Assembly (NCBI GenBank): GCA_038087875.1
Contig: CM075990.1
Coordinates: forward strand, 7,876,001 to 7,940,000
Direction: 5' to 3'
DNA from: Malacoraja senta
Taxonomy: Eukaryota
DNA length: 64,000 bases
The number at the start of each line of letters is the position of its first letter. Positions within the stretch are counted from its first letter, which is position 1. Positions 1 to 64,000 of this stretch are shown piece by piece. The position numbers were made by a program, and so were the translations under genes. The notes below the pieces were generated by a model. It saw only the letters and a program-made list of their open reading frames with translations. It did no database searches and was not told the origin of the DNA.

Positions 1-584
1 TATATGCAAAGATAGATTCCATGATGACTTGCAGTAATGTCATGAAGAGATGATTATGCTTGTTGGAAAAGATCACTGTCTGATTTGTGTGGCATGAGTG
101 TAACTTGAGCGTTTTGTATTTGATATTGATGGAGGGGAAGTAGGAGTTGCTGGTGGGAGTTGACAGGATAGATGGGATTGGGTGTGAGTTGACGAGACTG
201 TCATAGACCAATTTTCCCTGCTTCCTAACATTATTACAAATGCAAGATAAATCATGAGCCTGCCGTTAGCTGACTAGCTTTTATGGTGTTAACAGATACT
301 AAATAACTTTACTTAGAAACAAAACAAATGTTGCCTCTGTTTGATCTTGAAATATTTCGACTTTTGACCTTGTTATTTAAATAAAGTCCGGTAGAAATTA
401 TGCAGCAATTTGATAGAAAGCTAAGAAGCATTTTGAACTTTTGTGCAACGCAATGCATTATTCTTGAGATGCAAGCATTATGGTGGCATAGCCACTAATC
501 ATTATCCAGCTGCCTTTGGGAAGGTGGTGAACTGCTCCTTTGAATTGTTGTGATCTGAATGGAAACTAACCCTAACATTATTAC

Positions 585-1040
585 AAATCCTCTACACTCA
601 CAACTGCATGGGCCAATTCGGCTCCATTTCCATCTACAAGTTTGCAGACGACAACACTCTGATGAGCCAAATCATGAATAATGATGAGATAGACTACAGG
701 AAGGAGATAGAAAACTTCCGGACATGGTGTCAGGAGAATAACCACTCCCTCAATGTCAGCAAGACAAAGGAGTTAGTTACTAAATTCAGGAAGTATGGTG
801 GAGGGCATGACCAATCAGCATCAATGGCGCAGATGTGAAAAAGATTGAGGACATCAAATTCCTTGGTGTTAATATTGCCAATGATCTGACATGAATCATC
901 CACGTTGATGCGACAGTGAAGAAGGCACAACAAACCCTCTACTTCCTGCGGAGGCTGGGGAAATTTGGCATATCTCCAGTGACCCATAGAAAGCGTACTG
1001 TCACAGTCTGGATTGGGAACAGCTCTGCCCAAGAAGGGCA
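585..1040 (+). mobile_element. Rex1/Babar-type LINE RT fragment (decayed)
   Basis: Encodes KFADDNTL...YRKEIE...WCQENNHSLNVSKTKELV, then IKFLGV and KAQQTLYFLRRL. Confidence 0.8.
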
Positions 1041-1044
1041 AATT

Positions 1045-1230
1045 TTCATTACCAGCATGTTGAAAAATACTCCACGACCTAGCTGAGGCCTCGAGTACGC
1101 GGGGACTACTCGAGCATGAAGGAGAGTTACAAAGACCTCCTAGGACCTCGTGTCGTCCATGCTGCGAGTACGAGTCGAGTGCAAACTCTTTTAAACTCGC
1201 CAATTAGGTCGCCACAGTGGGACAGCCCCT
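1045..1230. mobile_element. Truncated PIF/Harbinger-type MITE (right end only)
   Basis: Ends AGTGGGACAGCCCCT followed by TAA, the same terminus as the MITEs at 14629, 41279, 46590 and 56853. Confidence 0.65.
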
Positions 1231-2729
1231 TAATGCAGGCATTGTCTGTACTAATTAGCACTCGGTGAAGATATGGATTTCTTTCTTGGACAGTTCTTCA
1301 GTCAGATGTGAGTTTGTCTAACTCAAGAACTGAGCACCTAACTTGAGGTGTTCTGGGGGTTCATTATTGTTGGGAAGCTGCTGTGTTGTTGATGTTAAAT
1401 TGAGCTTTTGGCAGTCCTCTCTAATAAATTGCCACTCTTCCATGTACCCAATATTCATATTATCTTATTTAAATACTTCTGTTTTGGAATGTCATGGGAT
1501 CAGGAGAGTTGCTATATGAATGTAACTTTTTTTTCCACATTTGTTGTTGCCAAATTCCAATTGCCTCTTTCACTTGTACGAGGATGAACTATTACTGATT
1601 TCTAGGTAAGTACAGACATTGAAAGTAGCTTTGCTTTCGAAAGGGCATTGAACATGCAATATTCTCGCATGAATAAAGTTGAGCACAAGAGTGAAGTACT
1701 GTTCAGCCAGTTTTAGACATAAAAAGCCTAGTTGTTTGTTTAGATTTTTCTGCGCCGTGGCCTTGTGAATCAGTGAACAGTATATCTATGTTGTAATCTT
1801 GAAGGGTTTACCACAAGGACCAATGAGAAATTTGTTTTATCAAGTTGTGAAGCATTGGAATTCTCCATGTGGCTGATCTGATTGATATTCAAGGCTGGGG
1901 TAGATAAGACGGAAATCTAAGTGATATGCTGATCAAGTGGGAAGGAGTACAAGCCACAGGAGATCAAGCATGATATTGAATCCAAAGTGGGCTTTAAGAT
2001 CCTAATATTCACTTATTTGTAGCATATGTTCTGATGAAAAGGTTCAACCCACATATTCTTTTCCTGAAAAAATATGTGATTGTGTTGTTGGCACCACTGA
2101 CAAACATTCTAATTCTGGTGAGGACGACATCTGTGGAGAGTTGATGTTTTCAGTCAAAATGCCTGATGAAGGTTATTGACTTAAGACACGAAGACTGTCT
2201 TCGTGAAGACATGAAGACCTGCTTGCATGTATCTGGCATTTTATTTTTGCTGAAATTCTAGCATTTGCAGTTGGTGTCTCTAGATTTCGAACTATTTCCT
2301 CAACCACATCAACAATCAATATAATTATTTTGATTGATACTACCTTTCCCATTCTCTTTGGAAATCTTTCCCTTGTATAACCAGTAATATTAAATTGTTA
2401 AACCTCCCTGTAGCCAGTCTCATAATCTTGCTAGTATATTATCGCCCCTTGTGCCTATTTAGGTCTGTATCTCAAAGGATGTATTTATTACTCTGAGCAT
2501 TTCTGTACATTTGCTTCTTGGGTGATTTTCAATTTAAGTTATTCTGAAGTACTATTGAAATGTTGTGAAGATCAATCATTTAGCTACAAAGGGAAAAGTG
2601 GAGATCAACTGGATTTGTCAAATGATTAAAACTGAAGCTGGTAATTGGCATTAAGAGCTACAAATGGTTTTGATGGAACTTAATTTTATTGGCTCATTAA
2701 TGTTTTAGGAGATTTATGAGTGGTGTTAA

Positions 2730-2878
2730 CTTAGTCATACCGTGTAGAAACGGGCCCTTCGGCCCAACTTGCCCACACCAACCAACATATCCCATCTACA
2801 CTCGTCCCACTTGCCTGCGTTTGGCACATATCTCTAAACCTGTCCTATCCACATACCTGTCTAATTGCTTCTTAAACA
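2730..2878 (-). mobile_element. CR1-type LINE 3' end fragment
   Basis: ggcccttcggcccaacttgcccaca...ctatccacatacctgtctaa, the same family as 32475-32825. Confidence 0.7.
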
Positions 2879-3698
2879 GTTACATACTTGGATACATATG
2901 TGACATCTTCCCCAACATTTGTCAACAACCGAGTTTGGTGTCTTGGGGAAGACACCAAAGAATCAAAAGCAGCCCAGTGTTGCAGCCTGGTAACTTCATT
3001 CTCAATCGCTGATTCATTCATGTTGAACACGGAGTTATAAAATGTACCACAGGTAATACCTATGACATGTACTTCACCAGAAGAATTTATCTTTGCTGCA
3101 AAAGTCAAACTATGACCAAGTAGGTTAACTTTACTGGGTACAAGTTACATTGTCATCAGTCAAATAATTTAAATCTAGATAAATTGCCTGAAATATAGGT
3201 GCGTCATATTTGAACAGAATAAACATGCTTGAATGTCCACTTTGTTGGAGCTTGTCGATTCAAGACTGCAACAGTCTAAAGTGCTGCCTGCCTTTTGGAT
3301 CGGTTACTACAAACTTGTGGCTGAATAGTTTCTCTCAGGGCAAAGATTATTGAAACACAATTAACTGGTTACTCATCTGTGTACCCAGGTCATTGGATTT
3401 GAAAGGAATTAATCGTGTTTGGGTTGAGAAATCTGGATTGACAAAAGCTGGGGTGTGGATGAAGACCAAATTACTTTAGTGCATCACGTGGATTATATCT
3501 CATTTTCACCTTTCACGCCATGCCTTGCGAACACATTATAGAGTGTCACTATACTTGCACTGCCAGGTGATCGAGATTTTAAAAGATGGGCTTGAGTGAG
3601 GGGAACTTTGACATTGGAATTTAGTGTAATCTGTAAATAAGAGGGGAAACTTGGATGCAAACTGCAACATGTTAACTGAATTATGTTTCTATCTGCAG

Positions 3699-4757
3699 GG
3701 AGTAAACACTCGGATCCATTGAGAGAAGGAATTGAGAAAAATAGTGTTCCCAAGAACAAGAATGCAACTGAAAATGAAAAGAAAGTCGAGATGGCCAGTA
3801 CAGGACCAGCTAGTTTTACAACTGATGAATTGCCCCTGGATAGTTGGGATGAGATCATGAAGAGCTCAGGGTCACCCTCTGAGATGCAGCAGAGGACAGA
3901 ATTCCAGCCATGGGTTGGTGGACTTGGCCGTATGCCCTGTGTCAAAGACGAAGCCTCTGATGGAAGGTACGGTAGACATGGAGATGCTTTCTTAAACCCT
4001 GATAGGTCTACGGAACTAAAAGGTAACCAGGGAATTTTTGAATGGGCAGAATATTCCAGCGTCAAGGATGAGGAAGTAGAGAATGACTCCCAGCCACTCA
4101 GGTCAAACTGCAAAACATACTGTCGCTCAAATAAAGGCAAGTCGGGAAGTGCTGGCACAACAAATTTTGATAAAATAAATGATGGCACTGGGAAATCTGC
4201 TCAAGCTGACCTGATGGCCAAGGATGGCTTAAAACTAGACACCAAAAGTTCAGGGACAACAGGCAAGTCATCTACAGCTCGGACAGCAAGAGACACCATT
4301 ACCTTGCCCTCGTCTTATCTATCACCTTGCAATGTCACGCTTCAGGACACCACAGACCGAAGCATGGATGAATTCACCTCAAGTCCAGCTGACCTGGGAG
4401 AAGCAGGCCGCTTGCGGAAAAAAACCGAAGCTGCCGCAGGTAAGACTACTGTCAGATTTCGGCCGACCCAGTCCAAATCCAAAAAGGATGCAAAGCTGGA
4501 GTTCTTTGGCTTTGACGAGCAAGAGGGAGAGGATGGTGCTTTCCACTCAACTGGTGGTGCAGCCAACTATAAAATCAAATACTTTGGTTTTGACGATTTG
4601 AGTGAAAGCTCCGATGAGGATGAGGATTCTGAATCAGAAGGCGGGCACAAGAAAAAATCTTCAGTCAGAATCGTTGATATTGGGGATCTTCTGGTGAATT
4701 CGGAATCAACAGACTCCCAAGAAAGTCAATTGCAGTCTCAGGACAACGCAAATACAG
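3699..4757 (+). CDS. WAPL: WAPL large internal coding exon (disordered N-terminal region; probable equivalent of human exon 3)
   Basis: Acceptor atctgcAG|GG at 3698/3699 and donor ACAG|GTGGGT at 4757/4758, phase 1 at both ends. The ORF contains [17 protein letters not shown] and [14 protein letters not shown], the FGF motifs typical of vertebrate WAPL. Confidence 0.93.
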
Positions 4758-5511
4758 GTGGGTGCACTCTCAAGTGATAACAGCTTGGAAATTCTTCATT
4801 TATCTACAGTTCCATTTGTTGAATAGCAGCTGGATTCAGTTTCATTTTCATGTCCAGTTATTAATAGGAAAGGGGTTCAGGAGAAGGCAATTCAGTATTG
4901 TCATCGATTCCATTATTCAGTTGGAATTGTATCATCCTTAATGAGATTTTTTAAATTAATAAAAAGTGGAGTAGGCAAGTTCAATGAAACTTTAATGATC
5001 TAGAATCCTTAGAAATTTGGTGCAGGACACAAACTATTACATTATTCCTCTTGGTATTCATTTTTCTTGGAATTACACAGTGGTCTTATAATTTTTGCAG
5101 TGAGGTTAAAGAGAGTGGGAAAGACCTCCAGTGAGTTTCAGCTTCTAAGTTGTAATTTGTATGTTTCAGTTTATGCTAAACAATCAAGATCCCAACACCA
5201 GCCACAAACCTATGTACGATCCACACTCCAGACCTGTGGTATTCCGACCCCAGCTCTGACTACACTGATCCCCTGCTGACACTTCAGACTAATGTGAGCT
5301 GCAAGTCGAACCATCAAGATTTACTGATAATTAGCAGCATTTCACTGTTCAGGCACGCCCTGACTGGCGTAATGGGTGACAACGAAAACTCACATTTGTG
5401 TAAACAATTCTCTAAGTCCACTGATGCCCCATGTGGTCTCCACGTCGAGGTGCCCCTGTGATTACATGCAATTAAAAAGTAATTTTCAATTTTAATAACT
5501 GAACAAAAATG

Positions 5512-5810
5512 CAGTGGTTCAGCTAGGAGGGCTGCTGCCTTGCAGTGGAGGAGACCTGGGTACAATCCTTTGCCGTCTGTGTGATGTTTGTACTTCACCC
5601 TGACTACTTAGGCTTTGCCCAGATGTGCATTTTCCTCGTACATCCCAAACACATGCAGATTCGTAGGTTAATTGATCATAGTAAATGGCCCCTAGTATCT
5701 AGGTAAATGGTCGAATCTGGTGAGAAGGGTGAGTGATGCGAAGGTGTGACTGGGTGGTTGATGGTCTACCTGGACGACGTGGTCCAAAGGTCTTATTTAT
5801 ATACTCTATA
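5512..5810 (+). mobile_element. Decayed tRNA-derived V-SINE/HE1-like SINE
   Basis: gtggttcagctagg (A-box-like) head, central gtctgtgtgatgtttgtacttc domain and gtaggttaatt motif, as in the copy at 42229. Confidence 0.65.
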
Positions 5811-5974
5811 ACTACATAATTCTTAATCATAAAATGTGATAATTTGTTATGTTTGAGGTTTTGGTGGTGCTGGACTAGAGTGTACTTTCAAGTGTACTTT
5901 TGATTTGCCTTTTTTAGGTGTTAGAATGTATTTTTTAGTGAACCTGGTAAGTTGAAAGTGCAAGAGCCCAGGCG

Positions 5975-6462
5975 AGAAGGAATGGGTGACATTTCAGGTC
6001 GAGACCCTTCTTCATGTCAGGGGAGGGGGCGGGACAGTAAGACTAGGAGAACTGGGAAGGGGGATGGGATTGACAGAGAAAGCAAGGGCTATCTGAAGTT
6101 CGAAGTCAATGTTCATACCGCTGGGATGTAAACTACCCAAGCAAAATATGAGGTGCTGTTCCTCCAATTTGCGCTGGGCCTCGCTCGGACAATGGAGGAG
6201 GCCTAGGACAGAAAGGCCAGATTGGGAATAGGAGGGGGAGTTGAAGTGCTGAGCCACCGGGAGATCAGGTAGGTTAAGATGGACTGAGCGGAGGTGTTCA
6301 GCAAAACAATCGCCGAACCTGCGTTTGGTCTCGCCGATGTAGAGAAGTTGACACCTGGAACACTGGATACAGTAGATGAGATTGGAGGATGTGCAGGTGA
6401 ACCTCTGCCTCACCTGGAAAGAATGTTTGGGTCCTTGGATGGAGTCGAGGGGGGAGGTAAAG
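5975..6462 (-). mobile_element. Penelope-like retroelement 3' part (GIY-YIG endonuclease plus terminal repeat)
   Basis: ORF 6012-6413 encodes FTCTSSNLIYCIQCSRCQLLYIGETKRR...EHLRSV...VAQHFN, a GIY-YIG endonuclease characteristic of Penelope-like elements. Confidence 0.88.
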
Positions 6463-7854
6463 GCCTAATTGAGTCAGGTTCTCAAACCGTTGAGATTCCT
6501 GTTAGCTGGTGAGCAGATTATCTGAGTCAATGTATTTGAATAATCCATCGGAAAAATGTTTGCTTAGATAACCTCGATAAATGATTATTGTATCTATCTC
6601 CCCCTGTGGCCTTTCCCACTGGCTAAAGCCACTATTAGGCCATATATTACACAGACCCCACCATTCTGCAAATGATAAATACCTTGGATGCATTTACTGC
6701 TACGTTTATGTAATTTTTTTTTTTTTAACTATGCAAGAACCCAAAGAGAGAAATGTGTATCTGTATTAGGTCTGAGTTTGCTTGCCCTCACACTTCCAAG
6801 TGTTGATAAAATAAATGGAATGAAAGAAATGATATTGGTGGGAAGTGTGAGTGAGTGAAGAAGCAAAGTTGGAAAGGGCTCTTGTGTTGGAGCAGGCTGT
6901 GAAGTCAGGAAGGGATTACTGAGCAAGTAAGAAAGTCCAAATGAGTTTGTTGTCTCTTGTGAATATGTGCAATCCTGTTAAATCATATCCATTTATTGGC
7001 AGGTTTACGTGCATGTTAAATTTCCCTACTCTTCAATTGTTTGGAACAATAAATTTCATCTTTGCTCAAAAGTGAAATAGCCGTATAAACGGTGCAAGCA
7101 CATTTGGTACAGAAATGTCCATATTTACCATGGAGCAACCAGTTTCAAAGATATGAAGGATTGTTATAAAACAAACTTGGGACAATTGATACATCAAATG
7201 GCCAAACTGGATGAATTGTCTTTTATGTGGCCATGAAACCTTTTAAACAGTTCAATTTGTTTCATTTAAAAGAACCTTAATGCAGGATTTACTTTAAAGT
7301 TGCAGTTATTTGAAAAATAAATTAAGTAAAAAATTGCTCAGTAAATGGAAGAGTAATCATCTTCACAATTATTGTGAAAGCATACGCATATGAATGGCAA
7401 TGAAGCCAATTTTCATCAGTGGTCATGTCAAAGGGGTGATTAAGTTGCACATGCACATTGACTGTCAATAAGTACCAATAGTGATGGTCCTACTGACATT
7501 AGAAGCATTGAGTGCGTCGGTTTATTTGGCTGCTGGGCCCCACGAAGATCGCTGGTAAATCCAGTCTTGAGATTTTGATCCTTCTGATAAGAATTGGTGA
7601 CACTTCAATCGGGGTTTAGTTCAGAGATTGAGGTGACAAGGGAAATTCTTCATTTCTAAAATCTGAATGGCAATCATTAAAAAAACTCTTTGAATTTCAT
7701 TACAGGTTTTGACTTAACAATGTTGCGACCCACAGTTTTGCTGGGTGTAAATGACAAGAGATTGTAATAACAACGTACTAATTGCACACAATGGGTCTCT
7801 TATGGGACTGTGGCTAAGCCGATGGCTACAAAAGGCCAATAAGATAAGTCCTTG

Positions 7855-8100
7855 AGTGGCTCAGCTGGTAGTTGCTGCTTCATAGCTCCAGAAATTGTGT
7901 TCTTGGGTAGTCTTTGTGACGTTTGAACGTTGTCCTTGCCACAGATTGGCTTTTCTCTTGTTGCTCTGGTTTCCTTCCATGTCGCAAAGACACATTTATA
8001 GGTTGGTTGGCTGCTATGAATTACCCCCACTGCAGGTACGTAATTGCGATGGGGGTGGTTACAGGAAAATAGGTCGGGGTGAATGGAAATTATGGGATTG
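7855..8100 (+). mobile_element. Decayed V-SINE/HE1-like SINE
   Basis: gtggctcagctggtagttgctgcttcatagctccaga head. Confidence 0.6.
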
Positions 8101-8717
8101 CACTGAGAACCTGCGGAGACGAGACTGCAACTGCTGGAATCTTAAGCTGCAAATAAACAGCTGGAGGATCTCGACGGGTTAGGCAGCATCTGTGGAGGGA
8201 AACGAGCCGTTGATGTTTGAGGTCGAGACCCTTCCTCGGGTAAGGAATGTGTCAACCTAAAATGTAAACTGTCCAGATAAATGAATAAAGTCACCGCAAG
8301 GTTCTGATGTGGGCCAACAAGAAATAATGCATTAAATTTTCAACAAGGTCATTTAAGCTATAACTTTGATTTTTTTTTTTTAAGCATTGTAGACTGATAT
8401 AACAACTAGGGGTATTAAAATAAAATAATTTGAGGTTGACCGTGCAGTGAACTGGTTCAAGATAGGGCTCACTAAGATCACTTTTTCAAGATGCCAATTT
8501 ATTAAACGGGCATCTTTCAAGACTTGTCACTAAAACAGACTCTTCAAAATGCAGAGCTTGGGGTTCTTATGCCATTAGTTTTCAACTAGTTCAGTCTGTT
8601 CAGTGTATGAAATGAGTTAATCAAATGGAGATCATTTAATTATTCAGTGGTCTTGCTGCAAAATATTCAAAAATACACGTCATCTTGTCTGAAGGTAATT
8701 ATGAATAGGGCACTAGA

Positions 8718-9005
8718 GATACAGAGATACAGCGTGGAAACCGGCCCTTCGGCCAACCGAGTCCATGCCAACCATCGATTACGCATACACTAGTTCTATG
8801 TTATTTCGAGTTTTACATCCTACGCATTAGGGACAATTTACAGAAGCCAATCAACTTACAAACCCACACATCTTGGGAATGAGAGCAAACCAGAGCACTC
8901 AGAGAAAACAGATGTGGTCACAGGGAGAAAGTAAAACTCCACACAGACAGTACCCATAATCAGGATCAAACCTTTTGGCTCGAGCACAGCACCATTGTGC
9001 TCCCC
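8718..9005 (-). mobile_element. V-SINE/HE1-like SINE
   Basis: Reverse-complement match to the copy at 42229 (agatacagcgtggaaaccggcccttcggcc...ctccacacagacagtaccc). Confidence 0.75.
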
Positions 9006-9317
9006 GTGCATGTAGAATAAAGATGTGTGTTTTACATGTGCAATGCATGATCCCTTGACCCATATTTTTTTCTGTGCTGATGCATGAATGAGGAATGGTG
9101 ATTTCTCTCTGGTGGCCATCTCTGGGAAGGCAACACATATTGCTCAATCATCGTAGGGAGCGCTGTTTTAAACTGCATCATTTCTCGTGTACAAAATAAA
9201 TCGCTAGTCATGTTAGCTGGGAGCTCAAGAAAATCGTACTTAGCTTTGATGAGGAGTAACATATGGCTGTCAGAAGTACAGGAATTAAAGAGTATTAACT
9301 GGACACTATAGTTCTCC

Positions 9318-9393
9318 ATATATGTATATGTGTGTGTGTGCGTGTGTATAACACACGCACAGACGGACAGACACAGACACAGAGACAGACAGA
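9318..9393. repeat. Compound microsatellite (TA/TG)n-(CA/CAGA)n
   Basis: tatatatgtatatgtgtgtgtgtgcgtgtg...acagacacagacacagagacagacagac, read directly. Confidence 0.85.
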
Positions 9394-11461
9394 CACCTAT
9401 TACAAACCCATGACTCCCATAGCTATCGAGACGACAGTTCTTCCCACCCTGCTTCCTGTAAGGCTCGATCCCCTACTCCCAATTCCTCCGTCTGCGGTGA
9501 GGATGAGGTTTTCCATACCAGGTCTGGAATGCCAAGTCCTCACTCTTTAAGAAATGGGGGTTCCCCTCTTCCATTATAGATGAGGATCTCACTAGGGTCT
9601 CCTCGATATCCCACAGCTCCACTCTTGCTCCCCCTCCCCCAATTCGTAACAAGGACAGGGTCCCCCTTGTCCACGCCTTCCACCCCATCAGCCGTCGCAT
9701 TCAGCATATAATCTGACACAGTAACATAGCTGCCGTTCTGGTGCCTTCGTAAGGCTCGGAAAGCACATCTCGGACCCTCACCATAGGAGCACCGCATGGC
9801 TGCTTACTCTCCCTCTCCTTTACTCTCTCAACACCAACGACTGGACCTCCACAGACTCCTCTGTCAAGCTTCTTACATTTGCGGACGACACAACCCTGAT
9901 TGGACTGATCCAGGATGGGGAGGAACCTGCCTACAGACAGGAAGTGACACAGCTGGCATCCTGGTGCCATTGCAACAAGCTGGAGCTCAATGCTCTTAAG
10001 ACTGGAATTGATAGTAGACTAGGAGAGCTCCCCCCCCCCCCCCCCCCCCCACTTACCATCAACAACATCACAGCACATCTGTGGAGTCTTTTAAGTTCCT
10101 TAGAACCATCATCTCCAAGAACCTGAAATGGCAGGCCACAGTCAAAGGCCCAACAGAGGGCAGCTGAGGAAATACAATCTGCCACAGGCAATGATGATCC
10201 AATTCTATACTGCCATCGTAGAGTCTGTCCTCACCATCTCCATCATGATCTGATTTGGCTCAGCCACCAAGAACGACATCCGGAGGCTGCAGCGAATCGT
10301 CTGATCAGCTGAGAAGGTTGTTGACTGCAACCTCCCCCCCCCCCCCCCCCCCCCCATTGACGAACTGTACACTGCAAGGGCCAGAAAGCGAGCGGGTAAG
10401 ATCATCTCTGACCCCTCTCACCTGGCCACAAACTCTTGGAAGCACTTCCCTCTGGAAGGCGACTCCGGACTGTCAAAGCCGCCACAGCCAGACATAAAAA
10501 CATCTTTTTTCCACGAGCAGTAGCTCTACTCAATAACCAAAAGTCTGTAGCCTCATTTTGCTCTGGTATTTTATTTCATTCACAAGGTTATACTATAATG
10601 TTTTATTATTAATGTTTAATGTTTTATATGTCATTCTTAATTATTACTGTATGTCGTGTTGTTACTTGCGAGCGGAGCACCAAATTCCTTCTATGTGTAC
10701 ATACTTGGCCAATAAACGTATTCATTCGTTCATTCATCCTCCAACATTTTCGCCACCTCCAGCGGGATCCCACTACTGGCCACATCTTTCCATCTCCACC
10801 CCTCTTTCTGCTTTCCGCAGAGACCGTTCCCTCCACAACTCCCTGGTCAACTCGTACTTTCCCCTGTAACCGCAGGAGATGCAACACCTGTCCCTTTACC
10901 TCCCCCCTCAACTCCATCCAAGGACCCTGACAGTCTTTCCAGGTGAGGCAGAGGTTAACTTGCACCTCCTCCAACCTCATCTACTGTATACGCTGTTCCA
11001 GGTGTCAAGAGCAGGCTCAGCATTCGTTTTGCTGAATACCTCCACTCAGTTCGCCTTAACCTACCTGATCTCCCAGTTGCTCAGCCCTTTAACTCCCCCT
11101 CCCATTCCCAATTTGACCTTTCTGTCCATTGTCAGAGTGAGGCCCAGCGCAAATTGGAGGAACAGCATCTCATATTTCGCTTGGGTAGCTTACACCCCAG
11201 CGGTATGAACATTGACTTCTCTAACTTCAAATAGCCCTTGCTTTCCCTCTCTCTCCATCCCCTCCCCCTTCCCAGTTCTCCCACCAGTCTTATGACTACA
11301 TTCTATTTCTGTCTCGCCCACTCCCCTGACATCAGTCTGAAGAAAGGTCTCGACCCGAAAGGTCACCCATTCTTTCCAGAGATAGTGCCTGTCCTGCTGA
11401 GTTACTCCAGCATTTTGTCTACCTTCGATTTAAACCAGCATCTGCAGTTCTTTCCTACACA
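9394..11461 (+). mobile_element. Penelope-like retroelement (RT C-terminus, GIY-YIG region and 3' terminal repeat), interrupted by a Rex1 insertion
   Basis: YYKP...SHSY-like and NKDRVPLV..FHP motifs at 9400-9710; resumes at 10736 (LQHFRHLQRDP...PCNRRRCNTCP...TCTSSNLIYC); ends with the catctgcagttctttcctacac tail. Confidence 0.82.
9714..10735 (+). mobile_element. Rex1/Babar-type LINE 3' part nested in the Penelope element
   Basis: GAPHGC.LSP, FADDTTLIGLI and WCHCNKLELNALKT RT motifs; AATAAA followed by an (ATTC)n tail at 10711-10735. Confidence 0.82.
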
Positions 11462-12224
11462 TTATTGTTGTCCTTGCCAGCTGCTACTAAGTCTCTAACT
11501 ATATAATTATTTTGCCTGTTGGATTAATGATTTATCTGGGTCAAGAATAGATATTCGCAATTGGTCCAAGCCAGCAGTGACTGAATTAGCAGAATCAAAT
11601 AGATATGTGGCTAGAAAACTGAAAATTTGATGCTAATCATTTAATGCTTCTCTTGCACAAGTCTGTGGCTCCTTCAGTCAGAAACACTATTATAAATTCC
11701 TATGCACTGCTATCTGGCTGCTGGTGGCATTGTTAGTGATATATACAAAGGCATAAAGTTCTTTAGACAGCGAGCTGTAATTAAGCACAAGCAGATATCA
11801 GCTGCACGCCTTGTAAAGATAGCGCAGAACATTTTTTTAACCTAATTTGAGCCCCACTTGAAAAGGGTCCATTTACCCTGGTCTCCTGATCAATGTTTAT
11901 CCCTTGGTGTCCAAAACTAACCGGCTTCCATTCAGTTAACTTGTTGCTTGAACCTGCTGTGCTTAAATGGCAAAAGGATGATGTGGGAGGATTTTGTTCG
12001 CGTTAAAGTATTGCAAAGGTTGCAAGAAGAATGTAGGACCTAATTTTTCAATATAATCTGAGGAATTTGTCAACATTTAACTGTGATTGTAACAGAAATT
12101 GGAATATTTTACATTTGCAAGCAGTATTATTACAGTCCATTAAAATGTGGTGACTGTCTGCTAGATGGAAATTACTGCTGCAATGTAAGATGACCATCTT
12201 ATCCTATCATTTTTCTTAATTTAG

Positions 12225-12860
12225 CATAAAATATGACAGTCGATGGGGATAGCAATGAGCGAAGGGCAGAGCTGGCAGTTCAATGTTCCAGTGTACAGAT
12301 AGTACAGGCGTGGATAGAAATGCAAGTAAGAGAGGGGGGGAGGGGTTAGCTTTTCGATCAGGGAGAACATAACCACGGTGCTTCAAGGATATTCTTGGAG
12401 GATCATCCATTGAGGTGCTATGGATGGAACTTAACAACAGGAAGGGAATAATCACTTTGATGGGGCTATTATAAGCTCCCAATAGTGTGTGGGAATACGA
12501 AGAGCAAATGTGCAGTGAGATTGCAGATAGCTGCAAGAATGACAAGTTGGTGTTTGTGGGAGATTTCAACTTCTGTAATTTTGACTGTCTCCCATAGTAA
12601 CAAGCCTTTGGACATGATGGAAAGCTTCCAAGAACTTTTCCTTATTCGATATACGGAGGTTTCTACTAGAGAGGGCACGACATTGGACAACCTCTTGGGG
12701 AATGCGGCAGTGCAACTGACTGATAGTGGAGGAGCACTTTGGGATTAGTGGCCATAAATCTAATGGTTTTAAAGTAGTTATGGAAAAAGTTAGGACTGGT
12801 CCAAAAGTTAATGTCTTTCATTCAGGCTAGGCTGATTTTGGAGGCATTAGGCAAAAGAGA
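12225..12860 (+). mobile_element. CR1-type LINE endonuclease-region fragment (decayed)
   Basis: Relics of GQSWQFNVP, KRGG.G, IEVLWMEL.N.KG, VGDFN and TREGTTLD.LLGN. Confidence 0.7.
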
Positions 12861-13272
12861 TTTGCCAGGATGTTGGGTCGAGTTACTGCAGCATTTTGTG
12901 TGTACCATATGGCCATATATTGGTCTTCAAGTACGTTACTAATAATTTTGTTCCAATCCTTGATAAAAGCCTAGTTAATGCTGATTTTCTGATTAATCAG
13001 ACTTTGTTTCCAAACTGCCCTACTATAAATGTAATTAATCAGAAAATTCTCAAGTTCAGAACACTTTGACTTGCTGCATTTGCTCTAACGAACTGTGACT
13101 AGATGTGACATGGAGTGGAACATTTACAGCCTTGCATTAATCAACATCTTTGACCATTCGAGACAAAAATGCAGTGAGACCCTTTTGATCACATGCACTG
13201 GAACACCAGTGTGGATGGTTTTGTGACCGTGCACCGTTCTACTTGTGTCCTCTGAAGAAGTGAATAACGTTT

Positions 13273-13484
13273 TGTTAAAGAAGGAACTGCAGATGCTGGA
13301 AAATCCCAGGTACACAAAAATGCTGGAGAAACTCAGCGGGTGCAGCAGCATCTATGGAGCGAAGGAAATAGGCAACGTTTCGGGCCGAAACGTCTGGAAA
13401 AGGGTTTCGGCCCAAAACGTTGCCTATTTCCTTCGCTCCATAGATGCTGCTGCACCCGCTGAGTTTCTCCAGCATTTGTATACA
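13273..13484. mobile_element. Foldback (palindromic) Penelope-terminal-repeat element
   Basis: aaatgctggagaaactcagcgggtgcagcagcatctatggagcgaaggaaataggcaacgttt followed by its near-perfect reverse complement. Confidence 0.85.
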
Positions 13485-14214
13485 TAGGGTCTTTGTCCCA
13501 AACATTATGGAGGGCACTGTGGTCAAAATTGATAGATTATCATAGAGTTCTCAGCATGTTATTGGGCATTTTACACGAGGAGAGAAAATCCAAAGATTTT
13601 GTGTTTAAAAGCAAATTGTTAACCTAAAAAGTATTCTTCAATTTCGGGAGACAATTTGAACATGGGAAACATCCACATACGTATGACAATGCAGTCCTGG
13701 CCAAGCAAACTGCTTCAGTGAATTTGTTTTGGGAGAAATATCAGTCAGCGGTCTCTCTTCTGGTCTTTACATAATGCAGTGGGACATGTCTTAGATCATG
13801 GGATAGATGTGAAGGATTTCAGTAATCAGGCTGCAGTTAATCTTTACAAATGACTGGCACCAGTTTGCTATTTATATTATGGTCAACTTCAAAATTGTTT
13901 TGCCACAACCCAAGAAGAAAACCTAATTGGATGAATTTCCTGCAGAATATAATATTGTTCTTAGTACTTCGATCTCAGTGTATTATTGAAGCATGATTTA
14001 TTTGATTTGCCATTTGACTGCATCAACTAAATTATTTAAAGATGTGGAAAGTTATTTCTTCTAATCATTAACTACATGTATTGGAATCTGGCCAATTGAA
14101 GTTATTCTAGAGTAAGCCAACAATGTGGTCTGCTATACCATAAATTACAACGCATAATGATAAGAACTTTCTGAAGCCATTGTATTTCACATGTGGTAAT
14201 CTGCACTGTTTCAG

Positions 14215-14333
14215 ATCCTCTGGAGTTCGCTGACAATTCAAATCTCACCTTCCCTGAGGTTGGTAGGAAACAAATGAACAGACAGGAAAAAGCCAAGGAA
14301 AACACCAGAAAAATCTTCCATGGCCCTAAACGG
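14215..14333 (+). CDS. WAPL: WAPL coding exon, 119 nt (DPLEFADN...RKIFHGPKR)
   Basis: Acceptor tgtttcAG|AT and donor CGG|GTAAGC; phase 1 to 0 fits both neighbours. KIFxGPKR matches WAPL. Confidence 0.92.
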
Positions 14334-14504
14334 GTAAGCATCCCAAGCCGCTGGTATATGCAGTTTCCTTTGCGCCCGCGCTTAGTATCTTGCTTGGCTG
14401 AGTACATGTTTCATTCTTTAACAACTGCATTAAAATTTAATTTACAGTCCCCATTTCTTGAAAGCATAGTGGTAAAGTTAGGCCATTCTGACGTATGAGT
14501 TCAT

Positions 14505-15705
14505 GTCATAGAAGCAGAATTCGGCCATCTGGCCCATCAAGTCCACTCTGCCATTCAATCATGGCTGATCTATCTTTCCCCCTCAACCCCATTCTCCTGC
14601 CTTCTCCTTGTAATCATTGACACCCTTATGGGCCTGTCCCACTTAGGCGATTTTTCAGGCGACTGCCGGCAACTCTCTTCCTTCACCAGTTCATTATGGA
14701 GGTGGGGGACAGGGCAAGTGGGGGGAGCACTGTCTGAAATTCACACGGTGCAAAGCCAAGGTGATACAGACACACACTGCGATGAACAGGAAGGTTGGCA
14801 CTATAATTAAGACGGCTAAAGCACAGTGTACGGTAAGTCCTTTAAAAGAGGGGGGGGAGAGGAGGGAGAAGGGGTGGAGACAACTTTTAAGAAGCCAGGC
14901 TGTGAAGCTCAACGAACATTTAACATTACCGGTCGGTTATCCTCGGTTCTGAAAACTACTGTTTACGTTTTTTTCCCCCAATGAGCCAATGAAATTCAGC
15001 ACCAGCTACAACCTACGAGAACCTTCGACCTCCTGGCAACCCACCTACGGCACGAGAATTCCCGCTACTCTCCATGGCGGCTACATTCTGGTCGAAAAAT
15101 TCGCGGCGACCACAATGAGGCCGCGACCAGTTCCCAAAATGCGGGAACTCCTCACGACCATGAAGGAGACTCCCCGGCAACCACCCGCGTACATGTGGCT
15201 ACCATGTGGCGACTGCACAGTCTCCTGCAGTCGCCTAAGTGGGACAGGCCCATTACAAATCAAGAACCTATCAGTCGCCGCTTGAATAATGCCCAAAGAC
15301 GGCCTCCATAGCCTTCTGTGGCAATGAATTCCACAGATTCACCACCCTCTGACTGAAGAATTTCCTTGTCATCTTCTTTCTAAAGGTACGTCCTTTTATT
15401 CGGAGGTGGTGCCCTCTGGTCCTAGACTCTCACAAATGGAAACACCTCTCCACATCTACTTTATCTGGGGATTTTATTAATTAGAATGTTTCAATGAGAT
15501 ACTCCCCCCTTCCTTCTAAAGTTCAGCGAGTACAGGCCCAGAGACGTCAAACTCTCATCATACGTTAACCCAATCATCCCTGAGATCATTCTCATAAACC
15601 ACCTCTAGACCTTTTACAACACCATCACATCCCTCCTCGGATATGGGGCCAACGACTGCTCTTAATACTCTAACTGTGGTCTGTCCAGTGCCCTATAAAG
15701 CCTAC
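14505..15705 (-). mobile_element. CR1-type LINE 3' part, split by a Harbinger MITE
   Basis: ccattcaatcatggctgatctatc...gaattccacagattcaccaccctctg, reverse-complement similar to 53203-53840. Confidence 0.8.
14629..15252. mobile_element. PIF/Harbinger-type non-autonomous DNA transposon (MITE), 624 bp
   Basis: TIR TGGGCCTGTCCCACTTAGGCGA / TCGCCTAAGTGGGACAGGCCCA; 3-bp TSD TTA at 14626-14628 and 15253-15255. Removing it restores the host CR1 sequence. Confidence 0.88.
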
Positions 15706-18700
15706 ATCTGTGTACCTCTGAATAATATCATGTCTTTTTCAGCCTTCCACAAACTGGCAATGATCTCCCTTCAAGTTCAATAACCCATTAACATCAGCCT
15801 TGAATGTACTCAGCATGTGATTATCTTTAGCTCATCGAGGTAGAGGATTTCAAATTACTATAGCTGTAAGAAGTGTAAGAAGACAACAAATATAAGCAGC
15901 AGTGACCCACTCAGTCCTTTGTATTTGCTCCTCATTTCACGTATTATGACTGATCTTCACCATGGTACCATTTTACTGCACCATAACCCCATCTACCTGC
16001 ACTTTAACCCATACCTTGACTCCATTTATGCATATCATTTTCTCTTTAGTGAAAATGGACAAAATATTGATGTCGACTTGGAGAGCTTAAGCTGTACAAC
16101 TCTGACTCCAGTTTTTGTCATATCCTCTGGGTAAATGCCTTAAAAAAATCTACTATCAAAAAAAGTTTGAATAAGATTCCTTTTCTTTATTTGAAGCTCT
16201 AGGAAGCATTGGATTAATGTATTCGACTGCTTTTCCACACATCCTTACCAAGGCTTGTATGCTCAGAGTGAAGGTTTCTTGTATGCAAATCCCTAATCCT
16301 AAGGCCTAACATACACCCACACCACCACATTTCATATCACTGATATGGGTTGTAAAATGACCATGACTTGATGCTGCCTCACCCGCAGAGTTTCTCCAGC
16401 ATTTTTGTCTACCTTTGACTTAACCACAAACCATTAATGGTGACCCACTAGTTACAGCATGTAAACTTGAAAATATACTGTTTTCTTCAATGCATGCTGA
16501 CCTATTATTTTAATTTCAGGAACTGTAGTGCTTGTACACCATTGTGCCTTTTGAAAATCCAAATATAATGCATCCAGATTTACCTTTCTGTTGCACTCTT
16601 ATAAAACTTGAAATTTATCAAATGCATTTTTCCTTTAAGTGTTTACTCAAACTTGTGTCCCCAGTACAGTATTACTATTAATAGATTCCTGGGTTTTCAC
16701 CAAGTAATTCTGGCGGTTGATTCTCAGTTTCCTGTTACATCTCCTTTCTTCAACAGGGTTAATTTGCTACCTTCATTTCTTTAGGAACTATTTTAAGCAT
16801 CTCAGGAATACATCTACATTCCTCAACTTTTATAACTAAACTGGTGCTACTAATGTTAAAAAATCTGTCTCGATTCAAGTACTAAAGTTCAAGTAATGGT
16901 CCTTCACAGCTTGGAGTCTCCTGCCAATTGGTGAGTGGGAGAGCCTGTTAAACAGCTCTTAGCTAAGGATAGATATCGCATGTCTGTTCCTTGACCAGCC
17001 CTTCAGTCAATCAGTTGCAGGTCATGTTAGTCATTGTACAGGAATCATTGAACCGACATGAGACCATGTAGAAAGACAAACCAGTAAGATTCTCAACCCA
17101 GCAGTGCAATTTCACTCCGCCTGTTAGGCTTCTGCCTTTGTTTTTCTAATATCAATGTCCACCAACTGTTTTCTCACACATGCTGAGTCAGACCAGTCAA
17201 ATCGTGACCATGTCCCAGTTCCGAGTCAGCAGCTCTCGTCTCTTGAATACACGTTGAAAACGTTGACTGATGGAAACAGTTGCACTTTCCTGCGATGTTT
17301 TCAAATCCTTCACCACTTTTGCTTGCTCATCAATCCCCGGCTGGTGGAGCTGGTGCCTTCCCTCATCGTCCTGGTGCTGTTGTATAATGGGATCGGTGCT
17401 GGAATACGAGGAGGGATCAATGTCTCGAGGCCGCCATCATTGACCTTTCTGAAATTGGCAACTGGATGGTATGGAACGGAATGATCAGCTGTTGCTCTGG
17501 AGTCTGTACATCATGGTTTTGATTTCGGAATTCTTCAGACTACAGCAGATTCAGCTCCAGCATTGCCTGAATGAAGGCCTCTGTGGTCCTGCCAAGAAAC
17601 CTTGTGTTGCTATGTAAACAGAGCTGCTTGCTGCTGTTAGAGGATTAGTCTTCATAGTTCTCAATGCAAGATCAGAGCCGTGTGTATTCATTTACATTTC
17701 TGTTTGCACTCTGTAAAACTTTTGTTAAACCTCTTTCACCGAAGAAGCATCTTCAATGTTAGCTATCTATGCTGCTGATTTCATGTTTTTAGCATTGGAG
17801 CGATGAGAGAATGCTGAATGTTTACAGTGAGGGAGTAATTACTGAGAAGTTGTCAAGTTAAATATTATAACTGGTCATTTGTGGGCAATGAAAGTTTCCA
17901 AATGCCGTTCATAAATATTTGTTCAACACTGCACTTTATGAAAGAATCTGTAGCCTTTCTCAGTTTGGCCTGCATGCAATTATCACATCAAGGAAGAACA
18001 GACCTTGTATACCATTGTGATACACCTTGCAAAGTAGAGGGATATTATTATGGAGCACACTTGAACCAACTTCATAATGGGCAATTCCAAGTGAGAAGGT
18101 AGGATTAATGACATGCTGCATTTAGACACTGGAAGCATCCTGTGGAGGCTGTTCTATACTCTGACAAGAGCCACTTCATTGATAAGTGCGCAAAGTCCAT
18201 TAGTAAATGGCTCCAGGGAGTTGTAATATTAATTGCTGTTTGAGATGTGGGAACATTTTTGAAATTCATTAAGGATTGAGTGCCTGCATGGTTGTTCTGT
18301 GCTTTTTATATAAGTAGCTAGTTAATGGAATATTGAAGTGCCAAATGTTGAATCTCTCTTGGACTGCATGCAGATAGAATTACACGAACAAAGCTGCAAA
18401 ACATTAAGAACTCTTCTAATGTCCGTTCTACTCATGTAATCTATGCACTCATTGTCCTGCTGCCATGGTATGTAACCCTTTGGTGCGTAGCTTGTATATG
18501 TACCTCAAGCTTTTTTTCTGGTGATTATCTGATTGAAAGTGATGGAATATGCGAAGCAGGTATGGTATGGGTGGGGTGGGGGACATCAGTTTAGTTTGCT
18601 TGGGTTTTGCAAAGTCTTTGACATTCCTCATTGAAAACTAGGCAGTGGGAGTTGTGAATAGTCAGGAGAATCATGTTATTAGCACCATCAATGTGGTTAA

Positions 18701-21329
18701 ATGCTTTTTTATAGTGCATTCTACAATTTTAGAGTGCACTCACACTTTTGATGTAGGAATACACATGTCATGTGGTTTGCTGCCCACAGCAGCAATATGG
18801 AGTTTGTAAATAGACTGGTTGAGGAGAAGTGTGCTGGCCTGGAGAAAGATGAAACATGGCTATTTGCTAGGCTAGGAAAAGAAAATATAGTAAATACAGC
18901 AGATTTGCATTTGAAAAACTAGTTTCAGTTCAGATTAATCTATTGTCATATATACCAGAATATAATGAAATCCCTTATCCACAGGCAACTCACAGAGTAA
19001 ATGGTATACTTAGAGTAATGAATGACAGATGCAAAACAGTTTTGTAGGGTCTCAAAATATATTGTGTTTGGTCCCATACTCTGCAACAGTTCCCTTATGA
19101 AGAGTCGATGACTATAAGGCATAGTTAGGCATAAGGCATAGTTTCAGATGAGGTTTATATGAGTAGAGAGGATTCCCCCGGTGAAGTTTTCTGAAGGGCA
19201 GCTGGGAAGATACTTTGAGAATATCTTTGTGACTACTGGGGCACACACTAATATTGTGTGTGCATGTGGTTTTGCAAAATATTGTCCAGATCCCAAACAA
19301 ATATATTCGCTATAACAGTATTTGTGGGCGTGCTGATGTTTTTTTTAAAACACTTGCGAATGTTTTTGTATGCAAAAATGTTTTTGTATGAGAATTGTTT
19401 TGTTTGCTGTCAACCTTTGAATGTGAATCCTTTTCAGTTTCAAGTGTTGTTAATCTACCTTGGACATATTTGAGAATTTTGCTGAAGATTTAGAGTTGGT
19501 TGGCAAGTGCTAATACAAACAGAAAATGCTTGGAACACTCAGCAGCTCAGACAATACATGTGGGGAAACTTTTCTTTCTCTTTCTACAGATGCTGCCTGA
19601 CCTGCTGAATATATCCAGCATTGTGTTTTTATTTCACGTTTCCAGCATTTGCAGTTTTTATTTTATTTTCATTTCTAGTGCCAGTTTTGGTTTGTGGTAG
19701 CCATTTAATGTTAGGATGTAATACTAAGTGAACTGGCAGTGTAACTGAGACACCCAGAACTGCAGATGACAAACACATGCTGCAGCATTTATTTTGAAGT
19801 AGTCAGAGGGGATTGTGACTCGAGGGATTAGAGATGAATAAATGTATTTCCTCTATAATCTTCAAGGTTTAAGAAAATTGGCAGTGGTTGCAAACTTTTA
19901 TTTCTGTCCTCACTGGATGTACTGCGATCTTAAGGATATGTGTGTGATTGACTGACTGACAAGCATTTTTGCGGAAACCAATACAGACGCAGAGGTTGCA
20001 GCCTCGGGAGCATTATCAACCATTTATGTAGCAGAACAGGAGGCAATTTGGCCCTCCAAGCCAAAGCACCATTGTGAACAAGACACAAAGTGCTGGAGTA
20101 ACTCATCAGTCAGACAGCATCTCTGGTAAACATGGATCAAGTCAAGAGTTTATTGCCATTGATAGGTTACGTTTCAGGTCAGAATCCCCCTTCAGACTCA
20201 TGACCTGAAATGTTGCATATCCATGTTCTCCAGCGATGATGCCTGACCCACTGAGTTACTCCAGCACTGCCTTTTTTGTGAAGTAGAATCTGCTGTTGTA
20301 TCTACCATTGGTGACAATCTATTTTGTTCTATGCTGTGCGTTTCGCTCTGCTCAGATGAATGTACATTGATTGCCAAGAGTGTACATGAGCGTTTGCCTA
20401 GTTTGTGGGTGAAGTTTGGATCTCTAAAGTCTAAAGATCGTAACCTCACACAAACTAGGCAAATGCTCAAGTAAATTCTCGTTGCTAAATTTCCATTTTA
20501 ATGTTTGTTCCACCTTCCATTTTTTTTTCCAATCATTGCAGCCACCATATGCTCAGTGTTTAAACATTAACTTGGAACTTTGTACATAAGTAAATGTACT
20601 AAATATTTTAAGCTGTTTATGGAACTGGTTTTCAGTGTAACATGGATGCTGATTGCTAGTGCCATGGTTATCTTTCTGGGTTAAGAAAAGCTAAAACAGG
20701 ATTTTAATGTCTCAAGCAAAACAAAATGATAAAGTGTAGTTTGCAAGATTTGAGCTGTGCATTTATACATGGCTGTCATATTTAGATGTTGGGCTGATTG
20801 TGTCTCATTTCTATCTGTATTCTTTGTTGAAAAGGGAATTTATATTGCAATGGTCTGTACAGGCATTTCCCAATATGTGGATTAGGCAACTTGCGTAAAC
20901 TCGCACTTCAGTAGACATTTCCCAATAGATGGTCCTGTTTCCTGAATGACCTGTGTTATTGCAACAGGAGGATAGCGAGGGATTCTCGTCCGTTTTATGG
21001 ATATAAAAGTGTCACACGGGCCCGTTACTCTTCCAGTTTCGGGCACTGTTGGTTTCACACTGGGAAGGCATGCAGGAACAAGGGAGGTGGTGGGGAGCAA
21101 CTCCTGGCGGAGTCACCGATATCTCCCACAAGGTGCACCAGTGAGCCCTTTTACACCGGCTGCCAAACACAATCTGGTTGTTATGGCTCACATTGTAGCT
21201 CCTGGCTGACAGCACTTTCTTCAGGCTGCTGCCACCAACAGGACGTGCTCGGTTCCTGTTGGCCGTTGCTTTGTCCACTCCTGCAATCGCTACCTTCTCT
21301 TCCCTTACACTCTCTCATGTGCAAAATGT

Positions 21330-21612
21330 TGGTGACATTGGCGTAAGGAGGCGGCAACGGTGCAGGGGGGAATGGCGCAGTCAACAAACGACAGCCAATA
21401 GGAAGAAGCGGCAGCTAGTGAGAGATGAGGGAGCCCCCCAGTGACTGAGCGTGTCCTGTCTGTGGTGGAAGCATGAAGAAAGCACTGTAGACCAGTGGCT
21501 ACAATGTGATTCACGACAACAGCCGAGTTAATCGGATGTTGCGGCAGCTGGTGAAGAAAGGCTTACTGGTACAGACCAGAGCCATTGGTGCCAAGGTTTA
21601 AGGTGAAACAAC
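21330..21612 (+). pseudogene. Histone H1-like (linker histone globular domain) pseudogene fragment with a basic, Arg-rich N-terminal segment
   Basis: Translation across frameshifts gives RRRQRCRGEWRSQQTTANRKKRQLVRDEGA / PPVTERVLSVVEA / MKKAL*TSGYNVIHDNSRVNRMLRQLVKKGLLVQTRAIGA / FKVK. This aligns by eye to the H1 core PPVSELI..AV...LKKAL...GYDV...NSRIK..LK.LV.KG.LVQTKG.GA.GSFKL. In-frame TAG at 21488. Confidence 0.8.
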
Positions 21613-23794
21613 ACAAAATGCTAATTCTGTCAGAAGAAGCACCCCGATCCACAATCTCCAGAGATGCTGCCTGACCTGCTGAAGCACTCCAGCACTGTTG
21701 TTGCGTCTATTGACCAGCAGCTGCGGTTCTTAAATTCTTAAGCTGAAGTTCCACCTAGTTTTAAGGTGATTTCGACCTTTGTAAAATGTCACTTGCATAT
21801 GGGTTTAAGGAATGTAAGTAACCCTTGTGTAAATCGGGGAGTGTCTGTATGTAAATCAGGTAGGTACTAATGCGACATGCATGGGTAAAACTTAATGGTT
21901 CACATTACCGCAGTAGCGCAATTAAGTCTTTATATGGATTGGTTTAAGAAAAACCTGTCAACAAATGTGTGCGCCGGTTTATGGTGAGGTTTTGGCTGGA
22001 ATAAGTAGCTTCATCCCACGAGCAGACCCTGACAGTGTGACAAATGGACATGTCAGTGCTGAAGCTTTAAGCCTGTGACAGAGCAAAATTGGCTGCATTT
22101 TTCTGTCAATTACCAGCAGTCCAGCGAGCAAACATTTGACCTTGTCAGAACTGATGGTGTTAGCCTAAAATTTTGGAATTCGAATCTTGGGCAGCTTGCA
22201 TCAGCAAGGTGGCAGTATGGAGGTTCAGTTCCAGAGGCTCAATGATTCAACCTGCAGCAATTTGCCAAGGAACAATCGTCATGCAAAATGTACTCCTTTG
22301 TCGCAGGATGAGAGGCAGGTAATTTAAAACTGAAGTAGATAGATGTTTATTTTTGCTGAAGGTGTTGAATCTCTGGAATTCTTTACCAACTGTGGATGGG
22401 TCGCGCATCAGCAGTATTTAAAGTGGAGATGGATGTCATTTTAATCAGGGAAATAATGAGGCTATGTTCACATTGATTGAAGCACCAAGTAATCTACTCC
22501 TGCTCTTATTTCCTGTGTTCCTGAAAAGCACACGTTTCACAATGTTACTTTGGTCTCGGGTCAGCAAAGGAATGCTCGGAACACCAAGCCCGGCTTTAAC
22601 TTTGGCTGCAAATCAATGGTTCTCACAAATTAAATCTTTCTAAAGTGCATTGATCACTGACATCCATAAAGTGGTAGCTGGTAACTATATGATCCCAAAA
22701 TAATGGTGGCCAGTTAATTTATTTTGTGTTGTGTGAGGGGAAAAATGACTGGTTATGTAATCTAATTTGAGATCTTTGGTATCTGCCAAAACCAGCTTCA
22801 TTTAAAAAAAATCCATGTGTGGTGTGCCAATCTGTAATATAGAGTGTGCAATTTGCCACAGAGCTGGCTGTCAGAAAGAACGGTTTAAAATGCTGGAGTA
22901 ACGCAAGAGTCTGCAATTTTCTGAACTTGGAACGGCATCAAGCCACTCAGTGTCACATGTGATAAGGGGCTGGACAAATATGTCTGTCCTAACCTCCTGC
23001 CCCCTCAATATAACAGCTGGAACAATTTAATAAGAACACCACATGCTGCTCAAATGCCACTTTCCCTCCAGTTCCTGTTGAGTTGTCACCATTCCTGAGA
23101 AGGAAGTGTTTAAACTCTATTGAAACCGTAAATTTGTGACCTGAAGTTACTAAACATTTCCTGACGCAGGCCCCATATGTACATTGGGCATTGTATCCCA
23201 CTCCTCAAATAGACATTATCAGCCATCATGCATTATATCACTCATTGAAATGAGGTCACTAAATAACCAAACTTATTTTGACAAATTCTTGTGTATACTG
23301 AGCCACTGAAAATTAAAGCTGTCAAATCAATCTGCAACACTGAGCAGTTAGTAACCTCATTTATCTCCTTGCAACACAGGAGGCCATTTTGACCCATCTT
23401 GTTTATGCTAACGTGGAGCAATCATACACTCCAAATTTTCCCTATAACCTATTCTCCATGTTCCCATCAATACCCACTGATATTAGGGAGCAATTTACAG
23501 TGCTGTATTAACATATCAACCAATGGAATGAGAGAAAAGCAGCAAACTTGGGGACCCCCTCTTTGTCGCAGGGAGAACATACAAATGCACAGATAACGCA
23601 CTGAGGTTCAAAAGTTCAAAATTGACAGTTATTGGAGCTGCGAAGAGCAGCTCTACAAGCTGCACAAATATCTAGTTGAGTTTGCCACAATATGCCACTA
23701 TAACAATGCTCGGCATGACCTGGCATCCAAATGGCAATTTCTTTGGTAATCAGGAAATAGTTATTATGGTATTACTATAATAATTGGGTACATG

Positions 23795-24092
23795 CGCAGT
23801 CTTTTACCAGAGTAGGGTAATCAAGACCCGGGGGAGGTAGGTTTAAGGTGAGAGGGCAAAGATTGAGTAGGAATCTGAGGAGCATCTTTTTCCCACAGAC
23901 CGGGCTGGGAATATGGAACAAGCCGCCGTAGGAGGTAGTTGAGGCAGGTACCGTAACATTTAAAAGACACTTGGACAGTACATGGATATGAAAAGTTTAG
24001 AGGGATATGGGCCAAACGCGAGTAGATGGGCGAGTGCAGATGAATGGGCATGTTGGGCCGAAGGGCCTGTTTCTGTGATGTATTACTTTGAC
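23795..24092 (+). mobile_element. CR1-type LINE 3' fragment
   Basis: aggtttaaggtgagagggcaaagatt...ttaaaagacacttggacag...gggccgaagggcctgtttc. Confidence 0.75.
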
Positions 24093-24537
24093 TACACTTT
24101 GTTCTAACAATACTCCAACGTGCTTTTACTTCATGTCTTTGATAATAAGCGACATGTCTGTGGAATAAAGAATAATAAATTATCTGTTGCAATTAAATGT
24201 TCCATGTTGCTTGCATTCTATGTGGTGAATCTGAGGCAAGCAGTAGTTAAATGCAGTCCAATCCTGCTTTCTTCAAATTTATATCATCATTATCTGTAAA
24301 CACATTATTCCCCTCCACCTGCAACGGCAAACCTGTCATGATGCCATTTAAAAGTAATGAAAATATATACTTGGTGAAAATGCTATTGCTGTCCTCTGTC
24401 ACCAACAAATTAATAATAATGAAAACTTTTTGCCAAGTGCAGATTTTATTTTAAAAATCTTGACGTTGGGTGAAAGTTGCCCAAGTTGTAGGTTGCAGAC
24501 AGACTGATACATGGTCTGGCACCTACTCATTCTTGCT

Positions 24538-24871
24538 AGACAAAAATGCTGGAGAAACTCAGCGGGTGCGGCAGCATCTATGGAGCGAAGGAAATAGGCA
24601 ACGTTTCTGGCTCGAAACCCTTCTTCAGACTGATGTGAGGGGGGGGGGGGGGGGGGTGCGGCGGGAGGAAGAAAGGAAGAGGTGGACCCAGAGGGTTGAG
24701 GGAGAGCTGAGAAGGGGAGGAGAAAGTAAAGACTACTTTCAGTCTGAAGAAGGGTCTCGACCCGAAACATTGCCAATTTCCTTCGCTCCATAGATGCTGC
24801 CTCGCTCGCTGAGTTTCTGCAGCAATTTTGTCTACCTTCGATTTTCCAGCATATACAGTTCCTTCTTAAAC
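24538..24871. mobile_element. Foldback Penelope-terminal-repeat element with a 13-bp TSD
   Basis: Inverted arms of about 95 bp around a purine-rich spacer; TSD ACTCATTCTTGCT at 24525-24537 and 24872-24884. Confidence 0.88.
24741..24774 (+). ncRNA. Minimal hammerhead-ribozyme-like motif, sense to the WAPL pre-mRNA (stem III mutated)
   Basis: AGU-CUGAAGA-A-GGGU(CUCG)ACCC-GAAA-CAUU-GCC. Confidence 0.5.
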
Positions 24872-26599
24872 ACTCATTCTTGCTGATCAATTCAACAAAG
24901 ATCACTTTAAAGCCATCATTTAACTACTTAAAGGAAAGTAATGCTGATGCTGAAAACCTGAAATAGCCAAGTAGAACAAAACAGAAAATCTATTTTAACA
25001 TTTGTATTAATAGCTTTGGGTGAAGCGCCAAAAGGTAATGATGTGGCTTAATTCTATTGTCTTCAAAGGCCACTAAAGGCATTGTGGCGATGTTTGATTT
25101 TGCATGGGGATTAACATTTTTGCCTGTATTTTGGGGATCATTACAAGTGCAAACAGTTTGGACTCTTGGCTTTCATGAAGAGGTTTTCTAATCTAAAGGA
25201 CAGAAGTTGCTGTTGCCCAATGTCAGAGTAACAACATTTTATTTTGTCCCAGCCTTTCAGTTAAATGTTAAGATTGCGTCCCGCAATACCTTTTGTTTAG
25301 GGTAATGCTTTAAAGAATTTGTAAGTCATCCAGAAACTGAACAATGTTCTTCTGAGGAGATGGTTTGGATAGGAAGAGAAATCATTAAAACAATTTGCAT
25401 TTGTTTTGTCTCTGTCATGATGGAGCATTTTACAGTCAGTGAAAAGTCCTTTTGAAGTGTTGTCACGTTGTAATATAGGAAATGTGACAACCAATTTGCA
25501 CACAGCAAGTGTGATAATGAGCAGAGGGTGTTATTGTGATGATAATTTGAAGGGTCAATTTTGACTAGCACAGTAGGGAGTTAGCCCGGGGCTCTGAGAT
25601 GATGCCGTGGTGTTTTTGTGCAACTGAGAGAGCAATGATGTGAATAACAGGATATGTGGATACTGGAGAAAGGGGGATGCATGAATGCACTCAAGATGGC
25701 CAACTTGATACAACTTTCAAAATGCAGGATTGGAGATTCGGTGGTGGTTAATGTAATATTGAGAAAGTAGTGTAAAAATGTTTAATGTCCATTGCTTTAA
25801 CATGGAAATGAAAAAATGTCCTAAATATTTACAAAATATATGTTAATGCTCAGTTAAATGCTCAGTTGGAGTATTAGTTGTAATATTTAAGAAGGATGGC
25901 AAAAATATGTCAAATGGTACTAAGGAAAATAGAAAAACTGAAATAGTGTAACGTTAGATATTTTCAAGGGAGGTTCACACAGAGAATATTTTTGATAAAG
26001 AAAATTGATTTGAGTAAGATTGTCTGTAACCACAGGGAACAGTATTAAAGTATTATTTTCTTTACAACACTTGACATGGAGTAATTTTCATATGCAGCAA
26101 GCAATGAAGGCAGAAAAACAGTGAAAGCAAAAAAAGTTGGTATTTTTAAGAGTTTTGAATCAAACCGTTTATATGGCTGTTGAGAGAAAGCTCTCTGCGC
26201 ACAGTCCCGACTGGAAACAAAACCTATTCATATTCTCCACAGATGCTGCCGGACCATCTGAGATAACCAGCACGTTGTGTCTTTATGTTTAGTATTGTTT
26301 GATCTGATTGGGTGGAAAAACAAAGCTTTTCACTGTATCTCGGTACATGGGACAATTATAAAACTAAACCTAAACACCTAAACCTATTGTGCACAAGCTA
26401 TCAATATGTGAATTCAAATGTAACGGAATCAATAATTCCATCATGTTAATCTAAAATGAAAAAGCAGTGTTCTTGGCTAATGAATTCAAATTTTGCAGTT
26501 CCGATGGCTCCTTAGATTTCAATTAAAGTTCTTTGATTATAGTTCTTGTTACTTCATTGACGTGTGAGTACATGTCAGAAATCATTTTGATTTCTTAGA

Positions 26600-27010
26600 A
26601 TGGCCACTTCAAATTCCTGGGCATTAAAAACTTAGAAGACTTGTCCTGGGCCCAGCATGTAGATGTAATGATGAAGAAGCATGTTGGCACCTCTACTTAG
26701 AAGCTTGGCATTTCTCCGAACACTCTTACAAGCTTCAACAGCTGCACTATAGAAGGTATCCTGACTGGTTCCTAGGCAGGCTAGGCTATTCCAATGCACA
26801 AGAGCGCAAGATAATGTTGTGTGCTGCCCTCCTCTATTGGGGTGTGGTGCTGCCTCAAGGATGTGGCATTTATCATCAAGGATCCCCACTATCTGAGCCA
26901 TGCCTCTGTCTCACTGTTACCATCGGGCAGGAGATGCAGAAACCTGAAGCACCACATCAGGTTCAGGAACAGGTACTTCCCACAATATTACATTAAACCT
27001 GTTTATCCCT
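26600..27010 (+). mobile_element. Rex1-type LINE 3' fragment (decayed)
   Basis: ttcaaattcctgggcatt (FKFLG) and atcatcaaggatccccac...accatcgggcaggagatgcaga...caggttcaggaacag 3' motifs. Confidence 0.7.
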
Positions 27011-27079
27011 AATCCAACCTCGACAACAGAAGGCCACAGTCAACCTCTTGCACTAACATGGACTTTTATTCATATGTTC

Positions 27080-27502
27080 AAATAGGCATTCAGCCCATCG
27101 AGACTACTCTGCCATTCAATCATGGCTGATCTATCTTTCCCTCTCAACCCCATTCTCCTTCTCCCCATAACCCCTGACACACTTACTAATCAGGAATCTG
27201 GCAATCTCCGCCTTAAAAATATCCATTGGTGGACTCCAGCCATCTGTGGCAATGAATTCCACAGATTCACCACCCTCTGACTAAAGTAACTCCTCTTTTA
27301 TCTTTCCTTTATCTTTTCTAAAGGTACGTCCTTTTATTCTGAGGCTATGGCCTCCGGTCCTACACTCTCCCATTAGTGGAAACATCCTCTCCACATTCAT
27401 TCTATCCAGGCCTTTCATTATTTGGTAAGTTTCAATCAAGGGTCCCCTCATCCTTCTAAACTCCAGCAATTTCAAGCCAAGTGCCTTCAAACACTTGTCA
27501 TA
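27080..27502 (-). mobile_element. CR1-type LINE 3' fragment
   Basis: ORF 27281-27490 encodes LEFRRMRG.LIETYQIMKGLDR....MFP..GE.RTGGHSLRIKGR. Confidence 0.82.
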
Positions 27503-27879
27503 TTCTTCTATTTATATTTTGCAGCAATTTTTTTTGGCAGTCTTTTAGAAATTTTGTGTAATTTATATATAATTAGTTTGTATGTTTGCCTGAGTCTGTG
27601 ACAGCCGTTACTAGTAAGATTTTTCATTTTACATGCACCTCACTGTGCTTGTTCAAATGACAATAGACTCGAATTGATTTTGTTGAATGTCATCCTTCTG
27701 GTCAAATTATTAAACACAGATTAGATTGGCATGGTAAGCCAGTGCCTGCAACAAACATAAATGGGGGAAAAAGTAATGTGATCCTGAAATGTAATGCATG
27801 TGCGAAAGGAGGTTGTTAAGATAACGAAGATCAGTTTCCTCTATAAGTGAAGCAATGCAGCATCAAAACATGGAGGTTC

Positions 27880-28208
27880 ATAAGTGCATAAGTAATAGGA
27901 GCAGAAATAAGCCATTTGGCCCATCAAGTCTACTTTGCCATTCAATCATGGCTGATCTATTTCCCTCCTAACCCCATTCTCCCCGTAACCCCTGACACCT
28001 GTACTAATCAAAAATCAATCTGTTTCTGCCTTAAAAGTATCCATTGACTTGGCCGCCACAGCCTTTTGTGGTAATGAATTCCACAGGTTCACCGCCCTCT
28101 GAAAGAAATTCCTCCATCTTCCTAAAGGAACGTCCTTTAATTCTGAGGCTATGACCTCTGATCCTAGACTCTCCCACTGGTGGAAACAACCACTCTATCC
28201 AGGCCTTA
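27880..28208 (-). mobile_element. CR1-type LINE 3' fragment
   Basis: Same 3' sequence as 27080-27502. Confidence 0.78.
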
Positions 28209-28519
28209 CCAGGTTATTCTGAACCTTTTATAAAACGTGCACGATCTCAGCTGGACTACTGTCTCGGTCAGTCCTTATGCAAGGTCTCAACCTGAAACAT
28301 CAGCGAACCCTTTGCCTCCATGGAGTTCCTGCAGCAGCTCGTTTTTATGCAGATTATTAAGATGACGTATAGCAGTGGTGTTTGGAATTATGAATGGTTT
28401 ATCATGGGTATTTAAGAATTAGACACAGAAAAGACTGTTTTGATTGAAGAGGCTGTTTCAAGTGAAGATGGGACATTTTAAAGGCAGACTTTTCATTGTC
28501 TGAGGAAGACCTCAGAACC

Positions 28520-29060
28520 ATCTGAACCATTCCTAACCATCTATCCAAATATCTTTTGCAAGTTGTAATTGTATTTACGCCTACAGATTCCTCTGACAAC
28601 TTGTTGCAGGTATGGATTGCCCTTTAAGTGAAAGAGTGGCTCATGGGGTCCCTCTTAAATCTCTCTCCACTTATCTTAAGCCTATGTCGTCTCGTTTTGG
28701 AATTCTCTACTCTGGGGACAAGACTCTAAGCATTAACTTTATTCATGCTCCTCAGATTTTGTATACCTGAAGGAGGTCGCTCCTCGGACTCTTATGCTCT
28801 TAAGTAAAATATTCCATCTTAACCATTCATTCCCTGCAACTCAAGCCACAAGTCCAGATAACATCCTGGTGAATCTCTTTTGCACCGCTTTCAATTTAAG
28901 TCCTTCCTAATGCAGGGCACGCCAAACACATAGTAGCCAAAGTATGGTTCATTGATGGCATGTTCAGCTGTATAATCATGTCCCAACTTTTGTACTCAAA
29001 ACGCTTCCCAGTGAAGGCACTCATGCCAAATGACACCTTCACTGCCCTGTTCACCTGAAC
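28520..29060 (-). mobile_element. Older CR1-type LINE fragment
   Basis: Degenerate CR1 RT C-terminus (aacatcctggtgaatctcttttgcacc; ITTCKRYLDR). Confidence 0.6.
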
Positions 29061-31564
29061 CGCCCTGGCGTTTCAGTTGTATGATTTACAATTAGGGAGC
29101 ACAGATATAATGTGGCTGGGAAACAAATTAGAATTTTTGTCCACAATATTATGATCTGGAATGATTAGATTAAAAGGCAGTGGATGTAAATTCAACAGTG
29201 AATGTCGAAAGGAAATGAAATACCTATGATAAATCTTCAAGCTCAAGAAGTGAGAAGTAGGTGCAATTTGGCGAACATGATGAACAAAATGATTTCTATT
29301 TGTATTCTGCAATAGAACACAAAATCTTCAGCGGGGACTTGGATAATAATTGTCCTGTAAGGTGAGGTAATGTTTTCTCTCTTAAAACATACATCATGCC
29401 ATCCAACTCTTGAAGACTGCTCAAAAATGTATTATATCATTACTAATTTCTACCTCATTAATCTGCCTTAAAACTGTAATCCTAAAATCCTGTATCAAAC
29501 AAAAATCTGGCACACTGTTTTGAAATTTTCATTAAATCATCCACTAACCTTCCACGTTGCAGAAGACAAAGTAGTGTTGGTATCCAATCGTCGGTTTTAT
29601 CTTTTTTTTAGCCCCAATATTTGGATATGTATCTGTGAAAACTTGCTGTTAAGACATCCTCAAGGTCAATGTTTACTTTGAAGCAGAGTCCGAAAGAACA
29701 GATGTCATTCCAAGGCCTGACAAAGTTTTATACAGCTAACGTTCCAATGCTTTTGAGATCAAAAGTCAGCATTTCCTTGGGTTTTAAAATTATTTTTAGT
29801 CCCTTTCTGAAGCCTTAAATTTCATACATGGTACTCCTGAACCCCTTTACTTTTGGTACCAAGATTAGCAGAATTTTACAAAATATTCTGCCCTATCTTC
29901 CATTGTTTCATGTGGGTGGCCACATTTCCCAACAGATGTCTTGCTGCCAGTTGGCTCACTGGCAGCCTATTCCTGCCCCTTTGGCAATAGCAGCCTAAGC
30001 AGTTTAGTTGAACATTGTATTGCTGTGTGATGAAGCTGTAACCTGGGATTTTATCAAGGTGCTTCCTGATTACAGCACTGCCAAGATCAATTATTTCTGA
30101 TTGGGAATCTGTTCCAGCTGTTGGGCCCTGTCTTGTGTGGACATTTTCTCTGGGGAAACAAACATGGACAAGAGTTTGCAGCTTAATTATCTGCTCACTT
30201 GTTTAAACCATTCCAACCCTCTGTTAGGAGCAATAATAGGCCATTTGGCCCATCAAGCCTACACTTTCATTTATCATGGCCACAGCTACTCATCTTGCTC
30301 GGTTTTATTTTCCTGTCCTATTCCTACTTAGATTTTGTTTTAAATCCAGGTCCATGATCGCTCTTTTGGATAAGTGCTGTGTACAGTTTTAGTCCCAATA
30401 TATTTTTCGTACTTCATTGGAGACCGTCCAAAGAAGGTCCACTCAGTTGATGGGATGATGTTTGCAAGGTGTTTGAGCAGACTGACCCAATTCAATTACT
30501 TCAGATTGACTTGTGATTTATTTTACTGAAGTACAAGATTCTGATGGGGTTTAACAAGGTATATGCTGAGAATTTGTTTCCCTTGGTTTTAGTGGGTTAT
30601 GGGGTGGTGATATCCAGAAGTGGATTGCATCATTCTAGAAGAAAGGGCGGTTCATTTAAATTGGAGATGACAAGGAATGTATTTCTCTTTAGAATTCTCT
30701 TTCTCCTCTTGTCAATAGCTTTATTTGTCACACATGCAACTGAACAGTGAAATTCTAATTGTATACATTGCACACGTGGGCACCGCCATTTGTGCAACAG
30801 TCATTAAATATATTCAAGGCAGAGCTCTGGACCTTTCAACAGCGAGTGAGTTGGAGTATGAGAAAACAGGAAAGTGTTGTTGAAGCCAATTATCCTTTTG
30901 CTCTTGGCTCTTGTGTTAACCAAGACTCAATATAATTACAGTAAAACTGGGTATCCTTTCTCTATCAATTTGTGTAACAATTTTGTTTGAGCCTCAATTC
31001 AAAGCAGTAATTTGGATTTTTGCGTTGAATGACATTTGAATATTTTTTTAAATATAAATTATGCTGCACTGCATATGCAAAACAAAAGATCGGCTTTATT
31101 TGCGTTAAAGGTAAATCTTTCTAATCTCCATTCTCACCCCGTCCCACTCCACTGGCCCCATTTTTCTTAAGGACCAGGCCTTTGCTTGTGCAGGTAGTTG
31201 GAATCTGAACATTGACGTTCCACTTCCAGTCTACTTGACAAATACTGTGTCTCATGAAGGCTCATGTTTATTTAATTTCCATTTGTGTGAACTATGCAGC
31301 AAGGTTCAGAATACCAGCAAAGTTGGACAAATTTTGACCTCATTGTCACTTTTCACTCGTGATCCAGACATCTCCAGTTTTTTGTGTAATTTGCCGTGAC
31401 GTAGCTGGTGCAAGTTGAAGTTGTTACATTTTGGATTCAAATAGAAACATAATTACTGGGAATGAATGAGTAGGTGGATGCTATGATGTAGATTAACCTT
31501 ATCCAATGCATAATTAAAATGCAAAGCTATATTTTCTAATGTTATATTTTTGTCTCTTCCTCAG

Positions 31565-31705
31565 TCTCCAACTAAAGCTGTGTATAATGCCAGACACTGG
31601 AATCAGCCCGAGGCGGAGGAGCACCCTTCAACACTGTCACAATCTCACAACGCAGCAGGGAGTGCCACAAGCAAGCAGCCACTGGCGCAGTCTCAGACAA
31701 CACTG
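31565..31705 (+). CDS. WAPL: WAPL coding exon, 141 nt (SPTKAVYNARHWNQPE...SQTTL)
   Basis: Polypyrimidine tract then cctcAG|TCT; donor CTG|GTGAGT; phase 0/0. SPTKAVYNARHWN is a conserved WAPL peptide. Confidence 0.92.
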
Positions 31706-31844
31706 GTGAGTGTCCATTATTGGTGCAGAAATCAGAACGTGCCTCTTGGCCAAGTGGCATTTTTAATAAACACAGTTGCCCTTTATGGATGGTGCTGGAG
31801 AGTGTTTGAAAGCTAGGCTCTGGTGTTGGTCTCTTACACAGACA

Positions 31845-32052
31845 CGGTGGTGTGTAAATGGAATGAACTGCCGGAGGAGGTAATTGAAGCAGAAACTATG
31901 ACAACATTTAAAAGGCATTTGGACAAGTACATGGATAGGAAAGGTTTAGAGGGATATGGGCCAAACACAGACGGGGGGACTCTTGTTTTTGGGGCACATT
32001 GGTCAAGCTGGGCCGAAGGGCCTGTTTCCGTGCTGTATGACCCTGACTCTAA
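31845..32052 (+). mobile_element. CR1-type LINE 3' fragment
   Basis: Encodes WNELPEEVIEAETMTTFKRHLDKYMDRKGLEGYG. Confidence 0.8.
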
Positions 32053-32474
32053 TGTAAGAAATGCACATCTTTGACGGTGCCTTTCTCCTGTCTTCTTGTG
32101 TGACTACTGGAAAGACATCTATCAATTCTCCAGATGTTCCTTTGGCTCCTTGCTGCAGTTTGCTCCATTTAATCTGTGCGGCAGCTTCTCCTACACTCTT
32201 TCATAAAGAGAAGACACATTTTGCCTTTTTCTCACCAGTTATTATTGTGGCAAAATCTAATTGCTTCAGTGTCACCAAGCTCCACCTTGTTCGTTCATGT
32301 AGAGGTTTCAATGCAAAACAAAGCCGTTTAGCCCAATCAATTCATGATGACATCTAACTTTTTCGAGGGCATCACCCCCATGTGCTCTCATCCCATTTAT
32401 TTTGTCCACACATTCCTTCCATTCATTTTCCCAATCTAATTTGGAATGTTGCTGCTGTTTCAGCCTTGCCTTCT

Positions 32475-32825
32475 AGAGTCATACAGCATGGAAACAAGCC
32501 CTTCGGCCCAACTTGCCCACACCGACCAACATATCCCATCTACACTAGTCCCAGCCTGCGTTTGGCCCATATCCCTATAGACCTGTCCTATCCATGTACC
32601 TGTCTAATTGTTTCTTAAATGTTGCAATAGTCCCTGCTTCAACTACCTCCTCTGGCAGCTCGTTCCATACACCCACCGCCATTTGTGTGAAAAAGCTACC
32701 TCTCAGATTCCTAATAAATCTTTCCCCCTTCATCTTAAACCTATGTCCTCTAGTTCTCGATTTCCCCTATTCTGGGCAAGAGACTCCTCGTCTACCCGAT
32801 CTATTCCTCTCATGATTTTGTACAC
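32475..32825 (-). mobile_element. CR1-type LINE 3' fragment
   Basis: Reverse complement of the family at 31845 and 38190. Confidence 0.8.
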
Positions 32826-34254
32826 CCCTACTCCAGAAAGAGGTCTTCAACATCAAAATCTATTTCTTCTGCCTCCTTCTGATCCTCTCATCTCCATTCC
32901 CTCATTTGTTCACCGGAATTCACTGGGAACATTAATGACTTAATAGTACTCATATTGTCCATTAAAATTGAGGCTGAATTGTTGACAGTTCTTACAGATG
33001 TTTGTGGGAAATAATTAATGTTTGATAAGATTTATCTTTGAAACTGGAATCGCTGACATTTAGCAGAGGAGGAATGCATTGTTCTTTCCTGCATTGTCAC
33101 TTTCTGGCTAAGTTAAAAAAAATAATCCTCGTGTAGTGGTTGGTTTCCCTTCCTTTAAGATTTGAATTGAAGTCCTTGCTTGGTTTCTGAAATAAAACAT
33201 AAATGTATAAATACTCACCAGGTCTACGTGCCAATACTGCAAAACAAAACCACGTGATAATAAGCTTTCAGGAGATGAAATGTCATTGATGTGAAACATC
33301 AGCTCACTGCCTCTGTTTGTGCCAACACTACCTGAAAGACTATTTTCAGCATTTCCTGTTTCCTCTGCAGTTTACCAACATCTGCAGTATTTTGCTTTCT
33401 CTGTTCCAATATTAAGAATACTTACTCTCGCCTTATGTCTCAGCCCATGGACTGATGACTTTGCTCTATACCTTTTATAAACATAGACCTGTTTCAGATG
33501 ATCAGTCAGTGCTGACTGAACAGTGATTAACGCCCAGCCGGTGACCTACTTACAGCTGAGTTATGGCTAAATGCCATATGACTTGCCTTTACACAACTTT
33601 ACACTGAGCTTGAATTTCAGCTTGACTGTCTTTCTGGGTGATTTTACAATCAGTCTCCTTCCCAAACAGAAATTTATCTGGATGTATTTTTAAAAATTTA
33701 TTCTTATAGCTTCTACTTTTTTATTACTTTGCCAGATGAGGATGTTATTTGTTGCTTTGGCTTAATTAGAAGGAAGTGGTAAAGTGCTGCCTTGAACTGA
33801 TGAAGATAGTCCTTCAGCATTGTTGCAGATCGAGTCTAGCTGATATGTTCAATGTTGTCCGTCCATTTCTTGACTTTTAATATTTCCAGGGCAATAGGTG
33901 TGCTATCTGAAGAGCGATTGAGTAGACTAGGACTTTTGCAAGATTTAGACATCACTGGCAAGGCCAACATTTATTGCTCATGTCTTGCTGCTCTTAACAG
34001 AGAAATTGATGGTGAGCCACCCACAACTGCGTGGCCTGCTAGACCACTTGATATTGGTTTATTATTACAACGTGTACGGAGATAGAGTGAAAATCTATCA
34101 TCCTGTACATGAGCACAATCAAGCCATATGCAAGTACAACAGATCGAGCAAAGAGAAAAATATCAGAGTTTAGAATATAGTGTTCCAACATTAGAGCTTT
34201 GTTACAGAGAAGAAGTTCAAGGTCAGCATTGTGATAGGTTGGAAGGGCGGGTCC

Positions 34255-34910
34255 ACACCCTTATATTATAACCATACTGTTCAGTAGTCCGATAATTGTG
34301 AGGAAGAAGCTGTTCCTGAATCTAGTGGGACATGCCCGATGGAAGAAGGGAGAAGAGGGAATGACCGGGCTGAAAAAGATTCTTAGGTTGACTGCTTTCT
34401 CAACGCATGCATGAAGAGTAGATGGAGTTGATTGTTGGGAGGGTGGAATGTGTGATAGACTGGGCTGCATCCACAACACTGTGACGTTTTGCAGTCTTGG
34501 GCAGAGGTATTGCCAAACCAGGTTTTGATGCAGCCCAGTATTAAGAGTCAATGACCTTCTCCAGTCTTCTTAGATAGAAGAGTTGTTGGTGTGCTTTCTT
34601 GACCATAGCCTCAATATGGTTGGTCCAGGACAAGTTGTTTGAGATATTTACACCCAGAAACATGAAGCTCTAGAAGCACTGGCACCATTAATGCTGATTG
34701 TGTTATGTACTCCACCTCGCTTCCTGAAGTCAAGAACTAATTCCATCATCTTGTAACATTGTAGAGGTTGTCTTGATACATTCTATCTTCTTTCTGTACT
34801 CTAATCGTCATTGTTGATCTCTGGCCCACCTCAGTTGTCATCTGCAAACTTGTAAATGGAATTAGACCAGAATTTAGCCACAGGGTCGTGAGTGTATAGG
34901 GAGTATAGCA
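34255..34910 (-). mobile_element. Rex1-type LINE fragment (decayed)
   Basis: gtcatctgcaaacttgt is the reverse complement of KFADD; also the TRFRNSFF..IIGLLN 3' motif. Confidence 0.72.
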
Positions 34911-36767
34911 AGTGTCTTCAGAGGGCATTTGAGTTAACCAGATTGGTGTATCTGGAATCAGGCTAAATAAGTATGGCATATTTCCTACTCTAGAGGTCAC
35001 AGTCTTAGAATAAGAGATGGGCTATTTATGACTGAGATGAGAGTGAGAAATCTGTGTAATTCTTTATCTCAAAGGCCAATGATGTTTTTAGTGAGTTTGG
35101 TCAATTTTCTAAATATTAAGGGAGTTCAAGTATATGGGAATAATGTCAGGAAATGGCACTGAGGGGTAAAAGGTCTGGCATGATTTTAATACTGATCTCA
35201 AAACAGCCGAGTTACCTGCTCCTGCTCCTGCTCCAAGTTACTATATTTCCTTGAATTTTGTCATTTTTGAAATTGAGGCTTGAAAACCTGTTTAGTTTAA
35301 CTCTGCTCTGGCTGTATCTTTCTTCTACATCTGTCTTCGATATTCCTTATCAACGGGTATATGCACTTTCCAATTGTATGGTTTCAGGAGAACATAGGAA
35401 TAAGAGGAGGAGTAAACCATTTGGCCCCTCATGCCTGCTCATCATTTGACACTCACAGCTGATCTTTTACCACAGCACCACCTCTCTGCATTAATCACTT
35501 GATTCCTTTAATAAACTGTTGAATTGCAAATTATGGCACCACTTTGCTACTATTCTCCTGAATCATGGTGCTTTTTTTTTGTGAGCAGCCAGATCAATAT
35601 TATGACATTTCACAAAGAAAATAACTGTTAAAAGAAAATCCTGACGTCACATTAGCAAGATGAATATTTTTTTAAAATACAAAGATCAAGACCCATTTTC
35701 TGATCTTGGTAGGTATACCATTTAAAAGCCCACCACAGTACTTAATTAGCAAATAATTGTCAGTGTAATTGCTGCTCGTGCCATACTAGATTGCAATCTT
35801 GTTTGTGGCACGTAGTTGTAATTTGATGTTTGAGAGCATGTTTCTCATAGCAGTGAACATAGGTATAAATTATGTATAATGAAGTGTTCCAGCATTTTAT
35901 TTACTTTTCAATAACTAACCAGATAAAGTAGGATTATGACCACATCTTGGGTTTGATGCTCATGGAAGCCAATAATAATCCAAAAAAAGCATTTCCAAAT
36001 CTAAACTTAGGTTATTGTTATACATAATTGGACTCCTTTATGCCACAAATGATATTCCTACACTCTGCACCATACATAATCTTCATTGAGAGGAAACAGT
36101 GGGTGGTATAATGGCACAGCAGATCTTGCCTCCCAGTTACAGTAACCAGAGTTTGTTCTTGAGCTTGCGGGATACACTTATAGAGAGAGGAGGCTGCAGA
36201 AAGAGGCTGAATCAGATCACAGTGACCCAAAAAAGAGGCACGCTGCAGACACTGGAATCTGTAACAAAAAAAATGTAGAACTCAGCAGTTTAGGCAGTAT
36301 CCGAGAAGGGAAATGGGTAGCCAATGTGTCGGGTCGAGATCTTTCATCTAGAATTGGGAGGGGAATGAAAAGAACTGATGTGCATGGTAAAAGGGAATGG
36401 ATTACAAATAAATAATTGGGTCAGTGTGATTACTGTGAGAGCCAGCAATGACGAGATGGACTGAAAGCCTCTTGTTTCATACAGAGATGTATGAAATAAC
36501 AGAACTAACGAAAATAAGGAAAATATTGATTTGTCATTTAATGTGCTTTATTTTTAGCGTGATCTTCCTCTTTCTAAACAAGTGCCAATTGTTTTCTGTT
36601 TCATCTTCAGTATGGCTAAACATTTACCATAAGATTCTCATTATTACAATTGATGAGGCCAGTTGCATAACTGTTGGGTTACATGCAGTAGTTGAAGCTT
36701 TCTCTGTGTGCACCACTTTTGTCAGACATTTTCTTCTTAACCTGGTTATAATTTGGATTTTGCTCAG

Positions 36768-36920
36768 GTCGTAGCCACCACAAATGAAACTGCTCAGAAG
36801 GATGAAGGAGTCTTCAAAGCACCTCCTCCTCCTCCCCGCGTTATCAAAACCGTAACCATACCAACCCAGCCATACCAAGACATTGTGACTGCACTGAAAT
36901 GTAGGAAGGAAGATAAAGAG
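36768..36920 (+). CDS. WAPL: WAPL coding exon, 153 nt (VVATT...[36 protein letters not shown])
   Basis: Acceptor gctcAG|GTC and donor GAG|GTATTG; phase 0/0; conserved WAPL peptide. Confidence 0.93.
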
Positions 36921-37120
36921 GTATTGGTCTCATCTCCTCTCAGATTAACTTGGATGATAAAATTGTACTTGGAGGTTGGTGGGGATTTCTGCAAAGCTTG
37001 TAGTCATTGAATCCAAGCTGCTCTTTTTTGCATTGTTAAAACACAGAAAATATTTTGCGTTGCTCATAAGTTGTAAGATCTCAGTACAGTTTACATTGTA
37101 TTAACAATGTAGTCCCAAAT

Positions 37121-38152
37121 GAAGGAACTGCAGATGCTGGTTGAAACCAAAGTTAGACACAAAAAGCTGGAGTAACTCAGCGGGGCAGGCAGCATCTCTG
37201 GAGAGAAGGAATGGGCGACGTTTCGGGTCGAGATCCTCTTTCAGACTAACGTCAGGGGGGAGGGAAATAGATAGATAAGGAAATGTGAAGGTGTGAAAAC
37301 AGGGCAAAGTGAATGGAGATCAAGGAAAATGTAGAATAGATCTTTGTTAGCTGGGAGAAGGTAACAACAAAGCAAACAGAAAATGTAGTCGGAGACAGTA
37401 AGACTGGTCCGAGAACTGGGAAGGGGGGAGGGATGGAGAGAGAGTGAAAGTAAGGGTTACGTGAAGTTAGAGTAGTCAATGTTCATACTGTTAGGAAGTA
37501 AGCTGCCTAGCGAAATATGTGGTGCTGTTCCCCTAATTTGCGCTGGGCCTCACCCTGACAATGGAGGCCCAGGACTGAAAGATAAGTGTGGGAGTTAAAG
37601 TGTCCAGCAACCAGGAGATCAGGTAGGTTCAGGCAGACTGAACCATACCAAGCCATTGTGACTGACCATTCAGGTGGTCGGCTAAATGATCGCCGAGTCT
37701 ACCCTTGGTCTCGCCGATATACAGGAGTCCACACCTGGAACAGCAGATACAGTAGATGAGGTTGGAGGAGGTGCAAGTGAACCTCTACATCACCTGAAAA
37801 GACTGGGGGTCCTTGGACGGTGTCAAGATGGGAGGTATAAGGACAGGTGTTACGTTTCCTGTGGTTGCAGGGGAAAGTACCTGGGGACGTGGTAGTTTTA
37901 GTGGGAAGGGACGAGTTGACCAGGGAGTTGCTGAGGGGACAGTCTCTGCAAAAAGGGGTGGAGATGAGACGATGTAGCTAGTGGTGGGATCCCTTAGAGG
38001 TGGCGAAAATGTTGGAGGATTATGTGTTTTATGTGACAGCTGATGGGGTGGAAGGTGAGGACTAGGGGGACTCTGTCCCTGTTACGTCTGGGGGGGGAAG
38101 CAAGAACGGAGCTGTGGTATATCGAGGAGACCCTAGTGGGGGCCTCGTCTGT
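37121..38152 (-). mobile_element. Penelope-like retroelement 3' part with terminal repeat
   Basis: Reverse-complement similar to 9394-11461 (GIY-YIG region, gaaggaactgcagatgctgg end). Confidence 0.82.
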
Positions 38153-38189
38153 GATTGCCTATACCAAGGTCTAGTGTGCCAAGTTAACT

Positions 38190-38692
38190 CTAGGAGTATT
38201 GAGTCTAGTTTTGGTCATCCTGCTACAGAAAAGATGTTAAGCTGGAAAGAGTGCTGGTAAGATTTACAAAGCTCTTGCCAAAACTTGAGGGCCTGAGCTC
38301 AGGGAGAGGTTGACCAGGCTAGGACTTTTATTTTAAGTGCAAGAGGATGAGAGGTGATCTTATAGAGATGTACAAGGCCAAGGGAATAGATGGGGTTGAT
38401 CTGCAGTCTTTTCCCCAGAGGAATCAAGAAACATAGGTGTTGTGTTGGCTGGGAGGGGAAAGATTTAATAGGAACCTGAGGAGCAACTTTTTCACTTGGC
38501 GGGTGGTGGTTACATTAAGCTAGTTGTGAGAGGGGGTACGTGAGGAAGGTGCGATAATAACTTTTAAAATACATTTGGTATGTGGATATGAAAGGTTTAG
38601 AGGGATGTGGGTCAAGTGTAGATGGGACATCTGGTCAGCATGGGCAAGTTGGCCGAAGGGTCTGTTTTGGTGCTGTATGACTCTGACTCTAT
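38190..38692 (+). mobile_element. CR1-type LINE 3' part
   Basis: gaggatgagaggtgatcttatagagatgtacaag (RMRGDLIEMYK) and a (ACTCTG)n-like tail. Confidence 0.8.
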
Positions 38693-38744
38693 CTTGCATT
38701 TAGCTGATGAAATTCTAAGATACTGGTTTGTTTTTGTATTTCAG

Positions 38745-38881
38745 TTGTACACTGTGGTCCAGCACGTGAAGCACTTCAATGATGTGGTGGAATTTGGAGA
38801 AAACCAAGAGTTTACAGATGACATTGAGTACTTGCTCAGTGGATTGAAGTGCTCTCAGCCTCTCAACACACGCTGCCTTAG
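38745..38881 (+). CDS. WAPL: WAPL coding exon, 137 nt, start of the C-terminal WAPL (HEAT-like) domain ([45 protein letters not shown])
   Basis: Acceptor tttcAG|TTG and donor TAG|GTATGT; phase 0 to 2; near-identical to vertebrate WAPL. Confidence 0.96.
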
Positions 38882-39556
38882 GTATGTTGCTGTGCATAGA
38901 GTCTCACTGTTTAGGTACTCTTCATTTTGGTTGATGTATTCTTTGTGATTATTCTTTTCAATATACAGCAGATTTGGTTGGTGTCAATATACTGCAGATT
39001 TTACCTGCACTGTGTGAGTGATTGAGGGAGAAGATTAGTGTATTGGTTGTACAGAAAATGGCCCTGATTGTCACATACCAAAAGCTCTACCTGAACTGGA
39101 AATTATATCTCTGTGATTTATCGAATGGGTTCACTCAGGTATTCTGGTTTCAGGGGTGTAAGTCTCACACTGTAATATATTTATTATGCATATATTGATG
39201 TATGTATATACGAGACCTTTGGACAGGTACATGGATAGGAAAGGTTTAGAGGGATATGAGCCAAATACATGCAGGTGGGACTAGTGTGGATGGGGCCTCT
39301 TGTTCAGCATGGGCAAGTTGGGCTGATGGGCCTGTTTCTATGCTGTATGACTCTGACTGTTACCATATATTGAGCAATAGAATGGCCCTTCCACACAGTT
39401 GAAAGGGCAGTGCTGTGTAAATTCTTGTCTGTATGTTGCAACAGAAAGAGGAGATTTTTTTGGTCCAATTTGAGCTTTCTCTGTATCCTGGCCCTCATTC
39501 TCCCTTGACCAGCATTTGCAAACTGATTTAACTGCTCATCAATTTCATTAAGGTTG

Positions 39557-40792
39557 GACACAAAATGCTGGAGTTACTCAGTGGGTCAGGCGGCATCTCT
39601 GGAGAAAATGAAATATAGTGTGACGTTTCAGGTTGGGGCCCTTCTTCAGACCGATTGTCGGTGGGGGGTGGGGGGGGAGCAGAAACAAGAAACTATCCGT
39701 GCGGCACAGTGGCATAACGGTAGAGCTTCTGCCTTACAGCGGCAGAGACCCGGGTTCAATCCTGACTACGGGTCCTTGTCTATAGAGTTTGTAAGTTCTC
39801 CCTGTGACCTGTGTGGGCTTTCTCCAAGATCTTCAGTTTCCTCCCACACTCAAGACGTACAGGTTTGTAGGGTAATTGCCTTGGCATGAATGTAAAATTG
39901 TCCTTTGTGTGTGGAGGGTAGTATTAAAGTGCAGGAATCGCTGGTGAACCGAAGGGCGCTGTATCTCTAAACTAAACTTTAAAAGAAAGTCAGGGCCAGC
40001 AACAGATGACCTCGGGCATGGTGGCTCCCTGATGATAGGCCAATTGTTGACTAGGGCCAGTGTGATCCCAAGGGATCATTGTTGTAAACTGGAACAGGTT
40101 AACTGACCTTTAGTGGAGGAAGAGGATGGCAAGAGGGGGGAAAGTGAGGGGAGGGAAGTGAGTGTAGAAGTTACCTAAAATTAATGAATGCAACATTCAT
40201 ACTGCTGGATTGTAAGCTAGCCAAGCAAAATATGAGGTGCTGTTCCTCCAATGTACGCATGACCTCGCTCTGAAAATGGAGGAGGTCCAGGATAGAAAAA
40301 TCAGTATGGGAATGGGCAAGGGGGTTAAAATGGTCAGCTGCCGGGAGAGCCAGTAAGCCTTGATGAACCGAGTCAAAGTGTTCAGCTTACAACCCAGTGG
40401 TATGAATGTTGAATTCTCTAATTTTAGTTAAGTTTTACATTTACATACGCTCCCCTCCCCCATCTCCTCACATTTTTTCCCCACTTCCTCCACTAAATGT
40501 TGGTTACCCAGTTCCACAGTTCACAAGGATGTATCCCTGTTGGGATCACACCATCCTAACCAACAATTGATCTGTCAGGGAACCACCCTGCCTGAGATCG
40601 TCTTTTGCTGGCCTTTATTTGTCCTGGTCTTCCAGTTCTCCCCCACCCCCTCTACAATCAGTCTGTAGAAGGGTCCCAACCAGAAATGGCACCTATCCAC
40701 ATTCTCCAGATATGCTGCCTGACCCGCTGAATTACTCCAGCATTTTGTGTTTATCTTTGGTATAAACCAGCACCTGCACTTTTTTAAAATTA
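39557..40792. mobile_element. Inverted pair of Penelope-like 3' fragments, with a SINE inserted in the left arm
   Basis: 39980-40385 (- strand) and 40386-40792 (+ strand) are mutually reverse-complementary; terminal repeats at both outer ends. Confidence 0.75.
39699..39978 (+). mobile_element. V-SINE/HE1-like tRNA-derived SINE
   Basis: A box gtggcataacggtag, B box ggttcaatcct, central gagtttgtaagttctccc domain and tctctaaactaaac tail. Confidence 0.82.
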
Positions 40793-40847
40793 CATTAGGG
40801 TCAAGTGTTCAGAATAGCTTAAGAATATGCAAGGTCGTGGATGATTT

Positions 40848-41012
40848 TGAGAGAGTTAGATATATCTCTTCGGGCTAACGGAATTAAGGGATATGAGGAG
40901 AAAGCAGGAACGGTGCACTGATTTTGGATGATCAGCCATGATCATATTGAATGGCAGCTGGCTCGAAGGGCCGAATAGCCTACTCCTGCACCTATTTACT
41001 CTGTTTCTATGT
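40848..41012 (+). mobile_element. CR1-type LINE 3' tail
   Basis: gatcagccatgatcatattgaatggc...gctcgaagggccgaatagcctactcctgcacct. Confidence 0.78.
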
Positions 41013-41278
41013 ACGCCATAAATAAAGTACTTTGTGTTCCCACATCCTTCACAGCATCTCAAAGTTTGATTATTGCAGTTTGTATTAAAAGAAGTGTGTG
41101 TGTCTGACCATCTAATTCAAGTTACATTTTCTTTCCTATCTGATCATCTGGTTGATGTTCCCTGCATTCAGACAGACGATCATGCTGGACCATTTGTTGT
41201 CTGTGTTAAACTGTGCCAGTACAGTTGATACTGGTGAAGCATGACAGTATCAGGAGATTTAAATTATTGTTGTACCAA

Positions 41279-41495
41279 AGGGCCTGTCCCACTTGGGCGT
41301 CATTTACGCCACATCATTTATGCGTCAAGACACACGGCGCACGTGTTGTGACGCGCACATGATGCGCGCATGGCGTGCATTACGCTCGCATGGTGCGTAG
41401 GCAGTGGCGCACGGTGCCCCAGGATTTTGGGATTCACAAAATCTTCGCGCGCCATCTGCGTGACGCGCAAATGATGCCCAAGTGGGACAGGCCCT
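41279..41495. mobile_element. PIF/Harbinger-type MITE, 217 bp, CpG-rich
   Basis: TIR AGGGCCTGTCCCACTTGGGCGTCATTT / AAATGATGCCCAAGTGGGACAGGCCCT; flanks CAA/TAA. Confidence 0.85.
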
Positions 41496-42228
41496 TAACT
41501 CTGCTGATTCAGTATTGGAAGCAGATTGGAGCGGAGACAACCCTGCATGCAGCATAAATGTGTCAGAGAGGCACTGGATAGAAATAGATTTAAACCAACC
41601 GTCCTTTAATCCTATCCTTATGCTAAACAATTGTGCTAAAACTTCACATGCTGTGGCTCTGTGATCATGTTCACACCATTCTGTGCTCTTTGTTACAGAT
41701 CCTTCACCTTGTTTCAAGTCCAGTTTAAAACCAGTTACTTTTGTGGTTGTTTGCATTTCAGCGATGATTTAGATGCTTGTGTATTAAACTGCCAGTAATC
41801 TGATATCACCACAGTGAGCAAATCTCTGCTTAGTCATTGTGTAAGCTTGGATATAACTAAAAATAACATTGTTCGTGGCAGTCGCACTGCAGCTCACATT
41901 GGAACTTGGTCCTGTATCTTGTTTATTGGGTTGCCAAGTAATTGTTTTTAAGATAATCTTGCTTCAATGGAGAATTTGTTTTTGGAAGAGATGATGGCGC
42001 AGTACACTTTCAATCAATTTAGCAGCATTAGTACACAGTATCTCATTGTACATCAGTGCCAGTTGATATGTAATGCTTTGTGTTATATCAGTGCCAGTAG
42101 TATTTAAAAGGCCATGGTTAATCAGTGCCAGTGCTTTCTATCTTCAATCCATGTGGCTGTTTATTTAAAATGCTATCCAACTGGTTGGAAGAAGTGTAAA
42201 TGAATTGCTGTTTCCCCTTGAAGAATTG

Positions 42229-42543
42229 GGCAGCAGCATGGTGGTGCAGCGATAGAGTTGCTGCCTTACACTGCTTATAGCACCAGAGACCCGGATTCGA
42301 TCCCGACTACAGGTGCTATCTGTACGGAGTTTGTACGTTCTCCCCGTGACCGCATGGGTTTTCTCCGAGATCTTCGGTTTCCTCTCACACTTCAAAGATG
42401 TACGGGCTTGTAAGTTAATTGGATTGGTCTAAATGTAATTTGTCCCAAGTGTATGTCGGATAGTGTTAATGTGCGGAGATCGCTGGTCGGCGCGGACTCA
42501 CTGGGCCGAAGGGCCTGTTTCCGCGCTGTATCTAACAAACTAA
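42229..42543 (+). mobile_element. V-SINE/HE1-like tRNA-derived SINE, best-preserved copy
   Basis: A box tggtgcagcgatag, B box ggattcgatccc, central gtacggagtttgtacgttctccccgtgacc domain, and a CR1-like 3' tail tgggccgaagggcctgtttcc. Confidence 0.85.
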
Positions 42544-43846
42544 TTTCTGTAACTCTCTGAATGGTGGGAAGGTAAGAGGTTTAAAGAGCAAGTGTTGTAT
42601 CTGACATGGTTGCACAGGAGAATGCTGTGAAATGGGGAGTGGCTTGTGGACACAGAGTGGCAGAAGCATCAGTTTCTTTGAATGCTCGGAGGGCTGGAAA
42701 TAAGATGTGGAGACAAGAGACTTGTCTCCACATCTGTCTCCACATGCTGGAATCCAAAGTGAAAAACGAACTACTGGAGGAATTCAGTGGGCCGAGCAGC
42801 ATCTGCAGAGGAAAAGGAAAGTCGTCACTTTGGGTCAAGATCCTTCATCTGGACCAGTCAAATGCCCACTTTCCTCCACAGATGTTGCCTGGCCCACTGA
42901 ATTCCTCCAGCAACTCTTTTCCTGCAGGAGATATGTTGAAATTCCATTGAAGGGGAGGACAAGGCAAGCTCTATTCCAACTGTAAGAGAATAGGGGTGAG
43001 CGGGAAGTGAATACACGGATTAAACATTTCAAGCCCCTGGAGAAACAGGATGGAAAGAGGTGTACTCGAATTACCTGTGGGAGTCGTCAGGATTTTAATG
43101 GGTATTAATTCCCAATTTCACTGAAATGCGTTGGGATGTATCAAATAGAAGAGTGGCCCATGGTGCATTTGAAAATGGGAATACATTGGAAATGGGATGC
43201 AAAATTATGAAACCTTCAGAGGAATGAGAATTTCTTCTAGCTGTTAAACAATTTTTCCCTTGATTCCTCCCACTTCAGATAAATTAAAGCTGTAGCTGTG
43301 AGCACTCACATGGGTCCTAGCCTCTTAGCTGCCTCTGGTGATTGTTGACCACAGCGTGTAGTAGCTGAGCAGTTGCCTCAGCAAGATGTAGAGTGCTGTC
43401 ATGGTGACTGATTCTTTCGGTCTTTGGCTTTCATGCCCAGTGTATGCTGAAGGAACAGCATCCCATTCTCAAGTTGGGCACGTTCCTGCCTGAGGGGTGA
43501 ATGTTGATATTAATTTCAGATTTACATTTTTTCACCTCTGTATACATGTACATGACTGCATATTTCAGTTCACATCCATTCTAACCCTTCCCTCTTATTT
43601 TAAAAATGCTTGTTTTCTCACATCTCCAATTTTGATGGAGTCCAAGACCCAAAGAACTGACTTTTATCTCTCCATAGGTGCTGTTTGACCTGCTGAGTAC
43701 TCACAGGACTTTACTTTTGTCTCTGATTTCCAGCGTCTACTTTTTTTTGTTCCAGTGTATAAGTTGCTGGTTTGGTCCTATTGCCTATGTGCATATGAAA
43801 GGGCTGGTGGCTCCTTTTTAAGTCTTGCATTTGATTTGTCTTTCAG

Positions 43847-43958
43847 TATTATCAGCTTGGCCACCAAGTGTGCCATGCCCAGTTTCCGAATGCACCTGAG
43901 AGCTCATGGAATGGTAGCCATGGTCTTCAAGACACTAGACGATGCACAAAAGAACCAG
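43847..43958 (+). CDS. WAPL: WAPL coding exon, 112 nt ([38 protein letters not shown])
   Basis: Acceptor tttcAG|T and donor CAG|GTAGAG; phase 2 to 0. Confidence 0.96.
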
Positions 43959-44239
43959 GTAGAGTCTCATTGTTCAATGTTCAGAGGAAGTGTTAATAAC
44001 AATTATTGTGGTATATCATTCCAAGTTCCAAAATACTTCCAAGTATTGCTAACATGAACTTGCACGGAATCACATGTGGTTAAACAGATTGGGTTCCAGG
44101 AAGGATTTAAGAATAGAAAGCATGAGAGATATAAAGGGGTGAATGCTGGAGCTTGGAGCCTTGGCAACAAATGTTGGAGTGATCAAAATCAGGGGCGTGC
44201 TCAGAAAGCAGAACTGAGAGAGTCCAATGATCTGTCGGT

Positions 44240-44478
44240 TAGAGGGGATTCTCCCTGTGTCCACATGGGCTTCCTCCGGGTGATCCGGTTTCCTCCCAAA
44301 TCCCAAAGATGTGTGGGTTTGTAGGTTAATTGGCCTCTGCAGATTTCCCTCACAGGGAGTGGATATGAAAGTGGGATAACATAGAACTTGTGTAAACAGG
44401 TGATCGATGGTCGATCGATGGACTTAGAGGGCTGAAGGATCTGTTTCCATGCTATATCTCTAAACTAAAACTAAACAT
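44240..44478 (+). mobile_element. 5'-truncated V-SINE/HE1-like SINE
   Basis: ttctccctgtgtccacatgggcttcctccggg...tctctaaactaaaactaaac. Confidence 0.75.
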
Positions 44479-44673
44479 ACAAACTAATACGTAAGGTAGT
44501 GTTGGTAACAATCTTGGTGACATTGCCTTTAGTAGTGTCTATGTTTTTGTTACCTGTAGGATGTCCGTGCTCCCAGACCCCTAACGAGAATTTGGTGTCC
44601 ATGCTCATTGTCCTACTTTAGTCCTTGTGTGCCCATTTGTTGAATCTGTCATTTTTTTGTTCTGGGTTGTCAG

Positions 44674-44898
44674 AATCTAGCTCTTTGCACGGCAGCACTA
44701 ATGTACATCCTGAGCCGAGATCGGCTGAACATGGATCTGGATCGAGCCAGTCTGGACCTGATGATTCGCCTCCTGGAGTTGGATCAGGAGCCATGCTCGC
44801 GTCAATTGAACGAGAAAGAAATGAAAAAGATAAAGGAGAAAATCCGCAAGCTCTGTGAGACTGTTCACAACCGGCATCTGGACCTGGAGAATATCACG
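44674..44898 (+). CDS. WAPL: WAPL coding exon, 225 nt ([36 protein letters not shown]...HLDLENIT)
   Basis: Acceptor gtcAG|AAT and donor ACG|GTAAGA; phase 0/0. Confidence 0.96.
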
Positions 44899-45367
44899 GT
44901 AAGAAGATGCAGCCTCCTATCTGTCTGCTTTAATTGCTGTTTAAAGGAGGTGTGGTGCAGTCAGTGGCTTATTGATACTTAATAAAGGGTAGACATGATA
45001 TGTCATTGCATTGCTGAAGATGGCTCTGCTTGACTCTGGTGATTCCTCATATTCTAATTCAATAGCAGACAAGAAATATAGTGACTGTCCTGACTTTTTT
45101 TAACAAAGTTTTCCAACTTCTTTGGTACCATTGGAGCTCTACTGTTGATGTCCAGTAACATAGAGGGAATATAATGTCCCTTCATGACTTTTTACAAACT
45201 CCTTATCTTCTTGGTTAATATTGGACTCCACTGTTGAGATTATGAGTATCATTGTAACAAATGCAGCCTCATGCAGCATTATGGCTTGTGTGTCATAAAA
45301 TTTGCCCTAGTCGTATGGCACAATGGTGGCGAAGCAGTTAAATTACAGGAGTGGTAAACTGGAGAAT

Positions 45368-45668
45368 AATCTCACCAGGGCAGCTGTGGAATTTAAAATT
45401 ACTTAGCAAGCTGGAATTGTATGAAGAGACTGTCATTAACAAAGATGACATTTATAAGCTTCAAGGTAACTAAAACCTCAACTGGCTCACTAATGTCGTT
45501 TCAGGTATGAAAACTTACATCCTTGACATGTCTGACCTTATCGTGACTTGAGACCCATTGATGAGGTTGACTGTTAAATACCCTCTGAAATGCACGCCAC
45601 TAAGATCAGAAGCAATTAGGGACGGGCAATAACTGTCGTTAGCGAGGACCAAATCACACGGAATAACT
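45368..45668 (+). mobile_element. Old SINE-like repeat, family not determined
   Basis: ggcagctgtggaatttaaa...ctggctcactaatgtc...ccctctgaaatg...caattagggacgggcaataa resembles a common chondrichthyan SINE; recognised from memory. Confidence 0.5.
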
Positions 45669-46589
45669 GAATTGGAAACTAAATTGCATTTACAGACTAA
45701 TTACAGGAAAACTTGTTGAAGGCAGCAAGTAATCAAAATGAACGTGCTGCACTTCAGGCCAAGGCTGGCAGCTCAAGTTGCTAGTTTGTTTTAAAAATAG
45801 CTCGGTTGAAGAGCTTAGTTAAAACATCTTCAATCATTACACGGGCTCTGTGAACTCAGTTTTCCCTCGTAATGTTCACATGTCAGGGTGTAAAAATGTT
45901 GCTCGGGTCACATTGTGATGGGAGGTTGGAGGTGGAAGAAGAGGAGCTGGCAATGGGGAGGAGTGAAAATGGAGGAGGAGGAAAGGAGGCAGAAAGTAAG
46001 GAGAGTGTGCAGTTGTACAGTGAGAGAGTGTGCAGTGGAAGAAGTGGTTTGGGTGAGAGGAGAAGGGACCTTCAGGGAAGAGGTGGAGGAGGGAGCGGAT
46101 GTTGGGAGATGGGATGAAACTGGAGCTGTAGATGGAAGGGTCTATGACAATGCAAGGCTGCCAAGGGATGGAGTAGGACAGGGTCACAGAGACTGACAGC
46201 TCTGCTGTTGCCCACTCCATGTTGTGAGCATGCGGCTGCTCGGAAGGTGCAGCCTTTGTGATTCCATTCTCGAGTTCAAAATAATTGCTCCAGTTATTCA
46301 CTAATAAATGTAAACCTGAGCTCTGTTCCACCCCTCCTTGTCTATCTACGATGTTCTTTTGAACACGAGAGGTCATTTGAAGTGGGCAGGTAAAATTATT
46401 GACACAACCATTTACCTGATTGGAGTTATCTGTTTTGCCATCATTAAGCATACTGAGCTTTTATATCCAAAAGCTCTAAACCTAATGACCAAATATAAAC
46501 ATTACGAGGTTTGTGTTCTTCATGCGCTTTCCAGTTGCTGGCTTTATAAAGTCTGACCCACTGGCTTTTTCAACATGTTTAGGGGTTAA

Positions 46590-46766
46590 AGGGCTTGTCC
46601 CACTTGGGAGTTATTTGTGCGTCATTTACGCGACATCATTTATGCGTCATGCGCATGGCGAGTGGTGAGACGTGATGGCGTTGGCAGTGACTCGCGCGCC
46701 CCAGGATTTCGGGATTCACTAAATCTTCGCGCGCCACCTACTTGACGCCTAAGTGGGACAGGCCCT
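46590..46766. mobile_element. PIF/Harbinger-type MITE, 177 bp (same subfamily as 41279)
   Basis: TIR AGGGCTTGTCCCACTT / AAGTGGGACAGGCCCT; TSD TAA at 46587-46589 and 46767-46769; shared interior gccccaggattt.gggattcac.aaatcttcgcgcgcca. Confidence 0.87.
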
Positions 46767-47150
46767 TAACAATGCAAACAAACGCCACTATGTTAGGGAT
46801 TTGCCAAGGACTGGGAAAGGTCGTGCAACATCATGACTTTCTTAATCACTTGCAACTCAGAACGACAAGTGAGAAGAGACTTAAATGAGGATGGGTTTCA
46901 AATGTTAATTGTGCATATTCACAAGTGTCATACTGTCAAAGGTCAAGTGCCAAAGGAAGCATTAAACTGGAAGAAGAGTGCAAAAGAATAATGCTGTTGG
47001 CCGCAGAAGAGTTCCGTGCTTGTAGATGCCTGATAGTTGATGCTAGCCCCACAAAATGTTGCATTATTTTGTGGGACCTGGTCTATTAAACAATTTGAGG
47101 GATTATGCTGTGCCTTTCTTGGGTTTAAAACTGAATCTTTTTTTGGACAG

Positions 47151-47262
47151 ACGGGACATTTGGCAATGGAGACGCTGCTTTCCCTCACATCCAAGCGAGC
47201 GGGCGACTGGTTTAAAGAGGAATTGAGACTCTTGGGAGGATTGGATCACATTGTGGATAAAG
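47151..47262 (+). CDS. WAPL: WAPL coding exon, 112 nt ([37 protein letters not shown])
   Basis: Acceptor ggacAG|ACG and donor AAG|GTACAT; phase 0 to 1. Confidence 0.96.
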
Positions 47263-47581
47263 GTACATGTCTACACAGAATTAGAGTGGGTACTTTTACA
47301 TTTTCACAGAATCCCTCCAAATGCAAGCATGATTCTTCCTTCTCTTGGTAGCTGCCAATGGTAGCAGTCACAATCTATTAATGTCCAGGTTTTTAAGCTA
47401 GTTCATTGCATCTATTGTAATTGACTACCCTGAAAGGTAAGAGTGGGAAGTGTTTGACAATGTGTTCCATTGTTTGACAACTTAAGTAGCAATGAGGATT
47501 TTTAAAGTTTCATCAATTTAAAATGTGGGCAGGTCTTACTTTTCCAAGAGCAAAAGCCTGGATGTTAGAAATCTGAAATAT

Positions 47582-47785
47582 GTTCATGCGATAGGAGCGG
47601 AATTAGGCCATTCTGCCCATCAAGTTTACGCCATTTAATTATGGCTGATTTATCTATCCTTCTTAACCCCATTCTCCTGCGTACTCCCCATAACCCCTGA
47701 CACCTGTACTAATCAAGTATTTTTCTATCTCTGCTTAAAAATATCCATTAATGGCCTCCACAGCCCTTTGTGGCAATGAATTCCC
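47582..47785 (-). mobile_element. CR1-type LINE 3' tail
   Basis: ataggagcggaattaggccattc...ccccataacccctgacacc. Confidence 0.72.
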
Positions 47786-48344
47786 ATGAATATAAGCTGA
47801 AAATGCTGGAATAATTCACAGGTTGACAGCATCTATAGAGAAAGACAGTTCGCAAAGATCATCGACCACAAACATTACCTCTTTCCGCTTTTGTGGCAGA
47901 TGTTTTATTTGGGTCCTGTTTCTGTCTGGAGGCTCCAAACATATTTGCTCCATTGAGACATCCACAATTGTTTGGTATTAAATATGGTATCTCATTGGAA
48001 TCTTTCCCCATCTTAAATATAAACCTGCATCTGCAGTTCCTTCCTACACATTTTATATTTTGGGAATTTGTTTTATTTTCCTCAAAATTATCTGTTGAGT
48101 GTGCTGCAAAGAATTGAAGATGTTTTAAATATGAATATCTACATACACCAGTTCAATGGATTTCTACATTGCAAGGGATTAGAGCTTGTGTTGTTTTCCA
48201 TCCTCTTGGAGATTTTGGACTTATTTTCATTCGAGTCATTTTTCTAAAGTTGATAGCATTCAGTTTTCTAATCTGAGTCTTCAGTCTTCAGTCTGAGAAG
48301 AAAAGTCAATCCTCATCATCTTAAATATTGTTCTACATTCACAG

Positions 48345-48442
48345 TGAAAGAATGTGCGGAACATTTGAATAAAAATGAGGAGCAGGACAAACTGGTTGCG
48401 ACGTTATGGGGCGCTGAGCGCTGTTTACGTGTGCTGGAGAGT
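48345..48442 (+). CDS. WAPL: WAPL coding exon, 98 nt ([33 protein letters not shown]); not in the ORF track
   Basis: Read by hand: acceptor cacAG|TG and donor AGT|GTAAGT; phase 1 to 0. [13 protein letters not shown] is conserved in WAPL. Confidence 0.95.
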
Positions 48443-49752
48443 GTAAGTATCACAGTGATGCACGGCATCCATTTTTAATTTGCATCTGGAGCATAAGTCA
48501 CAACAATGCTTGGCAGAATAGAGGATTGTTTCTTTCTGATATCTAAACCGCATTACTGGATATCATTCTTGCACTGTAATTGGCATACAAGGGCTCCATT
48601 TATCCAGCTTTCAGATGTCAGATGAGTTCACAGAATCAACGATTTATATCACAGGAGATAATTTGACCCATTCATGTCACTCCAAGGCAGCAGTATTCTA
48701 CCTACTCATTCCACACTTCCCTGCAAACAATACCTTTAAATTTTTACGCTCTTTCCTTCCGTTTTCCGTCATCTATCTGCATTGCCAAAAGTGCCCATGA
48801 TTAAATTTCCTATTTCCATGCCAAATGCCAAAACTATCGAAAAATAGATGTTATTAGATAGTTTAGATACTCTTATCTGTGCTGCCAGTTTTTTTCTACT
48901 ACTGTCTCTGCTGAACATTTGTAATAATGGGCCTAGTAATTAACCTGACATCTGCATTACTCTTTTTTTTCCTTCTTGGATTCCTCCTTTTTATCAAAAA
49001 TGACAGCAGGCTCTTGATCAGCTATGCCAATGGACTGAGCAATGGCTAATGGAGTTTAATGCAGATGCGCAAGGTGTTGCATTTTGGGAAGTCAACTCGG
49101 GGCTGGACCTTGGAGAAGGGTTCCGCATTATCACAATTCTTTTATCCCGCCTATAATTTCCCTGCAAATACATCCTATATCCTTCCCATTCATTGTATTT
49201 AGTGTTAGCTGTTTTATTTTAGCTGTCTTTGTTATTGTTGCATCATAATTCACATAGTTAATTGTGCCAACTGCTCCAACTTTGCTGGACGTTACAGTTT
49301 TCAGGCTCCTGCACCTTCTTCCCGATGGCAGTAGTGAAATGAGTCCATATGAACCCTCCATTAACTCACCTTGCACCCTTTTCCATTTTTTGGGGGCTGG
49401 TCTAAAACTACCCTACAACTACCCATGTAGATGGGGCATGTTGGGTCAAAGGGCCAGTTTCCATGCTGTATGACTCCTATGGTGGTTTTTATTCTCTTTT
49501 GCATTTCTTTTCCTTTTTCAATGTTACATCTGTTTCCATTTCCCTTTTCACTCTCCCTCCAATAATATGAGCAGATCCCGCCAGAACAATGGTTGCAATT
49601 CTGTTGAGGGTAAACTCGTCTGATCTGTGCAGGCTCCAGCTTCCTCTGAACTAGAGCAAAGATCCGAGGAAACTAAAGCCTTTGCTTCTGTCTAGCTGCT
49701 TATTCAAGCTACTGTCCTATTTCTGTACTTGCCAGTACATATAATGAAGGAA

Positions 49753-49873
49753 GGTACACAAAAATGCTGGAGAAACTCAGCGGGTGCAGCAGCATGTTTG
49801 ATGCTGCTGCACCCGCTGAGTTTCTCCAGCATTTTTGTGTACCTTCGATTTTCCAGCATCTGCAGTTCCTTAA
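49753..49873. mobile_element. Very short foldback Penelope-terminal-repeat element with TSD
   Basis: Perfect inverted arms of about 45 bp; ACATATAATGAAGGAA duplicated at 49737-49752 and 49874-49889. Confidence 0.86.
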
Positions 49874-49989
49874 ACATATAATGAAGGAAAGCTGGTTCTA
49901 AACTTTATTGTGTGTCTCCTTCGGCAACATTGCCACAAACTCTGCCCCAGCCATTGGTACAATGTGTGCTGCGCTCTATCACTCTAGAG

Positions 49990-50188
49990 CAAGGCTTTAC
50001 CCCAACCTGGGGTAAATTTCGCCTATCCAGGGGGTAAATTTGTTGATTCTGGATTTGTACACATTTTTTCTCATTGACATACCAGTATCTGTTCATCATT
50101 AGTTGCTCATAAATAAGTGAAATAGCATTGTCATGTGCTATTAAAGTTGCCTGGGGTAAACGGGATGAAAAAGGTTGGGGAAACTCTG
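49990..50188. mobile_element. hAT (Charlie-type) non-autonomous DNA transposon, 199 bp
   Basis: Imperfect TIR CAAGGCTTTACCCCAACCT / AGGTTGGGGAAACTCTG; 8-bp TSD CTCTAGAG at 49982-49989 and 50189-50196, the NTCTAGAN target typical of hAT-Charlie. Confidence 0.85.
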
Positions 50189-50714
50189 CTCTAGAGTCAT
50201 TTTCCCTCACATAAGTGCATTTTTCAAAATCCAGGGTTCACTTATGAGGGCAGTTATCCTTAACCATAAAATTGTGCTGAACCTTTCCAGGTTAAAAATG
50301 GTCCTCGAGAACTCAGCCATTCTCCTGGACTGGGTCTGTCACCAAAAGGCTTAGTACTACTTCACAGCACGATTAGTAACTCAATCCATTGATGGGATAA
50401 TGAAGGAAATATTTTGCTTGGGTCTCTGCAAATAATTCAATTCGTAACACCAATAACCCTACAATCCCACTCTGGGGTTCCAGGTTAAAAGATGATGGCT
50501 TTCCCCCTGTTGAGAAGCGCACAAACAATGGTGGGAAATTTAGAAACAAGGATGGGGAATGGTCCACTTAAGGTAAAATTCACAAATACTACGATACTAA
50601 GAAGCTAAGATACATTTGTAAGTACTTGAGCTGCAGTACTATGTTGCATTTTGCTGTTGTGATTTGGAAGTTGAATACTGAGATGGAACTTTGACTTCCC
50701 TTCAAAGGTTTGAC

Positions 50715-52202
50715 GGGAAGTCAAACCAGCATAGGTTCACGAGATTGATCCCTGGGATGGCGGGACTGTCATATGAGGAAAGATTGAAAAGACTGGGCTT
50801 GTATTCACGGGAGTTTAGAAGGATGAGGGGGTTTCTTATAGAAACATATAAAATTATAAAAGGACTGGACAAGCTAGATGCAGGAAAAATGTTCCTGATG
50901 TTGGGTGAGTCCAGAACCAGGGGCCACAGTCTTAGAATAAAGACCGTTTAAGACTGAGGTGAGAAAAAACTTTTTCACCCAGTGTTGTGAATTTGTGGAA
51001 TTCCCTGCCACAGAGGGCAGTGGAGGCCAAGTCACTGGATGGATTTAAGAGAGAGTTAGATAGAGCTCTAGGGGCTAGTGGAATCAAGGGATATGAGGAG
51101 AAGGCAGGCACGGGTTATTGATTGGGGACGATCAGCCATAATAATAATAATAATAATAATAGATTTTATTTATATAGCGCTTTTCAGGACTCAAAGTCGC
51201 TTTACATTGAGAGTCAAGAATAAACAAAACAAAATAGAGCAGTAAGACAGAGATGCAAAGGGGAGGGTAACATGGGACTAAGGGTATGCAGAGGTGAAGA
51301 GATGGGTCTTGAGGCGGGACTGGAAGATGGTGAGGGACTCAGAATTTCGGACCAGTTGTGGGAGGGAATTTTGTAGGTGATCCGGTGGGAAATGGGAAGC
51401 CAGTGAAGTTCTTTGAGAACTGGGGTGATGTGGTGCCAGGATTTGGTGTGGGTAATGAGTCGAGCGGCTGCATTCTGGACCAGTTGGAGTCGGTTGATGC
51501 TGCTGGAATTGATTCCAAAGAGAAGAGAGTTACAGTAGTCCAGTCGGGAGGAGATGAAGGCATGGATGAGTCTTTCAGCAGCAGGGGGTGTGAGAGAGGA
51601 TCTGATTTTTGCAATGTTGTGGAGGTGAAAAAATGATGTTTTGACAACATGGCGGATGTGAGGCTCAAGGGAGAGGGTTGAGTCAAAGATCACGCCAAGG
51701 TTGCGTGCCTGAGGAGATGGGGAGACAGTGGTGCCGTCAATAGTGAGAGTGCGGTTGTTAATTTTAGTGAGTGTTGATTTGGAGCCAATGAAGAGAAATT
51801 CTGTTTTGCTACTGTTTAATTTAAGGAAGTTGAGTTGCATCCAAGATTTGATGGCTGATAAGCAGGAGTTGATATGGGAGAGAGGGGGGTGGTGGGGGGA
51901 CTTGGTGCTGAGATAGATCTGGGTGTCATCAGCATAGCAGTGGAAGTCCAGGTTGAAGTGACGGAGTATATGACCAAGGGGGAGGATGTAGATGATGAAG
52001 AGGAGGGGACCAAGAACGGAGCCTTGGGGAACGCCTTGAGTGACAGTGGCTGTGGCAGAGGTGTGGTTATGGGGAGAGATGAAGTGGGATCGGTTGGAAA
52101 GGTAGGAACGGAGCCAGCTGAGTGCAGATCACAATGAATGGCGGTGCTGGCTCGAAGGGCCGAATGGCCTCCTCCTGCACCTATTTTCTATGTTTCTATG
52201 TT
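50715..52202 (+). mobile_element. Young CR1-type LINE 3' part (50715-51139 and 52127-52202), split by an L2 insertion
   Basis: Encodes RFTRLIPGMAGLSYEERLKRLGLYS.EFRRMRG.LIETYKI; colinear with the uninterrupted copy at 53203-53840. Confidence 0.88.
51140..52126 (-). mobile_element. L2-type LINE 3' part (RT) with (ATT)n tail
   Basis: GVPQGSVLGPLLF, FHCYADDTQIY, LKLNSSKTEFL, ARNLGVIFDSTL and SRLDYCNSLL motifs; 3' end gcgctatataaataaaatct(att)n. Confidence 0.9.
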
Positions 52203-52257
52203 TGAATGTACCACAGGTAAATCTACTTACTGTCTTAATTTATTTTATTTTAATCAG

Positions 52258-52334
52258 GTCACTGTTCACAATCCAGAAAACCAAGGTTACCTTATAGCGT
52301 ACAAAGACTCTCAGCTCATCATGTCTTCTGCCAG
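52258..52334 (+). CDS. WAPL: WAPL coding exon, 77 nt ([25 protein letters not shown]); last WAPL exon found, next exon presumably beyond 64000
   Basis: Acceptor taatcAG|GTC and donor CAG|GTAGGT; phase 0 to 2. Confidence 0.95.
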
Positions 52335-53202
52335 GTAGGTGTGTGGTGGAAGAATCCCAGTGTGTTGGTGTGGGAAGTGAAGGTTACCTGGATGCTTTCA
52401 GTTTGTTGTTATGTGTGTTTGTGATTGACTGTGTGCCCTTTAAGGTGTGTGCAAGATATTGTCTGTACCTAGATCCAAGTATTTCCCCCGTTCACCGCAT
52501 AATTCATTAAAGTGTACTTAGTTTCAGTTTTCCGTCAGCACTGGAGATATAATTAACAATTATCAAAGGAGTTTGAATATCTTCTGACTGTTTCACCTGC
52601 AAAACTGGAGAAATGCCTCCCAAATATAAGATTTGATGTTTTTCGAATCTACTTCTGAGAGATCTGTGCAGCAAAGTTTTATGAGGAGAGGATGGGGAGA
52701 GTTTTACTTTTGATCTCTTAAACATTTACTACCCAGTTTTTATACAGTTAACAATAGTCAACAATAGACACCAACTTAGTTCATGTAAACCAAAGAGATC
52801 TGATGTTTGTTAACATGTGCCTTATCACCCGGTACTTCAGATGTCTGAATTACAATACTGTTTTTTAAAATAGATCTGTGTTTTTAACCTCTCCTGTGTT
52901 AATGACTTTTAAATATGAAACACATTCACAAACCTACAGTTGCCTGGATCTCTATGCTTTGATGGCCTGAGAGTCTGGGGTCAATGATTTGCCTGCTGTC
53001 AGTTGATTTCTGAATGCAGCAAACAGCCCGTGCTGAGACTGACCCCTTTGCTGCAGTCGGCCAAATCAAAGTGTTAAATTTCTCTCCATTTTGGGGGGAA
53101 ATAATGATTTATTTATTTTTCAAAATGGAGGGACTCTATGAAGCTTGTCAGACACAATTTGTATTAACAAATGGTGCTAATTTTCATTTGTTAGTCCTTA
53201 CT

Positions 53203-53840
53203 GCTAATGGGATGTTGGCCTTCATAACAAGAGGATTTCAGTATTGGAGTAAAGAGGTTCTTCTGCAGTTGTACAGGGCCCTGGTAAGACCACATCTGGA
53301 CTATTGTGTACAGTTTTGGTCTCCTAATTTGAGGAAGGACATCCTTGTGATTGAGGCAGTGCAGCGTAGGTTCACGAGATTGATCCCTGGGGTGGCAGGA
53401 CTGTAATATGAGGAAAGCTTGTATTCACTGGAGTTTATAAGGATGAGAGGGCATCTTATAGAAACATATAAAATTATAAAAGGACTGGACAGGCTAGATG
53501 CAGGAAAAATGTTCCCAATGTTGGGCAAGTCCAGAACCAGGGGCCATGGTCTTCGAATAAAGGGGAGGCCATTTAGGACTGAGGTGAGAACAAACTTTTT
53601 CACCCAGAGAGTTGTGAATTTGTGGAATTCCGTGCCACAGAGGGCAGTGGAGGCCAAATCACTGGATGGATTTAAGAGAGAGTTAGATAGAGTTCTAGGG
53701 GCTGGTTGAATCAAGGGATATGGGAAGAAGGCAGGCACGGGTTATTGATTGGGGACGATCAGCCATGATCACAATGAATGGCAGTGCTGGCTCGAAGGGC
53801 CGAATGGCCTCCTCCTGCACCTATTTTCTATGTTTCTATA
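53203..53840 (+). mobile_element. Young CR1-type LINE 3' part
   Basis: Encodes LYRALVRPHLDYCVQFWSP...FFTQRVVNLWNS; (TTTCTATG)n tail. Confidence 0.9.
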
Positions 53841-54514
53841 TTTTCACAATTGCCAAATAATTTTGTCTCAGATTTAGATTTTGCCCTATCATAGAACAGT
53901 ACAGCACAAGAACAGGCCCTTCGACCCCGCAATGTGCAAGCATTATGCCAAGGCAACTCTTATCTACCTGCACATAATCCACTGCATATCCATATTTCTA
54001 TCAAAGTCTCAGCACATGCCCCTCTCTAGTCTGTCTCTAAGCACACACCCTTCCCTTGTCCCATTCCTTAGCACATACCTCTAGTCCTTTTTCTGGAGCC
54101 AGACCCGTGTTATTGTCAACACCATAGTTCCGTAGGAGGCACAAGTTACTGCATCCTATTTGACATGTTCCTTGCATTTATGCACATGCAGTCTACTGTC
54201 ATGTTTGATCCATTTTTATTCTTGGATTTCCTTACGCTGGAGTATTTTTCCTCAAACATCCCATTTCTATTTAATTGCGGTATCCATTGTCACCACCAAA
54301 TTACATCTGTTCCTGAAGCACTGTTTAATCCCTCCGTGAGAACGATCCCATCCAAGTATGTTGTGGTGCATGTCATCCATCTCCCTTTTGTCTAACATGC
54401 TAGTTTTATTCCTCTCTATCCGTACTCACTATTCATCTGTTTGATAGTTTAGTTTGGTTTCCATGTTTTTTTGTGGTCAGGATTGTAGAGGTCGCAATAT
54501 TGCATCCTCTTATA

Positions 54515-54792
54515 GTTTAGTTATTTTAGAGATACGGCGTGGAAACAGGCCCTTCGGCCCACCAAATCCACACTGACCAATGATCACCCAGACTCTAGTT
54601 GTATCCTGCACACTAGGGACAATTTACAGAAGCCCATGAATCCACAGACCTGTACGTCTTGTGGAGTGTGGGAGGAAACTGAAACACCTGGGGAAAACCC
54701 ACGCGGTAGCAAGGGTAGAACGTACAAATTCTGAACAGACAACACTTGTAGTCAAGATCAAACCTGGGTCTCTGGTGCTGTGCTACTGTGCA
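54515..54792 (-). mobile_element. V-SINE/HE1-like SINE
   Basis: Reverse-complement match to the copy at 42229. Confidence 0.78.
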
Positions 54793-56852
54793 GCCTTTAG
54801 CGTAGCCTTTAATTTATTTCTGTCAAAAAGCAGGATGTGATCATCGTCACACACGGATCCATGACCTGCAGTAGTGAGATAACCCCACTGTATATCACCA
54901 GTGCTGTAATAATTCGATATAGTACAGGAGGGAGTTGAAACCAATTCTGGTGCTGACGATTAAATTGATTCTGCCTTTCTCTCACTGTATTCTAGCCATG
55001 CTCCAGAGTGCGAGTTTGGTAACTAATCACAAAGTTAAGTCTAGGGCCACATACTGTGTACTATGCTGGCTGTACCTGCATTAGTTAAAAATATTATCCG
55101 ATGAGATTGAAGCTGAGAAAGCAGGCGTTCAACACTACCGCAGTGCAGGTATCACAAATCAGAGGGCGTCATCACCCTGTCTGCCCACCCCTCCCCCGGT
55201 TAAAGTTGTAGTCCCAGTCCAGTGAGTTTGCTCCATCCCTTTATCCAACTGGCTTCATAGTTGAGTAAAAAGCTCAAATCCCATTTGAGGAAAGGAAACA
55301 TAATATTTTCCTCTGCTGTTCACTACTGATGAGCCGGACAAATTATTTTAAATCTTCAGCCTGGTCTTCTGCCAAAGGCAGTTATTCGGCAAGCTGTTTT
55401 GCTGAGCAACTTTTACACTGCCTTCCTGCTCTGATCAGTCATGTTCACATTTCCCCTTTTGAAACTGCTACTGTGTACAGCTGTGCGTTTTAAATATTTT
55501 TTTTAAAAGTCTGTTTGTGTTGCCAGCAAGTTCTTGGTTGACCCAGAGAGTGGGCTGAATCTGGTAGTTGTCAGCAGCTTTGAGCGGCCTTTGCTCGGTG
55601 AAGCATTGTTGTACATCATTGTTCTCCGCTACCTGACCCGAGTCGGCATGGAGAATGCAGCTTGCAGAAGATAATTATTTTCCATTTGCCTTGTGTTGCT
55701 TATCGTTAGCTGCCTCTGACAGATGTGAAAACATGCTTCTGCTAATCGGCAGTGTGTTGTTTTCAATTTGGTGGCCTCTGCCTGCCCTTGCTTCCCTTCC
55801 CTGACACTCAAAAGGAAATATTTATCCGTCCCAATTGCCTGCCTTTGACCAAGAGGTGGTGCAGTTGGATCCGGTGGGCTGTGTTTTCACTACCAGTTAT
55901 GTCAGGTTTCTAGCTATAACCACTGAGTGGCACTCCATCCAGTTGCAGAAAAAAGCCACTACACAGGCATGCGCTCTGAATTTCTTGGGAAAGTAATTGT
56001 CTGGTAAACTCATGTATTATACAGGCAAACGTTAAATCCTTGCATCACATATGCATCGAGAAAATTCATGATTTTTGTCCAATTTACCATGTTGAATTGC
56101 ACTGTTGTTTGCTGTAATCTGTGAGATCCTCTATTTACAATTTAATTTAATAACTCCAAAATTATACTGCAATCAAATGCTGCCCGGTGGATCTTCAGAG
56201 GACATTTAAATTAAAAGAAATATAAAGGACTTGTGATAATGAAAGGATTCGGTCTTGGGATGACCCAGAGCACTTTATGGTCAGTCAAATAGTTTTAAAT
56301 ATATTTAATCTATAATATGGGAAACATGGCAGTCAGTTTGCACACATCAAACCTCCACAAATAGCAATGTAATATTTCCTCCCTGATCTGTGTTTCTGCC
56401 CAGCCCAAGGACGAGCTAATGGGCCATTCGTTGGAAAGTGAACCAAAATGTCACACACGTGACCAGGTGGCATCACATAAAGTAATGCATTCAAAAATTC
56501 TTGTTAAGGGTGAATCTTATTGCTATTTTCCTACTATAATGCATCTGCTAAAGATATGAACATTCTAGTGCTTTAAAATTCAGAGTTTGTAAGATAAAAC
56601 TGAGATGAAAAAAATGCTTCCGTGTGCGGTCACACACGTGACCAGTCGTATTTGACGTCTGACCCTAAACATTATCAGCATAACATTAAAATTTCACTTG
56701 ATAAACCGAAAGAAATGTGAATCATATATACAGTACAAAAACAATACACCTCTAATGCTTTCAGAATTAGAAGAGATGTATTCCACAATTTTTCATAGTT
56801 TTGGTCACACATGTGACCAAGAATGGGCCTGATGGTTAACTGGGTTCCGTAA

Positions 56853-57238
56853 AGCCCCTGTCCCACTTAGGAGACCTAAATAGCAATCCATGGTGACCTT
56901 GCCCGCCACCCAAAAAAAAATCAAGGTCGAGGTGACCTGCAACTTCCTACCACCTCCCACGCATATGTTGAAAACCTTCCTCGACAACGAAGAAACCCGG
57001 CTTCGACTAGACCTGCGACTAAAAAATATCGATTTTTAAAACGGCAACCTATTTTTAGTCGAGGCCGGTTTTAATCATGAAAAAATAACAGCAACCTAGA
57101 TGAAGCCTCGACCACGTGGAAACCACTTTCGACCATTAGGGAGAGTGACCAAAACCTCCGGTGACCTCGTGGAAACCTTGGGTGACGGGCAAGGTCACCA
57201 GAGGTTGCTGTTTAGGTCTCCTAAGTGGGACAGGGGCT
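56853..57238. mobile_element. PIF/Harbinger-type MITE, 386 bp, with TIRs of about 60 bp
   Basis: TIR AGCCCCTGTCCCACTTAGGAGACCTAAA..AGCAA...TGGTGACCTTGCCCG.CACCCAA on both ends; TSD TAA at 56850-56852 and 57239-57241. Confidence 0.88.
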
Positions 57239-57466
57239 TAAGTTGCCCCCTGGTGCATTAGGAGGACTGGGTGTGCAGGAGGTGATAGGTTTGTGAAAGA
57301 AGGAATGGTTCCATGGAGAATAAATAGGGGAGTGGAATTCATGGAAATGTCCTGAGTGCCAGTATAAGTTTTTGGGCTGAATGCCTCCTATGTTGAGAAA
57401 TATGGGCCAGACATTCTGTTTAATAATTGAAGGATAAATAATTAGTCATGGAACAATCCAATAACT

Positions 57467-57824
57467 GGCTGGCAGTATCATCAAAGACCCACACCATCCT
57501 GGCCACACACTCATCTCCCTGCTACCTTCAGGTAGAAGGTACAGGAGCCTGAAGACTGCAACAACCAGGTTCAGGAATAGCTACTTCCCCTCAGCCATCA
57601 GGCTATTAAACCTGGCTCGGACAAAACTCTGATTATTAATAACCCATTATCTGTTATCTGCACTTTATCAGTTTATTTATTCATGTGTGTATATATTTAT
57701 ATTATTGTATATGGACACACTGATCTGTTTTGTAGTAAATGCCTACTATGTTCTGTGTGCTGAAGCAAAGCAAGAATTCCATTGTCCTATCAGGGACACA
57801 TGACAATAAACTCACTTGACTTGA
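57467..57824 (+). mobile_element. Rex1-type LINE 3' fragment
   Basis: IIKDPHHPGH.LISLLPSGRRYRSLKT.TTRFRNSYFP motif; AATAAA followed by an (ACTTG)n tail. Confidence 0.82.
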
Positions 57825-58969
57825 CTAACTCTACGACTTAAAAGTGATGTCATGGGAGCCTTTACTCTCACCTGGGGAGAACAGGTAGAATTTGGTTCAG
57901 CATCTTATCTTAAAGACAGCTCCCTGACGATGTGTTCATCCCTCAGTACCACAACAGGGCATCAACCAAGATTTTTGTGCTCAAATCTGAATACAACTTG
58001 AATTCACAATCTTGTGACTCAGGCAAGAGTACTACCCACTTAGCCATGGCTAACAAATTGGAAATTACCAGTGAAGGCATAGTATTAAAAAAATTTGAAA
58101 GCATTTCTATTGAATCCTGGTGAGACCAAGCAATTGCACACAGATTTAGTTTCAGTCATACAAAGAATCACTGGAGAAAGTATAAAAAAAGGACATGAAA
58201 CAGAACTGGGAAATTATTACTTGAGGAAAGTGAACAGGTTGGAGCTCTTGTCTAGAAACTATGAATAGTATTACCTAGTCGAGGTCTTTATCTACCTAAT
58301 CAAGCCTCTAATTTTGCTATCAGTTTTGAGGAGTCTGGAGATGAAGGACCTAAGCAAAGATAGTCATTAATAGATCTAGTGGAGAATTCGGAATAAACAA
58401 TATTTTTAGTTGCTGGTTCGATGTGGCACCAAGTGTAGTTGAGACAAATTAGTGCAGTTATGGGAAGGCTTGATAAACACGGGTGGTGAAAATGGAATTT
58501 ACTGGTGAAATAGAAGAGAAAGTAGTTGTGTAGAGCATGTTTATAGGCATGAGATTAAACAATATGGCACCTTTCTCAGCTGTGAAATGTTTGAATAATT
58601 AATATACTTAAAGAATTAGCTCCTTTACGACAATGGCACAGGTGCCAGCAATTTGTTGCATCTTCCTTTTGTCAGCAATTTTTAAGAGCTATATAATTAG
58701 TCGTTTTCCTTTTCTGATCAACACTGTAAAAGTTTCTCCTTTGACTATTTATCCAGTGCCATCTTGAAGCTGTTATTGAATCTACCACCTGCCCCCCTTT
58801 CAGGCTCTGCTCTTGTTGCATGAGTCATTTCACTTTCAGTCTACATGTCCTGACACAGCACAGATCTGCATCTTAACGTGATGCATATCAACATTAATAC
58901 TTCATTGAGTTACCTTTGCGGATACTTAGAAGTGTCAGTTCATGGAAACGGGTATTTATTACTTATGTA

Positions 58970-59092
58970 AGAAGGAACTGCAGATGCTGTTTTAAACCGA
59001 AGATAGACACAAAAAGCTGGAGTAACTCAGCGGGACAGGCAGCATCTCTGGAGAGAAGGAATTTGGTCTCGACGTTTCAGGTCGAGACCCAT
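58970..59092 (-). mobile_element. Penelope terminal-repeat fragment
   Basis: aagaaggaactgcagatgctg...gacgtttcaggtcgagaccc. Confidence 0.78.
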
Positions 59093-59947
59093 CTTTATTA
59101 ATTTGTTTTTCTTTATTATTACATTGAAAATGCCTCATATAGACCCACAAATGAATGCATTCAAGGGTATGTTATCTCAAGGAATCAGGCCAAACACTTG
59201 CTAGGAAACCTGATTACTACCACTGGCTCCCTTCATCTGTTGAATTAATACTGTTCCACATATTAAACATCACTTGAAAGAAGCATTGAGAATAGGAGTG
59301 ACACAGTGTGCTTTGGCCAAGGTGTTCATTGCCCATCAATTACTAAGGCCAAATACTTCAAGGGAAGTTGCAAACAGTAAATATTCTCCAAAACTAACAG
59401 TACAGTGGCATGATCAACCAATGTGAAAATCGCCCTGCTCATTTCTGTTTGCAGCTGGACAACAAATTGAATTGTTGCACTGCTTATCTAATCTTAGTTG
59501 CAAGTAAAGTGATACAAGGTGTACCACATGTTTTATCTACACTCAGCAAAGACCTCCCTTGCCAGATGTAGGGGGGTGGGGGAACCAAATTCTCGAGGTG
59601 AAGTGCGTCTGATATCGCGACTGCATTTGACTGTTGATGTTCAAGTAATCCTGGCCAAAATTGAAGTCGGGAGCCACAAAGGGAGTTTGATTGTTATTGA
59701 CCAATAAGTCCAGCCCCAGATCATTGCCATACGATTTCATCATGGTATTATCCTTGGCCAGCCACATTCAACTACTTCAATATCCTTCTGCCTCTCAAAA
59801 ATGGGGATGATAAGTAGCAAACAATGTGTTGACTATTTACTCTCCACTGCTATTGCACCATGCTAAATCTGTATACCGTCAACCAGATGCTCCACAAGAT
59901 CTTGTTAAAGCTTTGAAAATGTCACCTTATAAACCTGTGATTTGTAC

Positions 59948-61108
59948 TGTAGAAGCATGTGCCTGCAACCGCACAAATTCTCAGATTTCTCTCTGGTTTT
60001 TGCACGCTATCTTGGCTTGGAAAAAAATCCATTGATTTGTTAATAATTCTAGGTCTTAGAGCTACTGTCCAATAGTACTAAATGTGCAATCACTATACAG
60101 ATTTTGATAGCTCAACATGATGGTCCACCACCAGATTCTCAAGCATATAGGATATAAAATTCTTTAAATGGGCATCTATAATACCGGTGCCCAAGAAGAG
60201 TAAGGTGACGTGCCTCAATGATTACTGACTGGTGGCACTAACATCCATGGTGATAAAGTAATTTGAGGAGTTGGTTATGGCACATATCAACTCCTTCCAA
60301 AACAAGAACCTGCGCCCTACAATTTGCCTATCACCACAACAGATCAACAGAGGATGCAATCTCATTGGTTCTCTACTCTGCACTGGACCACTTGAACAAT
60401 AAAACACATACATCAGCCAGGTGTTCATTGACTACAGCTCGGTGTTTGCCACCATCGCTTTTCGCACCTTACCCTTCCATGTCTCTCGTCTCCCTCTCCC
60501 CTGACACTCAGTCTGAGGAAGGGTCTCGACCTGAAATGTCATCCATTCCTTCCATCCAGAGATGCTGCCTGTCTCACTGCGTTACTCCAGCTATTTGTAT
60601 CTATCTGCTTTGTAGCTGATGCTTGGCAGCCGCACCAATTCTAAGATTGCCCTCTGGTTTTGCACACTCTCTTGGCTTGGAAAAAAATCAATTTATTAAT
60701 TGTTAATAATTCTAGGTCTTGGAACTACTATCCAATAGTGCTAAATAGGCAATCACCACACAGATTTCGATGGCTCAAGTTGATAGGGCACGATCACTTT
60801 CTCAAGCTTCTAGGTATAAAATCCTTTAAAAGGGCATCAGTAATAATGCTGCCCAAGGTGACGTGCTTCAATGACTGCCGACCAGTGGCACTAATGTCTG
60901 TGGTGATGTAGTGCTTTGAGGTATTGGTTATGGCGCATATATACTCCTTCCTGAACAAGAACCTGGGCCCACTACAATGTGTTACATGTTACCACCACAG
61001 CTGATCGACAAAGGAAGCGATCTCACAGGCTCTCGACTCTGCACTCGACCACTTGGACAATACAAAACATACATCAGGCCGTTCTTCATTGACTACAGCT
61101 CGGCATTT
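59948..61108 (+). repeat. Old direct duplication of about 500 bp (59948-60447 vs 60611-61108)
   Basis: Colinear copies, e.g. tcttggcttggaaaaaaatc, tgttaataattctaggtctt, aaggtgacgtgc and ttcattgactacagctcgg each occur twice. Confidence 0.85.
60448..60605 (+). mobile_element. Penelope terminal-repeat fragment between the duplicated units
   Basis: cagtctgaggaagggtctcgacctgaaatgtc...gagatgctgcctgtc. Confidence 0.78.
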
Positions 61109-62190
61109 AACACCATCATCCCCTCCAAGCAAGTTACCAAGTTCATGGAACTGGGTCTCTGTGCATCCCTTTGCAACTGGATCTTGACTTCCTCATCAAC
61201 AGACCATAACCTGTAAGAATTAGCAGCAACACTTCCTCCTCGATAACCATCAGCATAGGAGCACCTTAAGGCTGGGTGCTCAGCCCCCTGCTCTGCACAC
61301 CCAATGCTCGCGACTGTAGCCGAACCCCGTTGGAACTCGATCTCCAAGTTTGCTCATGACACCACCATTGATGGACGAATTATAGATGACAATGAGTCGG
61401 AGTGCAGGAGGGAGATCGAATGACTGACCAAATGGTGCCAGCAAAACAATCTTGCTCTTAATGTCAGTAAGACCAAGGAACTGATTGTGGACTTTGGAAG
61501 AGGAAGGACCTGTCTTTCGATAGAACGGTGGTAGAGAGAGTCAAAAGCTTCAAATTCCTGGCCGTGCACATCTCTGAAGATATATACTGGACATAACACA
61601 TTGATGCAATCATAAGGAAAGCCTATCCTGCTTCCTTAGAAGATTGAAGAGATTTGGTATGTCAACGAATACTCTCCAACTTTTGCAGGTGTACAGTAGA
61701 GAACATGTTGGCTGGTTGCATCACAGCCTGGTTCAGCAAGTCGAATGCCCAGGAATGAAGAAGATTGCAAAAATGGTGAACACTGCCCGGTCCATCACGA
61801 GTACTGACTTCCCAACCATCGAACGGATCTTAAAACGGCAGCCAGCATCCTCAGAGACCCACACCACCCTGGCCACGCTCTCATTTCACTCCCCCATCGA
61901 AAAGGTGTAGGCACCTGAAAACTAACATCCAGGTTCAGGAGCAGCTTTTTCCCTACAACCATCAGGCTATTAAACACGATGATCTCCAAATAGACTCTAC
62001 ACTATATAGACTTGGTGATATTATGTTTACACTATTATTGTCAATTTGTCTTTATTTATTTATTTGCTGAACTTTTGTCATTTATTACGGGTTTTACAGG
62101 GTACTGTGTTTACATATCTGTTGTGCTGCTGCCAGACAGAATTTCATTGTTCCATTTCTGGGCATATGACAATAAAACATTCCTGACTAA
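60825..62190 (+). mobile_element. Rex1/Babar-type LINE, RT through 3' end (decayed)
   Basis: NDCRPVAL, FIDYSSAFNTIIPSK, LCNWIL, GAP.G.VLSP and NLALNVSKTKELIVDF motifs; gacaataaa tail. Confidence 0.85.
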
Positions 62191-63147
62191 GTTCTGACCT
62201 GAAAAGCAATGCTCACATCCATGAATGAATAAAAAATATATACATAGATTGAACTAGATATTCTACATCTGTAGAGAATTTGCCATCTATGCCTCTCAGA
62301 AGAAAATAATTAATTGATTTTGAGCCTGAAGTGATTTAGTTATTCCCAGTCTTAGGATTGTTATTTATTTTGTCAACTGCAAAAACTGAATTTGAGCAGT
62401 GTGGTTGCAGCTGCCTGACTAAATCTCCACAGATCACTGTTTTCTGTTAAGATGTCTTGCAAAGGCCATGGGATTGATGGAGAAATTCGCGATTCACAAA
62501 ATGCTGTTGAATTTAGAACTTGATGTGGAACCCAAGTGTTAACACGGCACCTCCACCAACTGCAGCCTCCAAATATGCTCCCCGGTTGTTGTGTGGCATC
62601 CAATATATTGCCCTTAGGAATCTACATTTTAAATTCTAACTAAACCGATACTCAAATGATGAATTCATTTCACAGTGCTGTCTCCAACCTCTTCAGTTAG
62701 TCTTTTCTTCCTCCATGGCATGGACTTTGTTCCTTTCTCTGCACTTTTAGCATCATCTTCAATTGCTTGTTCTTCTCTTCCCCACAATTCAGCAGCCGTT
62801 GTCACTTGATGTAGGAGGATTGTGGAGACCTCTTGCCTGCAGAATCATAAAGCTAAACAGCAGGGAAACAGGCTCTTTGGTCATACCTGTCCATGCCAAC
62901 CAAGTCATTTGCCCCATATCCCTTCATAATAAATATCTGTTTAAATGTATTTTCAGACATAATTGTATCTGCTTCAAGGTTTCAAAGTCACGGTTTCAAG
63001 GTCAGTTTATTGTCACATGTACCAATTAAGTTACAGTGAAATTTGAGTTTTAGATATGGCTACCTTCTGTGAGGAAAAAGGTGTCCTTGAGTTCCCACTT
63101 AAATCTCCCCCTTCTCATCTAAAGGGAAAGGAAGTATCTCAAAAGCA

Positions 63148-63367
63148 TTTAAGAAGGAACTGCAGATGCTGGAAAATCGAAGGTAGACAAAAGTGCCGGA
63201 GAAACTCAGCGGGTGCAGCTGCATCTATGAAGCGAAGGAAATAGGCAACGTTTCGGGCCGAAACCCTTCTTCAGACTCAAGAAGGGTTTCGGCCCGAAAC
63301 GTTGCCTATTTCCTTCGCTCAATAGATGCTGCTGCACCCGCTGAGTTTCTCCAGCACTTTTGTCTAC
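63148..63367. mobile_element. Foldback Penelope-terminal-repeat element with a 13-bp TSD (one mismatch)
   Basis: Inverted arms of about 85 bp around ttcagactcaag; TATCTCAAAAGCA at 63135-63147 and TATCTAAAAAGCA at 63368-63380. Confidence 0.88.
63246..63276 (-). ncRNA. Minimal type I hammerhead-ribozyme-like motif (Penelope-associated)
   Basis: The minus strand reads GU-CUGAAGA-A-GGGU(UUCG)GCCC-GAAA-CGUU-G: CUGANGA and GAAA cores, stem II with a UUCG loop, and a self-complementary AACGUU stem III. Confidence 0.6.
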
Positions 63368-64000
63368 TATCTAAAAAGCAGCCCCATGACTGATTCATGA
63401 GGCTTTATTTATTTGGATGATGATGGTAATTCTGATCTGGTTGACATCTGTTGCCTAATTGTGGGTTCCGGGCTTGATATTGGCCCTATCCTTGAAGTGT
63501 TGTCGTCTGTGCCACAGGATCCCTTCAGTGTATCGCTCAGATTTGATGTTGTTACCATAATGCTATTTGTATTGATTTTCTTTGGCGGGTTAATGCATTA
63601 GCTGATCGTGAAGAATTACTTTGTGTTGCTTTGTAGATTGGTTACTTACTAACCAATGTAGTGCTTTATTATTAGAAGCTCCGCCTATTACATTGTTCAT
63701 ATTATCGCAACCCAACTTGTGCTGGCAGACCATGCAGCTATACAGCAGAAGCAACATGCTGTAGTGTGTTATATGCGTTTTTCAATAAATACTGTTGTAC
63801 CATGTTCGTGAGTATGACTGGGTCATTCGACAGCTTCATCTTGTAGATTGCACACAATGCAGTCGCAGTTTTCTGGTTGAGGAAAGGATAGATGGAGTAC
63901 AGTAGTATTGAAACTGCGTGTTGTCATCAGGCCAGTTGAGTATGGCAGCCTATTCCTAATAAGTTATATGGTGGAATGGCTCGAAGATGTCTGCAGGTGA

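Follow-up and report, generated by a model that had tools for sequence, protein, structure and literature searches.

A head-to-head Penelope insertion in a WAPL intron of Malacoraja senta, with a hammerhead motif that is a likely neutral passenger

Analysis of a 64,000-nucleotide stretch of the Malacoraja senta genome (hereafter the window; contig CM075990.1, 7,876,001-7,940,000) indicated that positions 63148-63367 are very likely one insertion, with a target-site duplication (TSD) on its flanks, of two head-to-head, 5'-truncated terminal repeats (pLTRs) of a Neptune-type Penelope-like element (PLE), and that the hammerhead motif it carries is a likely neutral passenger that would not cut the WAPL pre-mRNA. 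Every structural element of this insertion is already in print, and the locus itself matters little, since decayed Penelope ends that carry this published motif are very numerous. The truncation profile of its family bears on the role of Penelope hammerheads and on the origin of inverted insertions, and both points can be tested in a family that is young and abundant and has long open ORFs.

The setting of these repeats in the introns of WAPL, proposed in an earlier note made from the sequence, was borne out. WAPL lies on the plus strand, where tblastn placed ten coding stretches between 3668 and 52334 (amino acids 160-914 of the query), and the exon at 44668-44913 had as its best match the WAPL proteins of cartilaginous fishes (94-97%). 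Since these exons extend up to 52334 and the next begins just past window-equivalent 70596, the later ones lying outside the window, 63148-63367 is intronic; donor and acceptor, read directly from the sequence, place it in an 18-kb intron that runs from 52335 on. No match to WAPL residues 1-160 came from the 20 kb upstream, and the first repeat copy in the window stands at 5965, with none earlier.

The insertion folds back on itself, with two 92-nt arms (63183-63274 and 63276-63367) that are 95% complementary around a centre at 63275. The earlier note had recognised the hammerhead in this interval and overlooked both the fold-back and a second, sense core at 63276. Duplicated 13-bp flanks at 63135-63147 and 63368-63380, which differ by one mismatch and were read from the flanks (an exact search yields their 7-nt part), indicate that 63148-63367 is one insertion of exactly 220 bp. 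Its long arm (63148-63277, minus strand, antisense to WAPL) is a 5'-truncated pLTR end with an extra tail that matches an autonomous unit at locus L223 at 92.6% over 136 nt, and its short arm (63276-63367, plus strand, sense to WAPL) is without the tail extension; both are 93% identical to the pLTR of that unit, which encodes reverse transcriptase (RT) and GIY-YIG domains. With C3 taken as 0, the minus arm spans -3 to about +126 and the plus arm stops at about +91. The minus arm carries a minimal hammerhead motif (63247-63274) that is the only one of the window's 27 copies scored as intact, with CUGAAGA, an extra A, a 4-bp stem II with a UUCG loop, GAAA, a CG palindrome, a GUU triplet and a 2-bp stem I; the predicted cut falls between 63247 and 63246. 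The plus-arm core is without G5, which is essential in hammerheads: it has C at 63278, where other copies have G, either through a substitution in a perfectly symmetric fold or because the plus arm starts at +3 (63279) beyond the junction. Exact folds centred at position -1 occur at 260 sites genome-wide. In its computed fold the sense RNA closes into one hairpin, at -176.7 kcal/mol (z -22.6). A stem I of only 2 bp, together with a fold-back that would bury both cores, makes cutting of the WAPL pre-mRNA by this locus unlikely. In two contigs of other organisms, 27-28 nt of the right arm run into the flank seen here; as these joins fall under our 31-letter threshold, they give only a hint of an older, shared insertion.

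Alignment confirmed the eight motif sites and two partial ones reported earlier for the window, all at the right places and on the right strands. A second fold-back of the same subfamily (13272-13485) has its junction within the core and a long tail on one side only, a third (49732-49874) consists of tail, neither arm having a core, and the members of a head-to-head pair at 24537-24874, about 107 nt apart, both have a damaged core (24628, minus; 24744, plus). Longer truncated copies comprise the GIY-YIG end of an ORF (10736-11247), the 3' UTR, a core at 11337 with stem lesions and a tail (10736-11459, plus), and an ORF remnant (37672-38153) with a core at 37244 bearing G8>A and a tail (37116-38153, minus). 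On the minus strand, an older copy (39547-40347) retains an ORF-end remnant (40221-40347) and a core near 39649 with a broken stem II, and 5965-6463 holds an ORF-end remnant (6078-6463) with a partial core (5965-6014); in all, ORF remnants precede four window copies. Also present are an older-subfamily copy with a damaged core (A6>U and others; 40659-40782, plus), a copy whose stems II and III bear two CpG-type lesions (60509-60610, plus) and one truncated within the core (58965-59095, minus). The statement that the best-preserved cores are antisense holds for the intact minus core but depends on 63274 alone: the other minus copies are damaged, the one at 24628 by a 1-nt insertion and C11.1>A and those at 37244 and 39649 as described, and further damaged minus copies, absent from the earlier list, lie at 20198, 8238, 42850 and 36348. 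Lesions are indeed present in every listed plus copy, but three of the four retain all 11 catalytic bases and are damaged in the stems only. Five further inverted-repeat pairs in the window (21177-21520, 32000-32519, 40090-40516, 41278-41496 and 56852-57239) were unmatched by the element profile search and are probably other repeats or MITEs.

The repeats were traced to an autonomous element through a GIY-YIG search, which led to L005, a locus with the repeat past the stop of the ORF and on its strand. A search with a related ORF gave 103 scored matches among 86,721 candidates, many of them near-identical, with frames of up to 1,237 codons from stop to stop, and in most loci retrieved 113-118 nt separate the stop of an RT and GIY-YIG ORF from the core, which follows on the same strand. 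The unit at L223 has the tandem core-ORF-core organisation of pLTRs with a spacing of 3,891 bp, its first ATG lying 163 nt after C3. This upholds the earlier identification of Penelope terminal repeats and, in them, of a minimal type I hammerhead motif whose stem III is palindromic. Domain matches of the ORF at L214 were below Pfam's cut-off (RVT_1, E 6.5e-6; GIY-YIG, E 0.0015), and GIY-YIG exceeded it at L034 and L033. Translations of the autonomous protein contain RT, a CX4CXXC linker motif and two cysteines between GIY and YIG, motifs by which the source would be placed among endonuclease-bearing PLEs of the Neptune/Nematis type. Loci L214, L215, L216, L217 and L223 hold young autonomous copies. 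Their frames span 1,020-1,237 codons, with a repeated, proline-rich insert ahead of the RT, and L216 and L217 also contain kilobase-scale inverted partial copies. At L223 (3558-3700), the two 3' end points, at about +92 and +130, each lie 12-25 nt past a repeated CCAGCAT word; both words are able to pair with one upstream ATGCTG, a pairing that may set two reverse-transcription start sites.

A 28-nt pattern of the motif has 41,995 exact matches in the genome (21,179 plus, 20,816 minus) and none in a reversed control. Of the searches suggested earlier, the Rfam covariance scan of the window gave 29 matches at E ≤ 10, no hammerhead family among them, and a generic minimal-hammerhead descriptor gave 77 matches in 1.70 Mb, each of them clearly a member of this family, whereas the reversed control gave 0. 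The catalytic core (CUGANGA, GAAA, UH) is present on the minus arm at 63247-63274 and in autonomous copies, as are the G10.1-C11.1 pair, the extra base between 9 and 10.1 and the palindromic 15.2-16.2. Both caveats raised at the outset proved accurate: the extra A after CUGANGA is a known feature of PLE hammerheads (PMC4209133), and stem I is 2 bp in 56 of the 77 descriptor matches and 4 bp in 2, below the 4-5 bp expected of helix I in this hammerhead type. Stem II does keep its pairing between subfamilies, as had been noted, but the change is one-sided, from U-A to U-G, and comes with an altered loop, which is not compensatory covariation; the stem I differences are likewise one-sided U-A to U-G.

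Among five subfamily consensuses none of the 11 catalytic positions varies, and all subfamilies retain G10.1-C11.1, the CG palindrome and, at position 17, a base other than G. Just downstream, 10 of 19 positions vary; the tail block 47-83 varies at 4 of 37 and is likewise well conserved, so that core conservation does not prove catalysis. Non-CpG mismatches were rarer at catalytic positions than in the tail (97/2351 vs 774/12513, p = 6e-5), a difference favoured by the choice of copies through core alignment. The double-hammerhead fold was computed at -6.5 kcal/mol and the best dimer at -24.6 kcal/mol, in a nearest-neighbour model without tertiary contacts. A lone monomer core would be inactive because its stem III cannot close, and we infer that the motif is probably under constraint in source elements and without activity in lone copies within introns.

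Copies were sampled from 167 stretches (1,695,765 bases including the window) of 31 genes, namely WAPL, myosins, spectrin-repeat genes and dyneins identified by Pfam searches; L025-L028 (outside or unverified WAPL), L029-L034 (element loci) and L198-L200 (likely local duplications) were excluded. Of the ten dynein genes, five were backed by an AAA_9 search, which also added one short stretch; the other five are provisional beyond their DHC_N2 matches, past which they were extended, and a cross-paralog protein search for dynein extents was swamped by repeats. nhmmer detected 801 copies in 1.70 Mb, and removal of 35 with identical flanks left 766, of which 48 scored as keeping the ORF end by a loose motif, at least two of them looking spurious.

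Tight head-to-head pairs account for 283 of the 766 copies, in 145 pairs where about 10 were expected by chance. A long tail on one side only was found in 93 of the 145 pairs, and a TSD in 50, compared with 4 of 145 mismatched-flank controls. An inverted head-to-head arrangement has been described for PLEs (PMC8557442, PMC3846280), and in Anolis two internal reverse-transcription start sites account for two tail lengths (PMC11167929). By analogy with the biochemistry of the Anolis element, the endonuclease would nick both DNA strands, and reverse transcription would begin inside the RNA, about 92 or 130 nt downstream of C3, and halt early, mostly at the front edge of the core. Two short cDNAs would then be joined head to head, often at the palindrome TCAG-T-CTGA, giving one long and one short arm. 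The motif would be maintained in source elements only, and inserted copies would decay at equal rates on both strands, since a lone core is without stem III and has a 2-bp stem I, and a fold-back core would be locked in a long duplex.

The 5' ends of the copies cluster at the core's front edge. In a set of 355 well-preserved copies from three subfamilies, 227 extend as far as +5, and 141 of these begin within -5 to +5 (5.7% per nt), a peak that unknown UTR variants may inflate, since just 19 upstream references were usable; the rate is 2.7% per nt at -6 to -15, 0.4-0.9% between -16 and -200 and 0.5-1.6% on the downstream side of +5. The peak recurs in solo copies (75/149) and in the best-covered subfamily (48/88), and genome-wide the base ahead of AGT is not the usual C in 4,957 of the 41,995 exact cores. 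No peak was found at the cleavage site (2/321 at +28 and 12/317 across +26 to +30), which means that these ends are not set by ribozyme cutting. A separate peak at +20 (34/304) was rejected as a set of 5' ends: it is a 66-bp minisatellite of one subfamily, spanning +20 to +86, which starts at GAAA, is without the 5' half of the core and forms short arrays in several genes (L085, L088, L154-L158 and L161).

Where the ends cluster (-5 to +5) lie a polypyrimidine tract, CAG and TCAGTCT, which we take to be initiator-like from the transcription-start consensus. The front-edge ends could reflect transcription start, a splice acceptor, stalling of reverse transcriptase or TCAG/CTGA microhomology. 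In Drosophila virilis, Penelope has an internal promoter (PMC2377424) and an intron that ends at helix I (PMC4209133). Among the first 100 of the 4,957 matches a cap-derived G before -3 was not in excess (32 G, 41 A, 27 T). Solo copies whose 5' end falls at -6 to +5 have heterogeneous-looking flanks, which gave no shared upstream exon spliced onto CAG (a TSD is present in 15/89), and no spliced GT..AG joint on the autonomous unit was among the 15 joints listed of 106. Only tentatively do we suggest that the front edge of the hammerhead is the 5' end of the element RNA, through an internal-promoter start or a splice acceptor at TCAG-T-CTGA. Were this so, most insertions would run off after about 100-130 nt because reverse transcription starts 92-130 nt downstream, which would explain the hundreds of thousands of uniform stubs and the fold-backs in the genome; full copies would need a tandem read-through transcript, and the truncation map would be a genomic readout of Penelope insertion in which the ribozyme fold acts as a boundary and not as a template cutter.

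We found no strand bias of the kind predicted by selection against sense-oriented cores. The 766 copies divide into 397 sense and 369 antisense (p = 0.33), and the count of intact cores by orientation, which the earlier note had called for, gave 32 sense and 38 antisense in the 31 genes (p = 0.55; sense share 34-58%, 95% CI). Copies with intact catalytic bases and broken stems numbered 43 sense and 34 antisense, those with a core lesion 117 and 104, those without a tail 21 and 11, and those truncated into the core 184 and 182, a class that includes most of the minisatellite copies, which are not independent. Intact and other core-spanning copies did not differ by strand (Fisher p = 0.23); by gene, intact cores favoured antisense in 13, sense in 7 and neither in 4. 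CpG positions mutate about 2-5 times faster on both strands, in keeping with the suspicion that CpG decay contributes to the lesions. A strong strand bias is excluded, and a mild depletion (about 20%) of intact sense cores is compatible with the sample. This absence of bias argues against cutting of host pre-mRNA by these motifs at a level visible to selection. Our literature search found no earlier test of orientation bias for hammerhead retrotransposons in introns.

The suggestion that intact sense cores are selected against because they cleave host pre-mRNA, as dimers or aided by a protein, could be kept if the effect were too small for this sample, and the direction of the counts (32 against 38 intact cores, 7 against 13 genes) would agree with it. 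So would the ribozyme of the Anolis PLE, which cuts once the element's protein is added, although RNA-seq there is without ends at the site (PMC11167929), and the scarcity of tandem retrozymes in Xenopus introns (10.64898/2026.07.22.740005, whose consulted portion gives no orientation). None of the differences in intact cores is significant, however, and total copies lean slightly sense. Solo copies, which are free to fold, are intact in 21% of sense (28/133) and 22% of antisense cases (24/110), with 10/44 and 8/33 among young ones, and non-CpG catalytic lesions are no commoner in sense (45/1267, 3.6%) than in antisense (52/1084, 4.8%). The one antisense leaning is post hoc and comes from fold-backs (4/46 intact in sense, 11/48 in antisense, p = 0.09), where the core should be sequestered. 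We therefore consider such selection improbable. Far more improbable is that the hairpin is a MITE or a microRNA precursor. Long inverted arms with a TSD and sub-threshold Rfam miRNA matches on hairpins might suggest one, but those scores are far under the gathering thresholds, the arms are retroelement pLTR ends continuous with RT and GIY-YIG ORFs, and junctions and arm lengths vary between copies, with TSDs that range over 9-17 bp and are not fixed.

A further alternative concerns the source element, in which the motif might no longer be a catalyst and might be retained as part of a promoter or splice acceptor, or of a site that binds protein, at the RNA's 5' end. The 2-bp stem I, the unfavoured double-hammerhead fold, the lack of excess 5' ends at the cleavage site (2/321 at +28) and their clustering at the polypyrimidine tract, CAG and TCAGTCT are all consistent with it, and in vitro the Anolis element goes on inserting when its ribozyme is mutated (PMC11167929). 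Retention of the 11 catalytic bases, G10.1-C11.1, the CG palindrome and non-G at 17 in all subfamilies speaks against it, as does the D. virilis motif, which also has a 2-bp helix I and cleaves weakly once helix III is extended (PMC4209133). On this balance we regard loss of catalysis in the source as doubtful.

The preferred reading, a passive head-to-head insertion, has close counterparts. The Neptune/Nematis PLEs (Craig et al. 2021, PMC8557442) share the single ORF, RT, CX4CXXC linker motif and C-terminal GIY-YIG, the partial tandems forming pLTRs that contain a hammerhead, and the adjacent inverted 5'-truncated copy with a 30-40-bp tail on one end; the present copies differ in being mostly about 95-135 nt long, in their number (801 in 1.70 Mb) and in having 5' ends at the core front. 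With metazoan PLE hammerheads (Cervera and De la Pena 2014, PMC4209133) they share the core residues, the unpaired nucleotide between 9 and 10.1, the G10.1-C11.1 pair, the palindromic 15.2-16.2 and an occurrence as mostly solitary copies, with close pairs on opposite strands. Helices II and I are 4 and 2 bp here but 7-8 and 4-5 bp in Schistosoma families, and the D. virilis variant (6 and 2 bp) is the sole match there to our 2-bp helix I. The metazoan motifs cleave weakly, and only as multimers or with the element's protein. Cartilaginous fishes go unnamed in the consulted text of that paper, whose per-species supplements may include one, and a search of the shark and skate literature gave nothing on a Penelope hammerhead motif among the matches listed.

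Insertions of Pen2a_Av and related elements in Adineta vaga (PMC3846280) resemble ours in the inverted pLTR overlapping a direct one, the junction palindrome, an optional 31-bp tail and an 8-10-bp TSD, but their inverted repeats flank a full ORF, whereas 63148-63367 is without one. Poseidon of Anolis carolinensis (PMC11167929) has two internal reverse-transcription starts downstream of the hammerhead that explain its tail, as proposed here, and nicks both strands; its ORF begins at stem II, whereas here the first ATG is 163 nt past C3, and by its linker motif it belongs to a different clade. Non-LTR retrozymes, reported in one chondrichthyan genome, are likewise non-autonomous, related to PLE pLTRs and hammerhead-bearing (10.64898/2026.07.22.740005). 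They are head-to-tail tandem units, whereas 63148-63367 is head-to-head with two different ends, and we rejected a retrozyme identity on this ground, the 66-bp tandem derivative found elsewhere being without the 5' half of the core.

Two observations lie outside the family of 63148-63367. A second multi-copy, near-identical PLE family occupies 18.24-18.41 Mb of contig C14 (18.49 Mb), 1-12 kb of C17, C1804, C5485, C5550 and others (L029-L032). Its ORF1 (about 590 aa) has a weak GDSL/SGNH match (E 0.0026), its ORF2 (759 aa stop to stop) encodes RT and GIY-YIG, and it has its own hammerhead-like motif ahead of ORF1; esterases in Neptune-like PLEs have been mentioned (PMC5408684). The elements form tandem arrays, and in L030 and L031 telomeric hexamer runs directly follow the element's 3' end. 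No telomere-repeat arrays of an endonuclease-bearing PLE turned up in the portions of the literature that our search covered, and this telomere-associated two-ORF family is possibly more interesting than 63148-63367. The dynein, spectrin and myosin genes contain duplicated exon blocks with identical scores at fixed offsets (C4 65.30-65.36 Mb and 84.94-84.96 Mb, C11 21.486-21.495 Mb, C10 12.91-12.98 Mb), which are either tandem duplications or assembly artefacts.
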